64,000 nt of DNA, from positions 3,100,001 to 3,164,000 of the forward strand of contig NC_089435.1 in assembly GCF_026210795.1 (NCBI RefSeq). Reading direction: 5' to 3'. The notes beneath the pieces were generated by a model. That model made no database searches, was not told where the DNA came from, and saw only the letters and a list, made by a program, of their open reading frames with translations. This document shows, one piece after another, positions 1 through 64,000 of the stretch (position 1 is the first letter of the stretch; each line of letters opens with the position of its first letter). The stretch is from Rhizophagus irregularis (taxonomy: Eukaryota). A program made the position numbers and the translations under genes.

Positions 1-541
1 TTTTTACTTTCAATTGCCCCCCTTCAATAATTGGTCTGAAAGGAATAAGGTTTCTATCAATATAAAAGAGACCATAATTCAATTTTAGGAGCCGCAGACA
101 TTCTATTTCATCTTTGTGCAATGAAAAATCCATTTGAGCTATTTGATCTTTAATATCATTAATGAAATGTGTTGGTAGAGAAGTAGCAGTATTAAAAGCA
201 TCATCAGGATCACAATACTTAATTGTATTTTCTATTATAATTTTTAATATTGCAATAATTTTACTAATTTTTTCATCATGGTATCCTGATAAACGTGATA
301 AACGCAAAAGTAACGTATGAATAGAAAATAATAAATTTAGCCCACATCTATTTTCATTAATAATTTTACGAAGTTGATTAAAAATAATGGGGTGATTAGC
401 GAAAATTTCATTACAATCAAAAAGTAAAAAATAAATCTCTTTCTCCAATCTGAAAATATCTATTAATGCACCATATTCTTTGTGTTTGTTTCTAATAATG
501 ATGGATGATGGATTATAAGTTTGAAGTTGAATTAAACTCAT
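1..541 (-). CDS. Hypothetical protein, 5' part; runs off the window start (MSLIQLQTYNPSSIIIRNKHKEYGALIDIF...)
   Basis: ATG at 541-539 followed by about 180 stop-free codons to the window edge in very AT-rich DNA; no motif recognised. Confidence 0.6.
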   Translation of the reverse strand, partial: MSLIQLQTYNPSSIIIRNKHKEYGALIDIFRLEKEIYFLLFDCNEIFANHPIIFNQLRKIINENRCGLNLLFSIHTLLLRLSRLSGYHDEKISKIIAILKIIIENTIKYCDPDDAFNTATSLPTHFINDIKDQIAQMDFSLHKDEIECLRLLKLNYGLFYIDRNLIPFRPIIEGGQLKVK

Positions 542-2169
542 TCTTCATTGAGCAATAAACTCGTGAGTAAATTACAAGAAAAAAAATTAATTATAATATA
601 TATTTTTATTTATTTTTATATACTCCTTAAATCAATAAATCAGCTCAATATTTATTAAACAAGAATCTAATGATATCACAATATTAAATCCAGGTAATTA
701 TAACTATTGATTACTTGATGTGATTAATAACGAAAAACTCCTACGCAACACGAAAAAAACGAAACGACATAAATAGATGATTTCACGTGCGATTGCACAA
801 TATTTGTTCATTAATTTCTAAGTAGGACAATAAGTTTTGGTACGACGTGAGGCAAGAGGTTGTCTAAAAAAAACCATTTATATAAATACTAAACTGAACC
901 AAATTAAAATTTATATTTCATTATTTTGTATTGAAATTCAAGCATGATTTAAATTGATTATCAATGTTAATTTTTATTATTATCAGTTAAATATGTAATA
1001 CAGTATCTACTGTACATCTCGCCCTTTTTGAACTATTATTACTAATATTGATAGGTTATTTATAGGCTTTTATATCTATCTCATTAATAAATACTAATTA
1101 TTATTAGGAACCGTGGGATAAAAATACAAACATACTTAAGCTCCTTTAATATCATTACTTTATATCATTAATTCATTATATAAAGTTATGGCAAATAAGA
1201 GCGACTTAAAGAGTTTGCCTTGATTGAAATTGTTTGGGTACGATGTGAAATTTCAGGAACGTAAAATAGATCCAAACTTTAAAATCGAACACTGGTAATT
1301 AATGTTTATTTTGTAAATGAATTTATTATATGTCAAATTCTTAAATTTACTAACTTAAAAGTTCTTGTTAATTAATTATTATAGCTTAATTCAACTTACA
1401 TCGGACCCATAGCTGGATTAAAAGTTAAAAAAGATTCCCTTTTTAATTTTAAAAAATTCGCAAGTTCCAGGCATATTATCAAATATGAAAACCCTCTATA
1501 GGTAATAAAAACATAAAATTTTATAGTCTATTTATAGATGAAAGGCAGTTGGGGTTTGCAACCCATAATTCAAAATCTATGGTTTTTAGGTGTATATATG
1601 GAAATAGAAATGTTGGGGAAAAAGTACAAATTTCATATTTTCATATAAGCCCTAAATCAAGCAAATCATATAAATTTTTTGACAAAGCTTGAAGATTTCG
1701 AAGATTGAAAAATATAAACACATTTCGCTTCTTTCCTCCTACTAATTAGTAAGCCTTATTTCAGTTATTTGACATATAGCACTAAACTTATTTCATTTCT
1801 GGTTTATATATATATTTAATTTTCATTTTTAGTTGTATATTAACTGTTGGATTCCTTTTGGTCAGGATTATATTTTATTAGTTTTATTATTTTCGAGTTT
1901 CTTCATACTGCATATTCATCGTTTCGATCGTATTTTTTCGGTTATATTTTATTTTCATTTTCGTTCGTTATATTATCGGCTTCGATTATTTTTTTTCGGG
2001 TTATATTTCAAGGGTTGATTTCGTCATACGGTATAATCATTTTCGGTTATTATTGTTTATAATTTTATTTTCAAGTTTTAATGTTTTCAAGTTTCTTTTT
2101 TTTAATTATATTTTCGGCTCCTTTTTCTTAGTTCATTTTAATACTTGATTTTATAAATAAACTAGAAAA

Positions 2170-3131
2170 GTGAGCAAAATGTTTGCTGTTAATGATAATC
2201 GAATCATATTTGGGTTTCTAGGAGGTTGTATTTTAATATTTAATTCCTTATTTGAATTCGTATGAAATGTGAGTAAATATTAATTATATCTTAAGGTAGT
2301 AACGCATTAAAAAGATATACCTTTAAAAGAAAACCCTCTGAAGACATATGATAAAATCTAATTAAAGGAATAAAATTATGAAGTGTTCTTTCCATAATTG
2401 TGATTTCTTCTTTATTCCATTTCTTAGCATCTTTCTGAATAGAAGGATGCTGATCGAAACTCCATTTAATTAAGTTATCCCATATCATCCCGTTTTAATA
2501 TTTAATTCTAATAAAAGGTTCTTTTAAATTGATAAATTTATCAGATCTTAATAATATAGCTGGTTTTCACAAATTTTATCAAAACAATAATTCCATAAAC
2601 TTGTGAAAGTTTCAAATTTCAAAGAATTTCCATAGAATTTTGTTGTAAAAAGTCGTAGTGGTAGTTAACTAAATAATCCTGAATACATTGAATTAATACT
2701 TGAACATTAAAAGTTAATCTACTGCTATCAAAAGTTTTAAAATTTCTGGACCTTGTAATTCTGTTAAATTGATCCTTCCACAATAAATAAACCTATATAT
2801 TAAATATTAAATATTATAATAATGATTATTAAAATTATTGTTACATTAAATTTTGTATAAATATTTATTTTTTTTATATTGCCTTAAAATAATTGTTAAT
2901 ATTTGAGGAGAAATGTTAGGTTTATTAAGTATAAATTTTCCATCTTTTTTATTTGCCCATTCATCAGAGAATGCCGCTCGAAAGTATTGAGACCTAAATA
3001 CATAAAATAAGTGAATGTGCATATATTTCAACTTCATCTTCACCAGCGTAAATAATAACGTCATATCCTTTATCAATTTCAAGTAATTTTTCATAATCAT
3101 TCATAAGTTCTTGAGAATAATCGAAAGCCAT
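2170..3131 (-). pseudogene. BTB-BACK(-TLDc) pseudogene, frameshifted and 3'-truncated
   Basis: MAFDYSQELMNDYEKLL..YDVIIYAGE..HS..RSQYFRAAFS and IWDNLIKWSF..LIRFYH pieces lie in different frames; paralogous to 19952-21454. Confidence 0.85.
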
Positions 3132-3957
3132 TTTTTCTTTATTTAAATGACGATGAAACACAAAAAAAAAAATAATAATAAACACAAAAAAAAAATATTA
3201 TATTTTTTTTGCGTAAAATGGGTAACATAAATAAACCATATGGTTACATCATATTTGTTGTACTAACACGTTTGTTAATTACCAAATTAATTCGACATCC
3301 AGATTAGTAATTAGGCGGACTAACATATTCTAATATAGTACTTGACGCTTTTTAATGTCAAAGTATTAAAAAATAATTTTTATCTTAAATATCTTAAGCG
3401 CACTAAGAATTTAAATTTACAAAAAAAAATAATTTTAATTTAATATAGTTGTACAAATTATTCACCAGTTTCTGAATTAAATAATTTATAACGAAACTTG
3501 ACTTAGAATTTTCCGATATATTATTAATTTTAGTATAAGAAAAACTAATAATTTTGATGATAATAATTAGAAATTTCGTTGTTAATATAACTATTATTTT
3601 TGCAGTTTGAGGATATAATAATATGCTTATTTCGAATTTATAACTTTTGCTATATTATATTAATCCTTTTATTATTACAATTTTCTATGTTATTTCCCTC
3701 GGCTGTATAGTAAATAAATAAGATAAAATCAAAAAAATTTTGATTTATCATATTTTAATTTGCTATTCATATTATTGTTAAGGTATAATGTGTGAGAAAT
3801 AAAATTTTAAAAGAATATCTTATTATATCTGATATTATTTTTAAAATGATCTGATAATGAAATATCATAAAATAAAATTTTTATTATTGATGTAATTCCC
3901 TCTTTATTCCACAACTTAAATCTTAATGGATAGAAGAACGTCCAATGTTGATGATAT

Positions 3958-4885
3958 TGTTACGCGATAAAATGCACATCCGATGTTCGACGTTATTCGA
4001 TGTTTATATGACGATCCGATATAATTTGTGTCCATGTCGATTTCTATCATTACATAACGATTTATGACCGCAGGTTGTGTACATTAAATTAGCCATATAG
4101 ATAATATTCTTTATTTTATCAATTTTATTATTATTTTTATTATTAGTTTTACATATGTAGCGATAGAATAATCATATATTACAATATTGTTTGTATTATT
4201 ATTATATTATATTATTTATTGTCTATAATTGTAATTTAAAAGATTATTGATGTATGTTGATGTATAAGATCTATAATAAGAGTTAATGAAGGATAATTTG
4301 ATTAATAATAATCAACTGATAGAATTTGTCATTCGTAACTTATCAAAAGGAGGGCTTATAATGGTTATTTTTATCACTATTATAGTAATTAGCCATATTA
4401 CCATGAAACATATTCCGTTATGTGTTTAGAACCTATCGGTAGATTAGATTTTGATATGATAATAGATGGTGTTGGAAAAAGAGATGGAGAATAGATATAA
4501 ATACCTTTCACCAACTCGTTGATAAAAGTAGAGAGGACCAAAGATTGTATTTTACCAGCTATAGTAGAAATCCTTTTCCCTATCACTTTTTATCATTTAT
4601 TATCACTTTGTTGTAAACCCTTAATCCTATCCCTTCATAACATTATTAATAAAAACCGTTATACATCGTATCGTTAATTATTGTTTCTGTGTGTTTTGAT
4701 ATATTATTCATTTATTACTCGACGTGTGTTATCATTATCGTATTTTGTAGGTGTTTATCTTGATGATTCTTAACGAACAATACCGGATAAGTAGTATTGA
4801 GTAAGAATCCCGTTGATAACCTGGTGTTTATATGACTTATTTTAACCAACCGTCGACCTTTACTTGCCGATATATTTCGGTAACA
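3958..4885 (+). repeat. 5' LTR
   Basis: TGTTAC...GTAACA; near-identical to 11176-12103; TATAAATA near 4496 and AATAAA near 4648. Confidence 0.97.
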
Positions 4886-4887
4886 AT

Positions 4888-4905
4888 TGGTGCCTTCTGC
4901 CAGAA
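4888..4905 (+). other. Primer binding site, probably tRNA-His
   Basis: TGGTGCCTTCTGCCAGAA 2 nt after the LTR; complementary to a tRNA ending ...GGCA-CCA, typical of tRNA-His. Confidence 0.65.
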
Positions 4906-4977
4906 ACTAACAAAGAAAACCGACCGTACGATTACCCCTAAATTGATTTGATAACAAAGGATAATATTTCCTATTGT

Positions 4978-6615
4978 ATGAACAATAGAAATCTCCTGAA
5001 ACGCCACGATCAGTTACACCGGACATATCCTAATATTCCCTTATTTGAATTAGCTGACGATTCTTGTCGTATTTGTCATCCTGTTCTCACAATACCAGAC
5101 CGATATTTCTTACGATTTTGGAACTGGTATTCATTAGAGATTCCCACGTTATCTTACTCCGCAAAAACAGTTCAATATTTTTACGAATATAGTCAATGAA
5201 CGATATTAAGACAACAATATCTTATTCGGAAATTGATATCAAGTATTCGATATCAAAACGCCTCGTTTTCTTACGATAAATTAGCTATCAAGATATATAC
5301 TGCTCGTGAAAGGTTTCAGAACTTTAATCTTGACCCTTTTGTCCACTATCAGCATGAAGATAAACCATTAGGATACGAACTGTCCTTTATAACACCACCA
5401 ACCTCTCCGATATTACGATATCCCAGAAATCTTCTTTTTGTTAACGAACCGTTATACCTAGAACTTCTGTTTGAAGACGAAAATATGTTGAATCTTCAGA
5501 ATAACCAAGGACAAGGACAACCTCCTAACCGGTTCAACCAAGCTCCTCAAGTCAACCAAGCAGATATACAGGCCTTGACAGCAGCCGTACAGGCTTTGAC
5601 AGGACAAATGTTAGCGCCTAATAATCTCGGAAACGCAATGAACACGTTAAATGCAACGGTAGCCGTGAATAACAATGCTTTACAAAATCGAAACCATAAC
5701 GTTGTGCAAGTACCGACGTTTAACGGAGGAAACCAAGATCCAATCACCTGGTTAAACGAGTTTAATGCAACTGCGACGGCTAATGGATGGAACGACGCAC
5801 GAAAACTACAAGTTGTCCCCGCTTATTTAAAAGGACCAGCTGCTGTTTGGTATCAAGCAGCGGTATTGGCGCCTATTAACGCTTGGGCAGCAGCAGCCAA
5901 CGCTAATAATTTTCAACATGCTTTCCTTACTCAGTTTCGGACTGCAGCAATGGTAAAAATGTGGGCAACAGAGTTAGACCAGAGGCAGCAACAACCGAAT
6001 GAAAGCGTAGATGAATATGCCTCGTCCATTCAAGAACTTTATCAGCGGGTTAATGATGCAGCGTTCGCCTACCCCGACAACTTACAAGCTCGAAAGTTTG
6101 TCTCTGGATTAATTCCTGAACTTTACATAGCGGTAAAACCTTTTGGGGATCAGACATTAGCCGATGCGATAGGAAGAGCCAAAGGTTGTGAACTTACTTT
6201 ACGATCAGGAAAAATGAAGTTATTAAACTACGCTGGTCAAACCACGTCGGAAATCACGGAGTTAACAAAACTAGTTGCAGCTTTAACTGAACAAGTCACA
6301 GAGATAGGAAAGAAGGTCACAGGAAATCGACCACCACCACGAAGCGATGGTAGAAGTTCGAATGTCCCTATGGGACCCAACCGAACGATTGTTTGTTATA
6401 CCTGTGGAGAGCCTGGGCACGTGAGTCGCAGGTGTCCGAATAACCCAACGACTACTACTAGTGGAACTAATCCTGTAATTGCATCTGCTGTAACCACTGC
6501 TCCGCTTATTTCGACTACTAATGATACGCAGAGTTTAGTCCAAGAGATATTGAAACAGCTGAATACGGCAAGTAATATGACCGCTAATAATGGACAACAA
6601 TCGTCTTTAAACTAA
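4978..6615 (+). pseudogene. gag: gag with N-terminal extension; one in-frame TGA at 5197-5199
   Basis: Capsid-like FNGGNQDPITWL...QQQPNESVDEY and zinc knuckle CYTCGEPGHVSRRC; ORFs 4948 and 5233 share a frame. Confidence 0.9.
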
Positions 6616-6650
6616 GTGGTGTATCTACGGGAGGTGTAGATGCGAAACCT
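6606..6650 (+). promoter_or_regulatory. -1 programmed ribosomal frameshift signal (T TTA AAC plus stem/pseudoknot)
   Basis: Heptamer at 6606-6612 just before the gag TAA; pol is in the -1 frame; stem 6620-6628/6636-6644; loop AGGT can pair with ACCT 6647-6650. Confidence 0.8.
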
Positions 6651-9600
6651 GATAAATCCTCTGTATCGTTGAATACCCTGTTCGAAGCTTACCCTGCTCA
6701 GCGAAAGAGTCAAACGTGAAGAGCCGAACCATATCCTAGACCAGTTGATTCGGAAGAAAAATCGGAAGAAAAAGAGCCATCAAAACCTATCAATATTCCA
6801 CCCGTTCCACATGAAATACCTAGATCTGCTGAACCAACTGTAGCTGCTGATGTAGCGGAACCATCATCCCGATTTGCTGAAAGAACTAATGTTAATAACA
6901 TCAGTACCACGACCAAGAAAAAGAAAGCTCCTATGATTAAAAAGAAAAAGAAGACGAATCTTCAACCCTTGATATCACTACACGTACCTCCTTACTCGAT
7001 GGTAGATGACATTAAAAATCAACAAGCTCGTATAACCTTTGGACAATTATTGGAAGTAGTGCCGAAGTGTCGTTCAGAGTTAATACAAGGGATACGGAAA
7101 CCAACAGTTCGAAAAATGAATCTTGGAGAACAAGAGATAGGAGAAACGGCGACTGCGTTATATTGTGATGCAACGATAAAAGGAACTGAAATTCCCCTAA
7201 TTATCGACAGTGGTGCTGCTGGAAGTATTGTGTCGTGTCAGTTACTAAAAGACCTCAAGATACCTATTGATAGACCCTCTACTACCATGATGATAAATGT
7301 GAACGGTGAAAGGAAATGACCATTAGGCAAAGTGTTAAATTTTCCCATCACTATTCGAGATGTTACCATCCCGATTAATGTTGTAGTCACTGAAGCGGAA
7401 TCTTATGCTGCCATTGTTGGAAACGATTGGTTGAGTAAAGTAAAAGCTAACATTGATTACGAAACATCCACAATGAACTTCATTTGGGATAAACAGACTG
7501 TTGAAGTACCGGTTGAATATCGTCTGATGCCTCAAGAGAAACGGAAGTTACAAGAACTTGTCGATTCTAACGCTCAGTCAAAAGAAGAATCAGATACAGA
7601 CGATACCGACGAAGAAGAAACTGACGATGATTCCATTAAAGAAGAAGAGGAGGAGTTTGAAGACGATGAACCTGAAGAACGAGTGTTTTTCACTATGCAG
7701 TTTGAAAAACCTAAACGACTGATGCATAATCGGTATCGCAATAGTAAAAGGAAAGCTGAAGTTCAGAAGCGTAATTCACTTCCGGAATCTTCAGTTATAT
7801 TAGACTGCAAGTTCGCTAACGTTGTTATAGACGCCATATATCCATGTGAAGATTTCGTATTAACTAACGAAGGGATTTACCTTGGTCAATGTTTCCATAC
7901 GTGGGGACATTTTCAACATTTGGATCAGAAGTTCAAGATGATGCCTCCTAAGAAAGCAACTTGGGTATATGATTGGAAGGGGCCGAAAGCTAAATGTTGG
8001 TGTCAAAATTCATTATACTCCCCGGAAGACGCCTGTTATTTCTGCCAAGATGATTTAATAACCTATCAATCAGTATGCCGACTCTCACCAATCATCTTAA
8101 AAGAATTGAGTAGAGGACGATGTGATGATGGAGTTGTACCTTCCGAGGAACAACGAGAATTTGCATTAACCAATCAACATTATAATCAACTAACCATGGA
8201 GAAGGTTGCCGCTGAAAATGACTGACAGTTATGCTATCACTGTGGGCAGAAGACACATCTGGAGTATGAGCAGATTACCAAAGAAGTCGAATATTATCAT
8301 ACGGAAATAGGATCTGAAGTGGAAACTACTCCTATTACCGTTAAGATGAAAGTCGGAGTCCTTCCTATTGATTTGGAGTTACCGTTACTTCGCTTTTTAG
8401 TTCAACGCCACGGTAGCTTTGCGTGGGATTCCTCCGAGTTGGGACGAACCAATTTGATCCAACATTCGATCGATACTGGTAATAATAAGGCAGTGCGAAA
8501 ACACTGGTATCGGACGTCAAGAAATGAGCGGAATTTTATTGAGGAAGAAATCCAACGGATGTTATTAGAAGGGTTAATTGAAAGATCCACTGGTCCGTGG
8601 GCTGCTCCGGTAGTCCTAGTTTGGAAGAAAAATGGAAAGTTACGTTTTTGTGTTGATTATCGAGAGTTGAATAGTATTACGATAAAAGATGCTTATCCTC
8701 TTCCTAGGATAGATGACATGCTCGACTCATTTGGAAAAGCCCAGTGGTTTACATCCCTTGATTTAGCCAGTGGTTATTGGCAGGTGGAGATGAAACCTGA
8801 AGATAGACCTAAAACCACTTTTATCACTCAGTTCGGCACTTACCAGTTCAAAGTAATGCCATTTGGTTTATGTAACGCGCCGGCTACCTTTCAACGTCTG
8901 ATGGACGAAGTTTTACGAGGATATCTCTGGAAGTTTGTAATGGTATATTTAGACGATGTTATTATTTATTCCGACACCTTCGATCAACATTTGGAACATC
9001 TCAAAATGATATTTGACCGATTAGAGGACGCTGGGTTAAAACTGAATCCCGATAAATGCTCGTTCGTAAAAGAAGAGCTGGAGTTTTTAGGACATATCGT
9101 TAGCAACAAGGGGATAAGGACCGACCCTGCTAAGATACAGAAAGTAAAAGATTTTCCTGTGCCAACAAATATTACTCAGTTACGAGGTTTTCTCGGACTG
9201 GCTTCTTACTATCGACGATTTGTACCTAAATTTTCTCGTGCTGCAACGCCTCTAAATAAGTTATTGAAGAAAGGAACTGCTTATAAGTGGACTAAGGATC
9301 AACAGTTCGCTTTCGAATGGTTAAAACAAGCATTGATAACTGCTCCTATATTAGTCTTTCCGGATTTTGACAAACAGTTCATATTATTAACGGATGCTTC
9401 GACCTTTGGGTTGGGCGCGATATTATCTCAATTGGATGAAGATGGAAATGATCGTGTAATCGCGTACGCTAGTCATACCTGTAATAAGGCAGAAAGTAAT
9501 TATTCCGCGACTGAATTGGAGTGTCTTGCGGTGGTCTGGGCCGTAAAACATTTCCATGCGTATATCTATGGGCAACGATTCAAACTGGTTACTGACCACG

Positions 9601-9749
9601 CAGCGTTATGTCATTTGTTTAATACGGCTACTCCTATCGGAAGATTGGCCCGTTGGGTCATGAAGCTCCAAATGTATGATTTTGAAACCACACATCGCTC
9701 TGGCAAGAAACATCTTAACGTCAATAGTCTATCTCGGATTAGAATCTAG
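6606..9749 (+). pseudogene. pol: pol: aspartic protease, acidic/Cys-rich linker, reverse transcriptase, RNase H; in-frame TGAs at 6717, 7317, 8223
   Basis: LIIDSGA, LRFCVDYR, YPLPRID, MPFGL, YLDD, TDAS motifs, all in one frame. Confidence 0.93.
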
Positions 9750-9839
9750 ATATAAATCTCTTATTTTTATTACCACTCTTTAACATATTTTTTTTTTGAC
9801 GCCGATTTTTGGATAACCCACTGATTTTTAACCCAACCA

Positions 9840-11135
9840 ATGGATTTCAATTTATATTTGAATATTTTACGTTATTTGGAAACTTTAGAATTACCCGATA
9901 ATATTGACTCTGCCCAACGACGCGCATTTAAATGAAAGGCCCATTATTATGTTTCGATAGATGGCCTATTGTATAAGAAGAATAAGGAAAGCCCTACTCG
10001 ACCTCTACGTGTACTAAAGAAAAGTGAATTAGCTTCTGTGTTATATAGCTTTCACGAAGATCCACTTGCAGGACATTTTGGATTTTCTGAAACCTATCGT
10101 GCTATTAGTTTATAATATTTTTGGCTACAGATGGGAAACGATATTAGAAGATATGTCCAATCATGTGATATATGCCAACGACGAAAAAGACCATTAAGAA
10201 ATGAGCCTCTTCACCCTATAAAGATCGGACAACCCTTCGACCGTGTTGGGATGGACATTGTTGGCCCATTACCTATTACCACTCGTGGAAATAAGTATAT
10301 TGTTGTATTAACCGAATACTTAACGAAGTGGCCCGAAGCTCGAGCATTACCAGATGCTAAAGCCACATCTGTTGTGTCCTTCTTTTATGAAGACGTTATC
10401 TGTAGGCATGGATGTCCGAAAGTTCTTTTGACCGACCAAGGGACACATTTCGTAAATGAACTTTTAGATTCGTTATGTACTCGACTAGGTGTTAAACATC
10501 ACTTGTCAACCGCATATCGACCACAAACTAACGGGTTGACTGAACGATTCAATCGAACATTATGTGAGACTTTGGCAAAATATTCTATGGAGGATCAATC
10601 AAACTGGGACCTATATCTGCCTTCTGCGTTGTTTGCATATAGAACCATCCGACAACAAACCACCCGATTTGAACCTTTCTACCTTACTTACAGAAGGGAA
10701 GCAACTTTACCGATTGAATTGAAGTTGTCTAGTGATCCTACTGTTAACAGATCGGATGTTCAACAAGATCAACAAGTTGAAGATTTTCAGGAACAATTTT
10801 ACCAAAGGATTCGGATGTTGATAGGATCCTTAGAAGACAATCGTCAGTTAGCTAGAAGTAATGTGCATACTAGTCAAGAAAAACAAAAACAACGATATGA
10901 TGCTCAAATTCGTCCTAGACAATATGCTATTGGAGAACAAGTATTGTTGAAGAATTTCTGACTGAAGAAGCTGGACACGAAATGGAATGGACCATATTAC
11001 ATACATGACTATCGTAATAACGGAACTTATCAGTTACGAACAATAGATGGAAAGATTCGTAAGAAATGGGTGCATGCTGACCAAATACGGCCTTACGTTA
11101 GTAGACCATCCGAAATGATAGATAATATTCAGTAA
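9840..11135 (+). pseudogene. Integrase (HHCC, DDE core, GPY/F motif); stops at 9933, 10113, 10959
   Basis: H..PLAGHFG..CDICQ, MDIVGP, TDQGTHF, TNGLTERFNRT, KWNGPY; no chromodomain seen. Confidence 0.9.
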
Positions 11136-11175
11136 TGTTCTCGTTTGCGGGAGCTCACGTTTCGATGGAGGATGA

Positions 11176-12103
11176 TGTTACGCAATAAAATGCACATCCG
11201 ATGTTTGACGTTATTCGATGTTTATATGACGATCTGATATAATTTGTGTCCATGTCGATTTCTATCATTACATAACAATTTATGACCGCAGGTTGTGTAC
11301 ATTAAATTAGCCATATAGATAATATTCTTTATTTTATCAATTTTATTATTATTTTTATTATTAGTTTTACATATGTAGCGATAGAATAATCATATATTAC
11401 AATATTGTTTGTATTATTATTATATTATATTATTTATTGTCTATAATTGTAATTTAAAAGATTATTGATGTATGTTGATGTATAAGATCTATAATAAGAG
11501 TTAATGAAGGATAATTTGATTAATAATAATCAACTGATAGAATTTGTCATTCGTAACTTATCAAAAGGAGGGCTTATAATGGTTATTTTTATCACTATTA
11601 TAGTAATTAGCCATATTACCATGAAACATATTCCGTTATGTGTTTAGAACCTATCGGTAGATTAGATTTTGATATGATAATAGATGGTGTTGGAAAAAGA
11701 GATGGAGAATAGATATAAATACCTTTCACCAACTCGTTGATAAAAGTAGAGAGGACCAAAGATTGTATTTTACCAGCTATAGTAGAAATCCTTTTCCCTA
11801 TCACTTTTTATCATTTATTATCGCTTTGTTGTAAACCCTTAATCCTATCCCTTCATAACGTTATTAATAAAAACTGTTATACATCGTATTGTTAATTATT
11901 GTTTCTGTATGTTTTGATATATTATTCATTTATTACTCGACATGTGTTATCATTATCGTATTTTGTAGGTGTTTATCTTGACGATTCTTAATGAACAATA
12001 CCGGATAAGTAGTGTTGAGTAAGAATCCCGTTGATAACCTGGTGTTTATACGACTTATTTTAACCAACCGTCGACCTTTACTTGCCGATATATTTCGGTA
12101 ACA
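11176..12103 (+). repeat. 3' LTR, preceded by a weak polypurine tract GATGGAGGATGA
   Basis: 928-bp copy of 3958-4885. Confidence 0.97.
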
Positions 12104-12916
12104 ATATCATTATATAAGATAAGTAAATCAATTGGCAATTATTTAAAGTAACAAGATTTCGCAAATTGTTTCAAGAACGGTAAATTTGCAATGTATCATG
12201 TTAATAAATTTAACATAAATTGCTTCTAGTAACTTATATTATTGACTAATTATATATCACGAATATATTAAGTGATTAGTACTTGGACACTAAATTCCAT
12301 TGCTATAATCAAAAGTTCGAGTAGTTTTAGGCCTTATAATTTAAATTTTTTTGCAATAGACGAATCTAAAAATGGAAAATAATGAATATGGCAGATATAA
12401 TTCATCTTTAAAAATATAATGTTTTTTAATTTTATCTTTGAATTTTAAAAGAAATGTAGAATGAAACTTTGCAAATTTTGGAATACATTTAATGCGTAGT
12501 TTAAACGAGTGATTTGTACTACAATCTCCAAATATTATAACATTATTTTATCATAGACGAAATCAAAAAAATCTTTTCACAATAAAAAATATTATCATAG
12601 ATACTGCATTTAATTTTACAAAATCAATGCAAAAGTATTTTCTACTACCTGTCGAAAATGTAATTTCTGTATTTCCTGCTACATCAATTTCGAATTAAAA
12701 AAATAAATGGTCATATTGTTTAGTCGTTTTACAATAATAAATATATTATAACGTGTCATGAATATACAAAGAAAGTGGAAAGAGTTCAACAATTATTAAT
12801 AATGAATAAATAAAAATTTCGTAATAAATATTCCATTCGTAATAACAAATTAAACATTTCTTCTGACAATAAAAATTCCGCCACTTAATACCTAGTGTAC
12901 AAACAATATAGATACG

Positions 12917-14404
12917 CTAATTTGAACATTTCTTAACAACAACTTGAAAAACTTCATAATCAATCATCGTTTCAAATTTGCCTACCGGTATATCTACATC
13001 AGGATAAGAACTGCTACGATCCCTACAACATCTGTTGTTTTTAAAAATTAAATCACCTCCCAAACCAAATATTGGACCAAAGTCACAACGACAAAGTACA
13101 GAATACACATCATTACTATATCCTACTTTTGCACTTTAAAGGATATCTTTATTTGCAAATGAGAATATAAAGCAATCTTTTGTAGACTTCCACTTATCAG
13201 TTAAATCCCACTGAAGTGAAATATATCCTCCAACTATTTGATTCGAATTTGTAATTTTTGCTATAACTATAGTAGCACCTTTATTATCACATTTAGTATA
13301 AAAGTCTGAAGTTGTATTACCATCCCTACTAGCACGATAAAGTAAATTGAAATTATAAGGAATATTCTTTAAATTATAATAAAACTGAATTTTCTTTTCA
13401 ATCCAGCCAGAAAAAATATCAAAATGTTTGTTATAGATGATGACAGAATCATAAACACATTGTTGTTTCCTAGGAAATTGAATATCAACATTTAATCGTA
13501 TGGAGCCATATGAAATACAAGTATATTATTAATTAATTCTTTTGGTAATATTTCTTTATAAGGATATACTTTAGGTGACAAAATTTGCTGAAGGTATATG
13601 ATAAAATCTTATCAACGGAATAAATCTATAAATAGTTCTCTCCATGATTGTAATTTCTTCTTTATTCCATTTATTAACATCTTGTTGAATAGTAGGATGT
13701 TGAGAAAAACACCACTTAATCAAGTTATTCCATATATCAATTTCATCCAATGACAAAATCATTTCGTTTTAAAAGTAATTCTAATAAAGTTGCATTTAAA
13801 TTGATAAATTTATCAGATTTAATAACACATCTGGTTTGTCACAAATTTTTTCAACATAATAATTCCATAAATCTGTGAAAGTTTCACGTTGGTAAACTGT
13901 TTCAAGAATTTCCACAGGGTTATTTTGCAAACATTCATGTTGATGTTTGGTCAAATATTCTTGAATACAAATTATTAATCTTTGGATTTTAAATTCATCC
14001 ACTGCTGATAAAAGCTTTAGAATATCTAGTCCTTGTAATTTCAATAAATAAACCTATTATATTAAAAGAACTTTGTGTCGTTAATTTCGATATATATAGA
14101 GTTATAGACAGTATATACGTTTACTTTTATTATTACTTTTTTTTCATTACCTTAAAATAATTTCAAAAAATTGAGGAGTAATATTAGGAAAATTAAAAAT
14201 AAAATTTCCATCCTTTTTATTGGTCAATTCATTAGAAAGTACCGTACGAAAATATTGAGACCTAATACGTAAAATATTTGAAAACGCATGTATTTCTTTT
14301 ACATTTTCATTGTCACCGGCGTAAATAATAACATCATATCCTTCATCAGTTTCAAATAATTTTTCATAATCATTAGCAAGTTCCTGAGAATATTCAAAAG
14401 ACAT
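12917..14404 (-). pseudogene. BTB-BACK-TLDc pseudogene
   Basis: MSFEYSQELANDYEKL.., one intron, TLDc end (FGPIFG..DYEVFQVV); small deletions and frameshifts relative to 19952-21454. Confidence 0.88.
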
Positions 14405-15921
14405 TTGTTTTTTTAAGAGAGAATTTTTTTTTTTAAAAAAAAACCTTGTATACCATGATCGACGTTTTATTTTGTAATGACGAATCACATGACGAAATTT
14501 ATCAGCTGGAACATTGAATTTTGTTACACAATTATTAATTAAACGATATTTTAATTTATATTTTGGGTTATTTTATTAAAAAATTAATAAATTTGAAGAC
14601 TTTGACGGATGATACTAGGTTCATTACTATCGTCAAAGGATTGAATAGTAGTTGCAAAAAAGAATGAATTACAATATTTATAACTTTATCTTGAATAATT
14701 TTAAATACTTGAGGAGAAAAATTAATTTTATCACCATCATTAAACATTGTTATATTTCATAATTGTTAATGTAGTTTTAATATGTAAATTGATTTTACAA
14801 GAAAAACGTGAATAGAGTAAAACCTTTTATGATGACGTTAGTGCTTAAAAGGTTGCATTATAAATCATCCGAACTTTGACATCATTGGGAAAAAATATTC
14901 TGGTGTCCAGAATATATCTGGAAATTGTCATGAAAATTTGCGTCTAGAAAATGACTCGTTTTTGAGAACATCTTCCGCCTACAATTTGCTTAATTTTTAA
15001 CAGGATATTTTTCTAGGCATTTAGACATTTACTGGACAATTTCCGGACATTCTTTTTTATAGGGAATACCTTGAAATAAACGCTGTGTTATCACTAATTT
15101 GGTTTGGAATGATAACTAACGTCGGAGATGTCAAGCCGATTAGTTATGGCAAAAAGTCAAACAATCAAGATTTATACTGTAGGTGTTTCAATAATATTGT
15201 AACAAAATATATATGTATCACTAATAATTCCCAATAGAAAATTAGTAATAAAAATGTAATTCTGGTAAAATAATGTAAGAGTTTCTTAAGGATAAAAATC
15301 TATCAAACAAATAACGACAAAATACAAAGGTAAAACAAGTAAAACACGCGAAAAGTTTAATACTGAAAAAAAGAAACTAACAATCAAATCAAATAATACT
15401 TCGGATAACACAATCTAAACTCTCTGTTAGATCTACTCAGGTGTTGACAACCTTTATTCAAAAGAAAATATTGCCCTATATATGTTTACATTTTCATACA
15501 TGACAGTTTGAACTTATCAATATTATCCTATTATACTAATATGATTATCAATCAATTGTTCTTTTCTCATTGCAATTATCTGTAAAAACCTTTCTATTAC
15601 CATTTTGTATAAGTTCCATAAGTCTATATGATTCATCAACTATGTAAATCTCAAGAAACTTCTCTAGCTAACTAATAAAGCAATTTTACTAATGTTATAA
15701 TAATTAAACTGATACTTATAATTGAATATTTATGAGTCAAAAGTAATAATAATACTAAAAGTGGTTAATTAATGTAAGTAACTAATAAAACTAAAATATA
15801 TATAAGAAATGTTTCATATTGTAATAAACTCAGTCATGATGGGATTTCTGCGCACTGCATCATGTGACTTGTTCGATCTTCATGGGTAACCCTAACAATA
15901 ATTTTAAATAATCCTATCTAA

Positions 15922-16119
15922 TACCGCTATCAGCGTATTCCATTTTTCCCATTTGAAAGGTTAGCGTAGTCCTAGCTTTTTGAATAGACAGTCCGAAGTG
16001 TGAGGTCCCGTAGGGGATTAACTTCCAAAATTCTATACACGTATATTAGTTGTCAAACATGAAAATGTCTTCTCACTTCTATTTGTAATAGTTTTGGATG
16101 TACTTCTCTTCTAGTAATA

Positions 16120-16143
<24 letters not shown>
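15922..16143 (+). mobile_element. 5'-truncated non-LTR retroelement/SINE-like insertion
   Basis: (TAAA)n tail; 16-bp TSD AAATAATCCTAT(C/T)TAA at 15906-15921 and 16144-16159. Confidence 0.7.
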
Positions 16144-16150
<7 letters not shown>

Positions 16151-17826
16151 CCTATTTAAGCAAAAATTTTGGTAACATTCGCTGCATGTAAATCAACAAG
16201 CTGCAAATAATCGTTAGTTTTACACAATGCGACTTTTTGTTCTTTATTTGTCAAAAACAGCATGGCGTCTTTTAGTAATCCATCAAGAACAAATATAGAA
16301 AAATGGAAAAAGCAAATTAGGAGATTGATAGAGTTATGATATTAAAAAAAAGGTTATTTATATCTACATATGGATAATCAATCCATTTAAATAAATCATT
16401 TGGAAAAATGGAATGATTAAGCGTTAAATCATTGAAGAATCAAATGGAGAAAATGAAAGGAACAAATTAGGAACTGATTTAAACGACATTAAAAGGTTAT
16501 CTTATTTGTTTCTATAAATGAGATGTCTATAAAATCGGGTTTGATCACGTAATCTTTGACAAGTAGTATTACAGCATTAGAAAACAAACGTCAGTTGTGA
16601 AAATATTAGGTAGCAAATAGAACTCTCAAATCGAAAAAAATTCCGTTCCCAGAATGCAATAGTGAAAAACGGAAGGACATGATAGGTGAAAATTACATAT
16701 TATATCGCGGTCGTATCTATATTTAAATGACATTTCATTCCATTTAAAAATTATATATGAAAAAAGAAATAATCAAAATCATATTACAAGGAGTTTTCTA
16801 TAATTCATATTCCGTCATAAAGTCACTTGGATTTTCAGATCCAATTGTTGCCTCTGATGATGAGACTAGGAAAAAATGGTTCTATCGTGAGCTGTTTTAT
16901 TTGTTATTCGTAAGATTTATGCCCTTTTCATTATTCCTGTTATAACTCCAATAATTTCATTTTGTTAAACAATTTTGGAATTTTGGTTTTAATCGTTCAG
17001 CATTGGGCGCTATACAAGCTCGCGATAAGAAATAATTGGAAAGCTGTACCTTGGTATCTTAGATCTCCGATCTATGAATTATATCACGTCTGTTTTTACT
17101 CATTGTAACAAGGCTAACACAGAAAAGGTTAATTGATAGACTCAACAAATTTTCTTGAAAAAATTAATAAGCAATACATATCAAATCCCGAATGGTTTGA
17201 ACTTCAGGTTCACTTACCAGATTACGTCTTGAAAAAAAACAATATTTCTGCGTGCTATTAAATGGAATTTCAACTTTTTCGATCTTGAAATTAGTCCGAC
17301 TTGTTTATGAAATACAAAATGTTAAGTCAAAATCAGAAATTTAATGATTATGAAAATAATGCGATGCAAGATTATACTAAAAAGTTTACTTGGTAGGTTA
17401 AATTAAATGATTTAAATCAGTTATTATTATTATGGCGTTTCATAGACTAGTCAAATTAGTATTTTGTAGTGCTTTGATCCTAATAAAGAAATTAAAACTT
17501 GCTCGTGATTATCGAATAAAATTTTTATTCGTTACAAACTTATAATATCCATTTTGAATTATTCAATAAATATTTTATTTATATTTCAAGAAACAGGATT
17601 ATATAATCCATTAATTATAGTTTTTTTCTCGTTCAATATGATTATACATGAATTTAAAAGCTTGCATATGAAATTAAACATTTGTTACCAGAAGTCAGTA
17701 TTTTTTTATTTTCAGTGAGACTTTAACCTCTGCTGTTTATACCTTACAGTAAAAATTAGATAGTGAATTTAAAAAAAATTCCGGTGTAACATTTAAGCAA
17801 TTTGTGTATAATTTATGACATTATAG

Positions 17827-19599
17827 CCCTATAAAAAAATTGGATACGTTTTTTATAAAGTTTTTATACGATTTTTTTCCTTAGAAATAACGTATCATAA
17901 TAGGATACGGAAAAATGCACAATTCCGTATCACTAAAAATATGGTTTGGATACGGAATTTGCACGGAATTCATATGGAATTTACATGATTTGATCACTGA
18001 TTTTATCACGAAATTTATACGATTTGGTCACTGAATTTACTATTTGTATTACAGTTTACTATAATTATATTTACATAAATCTAATTTTACTTTATTAAAT
18101 TAAATAAAAAATAAAAAATAAACAAAATACAAATACATTATGAAAATTCCCTCCTTATTAAAACAACTATTGCTCTATAAGTTCAGGTTCATTTGGAGTC
18201 AAACAACCTAAAAAAAAGCAAAAAAAAGAAACATAAGAACGTCTAACTTAATTGGAAACAAAACCCCCCCTTCATATAGTATCTGCAATCGTCCAAGTCA
18301 CCAAAGGTCAGCATTCCTACAAAAAAAGAAAGAGAACTCCAGAATGTCTGACCTACATAAAAGAAAAGAATTATGAAGCATCTGATGAAAAAGAAACCAA
18401 AACAACAAAATAAATCAAAACTGACCTACAAAAAAAGAAGACTCTAAAGCAACAAAACTGAAACAACCTACAAAAAGAAAAGAATCCGAACCCAACTTAC
18501 AAAAAAAAAAAAAGAAAAAAGAAACTGAATCTTCTCACAAAAAAAAATCTGCTGGCCTATGAAATAAAAAAAGGGATAAATATAAATAAAAAAGAAAGGG
18601 GAATAAAGAATAAATCAAAAAAAAATATATTTTTTAAAAGAGAGTAACGAAGTTAGGAAAGTTAAAAAAAATTTTTTTTTAAAGGGAGGACGTCAAAGTT
18701 AGAAAAATAAAAATTTTTATAAAGAGGAAATAGAAATAGAAAGAAGAAAATTTTTTTTAGAAAAAAAGAAGAGTGGGAATAAAAGAATAAAAATCAAAAA
18801 AAAATTTTTTTTTAAGGGAGTGACGAAAAAAAATTTTTTTTTAAAGAGTGATGAAAAAAAAAAATTTTAAAGTGAGGTACGAAAAAAAAAATTTTTTTTT
18901 AAAAGGGGGGGTGACGAAAAAAGAAAAAAAAATTTAGAAAAAATAACAAAAATAAGACAAGAGAAAAGGGAAGGAAGAAAGGAAGATCGGAAGATCAAAC
19001 TCATCAAAGTAAGGGTTTATAACGTACCATAACAAACAATAAACAATCACGTGATCTCGTGTTATGATACGAGATTTGTAACTAAACAACTCAAAATAGT
19101 GTAAATCATTCCACCTCTTACAGTATTCACAGGTGGCAACCTGCTAGGTTGAAAGGAAAATACGGATTGGTGCGTGACATCTAATTGTTTATGGACACTA
19201 TTCCCATGTTGGTAGTAGCATAGGATTAGACTAGATACCTTTTATATAGAAGTTCGGGTCTGTTCTGTAATGGATGATAGCAAGAAGTAGGATAAAATCC
19301 CTTTCGAGGGTATATATCCTGTTTAATTGTCTATCCAAACTTCACAATAAATAAATAAATAAATAAAGTTTAAAAATCCCGTATACATTCCGTATGATTA
19401 ATTTTTTCCGTATACATTTCGTATACATTAGTTTTTTTAAAAATGAATTGCTTATTAAATATACGAAATTTGTATACGGAATCTATAGAAACGTACATAA
19501 AATGTATACAAAACGTATCCTTTCCGTATACATATTGTAAAGAAGTTAAAATGTCATCTTAAACCTCACGAATTATTACGTATTCAGGCCAATATAGGG
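17827..19599. mobile_element. Non-autonomous TIR element with CCCTATA...TATAGGG ends (CMC/CACTA-like)
   Basis: Short terminal inverted repeats; many subterminal ATACG/CCGTAT motifs at both ends; A-rich interior; TSD not clear. Confidence 0.55.
19085..19367 (+). mobile_element. 3' end of a non-LTR retroelement nested in the TIR element
   Basis: (AATA)n tail at 19346-19367; patchy similarity to the 3' UTR at 34185-34230; 5' boundary approximate. Confidence 0.5.
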
Positions 19600-19951
19600 A
19601 TAAAATATTTTTTTTTTTAGAATAATAAAGAATACTAGTCTCTACGAGACACAGGTTCGATTTGGTATTTATAACCTTTATTATCATAGACAAATTCTAA
19701 AAAAAAAAATTCACATCATATTAAATTATCATGAATATACAAAGAAACGAGTTCAATAATAAATAAATAAAAATTCAAAATTTGTTCTTATTATCAGAAG
19801 AATGATTAATTTATAATTAAATTATAATTTCAATATGAAGTCACTTAACGCTTAGCGTTTTTAGTGTGTAAACAACCCATTTAGTTATTCATAAATCAAA
19901 ATCTTTATTATTAAAGTTTCCTATAAGTATACCGTGAATACACAAATTTGA

Positions 19952-21454
19952 TTATTTCTTAACAACTAGAAAAACTTCATAATCATCCGTTTTAAATTTA
20001 TTTAACGGTATACCTACATCAGGATAAGAACTGCTATAACTCCTATACCATCCATTGTTAACAGACAAACCTAAATCATTTCCACTACCAAACAACGGAC
20101 CATAGTTAATATTCCCACCATAGATAGAAAACTCATCACCATTACTATATCCTACTTTTGCGCTTTGTAGGTTATCTTTATTTGCAAATGAGAAAATAAA
20201 GCTATCTCTTGTAGACTTCCATGCACTATTTGAATCCCCATAAAGAAGATTGTATCCTCCAACTATTTGCTCCGAATTTGCAATCTTTACTATAACTATA
20301 GTAGCTCCTTTATTATCACATTTAGCATGAAATGTCGCAATTGTATTACCATCCCTACTAGCACGATAAAGTAAATTGAAATTATAAGGAACATTCTTTA
20401 CATCATAGTATGACTCATTTTTCTTTTCAATCCAGCTAGAAAAAATAGCAAAATGTTTGTTACCAACGATAACAGAATCATAAACACATTTTGGTTTCCT
20501 GGGAGATTGTAAATCCACATTCAATTTCTCATCTGGTGCCATGTGAAATACAAGTATACTATTAACTATATCCTTTGGCAATATTTCTTTAAAAGGATAT
20601 ACTTTAGTAACAAAATCTGCTGAGGGGATTTGATAAAATCTTATTAACGGAATAAATCTATGAATGGTTCTTTCCATAATTACAATTTCTTCTTTATTCC
20701 ATTTATTAACATCTTGTTGAATAGTAGGATGCTGAGAAAAACACCACTTAATCAAGCTATTCCATATAATAATTTCATCCAATGACAAATCATCTCTTTT
20801 TAAAAGTAATTCTAATAAAGGTGCTTTTAAATTGATGAATTTATCAGATTTAAATAATAAATCTGGTTTAGTACAAATTACTTCAAGACAATAATTCCAT
20901 AAATCTGTAAAAGTTTCATGTAAATAGATTGTTTCAAGAATTTCGGTAGGATTTTGTTGTAAAAATTCATGTTGATGTTTAATAAAATATTCCTGAATAC
21001 AAATCACTAGTCTTTGGATTTTAAGTTCATCCGCTGTCGCCAAAAGCTTTAGAATATCTGGTCCCGGCAATTTCTCCAAATCTATCTTTCCACAATAAAT
21101 AAACCTAAATATTAAATGAATATTGCGTCATTAATTTTGACATAGACTGTATATAATATTATGTTTACTTTTAACTTTATTATTACTTGTTTTTTATTAC
21201 CTTAAAATAATTTTAAAAAATTGAGGAGAAATGTTAGGAAAATTAAAAATATATTTTCCATCCTTTTTCTTGGTCAATTCTTTAGAAAAAGCCGTACGAA
21301 AATATTGAGACCTGATACATAAAATAATTGAATGTGAATGTATTTCTTCTACATTTTTATTTTCACCGGCGTAGATAATAACGTTATATTCTTCATCAGT
21401 TTTAAGTAAATTTTCATAATCATCAGCAAGTTCCTGAAAATATTCAAAGGACAT
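19952..21454 (-). CDS. BTB-BACK-TLDc protein, about 468 aa, intact; exons 21454-21201 and 21104-19952
   Basis: BTB (VIIYAGE..HSIIL..RSQYF); GT-AG intron joins ILR-FIYCGKIDL in frame; TLDc (LLYRASRDG..FHAKCDNKG..IVGGYN..DYEVF). Confidence 0.93.
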
Positions 21455-23013
21455 TTTTTTTTAAAAAGAAAAAAAAAATTTTTTTAAAAAAAAGAAAAGG
21501 AAAAAAAAGGACTTGTATTACTTGTATTACATGATCGACGTTTTATTTTACCTTTGTTCATATGATTATTTTAAAAAAAATTGTAATTTCAAAAACTATA
21601 AATAGTTTTAAAATAAAATAATAGCAAATATAAAATGAATAATTAAAAATTATAAACTACTGGTTAGATTTTTTATAAAAAAATTTGCCAAAATCTGGTT
21701 AAAAACTGATTATTAAAATCGGAAAAAGTTGCTATTAGTCAGTAATTAATATTGTTTATTTGAACTATCATACTATTCCAATTCAAGATGAATTGTTTTT
21801 AGTTAGTAAACTAAATTGCCAATGTGATCTATTAGTATTGTTCTATTTCAGTCATTTCAAAGCCACAAAAATAAACATAATATGGTAGAAAAAGAAGTGG
21901 CTTGATTGATAATATTCAAACAAAAAAATAATAATATTGTTAAATGGAAGATTGTTAGTTAATTAGAAAAAAATTGTTTAAAATAAAATTGGTTAATTAA
22001 AAAAATTGGCAAAAAACAAATGTCATCGGTAAATATGCTGATCTACAAATTTTTCCAAATCAGCCACAATTCCCGGGTGATCTGCCATTCTTTTTTTTTT
22101 ATTTAAATAACTTTAATTCGTAGAAAAAATTACAGGCCTCTTCGGTATCAGTATCAGAATCAGAATCAGATACTGAATCAGATACTAAATATATATATAA
22201 TAATAATGAACAGTCATTTAGGTCGCACAAATTTCTAACAAAGGTGATTTTTTTGGAAAAAGGAAATTGTTTATTACACTAAAGATGATAAATATATATA
22301 AAATTTCATTTTTAAGGTAACACAAATCTCTTGGCAGACCACCCTTAATTATATTATCAGTTATGTTAATTAATAAATATATATCTATATAATTAAAAAA
22401 AATTGTGTTTGATGTGATTAACGTTTAGATTAGCCTATAGGATTATCCAATGTGTTGTTCATCTGCGCCTCTGCACCTGACCTATTACGTTCTGATCGAT
22501 ATATACAATGTTTAATTACTAATGTTGTGTAACATTTAATATGATCTATCGCGCCTGATCTACGCTTAATAGTTAAGACCACTTGATCGGCAAATTCATT
22601 CTAATTTACTAATGTACGTAAGAATTAATTTTTATTCTCGGTAATCACCCTTTCACTAATACTTATAAATGATAGGTAATTAACTTTTATAGGAATAACA
22701 ATAGATCAGTATAATCTATATTCTATATAATAAATAAATTTTAATATAGAAAAATAAATTTTTTGATCGGTAACTGACATTTTTCTAACTATCTTTAGCA
22801 ATAATGATAGATCCCTATAACAGGTGTTTTTTTTTGAGATGTATTTTTCAATTATATAGATTAATATAGATTTTTTTAACAATAGAACATTATGATGGTA
22901 TTTTTGTTTTTATATCAATAAATAATGTATTTGTAAACACATAAATAAATAATAAATTCTACAATACTGCAACATCTCCTTCGTGTAATAATAAGATTTG
23001 CATCAAATTTCCA

Positions 23014-24160
23014 TCTATATAACACATCTACTTATCTATATAACAAAAAAAATTTGTCTGACGTTTGGATTTGTCTCCGTATAAATAATTTGAATTGTGT
23101 AACTTGAAATTCCATGCCATATAATTATTTATGGTCAAAAACTATTCGATTATTAATTTTTTTTGTTCGATTTTTTTTTTCAAATATTTTTAACTTTTTT
23201 TGGTTCCTTTTTTTTTAAACTTTTCAAACCGAAAAAAATTTTTTCTCCCTTTTATTTCAGTTTTTTATTAAATAATCCTCATTGTTTTGGTCTTTTAAGA
23301 CCAATTTATTTTATTTTATTTTATTTTGATCTTTTTTTTTAGACCGTATTGTTATTTTTTTAAAAAAAAAATTTTTTTTTTTCACTCTTTTGGATCGAAT
23401 TATTGTCCTTTTTTTTCAGAATTTTTTCGTACTTTATTTTTTTTTCGGATTCCTTTTTTTTCGGAAATTTCCCTTTTTTTTAAACTGATTTCTTTCTTTA
23501 TCCTTTTTCTTCCCCCAAATTTTTTTTAAATTTTTTTTCTTTTTCTTTCAATTTTTTATTATTATTAAATAAAAAATAAAATACTATATTAAATATATAT
23601 TTACAAAATTATTATTTTTTTAAAAAAAATCAACATAACATATTAGATATAGGAAAATTGACCAACGTAGTAAGATTTTTTCAATTAAATTGAACGCTGG
23701 ACAAATAGTTTGCATAAAACTAAAAGAAAAAATAAAGTTAGTAGGGAACGGAAATTACATGTAATAAATAAACAAAAACAAAAAAATAAAAAACATACCT
23801 TAGTAGTTACAAAGAAGAACCGAAAGACCAAAAAAAATGAATTCACAAATATAAAATGATCAGCTCATTAATTAGCCAATAAAATTTAATGTACAAATTT
23901 AATAATGAGGTCATATCACCGGGTAAATTATATAGGTTCAATCACCCTAGGTGAAAAATTATTAAATCGCAAACGTCAAATCATTAATATAAGCTATATT
24001 ATAGTAAATATAATTTATATCATTCTAATATTATAAATATAATTTAAAAACAAAAAACTACTATAAACATCTTTAATTAACTTAGTATTACATTATAATA
24101 CTAATTTTTCTATTTAAACAAACTCATTGGTCCCGGTGCGAAGCAACGGGCGACTGCTAG
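23014..24160 (+). mobile_element. Non-autonomous Helitron
   Basis: A|TC start (repeated at 23014, 23027, 23035); 3' hairpin CCCGGTGC-GAA-GCAACGGG then CTAG|T; second copy at 52044-54610 (-). Confidence 0.8.
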
Positions 24161-24899
24161 TATATTTATTAAGAAAAAAGGAAATTTCGTTAAGAAATTG
24201 CGTTAATAAATATAATTTACCCTCTTCAGAAATTCAAATAAGTATAAATATATGAAATATTAATATTTAAAAATATTAATACATCATTTCTTACTTTTAT
24301 TTTAAAAAATTAAATGTAATAAGAATATGCAATTTATTAAAATTATGCGTAAAACACTATATATATTGATATATGATTAGACAAGTTCCTCTAACTACTA
24401 TTAGTCGAACTCGAGTAGATTACTTAATAAATACAAAAAAAAAATTATAAGTAATAAAATACTATAAACTAGAGATTAAATCAATTACAAAAAGGATAGA
24501 GGATTTTAAATGTGAAATTATTTATTCCAAAAAATATCACGTTATTTTAAAAGTGTAGCGTGATTCATTATGTTAATAATAGAACTATTTAATATTATTA
24601 GGAAATTTTGACACTACTTTTACATAATTATTGAATAAGCAGCTTTGAAATAATTTTGCCCAAATTATATATATATAGTTATACAGTACATATCATAACT
24701 AGTGTTTATAGTTGCGATATATTATATAAAACCATTTGTTTAACAAATTATATAAAGAATGATAAAATGAACAATAAAATGCTATAGAACAAGAAAATGA
24801 ATTTAATCACTTTCATTTAAAATGCTTTGTCGTTCATATATTACCATATTGTCTATTTTACATTGACTAATATTATTCCTTTAATTAAAAGACCATACG

Positions 24900-25384
24900 T
24901 CAGCTTTGCATTGCGATAATGTATTTGCTGCATACTTATTATCTCACAACAAGAAAAATTGATTGTCTTGACCCCATAGGTGTATTTATGGGCGAATTCG
25001 GCAATTTCCTTAAGAGAGTCATCTTTATATGAGTGCCGAAAAGCCCAGGTGTGCCACATATTGCCGTTAATTGACAACGTTAATATTTTTTCGTTTTCGA
25101 ATCCTATATATTTAGTTATTTTTATCATTTCCTTTCTTAATACTGATAAAAAATAAATTTCAAGAATATCACTTACCCATCCGTCTGAAACTTCAAAAAG
25201 TTCATTATGCCGGAGAAGCAGGTTACCTAGTGTAGTTACCTAATGTACTTTCCCTGTCCCTATAAGGAATAGCTCTTATAATTAACGAGAAGCAAGAAAG
25301 TAAAAAAGACTTGCCTGTTTTTCCCATTAAGAGGATACTAACTGGATGTCGAACATCTATTTCAGGATCCATTTCAGAACTCAT
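24900..25384 (-). pseudogene. AIG1-type (GIMAP-like) GTPase relic
   Basis: ILLMGKTG-[intron]-TGK(S)TLGN P-loop with a 1-nt loss and a 13-nt duplication; TPGLF (DTPG motif); LKEIAE..YGVKTI; frameshifted and truncated. Confidence 0.7.
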
Positions 25385-27207
25385 TCAGAGTTATATTTCA
25401 GAATAAAAAACAAAATGATACCTTTTTTATATGTTATTCAATCATGCGATTACTACGTTACGTTGCATTGCTCGACACTGTAAAAGTAATGTCCAAAAGT
25501 ATTGTATTGACATCTTATATTAACTAAATTTAGCTAAACTAATTGTCGATGATACATATAGTTCTATATTTATAAAGAGTTGGAGCTCGTATCGGTCCGG
25601 AGACCGAGAAAAATCCGGTGACCAGTTTCTAACATAAACCCGGTTTGAATATTTAAATCGGTTTGTATAGAGACCGGTTTAATTAGACATTTCATAACTT
25701 ATATAAATAGCCTTTTATTATTTGTTACAAAAAACTCGTGTATTAATTTTGTGATTAAATACAGTTATTTCAACTACTTTTTTTAAAAAAAATTCAAATC
25801 ATACAACAAATCATAATATGCACGTGACTTATAGTATCACATGACTAATCACGTTTATAATATAACTAACATAAATCATAATACATTTATTTTATAGGTG
25901 CTTAGTTTAGTTTTGTTTTTGTAATTCGTTCTTCTAACAGTTGCTTGTAATCCCGGTTTCCGTCTTCATGATAAAAATAAAAATAAATTATTTTATAGGT
26001 AGATAGATCATAGATAAACTGTACTGAAACCGATTGAATTAAGAAAAAGCTCATGCAGTACAGTACAGTGCATATAATATATAAGTGTTGTACTGTACAA
26101 AAAAAATTAGTACAGCTTAAAATTGGATCACGTGATTCAAATATTATAATTTTTTTAACAAAAATTTTTTCGCAAGATAATCTTATTTATTGAAATTTAT
26201 TATATTAAATACACTGTTAAACTAAAAGCAAAAGTATACTTTATAGTGATGTGAGTTTATTTTATGTTTATTAAAGAGATTGATTAATAAATTCAAAATC
26301 AAAAATTTTATTTTAACGTGACTAGCAGTAAACAACACAATGAAGGTAATCTAATAATAAAAATAAAAAAGAATTACAATGGTGAAAATGTACTGATAAA
26401 TAAAGGATAAAGAGAATAAATGAGAGTAAAAAAAAAATAAAGGAGATATAGAAGAATGGAAATAAAGAAAGAGGATATGATGAATAAGAATAGATGATGA
26501 TGAATGGTAAGGGTAAGAAATGGATAAAGAAGGGACAAAAATAAAGAGGGTGAAGATCAAGGACAAAACCCATAAAAATAAGGAAAGATCAATGAAAGAT
26601 CGAGCACGAATCCATAAGATTAATGACAAGACCATAAAGTTTAAAGAACAAAAAGGTAAAATAAAATGAAAAATGACAAACCCCACAAAAAAAAGGATGA
26701 ATAAAAGTTAGTAAGAAATGAAATATAAGAAACAAAAACAAAAAAGAAAAAGAAAAAAGTACCTTTGACTGCAACTTAAAAATCTAAGAAAATAAAAGTT
26801 GACGACCTATAAAAAAAGAAGGAAAATAGAGACGAAATATAAGAAACAAAGCAAAAACAAAAACAGAAAAAATTAAAGATCTAAGAAATAAAATGGTAGG
26901 ATTAGTAATAATACGAAGGTAAAACAAAATTAAAGAAAAAAATATCACTTCATTTACCAGTCTCCTTCAGACTCCTTGTTTGGAAGAGCACACTACCTGA
27001 AGAAAAAAATAAAGGTTAGTAAAAAATGAAAGTTACCACAAAAGACAAAAAAAAATCATTTTTTTTAAAAGCTAACCCTTAGTATACCTTTCTGAAATGT
27101 GGACGAAAGACCTAAAGAAAAAAAGAATATTGCTAAAGAAGCCGACACGTCTGAAAAAAAAATTATCTGATCATAATAGGTTGTACGAACACAACTAGCT
27201 GATTGTA

Positions 27208-28495
27208 CAGTCGCCTCGGAAAGTATCGCCCAATTTTTCGTTGTGTAATGATACACCCAATTTAAATTATTTATACCCCTATTTTTATTATTTTAAATGT
27301 TTTCCTCATAATTTTATGACCTGATGAACACGTTGCACAGTTAAAAAAATTATGTCACATTATACCGAATTATCTCCTCTGGAGAAAGGAAAAATACTAG
27401 CATATATGGAAAATTTTAACCCTGCACAAATAGCAAGAAAAATGGGGCGTGACCCTACCACAATACGTAGATTTATTGACAAATACAAGAAGACAGGGGT
27501 GACTGAAAATTTACCACGATCAGGATGGCCACCTGCTCTCAATAATAATGAGAAAAATGCACTTATAAATGAAGTTAAGAAGAATAGACGCGAACCTTTA
27601 CATGAAATTATTAATACATTGGGCTTAAGTTGCAGTCTAACAACTGCTAGACAGACACTATATGATGCTGGAATCCATTCCCATGTTGCAGCAAAAAAAC
27701 CTTTTGTATCAAAAAAGCATGCATTAGCTCGTGTTAGTTGGTGTGAGAAATATAAAGAAAAAACAATCCAGGATTGGAACCAAGTTATTTTCTCTGATGA
27801 ATCAAGTGTTGAGATTGGCAAGCAGTCAAGACAGATAAGAGTTTGGAGACATACAGGGGAAAGGTTTAACATTGAATGTTTGACACCTACTTTTAAAAGT
27901 GGTCAAAAATCAGTTATGGTTTGGGGATGTTTCCTGGAGGAATAAAAGGACCATTAATTTTTTGTGATGAAAATAAAGAAGGAGATGAAAAAATCAATTC
28001 AAACACTTACATTAGAATCTTAAATTCACATTTATATCCATTTCAACATACAGTTTGCGAATTAACAGGAAGAGCTGCAATTTTCCAACAGGATAATGCA
28101 CCTATTCATACCGCGAAAATAACCAAAAATTGGTTGAAAAAGAATAAAATTGCAATTATTGATTGGCCAGCAAATTCTCCTGATTTAAACCCAATAGAGA
28201 ACATCTGGAAACAATTAAAAGACAATATCCAGGCCCGTAAGACCTTTCCAAGAACTGTGAGTAAACTTAAAGTTGCACTAAGTGAAGAATGGGAAAATTT
28301 GGATTGTTCCATTTTTGAAGAGGTTGTTGCTTCGATGCCACAAATAATCAATGCAGTGTTAGAAGCAAGAGAAGGGCCAACACATTATTAGTTATTTTAG
28401 AAATTATTTTTTTACGTAAAGTTTAATAAAAATCAATAAAATTTGGCTATTTTTGGTATAAATTTTAAATCGGGCAATACTTTCCGAGGCGACTG
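27208..28495 (+). mobile_element. Tc1 (DD34E) DNA transposon
   Basis: TIRs CAGTCGCCTCGGAAAGTAT(C/T)GCCC; TA TSD at 27206-27207 and 28496-28497. Confidence 0.96.
27352..28391 (+). pseudogene. Tc1 transposase with a single frameshift near 27933
   Basis: HTH N-terminus; FSDES, VMVWGCF, FQQDNAPIH, WPANSPDLNPIENIW; 34 residues between D and E. Confidence 0.93.
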
Positions 28496-29144
28496 TACAT
28501 CTGCTCATGTTAATAAAGTACAAAAAAAAATAAATAATACTGGTTTTTTTGAAAAATTCAAATTAAATACAGTTTTAAATTACACTCTGGTCTGGTACTT
28601 ATAACTTACCTTAAACAAAACACTGGTTCACCAGTTTGAAGCCAGTTTCAGTTTTTGTAACCGGTCTTGGATCACTACAGCTATCTTACACAAGGCATAA
28701 TTTGTGTAAAAAAAAATTTCTCGTGTATTAGTAGACATTGGATTTTTTTTTCCTCTTGTCTCATATACAGCCAGCTAATAACATTTCGTAAAAAAAAGTA
28801 TATAAGTCGTCATTTTGCAAATGGAGATAAATTCGCAAACATATTTCCTGTTGGTATTGAGAAGGACTTGCTTGTTAGCAATTTCAAGGGCCCTATTAAC
28901 TATTAAGGCATCATAATTTGAATAATATTATAAAAAGGAAGAACCTGTCATGTGTAAAATCTTCTGTTTTCTGAAATGCAATGTTACTTTTAATCAACTA
29001 ACCATATATGTTAAATGATGCAAAACATCCAACCAGCAAAATGATCAACATAGTTTATAAGCTGGAGTTTTGCGCACCAAATCCTAGCTTATAAACTATC
29101 CATGGGCATATACAGCCCACGGGTTCTGATTTGTCTAAAAGTAA

Positions 29145-29520
29145 GGATATTATTGTCCATAATGAAGGACATTATTGTCCTCACTTTGTAAGACCATGGT
29201 GGTCCTGGAGGACATTATTGTCCGCGCATTATTGGAGGACCATGATGGTCCTCACCATGGAGGACATTATTGTCCTCACATTACATTATTGGAGGACCAT
29301 GATGGTCCTCACCATGGAGGACATTATTGTCCTCACATTACATTATTGGAGGATCATGATGGTCCTCACCATGGAGGACATTATTGTCCTCACATTACAT
29401 TATTGGAGGACCATGATGGTCCTCATCATGGAAGACATTATTGTCCTTGCATTATTGGAGGACCATGATGGTCCTCACCATGTAGGACATCATTGTCCTC
29501 ACATTATTGGAGGATCATGA
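29145..29520 (+). repeat. 57-bp tandem array of GAGGAC...GTCCTC palindromes (left TIR)
   Basis: Unit GGAGGACCATGATGGTCCTCACCATGGAGGACATTATTGTCCTCACATTACATTATT. Confidence 0.92.
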
Positions 29521-30499
29521 TAGTTCTTATTCTATGAATAATTGAAGGACTAATAAATAGTAAAAAATGATAAATATGTAATTTGTAAATTTAAAAAAAT
29601 TACATATTCAGTTGGCATAAAGTTCTAATCATACAAAATATAATAGAATACCTGTATTTACCACTTATTTTATAATAATAATAAAAAATAAAAAATGCCA
29701 ATAAATTTTATTACACATGATTTTATAAAAAACCAAATTGTAAAATTTTAAATTGCTTCTAAATTAATATTTAAGTAGCTTTCCATATAAATAACAAAAG
29801 ATGATTTATTTGACCAAAATGATGAAATTACATTTTGAAATTAATTTGAAATAGAAAAAAAAAATTAGAAATTAGTATTATTACAAAAAACATATTTTTT
29901 CCTCCAATATTATACCTGCCTTATAAAAACTGAAATTTAAGTAGTTTTAACCTTGCTTAATAACTTTGCTTAAATATAAAATGACCATTTCATTTGACTA
30001 AAATAATGAAATTATACTCTAAATTAGTAAGCAAAAAAATAAATCATAATTTTTTCTATAAATATACTTGTAAAAATTAAGTAATAGCATAATAAAAATA
30101 TATTAATAGTAGAGAATTACTAAACTTAACCTGGGGGAATTTCCCTTTATTTCAATTTTTAATTAAAATATTGACTTGTATAGTAATTTAAGAATAAGAT
30201 TATATGTAAATTTATGAAAAGAAAAGGTTTTATTAAGTTAAAAAGGGTAGTTGTTCAGATGGTTTTTGAGAAAATTACATAATTTTGATTTTATAGTTAA
30301 ATTGTATTTTTCATGATAAAAATTTTTTTTAAAACCAAAAATTGCCAAATTTTTATGCGATTAATATCCACTTATATTTATTTTATATATTTCATAAAAA
30401 AAGTTTATTTTTTTTAAATTTTTAAGGGGGGAGGAATTATCCCCCCGGTTAAGATTAGCAATACTCTTAATAGTAAATATAAATATATATTATGTGACC

Positions 30500-31075
30500 A
30501 TAAAAAAAATAAATAAAAACAAAAAAAAATAACAATAACAAAAAAAAATAACAATAAAAAAAAATAACAATAACAAAAAAAAATAACAATAATAACAAAA
30601 AAAACAACAATAACAAAAAAAAAAACAATAACAAAAAAAAAACAATAACAAAAAAAAAAATAACAATAACAAAAAAAAAAAACAACAATAACAAAAAAAA
30701 AACAACAATAACAAAAAAAAAAAAACAACAATAAAAAAAAAAATAACAATAACAAAAAAAATAATAAAAAAAAAAACAACAATAACAAAAAAAAATAACA
30801 ATAATAAAAAAAAAATAACAATAACAAAAAAAAAAAAATAACAAAAAAAAAACAATAACAAAAAAAAATAAAAATAACAATAACAAAAAAAAAACAACAA
30901 TAACAAAAAAAAAAAAATAACAATAACAAAAAAAATTAACAATAACAAAAAAAAATAACAATAAAAAAAATAACAATAAAAAAAAAATAACAATAACAAA
31001 AAAAAAAAATAACAATAAAAAATAACAATAACAAAAAAAAAAAAATAACAATAACAAAAAAATAAAAAAAAAAGG
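30500..31075 (+). repeat. Low-complexity (TAACAA-TAAC-A(n)) minisatellite
   Basis: Directly visible; explains the spurious F/L/C-rich ORFs. Confidence 0.95.
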
Positions 31076-31593
31076 AAAAGAAAAAAGAAAAATAAAAAAC
31101 CAATCATTACATACAGTAAATGATTTGCATGATCATGACAATTGATCACTTATAAACTTAAAATTTACATTATTTTAAATTAAAATGATCATTTTTTTTC
31201 ACCTCTATCATATTTAAATTTATTTTTCTCTCTTTTCCAACTTTTTTATTTTAAAAACTTTATTATTTTCCTTTATTTTAATTTTATTATTTATTTTATT
31301 TATTTTCTTATTTTTTTATTTTTATTTTTATTTTTATTTTTATTTTTTGTTATTATTTTTTTGTTTTTATTTTTTTTTAGTTTTTTTTTACTAAAAATAA
31401 CCATATAATACATATGGCCTGATTTGTCTACCTTTAATTAAAATATTAATTTTATTACATTTTTATTATACAAAATACTATATAATATACAGTAAATTGG
31501 AAATGAGTATTAAAAATTTTTATTTAATGTTATTATACTATAATTTGGTAAATATTTCTTTTAAATTAATATAATTCTTAGTACTTACTATAT

Positions 31594-31923
31594 ATGTTAA
31601 AAATTTGTATCTCAACTTAAAACGTAAATATCTCCAGATACAGTGATCCAATCGGCAAGCTCTTTTTTCGTTCATATAGACCAGATCAAAGGCTTTCCAA
31701 AGAGCCTAAATTTATAAAAAAATGGATCAGTGGATCCCAAGATATTTGCATTTAAGCATGTTAAAAAGTTCATACCTCAACTTTAAACGTAAATATCTCC
31801 GGATCTAATGATTCAATCGGCGAGCTCTTTTTTCGCCTATAAAGTCCAGAACAAGGGCTTTCCAACGAGCCTAAAATTATAGAAAACGGATAAGTAAATC
31901 TTGATATATTTGCATTTAAAGAT
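31594..31923 (+). repeat. Two tandem copies of a ~165-bp internally palindromic unit
   Basis: ATGTTAAAAA..CTCAACTT..AAATATCTCC..GAGCCTAAA..GATATTTGCATTTAA occurs twice. Confidence 0.8.
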
Positions 31924-32340
31924 GGTAATACAAACTCTGACATAAAATAATTATTTTTATTGTTTGAAAATATCTATTATGATACCATCTTTTATATGAT
32001 ATTTTTATTATACTTTTATAAACATTTATAGCTACTAAGGCTATATAAATTTTTATTTTACTTTATATTTTATTAAAATATACTTACTTTTTAATAATAT
32101 ATGTTAAAAATTCCATATATATGAGAAATGGGTTTTTTATTAGTGAAATGGGTTTTTTTACAGCTCTTTTACATTTAATAATTTAAGTTTCACAAATATA
32201 AATTTTGTTCAACTTATTATTTAGTCAAGTGATCATCAATCAGATGATTTTTTGGTATTACAAAACAATTTTGAGTAACAAAAATTGCGAAAATCAATCA
32301 ATAACTCTTTTTAATGCAGAGTAAACAAATCAGCCCATAT

Positions 32341-34352
32341 AGCCCATATAGATAGCTTTCTTCCCCAAAATTTTAAAAAAACATAACAATTCTGCAGTAA
32401 AATTTTATTTTGCTTAGTTTTTAAAAAAATGGAAGATAAACGAAATATACAAATAGCTGAAAATAAGTTTCCACTTATTGAAGGCACAGAACAACAAATT
32501 TTTTTACGAACCACATATATAAATTATTTAAATTTTAGTGAAGGTCTTGCCGCTCAGTTTTTTACTGGAAGAGATATAGAAGTTCAACATAATATATTAC
32601 AGAATAATTTCAGTTTAACAGACGAAGACATAAATAGTTGGGGACCAAGGGCCTCTCGTTATCAAATGACTCCAGAAAGTTTGCTTTTTTTTTACACACT
32701 GCTATATATTCTGCTGTAGAGGGTTTTGCCACAGCAGAGCATTCAACGGCTGATAAAAGAAATATGTTGGCAACATCAATAGCAGAACATGTGACTTCTA
32801 TGGATTTGAAACAGCAAAAAATAGAAGAGATCCAAAAAGCAAAAAAGCGTTATTTGGAGTGTACTCCTGAAAAGGAAAAATCTAAGACGGGAATAAAGCA
32901 CAGGTTCAAAAAAGATAAGAAAAAAAAGAAAAAAACCCAACACCATGATTCTGATTCAGATTTCACTTACCAATATGGGAGTGATTCTGATGATCTATTA
33001 GATCAAACAATTAATGAACTGATGGAGAAAGCTGCTGATGAGATTATCTCAATTGACCAACCAATTGTAGATCCAATGAAGATGATCAAATCTGGAATTA
33101 ATCTTGATAACAGCCCAAATGTTGATCAATCATCAAAAATGGAAATCGTCACGGATACACCAATTATGAAACAGATTGAAAAAACGCCCATGCTGCAGGC
33201 AATTTCTCAATCACAGAACATCATAATGGATTTGACAAAATCTTCAAATAAAAAGAAAAAGTCAAATAAAAATTTAGTTCAACAAGCTATTACAGGTCAT
33301 ATACCAACTGATGAGGGTACATTGCGAGTCAGAGACATTTTGGTATATGATATTCTGGTATCCTGGACGCCAGAGGAAATTCTAAAACAATTAACTCTAT
33401 GGGGAAAAACTATTAGTATGCAAATGAAATAACAAAGAAAATACCAGACAGTTCGTTTGTCAATAGAATTGAGTACCTTCCATTTAGCCCAATTCGAAGT
33501 TAATGAAATCCTGTGTAAACTACAGATTTAGGGAGGATATCTGTATGGTAGTTTCCAGCTAAGTGGACTCTCAAAGAAAGAAAACAACGCAAGAAGTTCC
33601 AAGCTACGATTAGAAACATTCCAGATTTTATGACGTTAGCAACTTTATGGAAAGATAGCTGCCCACATTCATTCCTTTCTGCCGTAAAAGGTTTGAAAAG
33701 TTTTAAAATTATACAAACAGTTAAGGGATTGTAAGTTTATTGTTTATTTTGAAAAGTGGGTTGATATGCGCACAACATTAGATAATCAATATACTTGGGA
33801 ACAAGTGAACCTGTCTTGAAATCAACACGTACCTCCAAAGCAACCAACAAGGTCACAAGGTAATAATACTAACAAGAACCAAAGAACTTCAGGAAGTCAA
33901 CAGACCCAGAAAAAACAGCAGAATTCTTCAAAGAATTCTAAAAAGAAACCACAAGAGACGAAGTCTGATAAAAAATCCAAGAAGGATAAAAAAGACAAAT
34001 TTCGTAAAGTATCGAGATCAAAGGTCTTACGGAAATTATAGATGTTTTGCGTAAATTAATTTAGTTTAGATTAATTTAGGTTTCACAAATTTATTATTAT
34101 ATTTTACTTGGTGCGATAAATAAAAAACTAATTTTATTCTAGTCAGGTTTATAGGGCGGAGGATATAGGTCATTTTCCCAAATTGAGGATTATGACACTA
34201 TAGTGTAGGTATTAGATAGAACTTATATAGAAACTAGTTGAATAGTTTTCGTTTTAGTTCACCATATTGCCTGCCTTCCTATGTATAAGTCATTAGACTT
34301 CCCATATGTATTGATCTTTACATTTATCACTAATAAAAAAACAAAAAACAAA
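32341..34352 (+). mobile_element. Non-LTR retroelement carrying only a degenerate ORF1-like gene (32429-34064), HAL1-like
   Basis: A-rich tail; flanking direct repeat AAACAAATCAG at 32323-32333 and 34353-34363; RRM-like segment (VRDILVYDI..WTPEEILKQLTLWG); Lys-rich C-terminus; no RT. Confidence 0.6.
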
Positions 34353-34984
34353 AAACAAATCAGTTCATGTATATTTACTATAAGATTTTTTGTTTGTTTT
34401 TAATATTTTTTATGTTTTTCATTACTTTTATTAATACTTAGTCCTAATTTTTTTTGTTTAAATCAACTTCAGAGTATAATTTTACCATTTTATCAAATTG
34501 TATAAAAACTACATTTAGAAGATGTTTAAAAATTTTATTATTTTGTTTTTTATAAAATCATATGTAATAATTGGTATTTTTATGTCCTAATTTTTTTTGT
34601 TTAAATCAATTTCAGAGTATAATTTTACCATTTTATCAAATTGTATAAAAACTACATTTAGAAGATGTTTAAAAATTTTATTATTTAGTTTTTTATAAAA
34701 TCATACTATGTAATAATTGGTATTTTTATTTTTTTATCATTATAAAGTAGCATATAATATAAAATAAAAAATTTTTTAATCATTATTATACATCAATAAG
34801 AAAATTAATTTAAATGGATTTTTTTAAAATTAATGGTACTAATAATTACTAGTGATAAATTCAGGTATTTTATTATATTTTGTATGATTATAACTTTATG
34901 CCAATATGTAATTTTTTTAAATTTAAATGTTTATTATTTTTTATTATTAAATAATTTTTTAATATGAAAACAAATGTTCTTTAT

Positions 34985-35330
34985 AGAACCATCATAGTCC
35001 TTTAATAATGTGAGAACAATCAATAATGTAATGTGAGGACAATAATGTCCTATCATGGTCCCCCAATAATGTAATGTGAGGACAATAATAGTGTCCTCTA
35101 TAGTGAGGACCATCATGGTCCTCCAATAATGCGTGGACAATAATGTCCTCCATGGTGAGGACCATCATGGTCCTCCAATAATGTGCGGACAATAATGTTC
35201 TCCTACATAGTAAGGACAATAATGTCCTTCATAATGAGGACTAACATGGTCTATTGTCCTCAATATGAGAATGATAATGTCCTTGATGGTGAGGTCCAGT
35301 ATAGTCCATTATTATGGACAATAATATCCT
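34985..35330 (-). repeat. 57-bp palindromic tandem array (right TIR)
   Basis: Reverse complement of 29145-29520. Confidence 0.9.
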
Positions 35331-35576
35331 TACTTTTAGACCAATCAGAGCCTGTGGGCTGTATATGCCCATGGGTAGTTTCAAAACTCCAGCTTATAAA
35401 CTATGTTGATTATTTGGCTGGGGTGAAAATATCAATTGATAATCAAAATCTTATGTCTGGAATTTTGGCAGTGTCCTCGATGTGTATGTCGCACATTTCA
35501 TGGGTTATGTACAAATTAAACTTTCTGCTAACATTCTTTTTTTTTCATGTAAGCTTTTTACCTGTTATCCTTTATC

Positions 35577-37580
35577 ATGCTATTAACTCAAAAATCTTTT
35601 GAAGAAATTTATGATTTTAATGCGTACAATGTTGTTTCATATTTACAAAAAGAACACTGTATAAGTGGAGAAGATTCTCAAATTTTCTACCGGAAAAACA
35701 TCGATGGCCATACGCTTCTTCACTTGAAATATGAAGAACTTAGGAATTCGTTCAAACTTATGCATGAACAAGCTAAAAAAATAGAAGAGTTGATTGAGAA
35801 GATTAATGAAGAGAGAAATTGGGAAAAAATTTGTCGAGTGAAATCACCAATAGATATTAAGGACAGATTAGAACACTGTGGCATCCACATTGATTCCAAC
35901 CAAGCTGCCAAATTGGAGGAGGCCAATATTACCGGAGAAGAATTAATGTTCGAGGAACCTGAACATTTTTCAAAGTTAGGACTCGGCAATGTCTTGACAC
36001 AAATTAAATTTATTAAAAAAAGAATAGGTGAAAATCAAGTCCGAAAAATTTTCTTATTATTAAAAAAGTTTGATGAAATACTCATCTAAGTCTCTAGCAG
36101 GAAAATTGATGCTACAACGTGCGTTCTGCAATAGTCTTGTTCGTGAAAACGATGAGATTACATTCTGGAAATCAACAAATGAGAAAGAATCTCTTGCCAA
36201 ATTATGTGCGCGCAATGGAATAGCATATATAAAATATAATAAAAAAATATTTCTTAGTTTCAATAAGTTTATGAAGGCATATCTTAAGGTATTTGCTAAT
36301 TTTAATAAATGGGGTGTTCAATGACTTCAATTGTACTAATTGCATGCTCGCCACAGATAAATCATTCTTCATTTCAAAAACAACGTTTCAAATTTTTTAT
36401 CGGAGATAGATCTTACGAAATGCTGAAGCAAGAACTAAACCTGAATGAATATTTGCCTGAAAAAATGAACGAATTAAATGTAACAGGTTCGGAAACTTTA
36501 TCACGTTTAAATATTAAAATGAGAATTATCTATCTATTATTAACCCACTATATGGTACATCTAGAAAAATCTGGATCATCGCATGAAAGTGTGTCTACAA
36601 CGTCAGAGAATATGGAAGAAAAAGAATATATTACGAATCAAGCTGTTCTGCTTGGTTTTATTCGAGATAAATTCGTTCAATGGCTTTCATTTATTTCGGA
36701 TGATATATTAGAAACCCAGACGCTCGAATATTGGCTTCTTTCCTATGTTTCCGAAATGGAGACCAATATCTGGAATGAAAACATCTCACCAAGTGCTTGG
36801 TTATCATCTTGTTTTGCAATCACCCCAGAAACAGCTGATACCATTGTCAATAGTGTTTCAGAAGGTTTTTTGCAAAATCAAACACCCCAATACTGGATTA
36901 ATGAATGGATTTCACAACAAACTAACCCTCTTTCATGCGAATTTAATTCTTTCATTGAAAGTGCACCTGAAAATACCTTGGTTTCATATGGAGGATTACC
37001 AAATCTTTTTGTTGTAAATAAAATACCAGCAAATGGTGATGATGAGGAGCTTAATTTACTTTTGTCTGAGAAATCATACCAGTCCTCTGATAATCATACC
37101 TATTACTTTCACACCACTGACCGGAGGTCTTCTGAATCTATTATCAAAGATGGCATTGATGTGAGCAAGTGTCATGGAAATCAGGACTTTGGTAGATCTG
37201 CATCATTTCACCTTAATGACGAATTTAGATGGGCAGCCGAGTGGGGGCGAAAACGTTTTCTGAACCCAAATTCATGTGTAATATTGGTGTATGACATTCC
37301 TGCTGAATTACTGCTAAAACACGATCACCTTGATCTAAGTCAAGATCTTGAGAAATGGAAGCGTGTGGTGCGAAACTCTCGTGACGGGAAATTTAACGAA
37401 GCTGATGATCACTTCTCAGTATATGGTCCCCAAGCAGAAAATGTTAACATTTTGATAAAGAATAAACGAGCAACACCTCGACCATCTTCTAGCAAAAATC
37501 AGTTGGCACTTAAAGGTAGAAAATTGACAAAGCATGTTGATAAACAACTTATAGGAGCTATCATTTATAGGACAAAATAA
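35577..37580 (+). CDS. Spliced gene: two SAM-like domains, unknown middle region, C-terminal DUF3990-like (ADP-ribosyltransferase-fold) domain
   Basis: NIDGHTLLHL and NITGEELM..FSKLGL SAM-like motifs; predicted introns about 36028-36097/36100, 36289-36356 and probably 36487-36564 keep frame; YFHTT..GID..DFGRSASFHL..W..VV..R..VYGPQA..NQLAL. Confidence 0.75.
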
Positions 37581-39619
37581 CATTAGGGTTAACTCAAGAG
37601 TTTATGTAATATATAAAATTCAATGATACAAAGAGTACACCCGTAGTATCCTCGTAAATAGTTATGAAGAAAGACAAGGAGAATATATGAAGTTGCAAAA
37701 AAAATATTTGTCATTTTGCACATTGCACTGTAATGGCGGTATATTCGCAATTTTTTATGTATTAGTTGTTGCTTTTGGCAACGATTTATTTTATTGAATA
37801 AATTATATAGTCGTGTAATATACACAATAATTATACTGCTATTTTTGTTACATATGAATACATGCATTAATCGGATGGATTTTGTTATCAATAACAAACA
37901 TACTATCACTAACAGTGTCTATTATTTCATGCATGCAAATGCACGGCTCCATCAAGCAACGCCCGAAGTAAGATACTCGATATCTCTGTCCATGTTTGTA
38001 TTGCAATTCTGACGCTAGATAACTTTTTTCACAATAATATTTTGTACATTCCACAGCAACTGCAGGGTTTATTTCTCAAGCTTTAGCCTGAGATCCGGTA
38101 TTTTCTGGATTCGATTTTTCTACACTTCGTCACTTCGTAGTATGTGAGTGAATTTATTAAGTATTATAGAGATGGTGGCAGTGGTTACCCAAATTATGAT
38201 AAGTATTTTTATTGACAATGTAGAAGATTAAACAACTGATCCTGCCAGAAATTAACTGATCTTGAACAACCGTCACTGAAATTTTATCATGTGATTATAT
38301 TCGAAAAGAAATCAAATTATACTCGGATTGGTTATTGGTGAAAAATCTATACAACCGAAGTGCATACTGTGACCATTTTTAAGAAGCATAATATAAAGCA
38401 AGATGGATTGAGAGCAATAAAGAATATCTTGAATGAAAAGTTTGGCATCAAGATTTACTTTGTCTTACTAGTAAGAGAAATAGAAAAATTTAAGTTTTGG
38501 ATTCCCAAGGTAAGAGTAATTAAATATTATTATCAACTATGACAAAATCTGGTTCTCCAACGACAGAAGCTGACATGTTCTCAGATTTCACAAATAACAA
38601 AGCGTTACGAAAATAACCACACCAAAAGTATTTGTAGAAGCGTTGGTATAATGACTACACGTGATTCCTAACACGTGCCTTTATAAGCTATCTTTGCATG
38701 ATGATCTCCTGTAGTTGCTCTTCTTTTTATGATTAGTAATTTTTTTAATTTATTTTTTTTAATAACCATAATAGTAATTTTTTAATTTTTTTTTTTTTAC
38801 AATCAGAATTGTTTTCATTTAGTAATTTTTTTTATTAAACAATTTATCTTTTTTTAACGATAGATCATTTGGTAAATTTTTTTAATTTTTTTAATTTTTA
38901 TTATTATTTTTTTTTAATAGATCGTTTAGTAACTTTTTTTTTATTTTCTTAATAGATCGTTTAGTTAATTTTTTTATTTTTTTTAACAACAGAATCATTT
39001 AGTAATTTTCATTTATTTATTTTAATAATAGATCGTTTTTATTTATTTTTTTTTTCTAGAATCAAATTTTTTTTCCAACAATAGATCGGACTTTGCCCTT
39101 TGGTAACTGACATTTACTAATATTAATTAATAGTTAATTCCCTATTGTTATGCCAGTTCTTGTATGCTTATAAAAATAAGCGTATGGGTGTATGTTAAGC
39201 AGAAGGATTATGAATAAAATAAATATTAAATAATGTTAATGAACGCAAAGTGAAATAAACTATATGAAATTATTAGTAAATGTATCACTGTCGATCGATT
39301 TACGAAGGTTACACAATAAAATAAAATGAAATTTCAGTCAAATGCGAATACGGTATTGCACACACGGGCATATACACTCAGACGCAAATACTGACTCACA
39401 AATATAACAAACTATAAAATAAACAATGAGATAATTTATTTAATAAATGCTTTATTAAAATATAACAGAATTATCTATTATTACATTGATTTAGAACGCA
39501 TGTATTTATAACAATAAATTCTATGCTAATCATGTTAAGAATATTAAATAAATGCTATATATTTAACAAATGTAATATGTTAAATATGTGTTATATATTT
39601 AATATGTTGCATATGTTTA

Positions 39620-39686
39620 ACATGTTAAACATATTAAACATTCGTAACATTTGCAACATTCGTAACATTCGTAACATTCGTAACAT
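39620..39686 (+). repeat. 9-bp tandem repeat (AACATTCGT)n with degenerate copies upstream
   Basis: Directly visible. Confidence 0.8.
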
Positions 39687-41260
39687 GATCGCCGGTCATG
39701 TGATTATTCGATTAACACTATTATAAAAAAAATTTACTTTTTTTTTTGCTTCCCGGTAACTGGCGTCATTTTAATATTATTAAGTAATAGTTCTATCAAT
39801 TTTTTTTAGTAATAACAATAAGTTTTGGTGATAAGAATATTTTTTTTTTGTAACAATAGATTTGATAATGGGAATTTTTTTTTGATATAAATTTTTTTTA
39901 AATATATTACTATGATATAATCTTCTGTAATAATACATTCGTATGATAATATTCTTGATGAGAAATTTATATTTTTTTTTGGAACAATTAATTATTCGAG
40001 TCTGAATAAACCATAAATTCTATAATACTTAATATAATAATCATATTGTAAATATAACTACTGTATGTTCAGTATTATATTAAATACAAATCTACATGAT
40101 TGTAAAAGTTAAATAAAATAATAATGCTCTAACCATTATATATTAATAATTAGTAAATACATTAGCTCATTAAACTAGATAAATTCATTACTGTAGAAAG
40201 TTATTTATGTTTTATTATAAAGAAAATTTTAAATTTTAATGAAAGCCTAATTAATAGACTCTAAATATAGGTAATTAGGTGCCATATTACTTTATTACTG
40301 TAACATTGTTTTTTTTAATCCGGTAAATGGTTTATTTTAAGATATCTATCAAGACTTTGCTTGTCCAATTTAATTGAATATTTCACCCTTTGTCATTAAT
40401 AATTTTCGCAGTTGGTTTATCATTCTCATAGTTCTCTGCAAAATCCAAGATTTAAATCTAAAATATTATATTCCTTTATCAATGAATTAATAAAAAAATT
40501 AGTTACGTTCTAATTATAATTCTTAAATTAAATGTAAATTTACGAAAGTGACTTAAAATTTGTAGAAGCTTACCATAAAAATTAGAAATCCTATCTTATT
40601 GAACGAAATGTTTTTTTTTTTAGAATTGTGTGCACATTAAATTTATAATTAATTATGTTTGATATTTGCACAACGGAAATCTCTGCGTAGTAATCATTGT
40701 TTTTTTATTGTTCCTCTACATTCTCGGACAACAAAGGCTTTTTAAAAAGGTTTTATGGGTCATATAATTTATATATTAATTGATTAAGAAAGTCAAAAAA
40801 AAAATTTTATTATTTTCACGCTAAGTTAATGCAACTGCGCCATATTATTGTCCCCACGTGAATTTTCTGCAAGAAGGAGCCGAGCAATACATAGAAAGGT
40901 AACCCAAATAAAGTGTAGATCCTTCCTTTTTGTTAATGACAGGCGGCATTATGTCATTCCCTGAAGAGATACATAGAGCTAATAGTGAATGAGTGCCAAT
41001 CTCTTGTTACCTATTTATATATTGCAAAGTTCCGTTACTTCGATACCTATAGAATTTATTTATTCTTTGATGGAATTCTTGTTAAATTTCATTCCAAAAT
41101 AAGCTTCTAGATTATTTACTCGCAAGGAATGAATGCATAGAATTTTTCATGGAAATTTGGAAAAAAATTCCGTGTTAAATTTTACTACATATATATATAC
41201 TAGAAAGTTTACTTGAACGTTACAAATAAATGAAATTTTTATTTTAGATAATTTGAAGTA

Positions 41261-43289
41261 ATGGAGCAACCAGTATATTATAAACATAAAATTGACTTTT
41301 TAATATCGGACAACACGCCTTCAATTCAGCCGACACAAAACTCACAAAACATATATAAGAAATGTAATGAATGTAATAGAAAAAGAAAAATTTTTGATAA
41401 AAGTCACGAGATTTGTCACGTGTGTTACAATATAAAGACTATACTTAAGCCTAAACAAAGTGGAAACAAAGTTGTTGACGATTTTATCAGATATACTCAA
41501 AGTAATTATGCTTTTATAGAAGATGGTAAAATGGAGCTTATTCCTTATGATCAATTCACCAATATAGAATTTATTGCTGAAGGAGGATTTAGTAAAATTT
41601 ATAAAGCTACTTGGGTTGATGGTCCTATCAATAATTGGAATAGGATTAAAGATGATTATTGGAATATTACTCGTAGAAAAAATTATACCGTTGTTCTCAA
41701 AAAGCTTAACAATTCTAAAAACATTACACCCAAGGAACTGAATGAGGTATGGCAAATTCTATATGTTTTAAATCTTCAATATGATGATGATAAATTAATT
41801 AGTTCAAGATATTTTATCAGATTTATTCAGATAAGAATGCACATAAAAGTTATATTAGTAATTATTTTGGAATTACTCAAGATCCTATTACCAAAGATAT
41901 TATAATTATTATGCCATATTATAATTCAGGTGATTTGATACATTATATAAGTAACGAATTTTATAATATTAATTGGGGAACAAAGTTGAATAAATTATGT
42001 TATATAGCAATTGGACTTAATAATATACACAAAGCAAAAATTGTTCACAGGGATTTACATAGTGGAAATATCTTCTTCGATGGACATACTGCGCATATAG
42101 GTGATCTTGGAATAAGTAAATCTGCAATTGAATGTACAGAAGATAGCAATGAGAATTATGGTATTATTCCTTATATGGCACCAGTTATTTTTCAAGGGCA
42201 AAAATATACAGAAGCTTCGGATATATATAGTTATGGGATGATTATGTGGGAATTTATGACAGGTAGAAGGCCTTTTTGGAATGAAAATCATGATATTGAA
42301 CTTATAATCAAAATATGTGATGGTTTACGACCATCAATTGTTACAAATGCACCTAAAGAATATATTGAATTAATGAAAGAATGCTGGCATTCTGATCCAG
42401 AACAAAGACCAAATGTTAATAATATATCTGGCAAAATTTGGGCAATGTTTATAAATGAAAATGATAGTACAAGTTTAACTAAAATTATAAAATCATCAGA
42501 TATTGGACCTGTAACAATAAATAATCTAGGCGCCGTTTATAAGAGTAGACCTTTAAGTCACATGATTCAATCTGCAATGTCATTAAGGAGTTCAAGAAGT
42601 CAATCTATCGGTAAATAATTTTATTATACTGAATACTGCAGAAAAATTCTGACTTTTTTTTTAATAATTATTTAGATCCATTAGATCCATTTTATTATTA
42701 TCAGAAAAATAGCAAGGCATCTTCTGCTGGTAATTACTCGGGTTTCGTTTAATGTGACGTTTGTATTAATATTAATAATATTATAATTTTAAAGATAAAA
42801 GAAAGGTTGATAAAGGTTCGGTTGAAGACAGTAATATCAACGGTATGATAAAGTTAGATTCCATGCATAATTATCTAATAAAAATTGATAACCCTATATA
42901 TTTTATTGTGTCTTCAATTATTTTAATTTTCATTTACGAATTTTTTTTAAAAATACAATTTAGATCAAAGTATTAAAAGGAGAAAATTATTTGAGAATGA
43001 AAATTATGGTAAGCAAATTCTATTTTTAGATAAATAACATTTTTATTATTATGTAAATTCTTAACTTTAAATAGATTTAAATTCTTCTTTAGATTATCTT
43101 ACGAAAGAAATCGAATTAGATATTAACGCAAATATGAGTCAACAACAACATAACGGTGAGTAAATACTCTGTTTTTCTTTTAAAAATATATAAATAATAG
43201 TTTTAATTTTTTTTTAATTTATAAAAATAGAATATGTTACCAAGGAATTTGATATAGATATTAATAATATTGATGAGTCAAATTTATAG
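41261..43289 (+). CDS. TKL-type protein kinase; exons 41261-41746, 41803-42610, 42676-42729, 42795-42842, 42964-43008, 43093-43155, 43231-43289
   Basis: CxxC..CxxC N-terminus, SGNKVVDDFI, EGGFSKIYKA, VVLK, HRDLHSGN, DLG, APV, ECW..RP; all GT-AG junctions join in frame. Confidence 0.9.
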
Positions 43290-44043
43290 TATTAATTTTT
43301 ATATTAACTTGTGGTTGTAGTGTAGTCTAACCTTACATTATAAAAGTTTGGGTTAGTTTTTCTTTTCTCCATTTTTTTTTAATTTAATAGTTGAATATTA
43401 GTTATATGTATATGTATTTAATATAGCAAATAGAACGAATTTTCTTTTTATGTATTCGTAAACAAAACCTTATTTTTTTTTTCACAAATGACATAAATTT
43501 TACGTTAGATACTCACGCCACTTTAAAGGTTTTGTATAAATATATTTTTTATTGGCTCAATGTGAGCACAAAATAATTTGTCTTTATTTAATGTATAATA
43601 ATTTTCGCGAATTTATTTTGAATTGCAAAACGTATACTTTTATAATTATTTATTTATAATATGATTTTTGTGCAAATAAAGAGTTTGATAATTCACTAAT
43701 AAGAAAATATTTTATTTGATGGTCAAACGTAATATATTTTTTTAATGTTAAAAATTAGCCCAACTATATTATATGATTACAAGGTTGGTAGCGTATGTGT
43801 CTATTATGTATTGCAGTGAAAAAAAAAACAAGTAGTTGACTCCTAACTTTCTAACATAAAAATATGAAGTATTAAATTGACATTCATATTATTATTTTGA
43901 TAATCGTACCTAGTTGTTCTGACCAACTACCCCAAGAGCACCCCAAAAAATTCTGCGTAAATCATGTGATCATCACATATCACATGATTGAGATTAAAGT
44001 TTACATAAATAATAATTAATTAAATAACTTTATTACTTTCAAT

Positions 44044-44343
44044 ATGGATATTGTAACTACTGGTAATTTACAAAAATGTAAAAAATGTCAAAAAAATTTA
44101 CCTCTAGAAGCTTTCATTAATGAAAATACTCAGCAAATTAAAACTTGTAATATATGTCGTCATAAAGCTACTTTGCAATATAAACAATCTAATCAATCTA
44201 ACACAGAGGTAGGACTTTTAACTCTAGAAGAAATGTCAAAACAACTATTTGAAAGAATTTTAGAAATCAACACTAATGAATATTTAACTAGTAGAGTAGA
44301 TTTTAATTGCAATGTTTCAAAAATTTATTCGACCATGTCTTGA
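44044..44343 (+). pseudogene. Truncated ORF with CxxC...CxxC zinc-ribbon motif, possibly transposon-derived
   Basis: CKKCQKNLPLEAF..KTCNICR; no continuation found. Confidence 0.4.
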
Positions 44344-45059
44344 TTTGGTAATTTATATTCTTCTTACTCGTTTAATTCCACATCATCAACAACAATATAA
44401 TAAATATTTATGTGGTTGGGAAAAACTTTCATGGTGAAAAGATTTAAAAGGGAGTGGAATAATTTGCAAAAAAAGAAATTAATAATAAGTATGAAAGACA
44501 GATTACAAATCCATGCACTTGGAAAGATCATAATAAACAGAAGTGATTTATAGGCAGTAAATTAATAAATTTATGAAATATTTTCTTAATTTAATTGAAA
44601 TTTGTAGTAGCTTTACGTAAAGATATTTCTCTCAAATGAATATATTACAAATTTTCGTTCACCTTAAGTCCGAAAAATTTTATCAATAGTGATAGAGCTT
44701 TAGCACATATTAAACTACCAAATATTTTTCCAGAAATTTTTCAGAGATAAAATTTTAATATTACAATAAATATTTTAAGTTATAACGATTTTCTAAATTT
44801 TTACAATAAAAAATAAACTATTTTTTAGATATGTTTATGTTTTTTGGAGGGTATGATTTCTAGTTATAAAAATAAAAAATACGGTTTTCAAAAACTGTAA
44901 AAAAGGAAAGAAAAAAATAATATTTATTGCAGATTTTCATGTTACGTTTGTTTTAATATGTGTTCAACAATACTCGTGGTTACCCGCATGAATTATTTTT
45001 ACATTTTGGTTTTTTTTAAAAAAAATTTCTATAGCTTAATGAGTTTAATGTTGAATTAA

Positions 45060-45210
45060 ATTTTCACATTAACGTTTTTATCGGTAACTTTTTTCATTTA
45101 AATCACGCATTCATTAATACATATATTTTTTACTTGAATATTTGATAGCCCACAAACATATTCTAGTAGTCAGCAATGATGTAATTAGAATCAATGGACT
45201 AATCTTTATA
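45060..45210 (+). repeat. Dispersed repeat, second copy at about 51520-51665
   Basis: Shared ATTAACGTTTTTATCGG..AAATCACG..GATAGCCCACAAACATA..CTAGTAGTCAGCAATGAT..TGGACTAATCTTT. Confidence 0.8.
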
Positions 45211-46837
45211 TATATATATATATTGTTTTTATAAAGTAAATAAGCAATTTATTTAGTAAAAAATAACTATGTACTTTGATATTATTATCAAATCAAAGTA
45301 CACATTAAGTTTGGGATCTCCCTCCTTCTCCTGTAACTGTATATAAATATACCTTTTTGTCCCTCGAGAGTATCCTAAACATATTGTCCTGTTTGTGAAC
45401 GCAACAGTTGGTGAAAAAAATCACGTTAAACAACGTGAATATGGAAAGCTTGTTAGGTGTATAGAACTTCATGATTTGGATGATGATAACATTAACTGTT
45501 AATCAATAAATTATTATCATAGTAGAATAGTAGATGCGTGTCCCGAAATTTCTCACATAAGAATTTATAATTGTCCCAGAATCCACTTTCGTTTATGATT
45601 TCCAGCTATCGCAATGTAATCCACGGTATCATATTACAATAGAGAAGTTCTCGCATTGATACTGCAGATTTCTTTAGATGTGTGAGAATTTGGTAGTGGG
45701 TTTTTCTTTGAGCCATTTATTTTAACAAAACGTTCATTAACGCTTCAATCTTTAGTTTCAAAAAAAATTTTCGGACCTTTAAAAAAACGGGGTTTAACTT
45801 TTTTTTTTGCTTTTTTCGTAAGAACTTTGACTCCAACTCGAATATGGAAGAATCGGATAAGTTTTTGAATATTTTAAAAACGTTTTACATTTTTATTAAT
45901 TTAAAATTCGCATTAATTTAGTGGGATTACTATTTTTATTTTAAATTATTCCTTGATTGCTTCTCTCTTTTTAAGACAGATTGTTCTTCAGGTATTTGTT
46001 GCATGGGAATTCAGTAACTTTTCTTTTCTTTGAACTATTTTTTAACGAAATGCTTACTAACGTTTCGTTTTGCTTTTTCTAGTTGGGTATAGACACGTGG
46101 AATTTAGTTGGATTATTTCTTTTTTAGGAAGCCAGCTTTTTGGGTCTCTCTGGATCACTTTGGATGTATTGTATTTCAATAAGTTTTTTTTCTTTGATTT
46201 ATTTGTATTAACGAACAGTTACTCACACTTTGTTCTTTTTTTCTCAGTGGTTTCTTCACGCAGAGTTTTTCTGTTTTTCCTTGATAGTACTGGTGTCTAA
46301 ATCAAAAAGAGATAAATGATGTAAGAAAAATGAATGCAAAGTGACTGCACAAAGAAAGGAAGTGGAGAGAAGAAACTTGATCACAAGGAGGGAAGAGAGT
46401 ATGCAGAGAAATTTAAATGAAGACAAATAAATCTTCTGTAAAATTGGAAGTGTATTTCGTTAAGTAATTACTAAAAAATAGGAAGAACTAGCGGAATAAC
46501 TGGAAGAGAGAGAAAATAGGTAATATAATAACTACAATTCTTTTATCTGTTGGATGCAGGTTTTTGATATTGTATGATCAAAAATTCAGTTAGGAGAATA
46601 AATGTTAACAATTTTACATTTGACAATTAAATTTACAATGTATTTTACAATTAAATAGTATTTTACAATAATTTGCTACAATTAATATTCTTTTTTATTA
46701 AATTAGTGTTAGCTAAAAAATTTACTTTGAGAAAATATTCTATGAATGATTGTGATAAGTTGTCTCACAAAAAAAATAAAATAACATGTAATATAAATTA
46801 AATGCAATAGACTATTTTTATTAATGCTTCTTCAGCC

Positions 46838-47275
46838 AACCAAATACACCTATATGTTATATTGATTTGATGAAACAGTGTTGGGATTCGAATCCAAATA
46901 ATAGACCAGAAGCAGATAAAATTTTTGAATTAATTACATTATTTTGGATCTCATATATGTATGATGTGACCATCCTTTAAAGGATTCATGGAGTTTGAAA
47001 AGGAATATGAAATTGAAAAACAATTTAAAGAAGCAGAAGAATACAGAAGATCAAAACCTATTGCTTTTGGTGAAAGTACTCATCCACAAGCTGTTTATAA
47101 ATCTCGGTTACTTAATCCTTTTACAAAAAATATCCCAAAATTTGATAATAATACAGTGATTTTACAAAGTAAGTCTTATAATTTTTATTTTTAATAAATA
47201 TTATAATTGAATTTATCTAATCTAAAATCAATTCTTTATACAGATTATCATTCATGGATGATACAAATGAATAAA
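46838..47275 (+). pseudogene. 3' fragment of a TKL kinase gene
   Basis: NTPICYIDLMKQCWDSNPNNRP..EIEKQFKEAEEYR..THPQAVYKSRLLN; no upstream kinase exons. Confidence 0.85.
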
Positions 47276-48191
47276 ATGAATCAAATTTATTTTTAGTATA
47301 GGTTATATTATCTTATAGCATTATATTATTTATCATATATATTTATTTATTTATGTACAACACTGATTATAGAGTACATGTAAATTTTATTTTTTATATT
47401 TTTTATATAAATAAAATCAGTTTGTAATTGAACAGATAACTTCAGATTTACTTACATTCCTAATTTTCGGTTGTTGATCAAATTATTCTATACTAACAAT
47501 ATACAATATAATGAAAAATGTGAATCTAATACATAAAATACTAAAAATGATTAATGCATTTCAGATATGATTATCAGTTCGTTATAATAAATTTCAGATT
47601 ATTAGTTACGTGTTTTATGGTAAATTATTGGATTTTAAAATTAAGTTGCCAATCCGTAAAACATTAGTTGTAACATTAATATATTACATATTACAGTTTT
47701 ACATTTAAACAATCAACAAAATTACCCAATAAACAAAAAATAAAAATATTCTTATAATAAATTGATTTGTATATGAAGACTGTTCAACGTGCTCTTTTAA
47801 ATTACCTAAATCACTGACTTCAACTTTGCAAATTTTATTCAATATTATTTAAGTCATTACAATGTAATATCAAATTCACTTTTTTTACTGTAAACATGAA
47901 TAATCATAATTATATTAGTTATTAGTGACAGGATCAAAAAATTTTTCACGTAAAATGACTGACTAAATAAAGTTTTTTACGATAATCTAACTTCACATAT
48001 TACGATTGTTACGTGGAAATGTGGAATCAATGTAATGATACTGACTGACTGACTGTAGACACTAGACAGTCTAGACACGCTTAATTGATGATCACATGAT
48101 ACAAACATCTACAATCTACATGGAAACAAAATTATACTATACGTTAATTAAGTAAAAATGATGCACGTATCTGTCGTATCATCATATGATA

Positions 48192-48369
48192 CCCTGTCGA
48201 TCCGTTTTTTATACGCAATCTTTTTTCTGTAAAAGGCTTATATTCCGGAATTAATAACCTTATATCACGGAATTTATCGAATTATTTACATTTTCCGTGA
48301 ATGGATCCGTGAAAAGCTCATTTTTACGGAGTATTTACAGAAATAACGGATAAAATTTTTTTTATAGGG
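48192..48369. mobile_element. Short MITE with CCCT...AGGG ends
   Basis: TA on both flanks; internal CCGTG/ACGGA motifs like those in 17827-19599. Confidence 0.5.
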
Positions 48370-48806
48370 TATAAAATAATTAAAAATTACATGAATGAGG
48401 TTGCATTACGAATTCCAGAAAAAATCAAAATCCTGATAATTTTTTAATTTTATCCCATAGTTTTGTTAATTGGAAATTACATGAGACAAAAACACTTATT
48501 TTCACGGTTAGTCTGATGATCAGAATAGTCAACCTACAGCAGATAGTAAACGATTTCTGAAATTAAGTGCACCAAAACTCTTTATGAATCTGAGACAAAA
48601 TGTAAATAATACGATTTATTTCCGATCTCAGAATCATAGAAAGAATTTCAAATTTCGAAATGATATTTAAAAAAGCTTAATAAAGAATAAGATTTGCGCA
48701 AATAACTAGCCTATACCATATTGATATACGTAATAAGAGTGTATAAATAGTGTGATCTCCTACATTTACATCCTTCTACAAAAACAACTTAAAGCACAAG
48801 TAGAGT

Positions 48807-49526
48807 ATGTTTGCTAAATTGTGTATATACGCTTTCTCTTTAATTGCGATCACAACTATAACCATAGGAGTACCTCTAGAGGTATCATCAAAATTGACTA
48901 GTCGCCGTGCTCAATTGGAAAAGTATGGAACACTGAATCAGCAGTCTCTGAGTCGTCGTGGACATTTGAATAAGCGATTTCAACTTGTCGAGTGTTTAGA
49001 TGGGAACGATGTACTCATTGATTCATATTGTGACAAATTAAGAAAAATAATTGTTCATTGTCAACATCCTGATGGTAAACTCATCACTTTTAATAAATCA
49101 TGTAAAAAGGACGAAGTTTGTATTGATTATAATGATGCTAATGAAAATCATCAGTCAGTTTGTATGGAAAAGCTATATATCAGAACATGGACTAGTATTG
49201 AATATAATAAACTTTCCTGTTCATCTGATACAGCATACATTCAAGGAGGAGATTTGCATACCGGAGTGAATACGTATGATGGAGATGGGAATCCAGCGGA
49301 AGTGTATGAACTGCAGACGTTTTTGTCAGAACAAGTAGTTGAATCTAACTTTTATAAACACAATATCACTAAAGATTTCCATGATTATAGAAATACTGAA
49401 AGGATCAAATACTGTTTCATTCCAGGCAGCAATCTTAAAATAACAGCTTATGCTGTAGCTATAAATTTTGATCCTAGAGCGGGAAATGATAAAGGAACGC
49501 CTGTACTGGTTGCACCATCGGAATAA
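48807..49526 (+). CDS. Secreted Cys-rich protein, 239 aa, effector-like
   Basis: Hydrophobic signal peptide; dibasic RR/RR/KR sites; 8 Cys after KR; intronless; TATAAATA at about 48742. Confidence 0.85.
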   Translation: MFAKLCIYAFSLIAITTITIGVPLEVSSKLTSRRAQLEKYGTLNQQSLSRRGHLNKRFQLVECLDGNDVLIDSYCDKLRKIIVHCQHPDGKLITFNKSCKKDEVCIDYNDANENHQSVCMEKLYIRTWTSIEYNKLSCSSDTAYIQGGDLHTGVNTYDGDGNPAEVYELQTFLSEQVVESNFYKHNITKDFHDYRNTERIKYCFIPGSNLKITAYAVAINFDPRAGNDKGTPVLVAPSE

Positions 49527-49927
49527 AGTTTTGGATATTTTTATTGATGGAATATTTGTTTGTGTATTTATGAAAGCATGTTTTATTTTATTTTTTAATA
49601 ATTTTATTATTATTTTATCTCTACCAAATTTGTTTAAATACTCTTTCTCCCTTTAAACGAGATCTACTCCAATCATTTTTTAACCGGCACTTTCTCACGT
49701 ATTACTTTACAAAGTTATAATAAAGAATTTTATTTTGAATTTTTTAAACGTGTGCATTTACAAGTGATATTAATGAATAATACGGGAGATATATTTTAGC
49801 ATTTTACAGATATGAAAAAAAATAATAGCTAGGTTTGTATTAGCATCAGCGCTTTCATAATATATTAATGGAAAAAAAAAATCCTAATCCTCTTACTCAT
49901 CTGATCCATCGTAATTATTATTGATAG

Positions 49928-50215
49928 TCATATTAATGGCATTAGCACTTTGCGAAAAAGAAGGGAGGGTAGGCGTGACTGACCTAGAGATAGTAGGAGG
50001 TTCGACGTTGCCGGTCTCGGCATTTCCTTGGAATTTATGGCGACTTTTGAAGATAATTCTCCAGAGGGATGCTTAGGTTGCTTTGAAGAAGAAGTTGAAG
50101 ACGCTTCTTGTGATGTTGATGTTGATGGTGAGCTCGGTTTACCTAATCTTCTAACACTCTCATTGTGTATCTGTTCAAACGGCAACTCTAGCAATATTAA
50201 ATTATTTCTAACCAA
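49928..50215 (-). pseudogene. Ser/Pro-rich coding fragment, likely an orphan terminal exon
   Basis: GC-richer, open for 95 codons, no ATG start. Confidence 0.35.
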
Positions 50216-50496
50216 ATATGCTTAATTGTTTTATTTAGTTATACTAATTTTATTTTTTATAGCTTATCGTAGTTTATGATTTAACTATTGGTAAAAATAG
50301 GTTAAAGCATAACCACACTAAAAGTAATTGTAGCGTTAGTGTAATGGCTACACGTGATCTTAACACGTGCCCTTATGGGGCTCGCAACGTCAAATTATTT
50401 GGATGGATCGTAATTTATATTAACTATAAAACAATTTAATAACATTTATTTTACTTTAGATTTTACTCTTATTTTTTTTTTAATTTAAATAGTCTA

Positions 50497-51490
50497 CTAG
50501 CTGTAGTCTGTTGCGTTGCAACAGATTAATTCATATTAATATGCTGCTCTATAAATGAGCTTTTTCCTTTTTCTGTTACTGTTCATTTTTTTATTGTAAT
50601 TTTTTTGTTATCTCCATTCTCCATCCTCTAACATAAGCTAATATAAGCTGTATAAGCTGTAGTAAATTTTTAATTATATAAAATAAAATATTTAAAAGTA
50701 AGACGAACCCTGTAAAAAAAAAAATAGTAGCAAAAAAAGTCATTTCTATTATTAGTGCTATTCAATAAATGTATAATAATAATAATAAAAATAGTCAAAA
50801 ATAAAAAAAAAGCTAATTTTGTTTTTGGGTTGAGCTGAAAAAAAATAAAAAAAAAAGATTATAAGAATAGATATTAAAACCACAGATAAAACATTCTCAA
50901 AAGGAAAACGCCATATAAAGTATTTTTTACATCCGATGACGTTGAGCTAAAAAACCAAAAATAAAAAAAAATTTAGTTTTATTATTCATTTCAAAATGTA
51001 TTTATTTTGATTCACTGATTCAAACCTAAAAGGTAAAGCAAAAAAAAGAAATTTCGGTAAAAGAAAAAAAAAAGAGAAAAAAAGGCACTCACCATAGCAT
51101 TGCAGCATCAAACTAAAATATTATTAAAAAAATCCTCCGGTCTTAAAAAAACCGGAGGGAAGAGAAAAAATTTTTTAAAAAATCCGGGTTAAAACAAAAC
51201 TGAGGAGAACAAAAAAAAAACTTTTAATAAAATACGGTTTTCATAAACTGTGAAAAAGGAAATCAAAAAAAAAATTTTTTATTGCAGCGCATCGTTAACT
51301 TTTCCGTTAGCGTTACAAAATTCCTACTACAACTGGATTGGATTAGTCATAAAATTTTCGCGGATTGGCAATTGATCACATGTCTGAGTTTTTCAGGCTA
51401 GTTTTTTATATTCTAGCATTTACAGTATATGTTTACACCTCTTTATAATAAAAATAAAAAATATTGGTAAACTTTTGGGAATTAGCAGAA
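50497..51490 (-). mobile_element. Helitron-like element; 3' end clear, 5' end approximate
   Basis: Minus-strand hairpin TCTGTTGC-AAC-GCAACAGA followed by CTAG|T at 50497. Confidence 0.55.
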
Positions 51491-52178
51491 GGATAATCAT
51501 GTGGTGTGCATGAATTAATTTTCAAATTAACGTTTTTATCGGCAACTTTTTTAAATCACGTATTCATTAATATACAGTTTTTTTACTTGAACATTTGATA
51601 GCCCACAAACATACTCTAGTAGTCAGCAATGATATGGTTCAAATAAAATCATTGGACTAATCTTTTAATATTCTCCTTTTTTTATTTTTATTTTTATTTT
51701 TAACATTTAACAAAATTTAGAGCTTCTGACTAATAATAAATAATATATTTATAGACTAAATTTGACTATTGTTAATATTAAATTTGACTAGCGTCAAGCA
51801 TGTAAGTTTAATCAATTAGATAAATAATCAACTCTTCACTATAACTTTTTTATAAACTCATATTTAAAAGAAGAGTCATGTAATAAGCCAAAAAAGACAT
51901 TTATAGTTAAAAATGTTCGTTCAAATTTTAAGTCATTAGTTAGAGAAAACGAATAACGATATTATAGTAAGGATACGATACCAATTACCACGCATGTTAC
52001 TCTAAATTGTGGCACAGCTTTATCATTAAATATAGAGTACATACTAGCAGTTACCCGTTGCTTCCAATGAGTTTGTTTTGTTTATAATTAGGAATTTATA
52101 TAGGTAATAATTAGTTAACAAAAATTAATAAAATAATATGTATTAAATTATAATTATAATATTAGAATGATATTAATT

Positions 52179-53772
52179 GGGAATTGGTAAACTTCGCCTG
52201 GGTCGATCACGTGGCAGATTTAATACTTTTGATTGGCCAGATTTGCCACATGATCACTTTAATTGTAGGCTCGAGGTTCGTTTCCTTGGTTCTTTCGGTC
52301 TCAAGGTATTTTTCTTTTTTCTTTTATTTTTATTACTAACTTACATTCTTACACTTTGTTTCTTACTAACTCTATTTCATTATTTAGTCCTTCCGGTTCT
52401 GCAATTAAGGTACAGTTGTTTTTCACTTTACATTTCGTTTCTTATTTTTTATTTTTTTTTTTGTTTCTGGTTCATATTTCATTTTTAACTAATTTTATTT
52501 CATTTTTTTTTAGATCTTTTAGTTCTTTCGGTTCTACAATTAATAAAGGTATTTTTTTTTTATTTATTTTTTTTTTGTTTCTATCTTATATTTCGTTTCT
52601 TACTAACTTCACTTTATGGTTTATTTTTTACCTGGTTTCCTATCATTATCTTTTGCTACCCAACCTTCTATGAGATTTTGATCGGATACCCTAACCGATA
52701 TGGGAAATTTACCATTGTTTGAACTATTTTTACTACGTGAAAAAAACACTCGAATGCACGTGATCCGGTGATCTGTAGTAATTGACGTATTTTTTGTTGC
52801 CACCTTGCCACCTTATAAAATTTTATCATGATCTTTTTTTATTTTTTGTCTCTCATCATTTTTCACCTCCTATTACTTCTCATTATTCCATCCTTTTCGT
52901 CTCCCATTATTTCTATTACATCTTTTCATTTTCCATTATTTCTTTTTCTCTCCTGTTTACTTCCCATCATTTCTTTTTGTCTCTCATAACTCCTTTTCGT
53001 CTCCCATCACTCCTCTTCATTTTCCCATAACTTTTTTTGTCTCTCGTCACTTCTTTTCGTCTCCCATCACTCCTCTTCATCTTCCCATCACTCCTTTTCG
53101 TCTCCCATCACTCCTCTTCATCTTCTCATTATTCCTCTTCATCTTCCCATTGCTCCCTTTCATCTCCCATCACTCCTTTTCGTCTCCCATCATTCCTCTT
53201 CATCTACCCATCACTCCTTTTCGTCTCCCATCACTCTTCTTCATCTTCTCATTATTCCTCTTCATCTTCCCATCGCTCCTTTTCATCTCCCATCACTCCT
53301 TTTCGTCTCCCATCACTTTTCTTCATCTTCCTATAACTCCTTTTCATCTCCCATCATGTCCTATTTCTCCTTTTGTTTCCTATCAATTCACATTACTCTT
53401 TTTTACTCCCTTTCATCTTCTATTACTTTCCATTACTTCATTGTTATTTCATTTTTTTATTAGCATCTTTCTTCTTGATCATTGAAATTTACTTAATATC
53501 TTTCTTTTATTGTATCACTTCATTAAAAATAAATGGTGATTTTTTGCTTTAAAATCGAAAACGTGTGATTTAAATTTTAATATTTGCAAATAAATTTCAT
53601 TAGATAAGATTATTTTAAATAAATATGTTTGCAAAAATTTTTTTTTTAAAATATCTTTTGCGATAAAATTTTAAGTTTAGCCGATCAAAAATTAGCTAAG
53701 TTGATTCTTTATATATTGTACATCATGTGACATATTTGGAAAAAAAACCCCCGGCGATGTTTAACAATTCCC
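52179..53772. mobile_element. Non-autonomous TIR element with 4-bp AATT TSD (Sola-like)
   Basis: TIR GGGAATTG(G/T)TAAAC(T/A)TCGCC; AATT on both sides; the empty site is seen in the other Helitron copy near 24010. Confidence 0.75.
52975..53360 (+). repeat. Pyrimidine-rich ~20/21-bp minisatellite (CTCCCATCACTCCTTTTCGT / CTTCCCATCACTCCTCTTCAT)
   Basis: Directly visible. Confidence 0.9.
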
Positions 53773-54826
53773 AATTATATTTACAATAATGTAACTATTT
53801 ATATTAATGATTTGACGTTTGAGTGTAGAATGAAATTCGAATTAATTAAGAAATTGTGAAAAATAATTATCAAAAGTATTTTCGATATTATGAAAATACT
53901 ACAAATATTATTGTTAATTAATTATAAATTTTATAATTATTTCTTATTATTATTTTATATTACGTCAATCTTAAACTTATAACCAACTTAGGAAAAATAT
54001 TCGAAGTTTCGAACAATTAAATGTATTAGAATCTGTTATTTCATTTCATTTATTATTATTCTTTTGATATTCATTTTAAACCATTTGAATTAAAATTTTT
54101 ATTCAAAAATCTGGTGATTATTTAAAAAATTTCGGATATGGATTTGATTATAATAATCTATTATTAAATCAACAATTTCTTCAATTAACTAATTATAAAA
54201 TATTTTTTTTGATATTTATGAATTTAAAAATCAAACTATTTATCCAGCGTTCAATTTAATTGAAAAAACCTTAATTATCTTTCTATCAATGTTGGTTAAT
54301 TTCCTATATGTTACTTGATTTTTTTTTAAAAAATAATAATTTTTGTAAATATATTTATATTTCTTTATTTAATAATAAAACAAAATAAAAAAAAATTGGG
54401 GAAATGAAAAAGAATAAAAAAAGAAATCGGTTTAAAAAAGGGAGAAAAAAAGGAACCTGAAAAAAAATAAGTACCGAAAAAATTCTGAAAAAAAGGGACA
54501 ATAATTCGGTCCAAAAAGAGTGAAAAAAAAAAACTAAAAAAAATAACAATACGGTAATATAAAAAAAATCGGTCTTTAAAAGACCGAAACAATAGGATTA
54601 GATAATAATAAAATAATTTTCTGTTTGTAGCTACGGCGGGCCATATAAGTATTACATATACATTCTGGTTATGCAAAATTTGTTTGTCATATATACAATG
54701 ATGCAATGCTTGTACTTGTGATCAACGCCTTTGCACATAATGTATTTTGCATAAATATTATTAAAAAAAAAAGAAAAAAAAATATTTACTTTGTCTTTTT
54801 CAATTAGGGAGAATTTTGATATAGCA

Positions 54827-57800
54827 ATGGACCAATGTATTGGTAAAGGTAAAGCATATAACATGAATAATAATATAAATTAGAATTATTCAAAATTATT
54901 AAAACAAACTTGCAATATAATAAAACTAGTTTTGTGTGATACCAAAGAACCCAAAGGTAAATATAATATACAAAACAAAATTGAAATATTAAGATTTTTA
55001 TTTATTAAAAAAACTTAATTATAAATAATCAAATATATTAAACCAAATTTGCAATATAATAAAACTAGTTTCCAGTAATATTGAAGAATTTGAAGAAAGT
55101 GGCACTGAAGAATTTGAAAGAAGTAGCATTGAGAAATTTGAAGAAAGTGGCACTGGAGAATCTAAAGGTATATCAAACAAGCTAAAATATTAAATTTTTA
55201 TTTATAAACAATTCAAATACTATCTAGGCTAACTATTTTATATAAAAATTATATTAAATATTTAGCTTGTAAGTTAATATAATGAATTACTCATTATTTT
55301 TATTGTATTCCATATAACTAAATAATTTATTTAATGATTAATAATACTGTAGTTGGTAAGTAATTGTTATCGGTCATGTTGTAGATGATAACTGATTTAC
55401 CACTAGGATTGCTATGTATATCATATGACCGAAGGCCGCATGATAGAGTAGCATCCTAGTGTAAATCAGTTATCATAAACATGACTGATAATAAAGTTAT
55501 TGGATATGTATGACGTAAAGCAACTGAGACCTTTTTCGCGTATCTTATTTATTATTTTATAATAATGTGATCAAAATTTTGTATATCACTAATTATAAAG
55601 TGACCAAAATTTGTGTATCACTATTATAAAGTGATCAATAACATACGTGAAAAATGTCCAGTGCTTACATAGAACATATACAATAAGTTATCAGTTATTT
55701 AAACCTTTAGTCCTTTACTACTTTATTTATTCTAACATAACATTCAAATAACTAAATTCTTTGTTTAAATAACTATTTAATTATTAATTATATTACAGAT
55801 AGTAAGTTACAATATATATATTATATTTATTTGTTTAATATTTTATATAATTCAACTAATTATATTCTTAATTTAAATAACTAGATTGTAAGTAATATAT
55901 ATAATATACAGTAAATACTTTTATATTATCTTTATATTTAACTAATTAATAATTAATAATACTACAGGGTGTAAGTTATATGATGTCTATATTGATATTA
56001 TTTATATAATTTAACAAATTTCTTTATTTAAAAATTATTAAATAATATAGGGTGTAAGTTATTTATTTAATTCTATTATTACTTATTGTTATAATATTTA
56101 CATATAATTTAGACTAACTAATTTCTTTATTTAAAAAATTATTAAATAATATAGTTCGTAAGTTTTTTATTATTACTTATTGTTATAATATTTACATATA
56201 ATTTAAACTAACTAATTTCTTTATTAGTTCGTAAGTTAATTTATTTAATTCTATTATTACTTATTGTTATAATATTTACATATAATTTATACTAACTAAT
56301 TTCTTTATTTAAAAAATTATTAAATAATATAGTTCGTAAGTTATTTATTTAATTCTATCATTACTTATTGTTATAATATTTACATATAATTTAGACTAAC
56401 TAATTTCTTAAAAAATTATTAAATAATATAGCTCGTAAGTTATTTATTTAATTTTATTATTACATATTGTTATAATATTTACATATGATTTAAAGTTTTC
56501 AACTAACTAATTTCTTTATTTAAAAAATTATTAAATAATATAGCTCGTAAGTTATTTATTTAATTCTATTATTACTTATTGATATAATATTTACATATAA
56601 TTTAAACTAACTAATTTCTTTATTTAAAAATTATTAAATAATATAGAGAGTAAGTTATTTATTTAATTCTATTATTCTTATTGTTATAATATTTACATAT
56701 AATTTAAACTATCTAATTTCTTTATTAGTTCGTAAGTTATTTATTTAATTCTATTATTACTTATTGTTATAATATTTACATAATTTAAACTAACTAATTT
56801 CTTTATTTAAAAAATTATTAAATAATGTAGGGCGTAAGTTATTTATTTAATTTTATTATTACTTATTGTTATAGTATTTACATATAATTTAAACTAACTA
56901 ATTTCTTTATTTAAAAAATTATTAAATAATATAGTTCGTAAGTTATTTATTTAATTCTATTATTACTTATTGTTATAATATTTACATATAATTTAAACTA
57001 ACTAATTTCTTTATTTAAAAAATTATTAAATAATATAGAGAGTAAGTTATTTATTTAATTCTATATTCTATTATTACTTATTGTTATAATATTTACATAT
57101 AATTTAAACTATCTAATTTCTTTATTTAAAAAATTATTAAATAATATAGTTCGTAAGTTAATTTATTTAATTCTATTATTACTTATTGTTATAATATTTA
57201 CATATAATTTAAACTAACTAATTTCTTTATTTAAAAAATTATTAAATAATATAGCTCGTAAGTTATTTATTTAATTTTATTATTACTTATTGATATAATA
57301 TTTACATATAATTTAAACTAACTAATTTCTTTATTTAAAAAATTATTAAATAATATAGTTCGTAAGTTATTTATTTAATTCTATTATTACTTATTGTTAT
57401 AATATTTACATATAATTTAAACTAACTAATTTCTTTATTTAAAAAATTATTAAATAATATAGAGAGTAAGTTATTTATTTAATTCTATATTCTATTATTA
57501 CTTATTGTTATAATATTTACATATAATTTAAACTATCTAATTTCTTTATTTAAAAAATTATTAAATAATATAGTTCGTAAGTTAATTTATTTAATTCTAT
57601 TATTACTTATTGTTATAATATTTACATATAATTTAAACTAACTAATTTCTTTATTTAAAAAATTATTAAATAATATAGCTCGTAAGTTATTTATTTAATT
57701 TTATTATTACTTATTGATATAATATTTACATATAATTTAAACTAACTAATTTCTTTATTTAAAAAATTATTAAATAATATAGTTCGTAAGTTATTTATTT

Positions 57801-60800
57801 AATTCTATTATTACATATTGTTATAATATTTACATATAATTTAAACTAACTAATCTCTTTATATTTAAAAACATTATTTAATAATATAGCTCGTAAGTTA
57901 TTTATTTAATACTATTATTACTTATTGTTATAATATTTACATATGATTTAAACTAACTAATTTCTTTATTTAAAAAATTATTAAATAATATAGTTCGTAA
58001 GTTATTTATTTAATTCTATTATTACTTATTGTTATAATATTTACATATAATTTAAACTAACTAATTTCTTTATCTAAAAAATTATTAAATGATATAGTTC
58101 GTAAGTTATTTATTTAATTCTATTATCACTTATTGTTATAATATTTACATATAATTTAAACTAACTAATTTCTTTATTTAAAAAATTATTTTGTAATTAT
58201 TTTAGTTGGTAAGTCATAAGTTATTTATTTAATTCTATTATTACTTATTGTTATAATATTTACGTATAGTTTAAACTAACTAATTTCTTTATTTAATAAA
58301 TTATTTAATAATATAGAGAGTAAGTTATTTATTTAATTTTATTATTACTTATTGTTATAATATTTACATATAATTTAAACTAACTAATTTCTTTATTTAA
58401 AAAATTATTTTGTAATTATTTTAGTTGGTAAGTCATAAGTTATTTATTTAATTCTATTATTACTTATTGTTATAATATTTACATATAATTTAAACTAACT
58501 AATTTCTTTATTTAAAAAATTATTAAATAATATAGAGAGTAAGTTATTTATTTAATTCTATTATTACTTATTGATATAATATTTACATATAATTTAAACT
58601 ATCTAATTTCTTTATTTAAAAAATTATTAAATAATATAGAGAGTAAGTTATTTATTTAATTCTATTATTCTTATTGTTATAATATTTACATATAATTTAA
58701 ACTAATTAATTTCTTTATTTAAAAATTATCAAATAATATAGAGAGTAAGTTATTTATTTAATTCTATTATTACTTATTGTTATAATAATTACATATAATT
58801 TAAACTAACTAATTTCTTTATTTAAAAAATTATTAAATAATATAGAGAGTAAGTTATTTATTTAATTCTATTATTACTTATTATTATATTATTTACATAT
58901 AATGTAACTAACTAATTTCTTTATTTAAAAATTATCAAATAATATAGAGTGTAAGTTATTTATTTAATTCTATTATTACTTATTGTTATAAACTAACTAA
59001 TTTCTTTATTTAAAAAATTATTAAATAATATAGGGCGTAAGTTATTTATTTAATTTTATTATTACTTATTGTTATAATATTTACATATAATTTAAACTAA
59101 CTAATTTTTTTATTTAAAAAATTATTAAATAATATAGGGCGTAAGTTATTTATTTAATTTTATTATTACTTATTGTTATAGTATTTACATATAATTTAAA
59201 TTAACTAATTTCTTTATTTAAAAAATTATCAAATAATAGAGTGTAAGTTATTTATTTAATTCTATTATTACTTATTGTTATAAACTAACTAATTTCTTTA
59301 TTTAAAAAATTATTAAATAATATAGGGCGTAAGTTATTTATTTAATTTTATTATTACTTATTGTTATAGTATTTACATATGATTTAAATTAACTAATTTC
59401 TTTATTTAAAAAATTATTAAATAATATAGAGAGTAAGTTATTTATTTAATTCTATTATTACTTATTGTTATAATATTTACATATAATTTAAACTAACTAA
59501 TTTCTTTATTTAAAAAATTATTTTGTAATTATTTTAGTTGGTAAGTCATAAGTTATTTATTTAATTCTATTATTACTTATTATTATATTATTTACATATA
59601 ATGTAACTAACTAATTTCTTTATTTAAAAAATTATTTATGATCTAGCTTGTAAGTGTCTCTATTGTTATATATTTTATATAATATTTATTGGTTAACTGA
59701 ATTCTTTTATTTGAAAAATATCTGTTACTTTAGTCGGTAAGTTGTAAGTCATAGGTTATTATATGTATTTATCTAAAAATTAAGACTTATATTTCATTAA
59801 ATCCCTATTTAAATTTTAGAGTAAGTAATAATTTATTTTGTATAAATTATAATATAATCTACAATATAATTTTAACTATTTAAATTTATAGATTTGGGAA
59901 AAGTGGAAATACAATTATAGATGATTTTGTTCTTAAAAAACGATTAAAATGGATTCCTTATAACAAATTTAAAAATGTTGAATATCTTAATGAAGGAGGA
60001 TTTGGTACTATATACAAAGCTAATTGGTCAAATGGAGTTGGAGAAGTAATACTTAAATGTCACAAGAATTTAAATGAAAATTTAAATGAATTTTTGAAAG
60101 AAGTATGATAGTATATTATTTTCTATTTTTAATTTAAATTAAAATTTATTTATAATAATAAATTATTATTATTATTTTATAGTGGGAATATCATACAAGT
60201 GTTTTAAGTTCAATCAATATTATAGATATTTATGGATTCACAAAAGATCCAAATACATCGAAATATATGGTAGTAATGGATTATGCAAATAAAGGTAATT
60301 TAAGAGAAAATTTAACAAGTATAGTCAAAAATAATTGGAATCAAAAATTATATATGTTGTACGAAATTATTTCTGGACTTAGTAAGATACATGAAAAAAA
60401 TCTTATTCATTGTGATTTTCATGATGGTAATATTTTAAATCATAGTAATAAGGATAAGGATAAAATTTATATTAGTGATTTAGGATTATGCCAACCTATA
60501 AAATCATTTTTGGAAAAATATGATATTTATGGTGTTATATCATTTATGGCTCCTGAAGTTTTAAGAGGCAAATCTTATACTCCAGCTAGTGATATATATA
60601 GTTTTTCTATGATTATGTGGGAACTTACATCTGGGGTACCACCATTTAATAATAGAGCACATGATATTCAACTTAGTTTGAGTATTTGTAAAGGTGAACG
60701 TCCTGAAATTATTGAAAATACTCCACAATGTTATGTAGATTTAATGAAAGAATGTTGGAATGAAGATTCATCAAAAAGACCATCTTCTAAAGAAGTATTA

Positions 60801-61378
60801 GAAATTATTGAAAAATGGATTTTCCGTCCTGATGATGATGAAATTAATGAAGAATTAGAAAGCAACATTATGGAATTTATAAATGCACCAATTGGGCATA
60901 ACAATCTTGCTACTAAATCTCATCCTAAAGCATGTTTTACAAGTCGCTTACTTGATTTTACTAGTAAAAAATTGAATGAAATTCTTGAAAATGAAAATAC
61001 ACAAGCATCTCATGCAAGTCATTCAGATTTGAATGATTGTGTAATTAGAGGAGATTTGATGTCATTAGGTATATACTATAATATATAAAAAATTAATCTT
61101 GCAAATTATTTATATGAAATTAATTAATTTATTTAATTATTCAGATGAGAATACTAGTAAAAAGTTGAATGAAATTCCTGAAAGTGAAAATTCACAAGCT
61201 AGTGTAAAAGCAAATGAAATGCTAGTAAGTGAAGATTTGAATGATTATATAATTAAGGGTCTGGGGTCATTAGGTATGTACTATGATATATAAAAGAATT
61301 AATCTTGTAAATTATTTATGTGAAATTAATTTTATTTAATATTTAATTTATTTAGATATTAAAGCAAATGAAAATTAA
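54827..61378 (+). CDS. TKL-type protein kinase with a microexon array; exons 54827-54842, 54930-54956, 55069-55167, [42 x 3 nt], 59820 (1 nt), 59892-60102, 60183-61068, 61145-61273, 61356-61378
   Basis: MDQCI-VLCDTKEPK-VSSNIEEF..GESK-[array]-EFGKSGNTIIDDF..KWIPY..EGGFGTIYKA..ILK..HCDFHDGNIL..DLG..APE..ECW..RP; every junction is GT-AG and in frame. Confidence 0.85.
55266..59820 (+). other. Array of 42 putative 3-nt microexons plus one 1-nt exon
   Basis: Every unit reads yAG|NNN|GTAAGT; the homogenised unit carries a CTAAC/CTAAT branch site about 35 nt upstream of the AG. Confidence 0.85.
56010..59640 (+). repeat. ~104-bp tandem repeat (one intron + one 3-nt exon), about 35 homogenised copies
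   Basis: Consensus GTAAGTTATTTATTTAATTCTATTATTACTTATTGTTATAATATTTACATATAATTTAAACTAACTAATTTCTTTATTTAAAAAATTATTAAATAATATAG-NNN. Confidence 0.97.
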
Positions 61379-61814
61379 CTAATCATTGTTTGTTTTAAAA
61401 AAATTTATAGTTTTTTTAAATGATATTTGATATTACACATTCAAAAGAAATTGTTTTTTATTTTATTCTTTTTAAATTTATTTAACACTAAGGCTAGAGT
61501 AGCAAAATATTTTACAAGTTTCTTAGTTTGTAATTTAAATAATTCTTTTTTTTTAGCTTATGTATTTTTTTTATTATACTTAAATTTATTTAAACACTAA
61601 GACTAGAGTAGTAAATATTTTACAAGTTTCTTAGTTTGTAATTTAAATAAAATCTTTTTTTTTATAACTTTTCCAATTATGAAATATAAATTATCAAAAT
61701 AATAATATAAAACCATTTCTAATGATAATGTAAAATTTTTTATACTTATTCTAATAGCTTGATTGTACTTATTTATATTTGTTGACTTTTATTTTTAATA
61801 TTATTTAAATATTC

Positions 61815-62300
61815 ATTTGAATTAGCACTCATACATTTATAAGCTAATTTCTTATAAAATTCGGGAGTTCCTTACCCAAATTCTGGCTTAATCCCATTAC
61901 ATATGGCTAATGCTAAACTTAAAGGTGATTTTCCAGATGATAATTCAGCCACAGCAGATAATTTATATGGTTCACCGTTTAAGACTTCTGGTGCAATATA
62001 TAGCAATACTCCATACACTTTATCATCTAAGTTTTGTTCATTTGCTGGTCCATATAATCCAAAGTCTTCTGAAATGAGAGATAAAGCAGTAGTATGAATT
62101 TGTAGGATATTCCACTATGAAATCCCTACGGAAATATCCTGATAATATAACATATTCAAGAAATTATTTGAAGAATACTTCTCAAACCCTCAGTAAATTG
62201 TTTAGTCATCATAAATTCTTTAGCTTCTTAGTTACCATAAAGCTTTAATCCTCCAAACTTAGATACTTCCCAATGTATTTTAAGTTATATCTACAATGAA
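61815..62300 (-). pseudogene. Degenerate TKL kinase pseudogene
   Basis: Minus strand RDFHSGNILQ, DFGLYGPANEQ..VYGVLLYIAPEVLNGEPY, AELSSGK, LALAICNG.KPEF, KCMSAN; stops and deletions. Confidence 0.85.
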
Positions 62301-62899
62301 TATTTTTAAATAAAAATAATTTTGATGGTTCTTAATATTAATAAAAATGTAATAAAAATGTAATAAATTAAGTTGTAAATACCAATAAAGTAAGGTAATT
62401 TACTTCATTTAAATATATTTCGGCTTCCATTGAATTATTTTTAAGAGATATTTTACTGGGAAAAATTTATTTTAGACGAAAAAATATAGACGAAATTTTT
62501 TTTTCGATCATTCAAGTGAGAGTCACTAAAAGGAATATTATCATTGATTTTTTTTTTTTGACCATATTTTTGATCTGTAATTCTGACATCATGACCATGA
62601 CTTAAGCATTCGCGAGAAATACAATTAAAATTAAATACTAAATCATAAAAAAAATTGTTGTGAATTAATATTTGATTATTATGATATTAATATTTATATT
62701 TAGTTAATACAATTATATGTATTAGCATTACACAACCGAAAATAGGTGGCAGTATATGAAATTATATAGACATAAAATAAATTGATTTTTATCAACCGCA
62801 GTATCAAAAAGATCACATGTTCCATTCACCAAATAGTAGAGTTGAAAAATTGTCAACGGATTTAAAAAAAATTTTTTTGTCTTTTAAATTTTATTAGAA

Positions 62900-63710
62900 A
62901 ATGTTCGTGGAGAATTTTTTCTTTTTTTTTTATTAGATTTTTTATAAAATAAAATTTTGGTGTTTTTTTTAATATAGGTAAAGCTCTTCTTTGATGGCAA
63001 TTTCTTTGAGTAATTTTCTTTAATAGAAAAGAATTTTTTTTTTGATAAAATATTTCGTTCGAGAATTTTTTTTATTGATGAGGGAAATTTCCTTTAATAG
63101 AGGAGTTTTTTTTTATGGATAATTTTGTTAAAGAATTTTTAATAAGGAGATTTTTTTTGACAGATAATTTCTTTGGAATTTTTTTTTTAACAGGAGAGAT
63201 TTATTTTTTATAGAGAATTTCATTGAGAATTTTTTAATAGGGAAGAATTTTTTTTCTTGATAGATAATTTTTTTAGAAAATTATTTTAGCAGGGATATTT
63301 TTTTTTTGATAAAGACTTTCATTAAGAATTTTTTTAACAGGAGAGATTTATTTTTGATAGAGAATTTCATTGAGAATTTTTTAATAGGGAAGAATTTTTT
63401 TTCTTGATAGATAATTTTTTTAGAAAATTATTTTAGCAGGGATATTTTTTTTTTGATAAAGACTTTCATTAAGAATTTTTTTAACAGGAGAGATTTATTT
63501 TTGATAGAGAATTTCATTAAAGAATTTTTCTTTAATAGGGAGATAAATAATATTGCTGAGAATCTTTTTATAGAAATTACATTGTGGAATTTTTTTTTTA
63601 ATAGAAAAGAAATTATTTTTTTTGATAGTTCGTTAGTAAATTTTTTAACAGAGGGGATTTTTTTTTTGATAGAATTTCGGTAAAGAATCCTTTCTTAATA
63701 ATAGGGAAGG
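62900..63710 (+). repeat. Degenerate ~30-bp tandem repeats with a recent ~146-bp duplication (63183-63520)
   Basis: TTTTAACAGGAGAGATTTA...GACTTTCATTAAGAA repeated. Confidence 0.75.
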
Positions 63711-63747
63711 TTTTTGATGTAGTTGATGAAAATCTACACAGTATATA

Positions 63748-63928
63748 TGTTGTGCCTCAGATTGATTCTTGCCTCAGATTAAAACTCACGCTGCGTGAGA
63801 TCAACACCAGATCACGTGCATTACATATATGGTAATTTTACTATGTAGATCATCACGTGTATATACATAATTCGTCACATCCTATTGGTAGTTTTAATCT
63901 GAGGCAAGAATCAATCTGAGGCACAACA
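63748..63928. mobile_element. MITE with perfect 39-bp TIRs in a (TA)n site
   Basis: TGTTGTGCCTCAGATTGATTCTTGCCTCAGATTAAAACT at 63748-63786, inverted at 63890-63928. Confidence 0.9.
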
Positions 63929-64000
63929 TATATATATATATTTTTAATTAGTAACGATTTCTTTATTAATTAAAAATTTATATATAATATAGATTATATA

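Follow-up and report, generated by a model that had tools for sequence, protein, structure and literature searches.

A tandem array of 42 three-nucleotide units, very likely spliced microexons, upstream of a kinase domain in Rhizophagus irregularis

A kinase gene of Rhizophagus irregularis, an arbuscular mycorrhizal fungus, carries, between its third exon and its kinase domain, a tandem array of 42 three-base units separated by introns, and these units are very likely spliced exons. The array lies in a 64-kb window (positions 3,100,001 to 3,164,000 of contig NC_089435.1), the whole stretch of DNA analysed here, whose own numbering is used throughout. We hold with high confidence that such arrays are spliced in this gene family, and consider it probable that the window copy itself is spliced and coding; the whole account, in which the spliced array varies a short peptide that lies between the kinase and an acidic tail predicted to be disordered, is favoured with moderate confidence. 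The device is known from NACHT-ankyrin genes of the truffle Tuber; the kinase host and the Glomeromycotina lineage appear to be new, and the phase-1 coding logic may be.

Scanning the whole window on both strands with the pattern [CT]AG-N(0..9)-GTAAGT returned 42 matches with a three-base spacer, all on the forward strand at 55266..59734; there were none on the minus strand or outside the array, and every other spacer length gave zero or one match. The array of microexons between GT-AG introns (55266..59736, forward strand) reproduces exactly the number of units, their coordinates and order, and the 11 distinct triplets described by an earlier reading of the letters alone (the sequence-only reading). 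The triplets are TTC (11 units), AGA (nine), CTC (five), TTG and GGC (four each), CTT, GGT and AGT (two each), and ATA, ATT and TCG (one each). In the core the period is about 104 nt, and units also repeat at a higher order, in groups of two and four that have common indels. From the end of exon 3 (55167) to the start of the kinase exon (59892), all 44 intervals have the form GT...YAG, the units tiling this gap as the same reading had proposed. A branch-like CTRAY site falls within the final 60 nt of 38 of the 44 introns, and 43 of them measure 70-109 nt; the single longer one (443 nt) holds a long imperfect hairpin (55364..55494, forward strand; arms 55364-55400 and 55461-55494), likely an inserted element, with no further copy in the window.

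Within the 34 core units, mean diversity is 0.047 per intron column (maximum 0.40, 101 columns) versus 0.71, 0.51 and 0.59 at the three triplet positions, in agreement with the description of a near-invariant intron around three varying bases. Among unit pairs with identical 32-nt flanks, 58% of 98 have different triplets. The outer introns have diverged from a core intron (59-73% identity) but still keep both splice signals, as had also been claimed, and intact signals flank all 33 units found by a probe to the intron interior, which is independent of the signals. Counting substitutions alone, conservation of the core signals is not significant (none of nine signal columns vary and 27 of 92 other columns do; P=0.11); with indels counted P=1e-5, a value inflated because a single deletion spans many columns.

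The gene model, on the forward strand throughout, opens with a predicted exon 1 (54827..54848; 22 nt, with an ATG and a phase-1 end), whose N-terminus also opens the public models P0077 (POG74106.1) and P0032 (POG70100.1), and continues with a predicted exon 2 (54930..54956; 27 nt, matching P0077 and P0024). The predicted exon 3 (55069..55167; 99 nt, phase-1 end) encodes an acidic Glu/Ser/Gly tract made of 24-nt repeats; it had no match in a Pfam search, and disorder is predicted for the homologous tract in P0032 (residues 1-62, pLDDT<50 in the AlphaFold model). The array is closed by a candidate one-nucleotide exon (A, 59820..59820), the sole match in the window with a one-base spacer, which turns phase 1 into the phase 2 required at 59892: the reading frame closes without this exon and is open with it. 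Kinase exon A (59892..60102; lead-in, Gly-rich loop, catalytic Lys and alpha-C) had no Pfam match when searched alone, and contains no in-frame Met, so that upstream exons are needed. Within it lies an alternative phase-1 acceptor at 59921, via which exon 3 can join the kinase in frame with no microexon at all, as in P0077; the case for a strictly required one-nucleotide exon is therefore weaker. Kinase exon B (60183..61068; catalytic loop, activation segment, C-lobe and tail; Pfam PF07714, E=5.8e-35) is followed by a predicted 129-nt exon (61145..61273), which partially duplicates the end of exon B and matches the tail of P0016, and by a predicted last coding exon with the stop (61356..61378), an ending that P0016 shares. 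With all 42 triplets and the one-nucleotide exon, the predicted product has 507 amino acids, and microexons account for 127 of 1521 coding bases.

Judged by its sequence, the kinase domain is a member of the expanded PF07714 (TKL-type) repertoire of R. irregularis. Pfam returned only kinase families for this gene, and no NACHT-ankyrin; exon B is 98.9% identical to P0016 (POG63478.1) over 279 amino acids, and all 120 listed protein matches to the kinase carry Rhizophagus as source name. The predicted translation retains intact catalytic motifs (Gly-rich loop, Lys, alpha-C Glu, HCD, DLG and APE), and among the solved structures closest in sequence are those of RIPK1, MLT/ZAK, TAK1 and CTR1. The PF07714 repertoire of this species is reported to be much expanded (PMC10234402, PMC6123716), with 2,533 kinases given for the genus (PMC10234402), and the accessible text of these two accounts of the expansion does not mention microexons. 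A second kinase in the window (41252-42615) is 36% identical to the array-preceded one and has a Cys-rich CxxC..CxxC segment where the array sits in the first.

The array exons are in phase 1 on both sides, and each residue is therefore composed of the last base of one exon and the first two of the next. The sequence-only reading had called them codon-sized exons: they are indeed three bases long, but they are not codons, since they straddle codon boundaries. The window triplets can encode 17 amino acids when read in phase 1, versus six in phase 0. The same reading held that any subset of exons keeps the frame, which is correct only with the one-nucleotide exon or the acceptor at 59921, but random subsets contain a stop in 8-20% of cases when the final two triplets are kept and in 18-42% under free skipping. 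A stop arises from 5.5% of ordered triplet pairs in the window repertoire; when the triplets are shuffled, 8% of the orders are likewise free of stops, so that the open reading of the full array is only weakly unexpected, and under skipping stop avoidance is not enriched in the window copy. The stop-free peptides theoretically possible number 1.1e10.

Expression evidence comes from homologous copies of the gene. In the raw poly(A) runs X23 and X36, 210 and 39 loose read ends, respectively, lie exactly before the acceptor at 59892, and none lies at 59921 among the loose ends listed. In both runs the consensus of these loose ends finishes in CTT-TTG-A, unlike the intron end, sharing six of seven bases with CTT-TCG-A, the window's spliced equivalent; the one change is synonymous (TTC/TTT in phase 1, both Phe). 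The consensus has a period of three, and its upstream part parses as ATC/ATG/GTG/GTC-type triplets that are open into the kinase, where the depth of homolog RNA is about 150 per mate direction (59904-59970). Agreement within the consensus is 0.58 and 0.72, low values that fit paralog mixing (the reads stem from several gene copies) as well as they fit skipping. Among the 2110 X23 reads placed, 23 are at least 99% alike and 1661 are 90-95% alike, and nearly all differ from the window at 59929: most of the reads come from paralogs or alleles and the RNA is not from the window copy, so that splicing is supported for the family. With homologous-copy RNA that ends in joined triplets plus an A at 59892, the proposal that the triplets are spliced microexons gains support. 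A few reads (depth 1-7) at 59703-59836, in the last introns, point to some intron retention or pre-mRNA in the homologs. None of the reads observed in these runs connects exon 3 with the array. An X23 signal at 59435-59568 (depth 14-39) was set aside as array RNA, given its uniform loose ends on both sides and its agreement of 0.98; it would stem from another transcript that matches over a short AT-rich stretch. Run X1 was rejected as RNA, as it covers introns and behaves like DNA; X1 and X15, which have the same species label, provide DNA-like contigs with window-like introns around ATC, ATG and ATA triplets.

A metagenome pattern scan yielded at least 106 stretches at at least 104 loci, of which 23 were kept and 81 failed the filter, being mostly GTAA-type microsatellites and short-period repeats; two loci (L011 and L051) failed the filter yet are counted among the low-GC loci, and L023 and L024 form one contig. 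Two others with a period of 46-47 (L057 and L092) may be plain minisatellites. In L006, L018, L059 and L104, an array made of other triplets stands directly before a related kinase exon, all four acceptors being phase 1, and phase-1 upstream donors are present in L006 and L061; the kinases of L018 and L059 are 49-53% identical to that of the window. Introns resemble the window unit in seven of eight low-GC loci (z 2.1-3.6), and no such likeness was seen in three high-GC arrays or four ordinary introns. Read in phase 1 with full inclusion, the window and seven of the eight low-GC loci are stop-free; read in phase 2, six of these nine contain stops. The triplet repertoires of L059 and L061 give no stop in any order. 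Unrelated genes, of NACHT-ankyrin and GTPase-like type, also carry microexon arrays; six ORFs flanking high-GC arrays had no Pfam match.

The arrays seem to be misread in public Rhizophagus models, and the N-termini of this subfamily's models are indicated to be truncated or in the wrong frame. Low-complexity I/L/V/M/G strings precede the kinase in 9 of the 120 public models listed, and [SCGR]K does so in 30 of 78 scorable models, as would result from predictors calling the triplets and using the second GT of GTAAGT. P0077 and P0136 jump to the later acceptor, reading continues into the intron in P0168 and P0169, and protein searches returned no public model that carries the phase-1 peptide. 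The array segment of P0032, the public sequence modelled by AlphaFold, is probably in the wrong frame, so that use of the model here is restricted to the disordered tail and the kinase fold.

Two other readings concern the structure itself. The triplets might be whole codons in phase 0, reached through a 7-nt first and a 5-nt last exon and encoding a hydrophobic, membrane-like segment: P0032 and eight similar public models are read so, AlphaFold models the P0032 phase-0 string as a long helix (residues 67-95), and the window triplets are also open in phase 0. However, the RNA consensus ends in a single A and not in the 5-nt form, which contradicts such a reading for the majority of reads, and the four metagenome kinase loci have phase-1 acceptors without a 5-nt exon, beside the phase-1 donors of L006 and L061; we find it scarcely credible. 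That the array is bypassed or dead in the window copy, with exon 3 joined to 59921 or read through and the units no more than an unspliced satellite, has parallels in the two public models that skip to a 59921-type acceptor and the two that read through, and RNA of the window allele across the array was not seen in the runs examined. Such decay is very unlikely in view of the splice signals kept in every interval, including outer introns so diverged from the core, the intact state of all units found by the independent probe, and homolog reads that break at 59892.

Two further readings accept splicing and differ over what it achieves. If splicing were constitutive, each copy would make one peptide, and diversity would exist only in DNA, among alleles, nuclei and paralogs, through unequal crossing-over. 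The stop-free full-inclusion reading in the window and most related arrays fits this, as skipping makes stops; so do the two- and four-unit repeats with common indels, which signify recent expansion at the DNA level, and paralog mixing can explain the low agreement of the RNA. On the other side stand the reported alternative splicing of Tuber arrays, as far as the accessible parts of the sources go (PMC4986451, PMC13449251, PMC10197012, PMC9815663), the stop-proof repertoires of L059 and L061, as combinatorial use would favour, and the improbability of error-free joining of 42 near-identical splice-site pairs; strict constitutive splicing is thus unlikely, though it is the weightiest of these four alternatives. 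Neutral expansion, in which an intron-plus-triplet minisatellite was amplified in a tolerant disordered linker and its units were retained only since splice-site damage would break the kinase frame, seems distinctly improbable. Exon-intron units are duplicated at other places in the gene (the exon 3 repeats and the 3' exon), the expansion to 2,533 kinases in the genus (PMC10234402) may relax selection, and the window copy is not enriched for stop avoidance under skipping; but more than half of the unit pairs with identical flanks have different triplets, with differences at all three positions, triplet diversity exceeds the intron mean more than tenfold, and arrays persist with different triplet sets in kinases diverged by about 50% and recur in unrelated genes.

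Our preferred account is that the array would vary the short peptide joining the predicted-disordered acidic tail to the kinase, and a diversity-generating role is reasonably probable. Unequal crossing-over and conversion among near-identical introns would duplicate, delete and reorder triplets in DNA, as the higher-order repeats suggest. Exon skipping could add a second layer of diversity within each transcript, and that it occurs routinely is marginally favoured. Removing or reordering an exon would recode the neighbouring residue too, a junctional diversity absent from phase-0 arrays, and the frame would be set by a near-constant anchor (Ala/Pro-Phe-Glu) formed from the last triplets and the one-nucleotide exon. 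In the most speculative step, the peptide would control the kinase and present non-self proteins with a variable bait or docking site. Bait or decoy regions occur in alpha-2-macroglobulin/TEP proteins (the bait), plant PBS1 and the NLRP1/CARD8 tripwires, which likewise have a variable exposed peptide beside a signalling or effector domain. By this analogy only, a recognition role is speculative and a non-self bait a tentative suggestion; the full combination, an RNA-level peptide library made by skipping, acting as bait or sensor for bacterial, mycoparasite or host-plant proteins and independent of the phase-0 arrays of Dikarya, is more doubtful still. If true, it would be a splice-based generator of junctional diversity in a fungus that feeds kinases, not NLRs, with theoretically some 1e10 stop-free peptides.

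Arrays of codon-sized (3-bp) mini-exons were described in the nank (NACHT-ankyrin) NLR genes of Tuber melanosporum (Iotti et al. 2012, as cited in PMC4986451, PMC13449251, PMC10197012 and PMC9815663), so that the precedent named in the sequence-only reading is real, as the accessible text of the four citing papers attests. By that text, the two systems have in common dozens of 3-nt exons, an expanded fungal gene family and a proposed diversification of a protein segment. They differ in that the host here is a Glomeromycotina TKL kinase and not an ascomycete NLR, that the array is N-terminal to a catalytic domain, whereas it lies in a C-terminal repeat sensor in Tuber, that a 1-nt exon closes the window array, and that alternative splicing is reported in Tuber but skipping only proposed here. 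The NACHT-ankyrin array of L023 has four stops in 27 junctions when read in phase 1, in which the window array is stop-free, and is therefore not phase 1. Compared with the Dikarya arrays of L023, L074 and L097, the window's intron unit scored at shuffle level (z -0.1 to 0.6), with no sign of a common origin. Our literature search found no report of codon-sized exon arrays in Glomeromycotina or in kinases.

Schistosoma micro-exon genes (MEGs) consist mainly of exons of up to 36 bp and have host-exposed products, and differential splicing has been linked to variation of their proteins (DeMarco 2010), according to the accessible part of PMC8293314. The window array resembles them in its run of short frame-preserving exons, here of 3 nt and phase 1 on both sides; it differs in that microexons are a small part of the coding bases and not most of them, the introns are tandem-repeated and the product is a kinase. 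Exons of a single nucleotide are reported, in the text available, from Arabidopsis (PMC4674806), from CYP621A of Fusarium (PMC12940212) and, 13 of them, from Coprinopsis cinerea (PMC12230235); as in the window, they reconcile exon phases and are missed by gene predictors, but they are isolated, whereas that of the window terminates a 42-unit array.

With these results, arrays of codon-sized exons, described before in ascomycete NLR genes, reach a distant lineage of fungi and a domain of an unrelated kind, and the different coding logic suggests repeated invention. The gene offers a natural case for how the spliceosome joins dozens of 3-nt exons and one 1-nt exon, and a hypervariable splice-assembled peptide on a kinase subfamily would be a concrete lead towards non-self sensing in arbuscular mycorrhizal fungi, bearing on the role of their huge kinase expansion. 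As a minor observation, 4 of the 12 public models that keep the N-terminal exons have Gly2 and the window copy has Asp2, which makes N-myristoylation a weak lead.

A pattern scan of both strands of the window found 42 matches to [CT]AG-NNN-GTAAGT, all on the forward strand between 55266 and 59734 and none on the reverse strand, with the triplets in the order and of the identity listed by the sequence-only reading. Spacers of other lengths (0 to 9 nt) gave at most one match each, the sole match with a 1-nt spacer being a candidate single-A exon at 59820. Every one of the 44 intervals between the end of exon 3 (55167) and the start of the kinase exon (59892) has GT at its start and YAG at its end; 43 of them are 70-109 nt long and one is 443 nt, and a CTRAY site lies within the last 60 nt in 38. 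Tandem Repeats Finder assigns the core (34 central units, each an intron and a triplet) a period of 104 bp and reports further, higher-order periods at 188, 219 and 424. In these units diversity is concentrated in the triplets and the introns are near-uniform: mean intron diversity is 0.047 (101 columns), the three triplet positions have diversities of 0.71, 0.51 and 0.59, and triplets differ in 58% of 98 unit pairs that share identical 32-nt flanks. The outer introns are, as that reading held, diverged with signals retained (59-73% identity to a core intron, both splice signals kept), and signals are intact in 33 of 33 units located by a probe from the intron interior. The core contains 16 distinct indel events, and GTAAGT and YAG are nevertheless retained by all 34 core introns; for substitutions only, signal conservation in the core is not significant (0 of 9 signal columns vary, versus 27 of 92 others; P=0.11). 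The 443-nt intron holds two imperfect hairpins (55364-55494 and 55528-55658), likely a small inserted element, of which the window contains no further copy.

Four sequencing runs were aligned to 59100-61100 at 90% likeness. From run X23 (raw poly(A)), 2110 reads aligned (23 at 99% or more, 426 at 95-99%, and 1661 at 90-95%), and because 1661 are only 90-95% alike, their source is mostly paralogs or other alleles. X23 reads reach a depth of about 150 per mate direction at 59904-59970; none cover the kinase intron, and the last array introns have a depth of 0-7. Immediately before 59892, 210 of its reads have a loose end (agreement 0.58), as do 39 reads of X36 (agreement 0.72), a run classed as RNA by an automated guess and whose depth also falls in the intron. 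The loose-end consensus of each terminates in CTT-TTG-A, which shares six of seven letters with CTT-TCG-A, the window's final two triplets plus the 1-nt exon; the one mismatch leaves the residue read in phase 1 unchanged (TTC/TTT). Upstream, the consensus splits into nine triplets per run, mostly ATC and ATG, with open translation into the kinase. DNA-like contigs with the same species label extend over the last array introns, and in them ATC, ATG and ATA triplets are flanked by introns resembling those of the window. These data support splicing of the triplets and the 1-nt exon at the family level, as the earlier proposal of spliced microexons predicted. This RNA support is for the family: paralogs mix in the consensus, so exon skipping lies beyond it, and it covers neither the window copy's own transcript nor its exon 3 junction. 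The array is a real feature and is very probably spliced.

Exons 1, 2 and 3 (22, 27 and 99 nt) encode an acidic tail, predicted to be disordered in a structure model of a homolog, and terminate in phase 1, while the kinase exon at 59892 lacks a Met and needs phase 2. With the 1-nt exon included the frame is open, triplets in or out, and with it omitted the frame is closed; an alternative phase-1 acceptor at 59921, used by the public Rhizophagus model P0077, provides a microexon-free route. The protein predicted with all 42 triplets has 507 aa, and the array peptide ends about 30 residues upstream of the Gly-rich loop. The kinase matches PF07714 and shares 98.9% identity with R. irregularis POG63478.1 across 279 aa; homologs among the matches listed are all named Rhizophagus (120/120), which places the window in R. 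irregularis or a near relative. The closest solved sequences include RIPK1, MLT/ZAK, TAK1 and CTR1. The gene grows via exon-intron duplication at both ends, as introns 1 and 2 share near-identical final stretches (54849-55068) and a 3' exon-intron unit is duplicated (61040-61340). At 54827-54848 the window copy encodes Met-Asp with Cys4; four of the 12 public models retaining N-terminal exons have Met-Gly, which we take to be a possible myristoylation motif.

Because the introns are in phase 1, a codon straddles two exons, its first base coming from the end of one and its other two from the start of the next. Ordered triplet pairs can reach 17 amino acids, versus 6 with triplets as codons, and in theory the array allows 2.5e10 different inserts and 1.1e10 peptides free of stops. 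The claim that any subset of exons keeps frame stands insofar as the frame is open with the 1-nt exon regardless of triplets, but is too strong, as 8-42% of random subsets carry a stop. A stop codon arises from 5.5% of ordered triplet pairs, and random inclusion (probability 0.1 to 0.9) gives a stop in 8-20% of products with the last two triplets kept and in 18-42% with these not fixed. Inclusion of all 42 triplets is stop-free, as are 8% of shuffled orders.

A pattern scan of metagenome contigs gave at least 106 stretches, from which 104 loci were taken; 23 pass an anti-microsatellite filter, and stop triplets are absent from all 23. At four loci (L006, L018, L059 and L104), 4-17 triplets stand immediately before the exon of a related kinase, which has a phase-1 acceptor, with no 1-nt exon in between; in L006 and L061 the donor upstream of the array is also phase 1. 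Introns of seven of the eight low-GC loci resemble the window unit more than shuffles do (z 2.1-3.6; L051, z 0.7). Neither three high-GC arrays nor four of the window gene's ordinary introns do so, and this difference suggests one origin within this lineage. With all triplets included, the phase-1 reading has no stop in the window or in 7/8 low-GC loci; the phase-2 reading meets stops in six of these nine. An array before the kinase is a feature of the family.

A low-complexity string of I, L, V, M and G precedes the kinase in 9 of the 120 public proteins listed (for example, POG70100.1, POG77171.1, PKC64656.1, and RGB39444.1 from R. diaphanus); in POG70100.1, 38 residues of this type link the acidic exons to the kinase. 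[SCGR]K occurs before the anchor in 30 of 78 scorable public models. As the window triplets, read in phase 0 via a 5-nt last exon, reproduce the same I/L/V/M/G and [SCGR]K pattern, we infer from the protein models that gene predictors find the triplets yet misplace the frame. Other public models start 3' of the array, skip it, or run from exon 3 into the intron.

The best reading of the array is as a diversity device for the linker peptide. Shuffling of units at the DNA level, visible as higher-order repeats, would diversify this peptide; exon skipping would probably add to its diversity, phase 1 would add junctional recoding of residues, and the array's 3' end would form a near-constant anchor. 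The macroglobulin bait, PBS1 and NLRP1 are models for a bait or sensor, a role that the array peptide might share by analogy with them and given the immune context of known arrays. Alternatively spliced codon-sized exons in Tuber nank genes are cited by PMC4986451, PMC13449251, PMC10197012 and PMC9815663, consistent with the NACHT-ankyrin precedent named in the sequence-only reading. One-nucleotide exons are on record for Fusarium (PMC12940212), Coprinopsis (PMC12230235) and Arabidopsis (PMC4674806), and Schistosoma micro-exon genes (MEGs; PMC8293314) serve as a comparison system. Kinase expansion in R. irregularis is covered in passages of PMC10234402 and PMC6123716; a term search of PMC10234402 found no mention of microexons. 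A search of mostly open-access literature turned up no account of arrays like these in kinases or in Glomeromycotina. Codon-sized exon arrays of Tuber are already known; here the lineage (Glomeromycotina) and the kinase host domain are new, and the array has phase-1 coding, a terminal 1-nt exon and family-level RNA support.

Arrays also occur in other genes. One contig (L023/L024) carries an alpha/beta-hydrolase, NACHT-type, ankyrin gene (L023:2307-8061) followed by 28 triplets of 11 kinds, the layout of the Tuber nank genes in another fungus; read in phase 1, this array has four stops. At L031 triplets precede ankyrin repeats. The high-GC arrays L074, L032, L010, L003, L072 and L097 (7-28 triplets, period 50-83) likely lie in host genes of Basidiomycota. 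In L074 and L032 the array follows an exon ending in phase 0, and the gene product resembles unnamed Basidiomycota proteins (score 0.97 for the L074 upstream ORF against such clusters) and points more weakly to G-domain families; the high-GC loci are a further host-gene context for triplet arrays. Similar-looking short ORFs lie 3' of the array in L010, L003 and L072. For seven additional arrays (L068, L091, L096, L098, L039, L084 and L095), no host gene was identified.

Elsewhere in the window, a second TKL-type kinase (41252-42615), 36% identical to the array kinase, has a Cys-rich CxxC..CxxC segment at the site of the array gene's peptide and no microexon motif upstream. The motif is likewise absent from the window's other tandem repeats (29206-29521 and 35021-35236, which are related; 30502-31099; 52960-53356; and 63106-63529). 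The reverse strand encodes a gene with BACK and TLDc domains (19955-21127; Pfam) and a second similar gene (13139-14572), and a 423-aa ORF at 36309-37577 has a weak DUF3990 match, under the curated cut-off. The segment at 27328-28388 is presumably a Tc1/mariner-like transposase, in two frames. ORFs at 5200-10958 read like what we take to be the gag, protease, reverse transcriptase and integrase of a Ty3/Gypsy retrotransposon, and short matching repeats at 4105 and 11323 may mark its LTRs.

What the first reader, a model, noticed from the sequence alone, without database searches (positions are those of the whole stretch)
55167..59892. Phase-1 microexons: each amino acid is specified by a pair of neighbouring exons
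Each codon is the last base of one exon plus the first two bases of the next. Including all exons gives a stop-free insert: GESK-AFDNWWFLLPPQIRLQIPLQIPLPLLLEIEKKKKWRQWQIAF-E-FGKSGN. Skipping would therefore change residues, not only delete them. Some skips create stops: a T-ending exon + AGA/AGT gives TAG, and a T-ending exon + the 1-nt A gives TAA. None of these adjacencies exists in genomic order, which is suggestive but weak with only 7 T-ending exons. The start FDNW resembles the F.NW(T)SGN motif usually found just before the kinase domain in this family, so the array may be inserted within that motif (inference).
Basis: partly seen in the sequence, partly recalled or inferred. Interest (0 to 1): 0.78.

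Follow-up and report, generated by a model that had tools for sequence, protein, structure and literature searches.

The report
One-codon exon array in fungal kinase
A kinase gene of a plant-root symbiotic fungus has 42 three-base exon-like units and one single-base unit in a row, one base out of step with the codons so that each amino acid would be spelled by two neighbouring exons; related genes make RNA with matching strings, and the array likely lets the fungus reshuffle a short variable peptide one residue at a time.

Summary
Confirmed: 42 YAG-NNN-GTAAGT units plus one 1-nt unit lie at 55266-59820, between exon 3 and the kinase exons of a Rhizophagus irregularis-type TKL kinase. The only ATG leading in reads them in phase 1, and full inclusion is stop-free. 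RNA from paralogues leaves the exon-1 or exon-3 donor straight into strings of like triplets, one matching window exons 2-6 at 13 of 15 bases. The 1-nt unit is kept in 2 of 2 same-subfamily loci. Core introns are nearly identical (diversity 0.037) while the triplets are hypervariable (0.51-0.71) and recombined. Best reading: a codon cassette spliced mostly in order and reshuffled in DNA; skipping is not shown, and one paralogue's 25 reads agree at 0.98. Stop avoidance is weak (P=0.08). The 'inside F.NWTSGN' idea is unsupported. No RNA across this array or its 3' end was obtained. Precedent: Tuber nank 3-bp mini-exons; the scan also noted shorter arrays in kinase-HET genes of other fungi.

The parts
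54808..54848 (+). Exon 1 with ATG at 54827; ends in phase 1
   Evidence: RNA depth and joints
54930..54956 (+). Exon 2 (27 nt, phase 1-1); paralogue RNA shows 27, 18, 9 and 0 nt versions
   Evidence: (tables 5, 5c)
55069..55167 (+). Exon 3 (99 nt, acidic 24-bp repeats); donor at 55168 is phase 1
55266..56053 (+). Microexons 1-6 (CTT 55266, TTG 55353, ATA 55799, ATT 55885, GGT 55968, GGT 56051), mostly in diverged introns; homologous triplets seen in paralogue RNA
55362..55689 (.). Palindromic insert in the 443-bp intron; folds into two long hairpins; other copies appear to lack it
   Evidence: (X1 loose end at 55361)
56054..59540 (+). Homogenised core: 34 intron+triplet units of about 104 bp (microexons 7-40: TTC, CTC, AGA, GGC, TTG, AGT), with a 424-bp higher-order duplication
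59647..59743 (+). Microexons 41-42 (CTT 59647, TCG 59734); a tandem donor at 59744 allows an alternative 10-nt exon 59734-59743
59820..59820 (+). Predicted 1-nt exon (A) that closes the frame into the phase-2 kinase exon
   Evidence: kept in L001 and L002; not seen in RNA here
59892..60102 (+). First kinase exon (FGKSGN..IDDF helix, G-loop, VILK lysine)
60183..61068 (+). Main kinase exon (PF07714/PF00069; TKL-like)
61145..61273 (+). C-terminal exon
   Evidence: matches P0001
61356..61378 (+). Last coding exon with stop codon
   Evidence: read; matches the end of P0001

Best explanation
The stretch is an array of 42 three-base and one single-base exon-like units in a Rhizophagus-type tyrosine-kinase-like gene, which likely are spliced mostly in genomic order, in phase 1, into a 43-residue segment between an acidic N-terminus and the kinase, and which likely are diversified mainly in DNA by crossing-over and gene conversion between near-identical ~100-bp introns. 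Each such exchange would add, remove or swap single codons without shifting the frame, and because exon edges cut codons it often makes a new residue too. The 1-nt exon (or the 10-nt variant at 59734) would be needed to close the frame. The variable peptide is inferred to set binding or recognition specificity of the kinase. Shown: the units, the open phase-1 frame, triplet hypervariability, recombination signs, like triplets in paralogue RNA. Inferred: splicing of this copy's core, use of the 1-nt exon, the function.
For: Splice signals invariant in 34 of 34 core introns while the 3 exon positions carry 7 extra alleles against 0.34 per intron column (Poisson P about 1e-4; diversity 0.51-0.71 against 0.037). 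Near-identical introns (at most 1 difference) are followed by a wholly different triplet in 6 of 17 pairs; 14 of 66 informative site pairs fail the four-gamete test; a 516-bp exact repeat at period 424. Paralogue L002 has an array intron 89% identical to the core unit while its kinase exons are 77-81% and its last intron 64% identical. In one search, 7 of the 20 listed loose ends (130 not shown) cross the exon-1 or exon-3 donor in RNA or RNA-like runs; all 7 start with triplets like window exons 1-6, are stop-free in phase 1, and 48 of 48 whole triplets have T or G in the middle (hand count) like 41 of 42 in the window, against 58% T/G wobble in the kinase exons. One set of 25 polyA reads agrees at 0.98, and a 465-nt contig runs unbranched 318 nt past exon 3. 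10 of 82 public models carry a G/I/L/M string here, the look of such an array read in phase 0.
Against: No RNA read across this array or its 3' junction was obtained; most laid reads are paralogues (only 20 of 220 X24 reads are 99% or more alike) and X3 and X5 are only guessed to be RNA. That the paralogue strings come from microexons in their own genes is inferred. One loose end has agreement 0.69 and the strings start at different triplets (exon 1, 2 or 4 type), which may be skipping. Paralogue differences fall at triplet position 3, the wobble of phase 0, and phase 0 is also stop-free within the array. The middle-base bias does not lower stop risk here (0.044 against 0.033). No test of function.
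Confidence: 0.55

Rival explanations
1. Combinatorial exon skipping is the main source of diversity, as reported for Tuber nank genes: each transcript picks a subset of triplets, and stop-forming joins are removed by NMD.
For: Identical signals in every core unit; about 1.1e10 distinct stop-free peptides possible and only 54 of 946 forward joins make a stop; one RNA loose end with agreement 0.69 and varying first triplets; precedent cited in PMC4986451, PMC13449251, PMC9815663.
Against: 25 reads agree at 0.98 over about nine triplets; an unbranched 465-nt contig (contigs drop rare forms). At 50% inclusion 41% of isoforms would carry a stop.
Confidence: 0.25
2. A few real microexons exist, but the 104-bp core is a neutral minisatellite expansion whose copies are mostly skipped or harmful; the gene may be decaying.
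For: Recent exact duplications; decayed units in L002; a mobile-looking insert in one intron; stop-free order has P=0.08 only.
Against: A neutral satellite should vary evenly, yet variation concentrates on the triplet and spares both splice sites; the kinase frame is intact; public models show 25-45-residue strings at this place in 10 of 82 cases.
Confidence: 0.13
3. The array is read in phase 0 (hydrophobic, Gly-rich peptide) with a 5-nt exon before the kinase, as gene finders call it, or it lies in an untranslated leader.
For: Phase 0 is open through exons 2, 3 and the array; paralogue changes sit at triplet position 3; the T/G middle base would mean hydrophobic or Gly codons; 12 of 59 models read SK before FGK.
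Against: No ATG in that frame and a stop at 54822-24; exon-1 and exon-2 variants all keep the phase-1 frame of the ATG; the 5-nt exon needs a weaker donor than the GTAAGT used by all units.
Confidence: 0.07

Closest known systems
Tuber melanosporum nank (NACHT-ankyrin) genes with dozens of 3-bp mini-exons (Iotti et al. 2012, PMID 22289772; not held, seen only as cited in passages of PMC4986451, PMC13449251, PMC9815663)
   Same: Tens of codon-sized exons in an expanded signalling gene family of a mycorrhizal fungus; proposed to diversify a recognition region.
   Different: Here a Glomeromycotina TKL kinase without NACHT or ankyrin; N-terminal position; phase 1 with a 1-nt closing exon; introns homogenised into a tandem repeat with signs of DNA exchange; skipping not shown. 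The phase of the Tuber exons could not be checked.
One-codon exon arrays in kinase-HET and HET genes of other fungi (earlier scan notes e1-7577901, e1-7124557, e1-9906124; unchecked)
   Same: Consecutive 3-nt exons; one note reports divergence concentrated on the exon codon between near-identical introns.
   Different: The notes that give counts have 4-7 units and a HET domain; here 42 units, no HET domain, phase 1.
Fungal NLR repeats with high internal conservation shuffled by unequal crossing-over, and brown-algal exon-shuffled NB-ARC-TPR/ROCO genes (passages of PMC9815663, PMC13449251)
   Same: Near-identical repeats used as recombination substrate to vary a candidate recognition region.
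   Different: The unit shuffled here is one codon carried by an intron repeat, not a protein repeat.
Single-nucleotide exons (Arabidopsis, PMC4674806, listing and abstract start only; 13 1-nt and 27 3-nt exons in Coprinopsis cinerea, passage of PMC12230235)
   Same: 1-nt and 3-nt internal exons are spliced in plants and fungi.
   Different: Those are isolated (27 three-base exons in 26 genes), not arrays of 42.

Membership tests
Tuber nank mini-exon genes | NACHT and ankyrin domains | tested here: not met
   Pfam finds only kinase families in the main exon and nothing in exon 3 or the first kinase exon
Tuber nank mini-exon genes | Dozens of 3-bp exons in a row | tested here: met
   42 units
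Tuber nank mini-exon genes | Extensive alternative splicing of the mini-exons | tested here: inconclusive
   Paralogue loose ends with agreement 0.69, 0.83 and 0.98; no reads across this array
Tyrosine-kinase-like (TKL) kinases expanded in Rhizophagus | PF07714 domain, nearest solved relatives in the TKL group | tested here: met
   PF07714 E=5.8e-35; CTR1, RIPK1, TAK1, ZAK, Roco4 and one EGFR chain; expansion noted in a passage of PMC4219462
Tyrosine-kinase-like (TKL) kinases expanded in Rhizophagus | Catalytic activity | not testable with these tools
   G-loop, VILK lysine, catalytic D and N, DLG and APE are visible in the model (motif names recalled)
F.NWT-SGN kinase subfamilies of Glomeromycotina | SGN..IDDF segment before the kinase | tested here: met
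F.NWT-SGN kinase subfamilies of Glomeromycotina | NW(T) before SGN, usually with CxxC upstream | tested here: not met
   FGK instead; CxxC in 102 of 143 NWT sites and 0 of 13 FGK sites; no NWTSGN among 190 close homologues
Kinase-HET one-codon arrays (scan notes) | HET domain | tested here: not met

The most novel reading that the evidence does not exclude
A whole subfamily of arbuscular-mycorrhizal kinases carries a natural peptide-library generator: tens of phase-1 one-codon exons, exchanged between paralogues in DNA and also skipped combinatorially in RNA, build a W/Y/D/G/R-rich variable segment that acts as a receptor-like specificity module for non-self recognition, and it has been missed because gene finders misread it.
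Probability: 0.25. Interest if true: 0.9.

Novelty: new variant of a known kind. Interest (0 to 1): 0.72.

Why it matters
If spliced as modelled, one gene joins 43 consecutive exons of 1-3 bases, an extreme case for the spliceosome, and codons are built across exon edges so that reshuffling makes new residues. The layout recurs in paralogues, and public models of this subfamily break, skip or misframe it (ragged N-termini; the acidic N-terminus called as a separate gene), so many Rhizophagus kinases are likely misannotated. It offers a testable source of variation for the large, unexplained kinase expansion of these crop-root symbionts, and points to convergence with Tuber nank genes.

Tried and rejected
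No own genome was held. The run search listed no holder on record as RNA; only the 5' flank was laid with reads. The metagenome scan gave 3 loci with 125-338 bases upstream, too short for whole arrays. Protein searches for RNA-derived N-termini returned named genome-based models or unnamed proteins, none with a phase-1 array peptide that I could recognise. Stop avoidance in exon order: P=0.08, not significant. An 'NNK-like, shuffle-proof' reading of the T/G middle base was rejected for this array: it removes TGA and (except via the 1-nt exon) TAA, but the stop risk is 0.044 against 0.033 under kinase-like wobble; the codon-class count on the G/I/L/M strings is circular because they were picked for that content. 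The fold of homologue P0154 (pLDDT 56) only places the segment before the kinase; its insert is a gene-finder model, and the spliced window protein was not folded. Iotti 2012 is not held. Paper searches found no report of microexon arrays in Rhizophagus (3, 3, 0, 0 and 2 papers listed; judged from titles and abstract starts, and from passages for PMC4219462); subscription papers and supplements were not seen and may hold one. Scan look-ups by place, by sequence and one by words were blank.

Full report
Observation. The window is AT-rich eukaryotic DNA; the main kinase exon is 99% identical to a Rhizophagus irregularis protein, and all named hits among the best 120 of 735 are Rhizophagus. Between the donor at 55168 and the acceptor at 59891 lie 42 units YAG-NNN-GTAAGT and one TAG-A-GTAAGT. 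The pattern with three bases occurs once elsewhere in the window on both strands. Introns are 70-109 bases except one of 443; most have a CTAAY branch-like site and few inner AG. Most units form a 104-bp tandem repeat.

Gene model and phase. Exons 54808-54848 (ATG 54827), 54930-54956 and 55069-55167 all end in phase 1, and the first kinase exon starts in phase 2, so 3n+1 bases must lie between. Phase 0 is also open through exons 2, 3 and the array, but has a stop at 54822-24 and no ATG; phase 2 is closed. A second way to close the frame is a 10-nt exon at 59734-59743 through the tandem donor; models such as P0023 and P0037 read GKL-FG there.

RNA. Reads were laid on 54600-55540 only. The raw polyA run X24 gave 220 reads, 20 of them at least 99% alike, so most are paralogues. 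Depth peaks on exons 1-3. Joints in X5 show exon-2 versions of 27, 18, 9 and 0 bases, all keeping the frame. Of 20 listed loose ends (130 more not shown), 7 cross the exon-1 or exon-3 donor in X24, X3 or X5 (the last two only guessed to be RNA). All 7 run on into triplets like window exons 1-6: one matches exons 2-6 at 13 of 15 bases (chance about 0.003 after allowing for offsets), another matches the first two bases of exons 1-4. By hand count 48 of 48 whole triplets have T or G in the middle, as do 41 of 42 window units, against 58% T/G at kinase wobble sites. Read in phase 1 they are stop-free and rich in D, W, Y, N, G and R. An unspliced X3 record shows TAG-TCA-GTAAGT where the window has exon 2 of the array. 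Agreement of X24 read sets is 0.98 (25 reads), 0.83 (25) and 0.69 (17). A 465-nt X5 contig with one mismatch to exon 3 leaves at the donor and runs 318 further bases. No read across this array or its 3' end was obtained, so splicing of the core and of the 1-nt unit stays inferred.

Relatives. Of 3 metagenome loci, the 2 of this subfamily (82% and 71% protein identity) keep TTTAG-A-GTAAGT one intron before the kinase exon; the third (52%) has none. L002 also has TAG-ATT-GTAAGT and an intron 89% identical to the core unit, more than its kinase exons (77%, 81%) or last intron (64%). Public models have ragged starts at this junction (SK, LE, KL, YR or none before FGK; 59 of 190 scored), often call the acidic N-terminus as a separate gene, and 10 of 82 with at least 20 upstream residues carry G/I/L/M strings like the window's phase-0 reading. 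That these are misframed arrays is inference.

Evolution of the array. In 34 core units both splice sites never vary; intron diversity is 0.037 and exon positions 0.71, 0.51 and 0.59; 7 extra alleles at 3 positions against 0.34 per intron column (P about 1e-4, also without the TTG units, which have their own flanks). Near-identical introns precede wholly different triplets in 6 of 17 pairs, 14 of 66 site pairs fail the four-gamete test, and four units are duplicated exactly. This is what recombination between homogenised introns with diversified codons would leave; a neutral satellite would not spare the signals and vary the triplet.

Phase-1 arithmetic. Of 42 single skips 24 only delete, 16 delete and change a residue, 2 make a stop; 54 of 946 forward joins are stops; about 1.1e10 stop-free peptides are possible in theory; 8.2% of shuffled orders are stop-free. 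The T/G middle base remains unexplained: it does not lower stop risk here.

Position in the protein. The kinase is TKL-like. In the wider family N-F-x-N-W-T precedes SGN in 143 of 221 sites, mostly after a CxxC segment (102 of 143); the model's F-E-F-G-K aligns to it with F at -5 and no gap. The array therefore takes the place of the upstream segment rather than splitting the motif. A low-confidence fold of homologue P0154 shows a disordered acidic N-terminus, a weak insert region and the IDDF helix before the N-lobe. A role in recognition or partner choice is inferred from position, variability and residue content (likeness to antibody loops is recalled, not tested).

Known systems. Tuber melanosporum nank genes have dozens of alternatively spliced 3-bp exons (passages of PMC4986451, PMC13449251, PMC9815663; the original is not held). 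Isolated 1- and 3-nt exons occur in Coprinopsis (passages of PMC12230235). TKL expansion in R. irregularis is noted in a passage of PMC4219462. Searches found no report for Rhizophagus; subscription papers and supplements were not seen. Earlier scan notes describe shorter arrays in kinase-HET genes (unchecked). The gene works like the nank array but is not a member: no NACHT or ankyrin domain.

Verdict. A real feature and a new variant of a known kind: 42 units, phase 1, a 1-nt closing exon, homogenised introns shared between paralogues, in a new lineage and protein family. Best explanation 0.55, skipping-driven 0.25, neutral satellite 0.13, phase 0 or untranslated 0.07. Interest 0.72.

Noticed in passing
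window 4000-12105: LTR retrotransposon: 888-bp direct repeats at 4000-4887 and 11218-12105 (98.6% alike) around gag/pol-like frames split by stops; Ty3/gypsy likeness is recalled.
   Followed up: partly
window 55362-55689: Palindromic insert in the long array intron; the intron folds at -144 kcal/mol into two long hairpins that would bring its ends close.
   Followed up: partly
window 41252-42618: Second TKL-type kinase with a CxxC segment before SGN and no microexons upstream.
   Followed up: partly
L002 125-175: Two units with CAA that have lost a good donor or the acceptor AG, apparently decaying.
   Followed up: no
window 54878-54932 and 55017-55071: The acceptor regions of exons 2 and 3 are 87% alike, a sign of an old exon duplication.
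   Followed up: no
window 19952-21127 and 13136-14572 (minus strand): BACK plus TLDc gene (Pfam) and a similar-looking neighbour.
   Followed up: partly
window 27328-28391: Two frames that look like a Tc1/mariner-type transposase (likeness recalled, not searched).
   Followed up: no
window 48804-49526: 240-residue frame with a hydrophobic start and several cysteines, no Pfam match; may be secreted.
   Followed up: partly
window 29206-29521, 35021-35236, 30502-31099, 63106-63529: Other tandem repeats (57-bp, related 27/52-bp, a 598-bp A-rich run, 48/147-bp); none has the microexon pattern.
   Followed up: partly

Follow-up and report, generated by a model that had tools for sequence, protein, structure and literature searches.

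Position 59820 of the DNA stretch analyzed here (the window, 64 kb in full) carries a single adenine that is likely a true one-base exon of a protein kinase gene, spliced as such when the gene is expressed. At the level of the gene family, this exon is supported by RNA and by conservation. For the window copy itself, as for all 42 three-base exons upstream of A59820, we infer the splicing. One-base exons and arrays of codon-sized exons are each already known, and what is new is an out-of-phase run of codon-sized exons ending in a one-base exon that is shared across a gene family.

Kinase gene model

The window is AT-rich eukaryotic DNA and contains a large open reading frame (60183-61085) encoding a kinase of the PF07714/PF00069 families. 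The PF07714 score of the large exon was 121 bits (cut-off 23.1), and the Pfam search returned only kinase families on the large exon and no match on two other exons. Among the best 120 of 1035 matches, the named relatives were proteins of Rhizophagus irregularis, R. clarus, and R. diaphanus. The best matches shared 80-99% identity with the window gene, and the top database protein agreed with it in 333 of 338 residues over both kinase exons. Judged by its domain and its close Rhizophagus relatives, the window gene appears to be one of the expanded PF07714 kinases of Rhizophagus.

The predicted model, which includes A59820, comprises 50 exons on the forward strand and is open over 507 codons, with one final stop and no internal stop. 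All 49 introns have GT..AG ends, and a YTRAY motif was found 8-50 nt before the intron end in 45 of them, being absent from the other four (4/49). The predicted first coding exon (54827-54848, 22 nt) begins with ATG and ends in phase 1, and similar N-termini occur in the annotated relatives P0031, P0005, and P0136. Predicted exon 2 (54930-54956, 27 nt, phase 1 to 1) has a homologous peptide in P0031, P0032, and P0005, and predicted exon 3 (55069-55167, 99 nt, phase 1 to 1), called from its sequence, consists of acidic 24-bp repeats; the peptide of exons 1-3 was matched in 9 of 166 relatives. Downstream of the array of three-base exon sites (55266-59736) and of A59820 itself follow the first kinase exon (59892-60102), which starts in phase 2 and is backed by sequence, RNA, and relatives, and the second kinase exon (60183-61068), assigned to PF07714/PF00069 by Pfam and homology. 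The kinase motifs are present. The model ends with a predicted 3' exon (61145-61273) and a predicted last coding exon with the stop codon (61356-61378), for which an RNA joint equivalent to 61273 to 61356, with GT..AG ends, was found.

Several other features were observed in and around the gene. The exon at 61145-61273 is a second version of the last part of the large kinase exon (56% over 36 aa), and sister-gene RNA joints, e.g., 60985 to 61179, suggest that the repeat number varies in this region. A kinase fragment on the reverse strand (61818-62114), just 3' of the gene, is probably a remnant. Tandem repeats flank the gene at 52960-53356 and 63106-63529, with periods of about 41 and about 48-147 bp. 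The window also holds a second kinase (41252-42618, forward strand), which is distant (36-39% identity), has a continuous Cys-rich N-terminus, and contains no microexon sites.

One-base site and reading frame

A first-pass annotation, made from the sequence of this DNA, had read TTTTAG-A-GTAAGT at 59820 as a one-base exon between introns of 83 and 71 nt. This was borne out: the upstream intron spans 59737-59819 and the downstream intron 59821-59891, both with GT..AG ends. A59820 is therefore one base between AG and GT, flanked by two introns of ordinary size, which is what a one-nucleotide exon consists of. The 71-nt intron has a branch-like motif 17 nt before its end, and the 83-nt intron is one of those with no YTRAY motif. 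The phases given in that annotation also agreed with our count, as exons 1-3 sum to 148 nt and leave the frame in phase 1, and the kinase exon at 59892 needs phase 2. With the A, as the middle base of a Glu codon, the 507-codon model is open; if the A is left out, the frame is closed off almost at once, within the kinase exon's first codons.

The frame arithmetic had further been offered as independent support for the one-base exon. The arithmetic itself is correct, but it is weak alone because other frame-fixing routes exist. The second donor at 59744, named earlier as an alternative, is real, and the resulting 10-nt exon (59734-59743) opens the frame too; a phase-1 acceptor that lies within the kinase exon (giving an exon start at 59921), and which had been missed, also restores it. 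The model needs A59820 for its frame, and neither of these two other routes is the majority form in sister-gene RNA.

We compared the site with chance expectation. YAG-N-GTAAGT occurs once in the 64-kb window against 0.61 expected, and the one-base motif alone is not above chance because 46 of 100 window shuffles reach this number. Within the 155-nt gap that needs a frame fix, the strict one-base motif appeared in 38 of 20000 shuffles and some looser frame-fixing exon (1, 4, 7 or 10 nt) in 2139 of 20000. The frame argument is thus insufficient alone for a one-base exon.

In recursive splicing at a zero-length exon, AG stands directly before GT with no exonic base between them. This candidate was rejected, since the 64-kb window contains no such site (0 YAG-GTAAGT) and the A is kept in sister-gene RNA. 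The last 3-nt exon (59734-59736), known from sequence and RNA consensus, reads TCG in the window and TTG in sister-gene RNA. It is followed by tandem donors 7 nt apart (59737 and 59744, within 59737-59750), of which the second has the donor context of TTG-type units; the pair suggests a short duplication common to some relatives.

Array of three-base exons

The window contains 42 sites of the form YAG-NNN-GTAAGT, all on the forward strand and all within 55266-59736, against 0.73 expected; none of 100 shuffles reached 42, although the sites are not independent because they are tandem duplicates. The motif was found nowhere else in the 64-kb window. In the core of the array (56225-59636), a unit of about 104 bp is repeated in tandem. 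The introns of the array measure 70-109 nt, except one of 443 nt. This sole long array intron (55356-55798) carries inverted repeats at 55380-55481 and 55528-55658, perhaps an inserted element. The DNA thus holds 42 sites for tens of consecutive 3-nt exons, and the last two are matched by the sister-gene RNA consensus.

Variation in the array is concentrated on the three exon bases. Over 31 core units, for which the splice motif itself was the selection criterion, the three exon bases had entropies of 1.87, 1.0, and 1.48 bits, and each of the other 45 flanking positions stayed under 1 bit. The middle exon base was T in 24, G in 17, and C in 1 of the 42 exons and never A (0/42, or 0/11 types), compared with 139 of 365 kinase codons that end in A. 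Likewise, Lys, Glu, Gln, Arg, and Gly codons ending in a purine end in G in 13 of 13 cases in the array and in 7 of 84 in the kinase exons. These base counts are not independent because the units are related by duplication.

Read in phase 1, each codon of the array spans two exons, with one base in the first and two in the second, so that the middle exon base is the wobble base; without A at that place, two of the three stops are avoided when neighbouring units change. Stop avoidance in the order of the array was weak and not significant (P = 0.08). The difference between TCG and TTG in the last 3-nt exon is silent (Phe) only under the phase-1 reading. As a separate observation, eleven 3-nt exons between 56647 and 59432 start with AG (9 AGA, 2 AGT). 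A second acceptor two bases on could yield a one-base exon together with a frame shift in these units, and they are a possible origin of the exon at 59820.

RNA evidence from sister genes

We used three poly(A) raw-read runs (X22, X23, and X24), chosen by the species label that they share with the best matches, and the contig runs X14 and X9, which were only guessed to be RNA (X9 under another organism label). At 85% likeness, 398 of 896 placed X23 reads had loose ends before 59892, and their consensus ended in CTTTTGA; its agreement over 30 letters was 0.59, in line with reads that come from several genes. The loose-end readout is a 30-letter consensus (agreement 0.59-0.74) and describes the majority junction rather than single reads. 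The same ending was found in four contigs of X14 and three contigs of X9. At 95% likeness, 14 X23 and 13 X24 reads were loose before 59892 in the rows listed, and both consensuses ended in CTTTTGA. These letters correspond to CTT, TTG, and A, the window counterpart being CTT, TCG, and A; the penultimate 3-nt exon of the window (59647-59649) has the same triplet, CTT, at that place.

The donor after the A is used in sister genes: in seven X23 reads, each with its own start place, 59820 is joined to 59892 and the 71-nt GT..AG intron is spliced out. These reads have up to 73 letters on the shorter side, and the upstream 83-nt intron is still unspliced in them; two more X23 reads join 59820 to 59893. 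The summed X23 depth was 7-13 at the upstream intron (59748-59819), fell to 1 at 59868-59879, and stood at 481 at 59892-59903, with the intron-retention depths biased because intron reads must match at 85%. X14 contig 9 covered 59736-59820 and had loose letters at either side. The RNA joints listed did not include one from 59824, and the six X23 loose-end rows listed (smallest 56 reads) included none at 59891 or 59921. The junction check proposed by the first-pass annotation therefore came out for the extra A, with the 10-nt exon not the majority form, in reads from sister genes and not from the window copy.

About 178 X23 reads at 59830-59866 were excluded from the intron depths, as they probably belong to an unrelated transcript: their ends are loose at either side, and they have four fixed mismatches absent from the X1 contigs. 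Where a joint appeared only in single X1 contigs and had sides of 20-31 letters, it was regarded as an artefact or as another gene copy.

The assignment of these reads to sister genes follows from the sequence of the kinase exon, where the base at 59929 is not that of the window in 542 of 545 X23 reads, and from the few reads at least 99% like the window (25 of 428, 28 of 509, and 33 of 546 at 95% placement). Since the sister mRNAs carry the A and the window copy has the same site, the same splicing is predicted for the window copy when it is expressed.

Relatives' DNA and database gene models

Scans for related loci yielded three (L001, L002, and L003), all from metagenomes, and none in prokaryote genomes or viral contigs. 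AG-A-GTAAGT lies one short intron before the kinase exon in L001 (82% aa) and L002 (71% aa). Conservation of AG-A-GT in related kinases, which had been suggested as a check, therefore holds in both (2/2) close genomic relatives. L002 also has a 3-nt unit further upstream, and L003, a distant kinase, has an uninterrupted N-terminus with no introns there. The second kinase of the window and L003 were tried as intronless length markers and rejected, since their different, Cys-rich N-terminus does not fix the junction length.

Variants at or above 12% in the X1 contigs made up 11 rows at 59691-59803, and none was listed at 59804-59839, a contrast that is soft evidence because contigs break at variants. 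One X1 contig (loose end 59845) represents a copy with a changed acceptor G before the A. Before its intact one-base exon site, L002 has two decayed microexon-like units at 120-175; one has lost its acceptor, and the donor of the other is weak. Together, the changed acceptor and the decayed units indicate that some copies decay.

Database gene models deal with this region in various ways. Of 235 proteins searched, 85 include residues N-terminal to the F-G-x-S with which the kinase exon starts, and the RNA-supported junction FE/F occurs in none of these 85 informative models. Their junctions were SK/F in 21, LE/F in 9, GKL/F in 2, R/F in 16, and other in 37. Going by the protein models, we suggest that SK/F and LE/F may be predictor workarounds over the AG-A-GTAA site. 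Of the 235 models, 66 begin within the first kinase exon, and the WxPY motif of that exon is missing from 54. Among nine models with at least 18 residues before SK, seven have at least 17 of 20 residues with T or G in the codon middle, compared with 41% in kinase domains. This bias is consistent with a wrong-phase reading of 3-nt exons. In the database relatives, the bias is visible as strings rich in G, I, L, M, V, and R.

Alternative explanations

A different account accepts the one-base exon in the family and holds that the window copy is silent or mostly mis-spliced, its array being a recent, unselected expansion of intron plus microexon. We consider this unlikely, although it carries some weight: the window base at 59929 appears in at most 3 of 545 reads, the 104-bp tandem repeat of the core array is young, and relatives contain decayed units. 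Against a silent copy stand the GT..AG ends of 49 of 49 introns, the lack of an internal stop, the intact kinase motifs, and the database protein with 333 of 338 identical residues; moreover, the RNA runs may derive from an isolate without the window allele.

Three alternative junctions would remove the one-base exon altogether and are, even taken jointly, improbable. It is very improbable that the 10-nt exon 59734-59743 (donor 59744) is joined straight to 59892 with the A skipped. Such an exon opens the frame, the sequence after its donor is that of TTG-type array unit donors, and 2 of 85 database models, plus P0206, use it; the RNA consensus, however, ends in TTG-A and not in the donor letters, and the sister-gene X14 contig 9 runs without a gap at the tandem donors with the 59821 donor spliced. 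A junction from the last 3-nt exon to the acceptor before 59921, skipping the A and the first acceptor and losing about ten residues, has a smaller chance still: although the acceptor exists, fits phase 1, and is used in database models such as P0031 and P0013, the RNA depth is already 481 at 59892-59903 and merely goes from 519 to 547 across 59921, where no loose-end row is among the six listed for X23, versus 398 reads at 59892. We find it scarcely credible that a 5-nt exon (59820-59824, donor 59825) follows an array in phase 0, or that translation starts inside the kinase exons. SK/F junctions in 21 of 85 models suggest that gene predictors use donor 59825, and an internal start would accord with the 66 models beginning in the first kinase exon and the 54 without its WxPY motif. 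Yet the RNA joint begins after 59820, with none listed from 59824, and the 5-nt exon breaks the frame because exons 1-3 are in phase 1. A start at Met 60267, named in the first-pass annotation as a case against the microexon, is disfavoured, as it would drop the glycine-rich loop and the following lysine, elements with a known role in kinases. Points against the one-base exon, which we prefer to all of these, are the missing YTRAY motif in the upstream 83-nt intron, the origin of the RNA in sister genes, and the decay of some copies; moreover, none of the reads and contigs seen connected exons 1-3 with the kinase.

Proposed splicing order and encoded peptide

For the one-base exon, we propose that the two short introns are spliced out in succession by intron definition, with introns of about 70-110 nt being recognised singly. 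The 71-nt downstream intron, which has a branch-like motif, would usually be removed first, fusing the A to the long kinase exon. The slower 83-nt intron, which has no branch-like motif and would be spliced second, would through this fusion be left with an ordinary 3' splice site. The A would turn phase 1, kept throughout the array, into phase 2 of the kinase exon, and the constant last exons would code Phe-Glu, joining a copy-variable peptide to the kinase. A role of this peptide in recognition may be suggested by analogy with the Tuber nank genes.

A bolder and tentative reading, which we regard as possible but doubtful, is that the array is a modular peptide generator in a kinase subfamily of arbuscular mycorrhizal fungi, in which an out-of-phase array and a CTT-TTG-A lock supply a peptide acting as a hypervariable sensor or identity tag. 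If so, each duplication, swap, or skip of a unit would rewrite two codons, and the wobble base, kept as T or G, would let few combinations make a stop. The constant CTT-TTG-A tail with the one-base exon would lock any peptide onto the kinase, and the peptide would vary by gene copy, isolate, and splice form while being invisible to present annotation.

Comparison with known one-base exons and microexon arrays

The published cases are described here from the available excerpts of the sources cited. In Arabidopsis APC11, a one-nucleotide exon, also an A, is needed for the frame and was missed by annotation; a substituted base reappears in the cDNA of a minigene, and stepwise intron removal was proposed (PMC4674806). 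A one-nucleotide exon is likewise reported for plant VPS55, and upstream introns of plant microexons are removed late (PMC8831610). According to these excerpts, APC11 and VPS55 resemble the window gene in having one base between two spliceosomal introns, required for the frame and overlooked by annotation. Their exons, however, lie between ordinary exons in one- or two-copy genes, whereas the window exon ends a 42-site run in a much expanded family; also, the APC11 exon is backed by a mutational test, and the window exon is known from sequence and sister-gene RNA.

Among fungi, the one-nucleotide exon of Fusarium CYP621A bridges a phase-1 donor and a phase-2 acceptor as the middle base of a codon and is confirmed by reads (PMC12940212), and in these respects it is like the window exon. 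In Coprinopsis cinerea, 13 one-base exons are reported (PMC12230235). The first-pass annotation had called 1-nt exons very rare; rare they are, but they have been documented several times, including those 13 in one mushroom genome. Both fungal cases belong to other phyla and gene families, and the available text describes no adjoining microexon array for them. In CYP621, an intronless relative marks the length; none was found for the window gene.

The closest likeness to the array is in the nank (NACHT-ankyrin) genes of Tuber melanosporum, an expanded fungal family with tens of microexons the size of a codon (Iotti et al. 2012, as cited in PMC4986451, PMC10197012, and PMC13449251), for which the same citing papers report alternative splicing. 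By these accounts, nank genes encode NLR proteins, whereas the host of the present array is a PF07714 kinase of a Glomeromycotina fungus, and its array ends in a one-base exon. Identity with nank genes was rejected because Pfam returned kinase families only, but the array may work like that of nank.

Expanded tyrosine-kinase-like kinases have been described in Rhizophagus irregularis (PMC4219462, PMC6123716, and PMC10234402), with 2,533 kinase genes reported (PMC10234402). PF07714 is common to these kinases and the window gene, and microexons are absent from the parts of these accounts that were available. For arbuscular mycorrhizal fungi, neither a one-base exon nor a codon-sized array was found among the literature matches listed, a search that covered the main texts of openly accessible papers.

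Significance

These results give an RNA-supported one-base exon that is common to many gene copies rather than to one gene, in a lineage for which our search found no reported example. The predicted 43 consecutive exons of at most 3 nt would be an extreme test of a spliceosome faced with exons too small to bind, and the partly spliced reads give a checkable order, with the downstream intron removed first. For a kinase subfamily of the model mycorrhizal fungus, the annotated N-termini are out of frame or truncated (0/85 informative models with the junction), and this misannotation hides a variable peptide that could bear on the expansion of these kinases.
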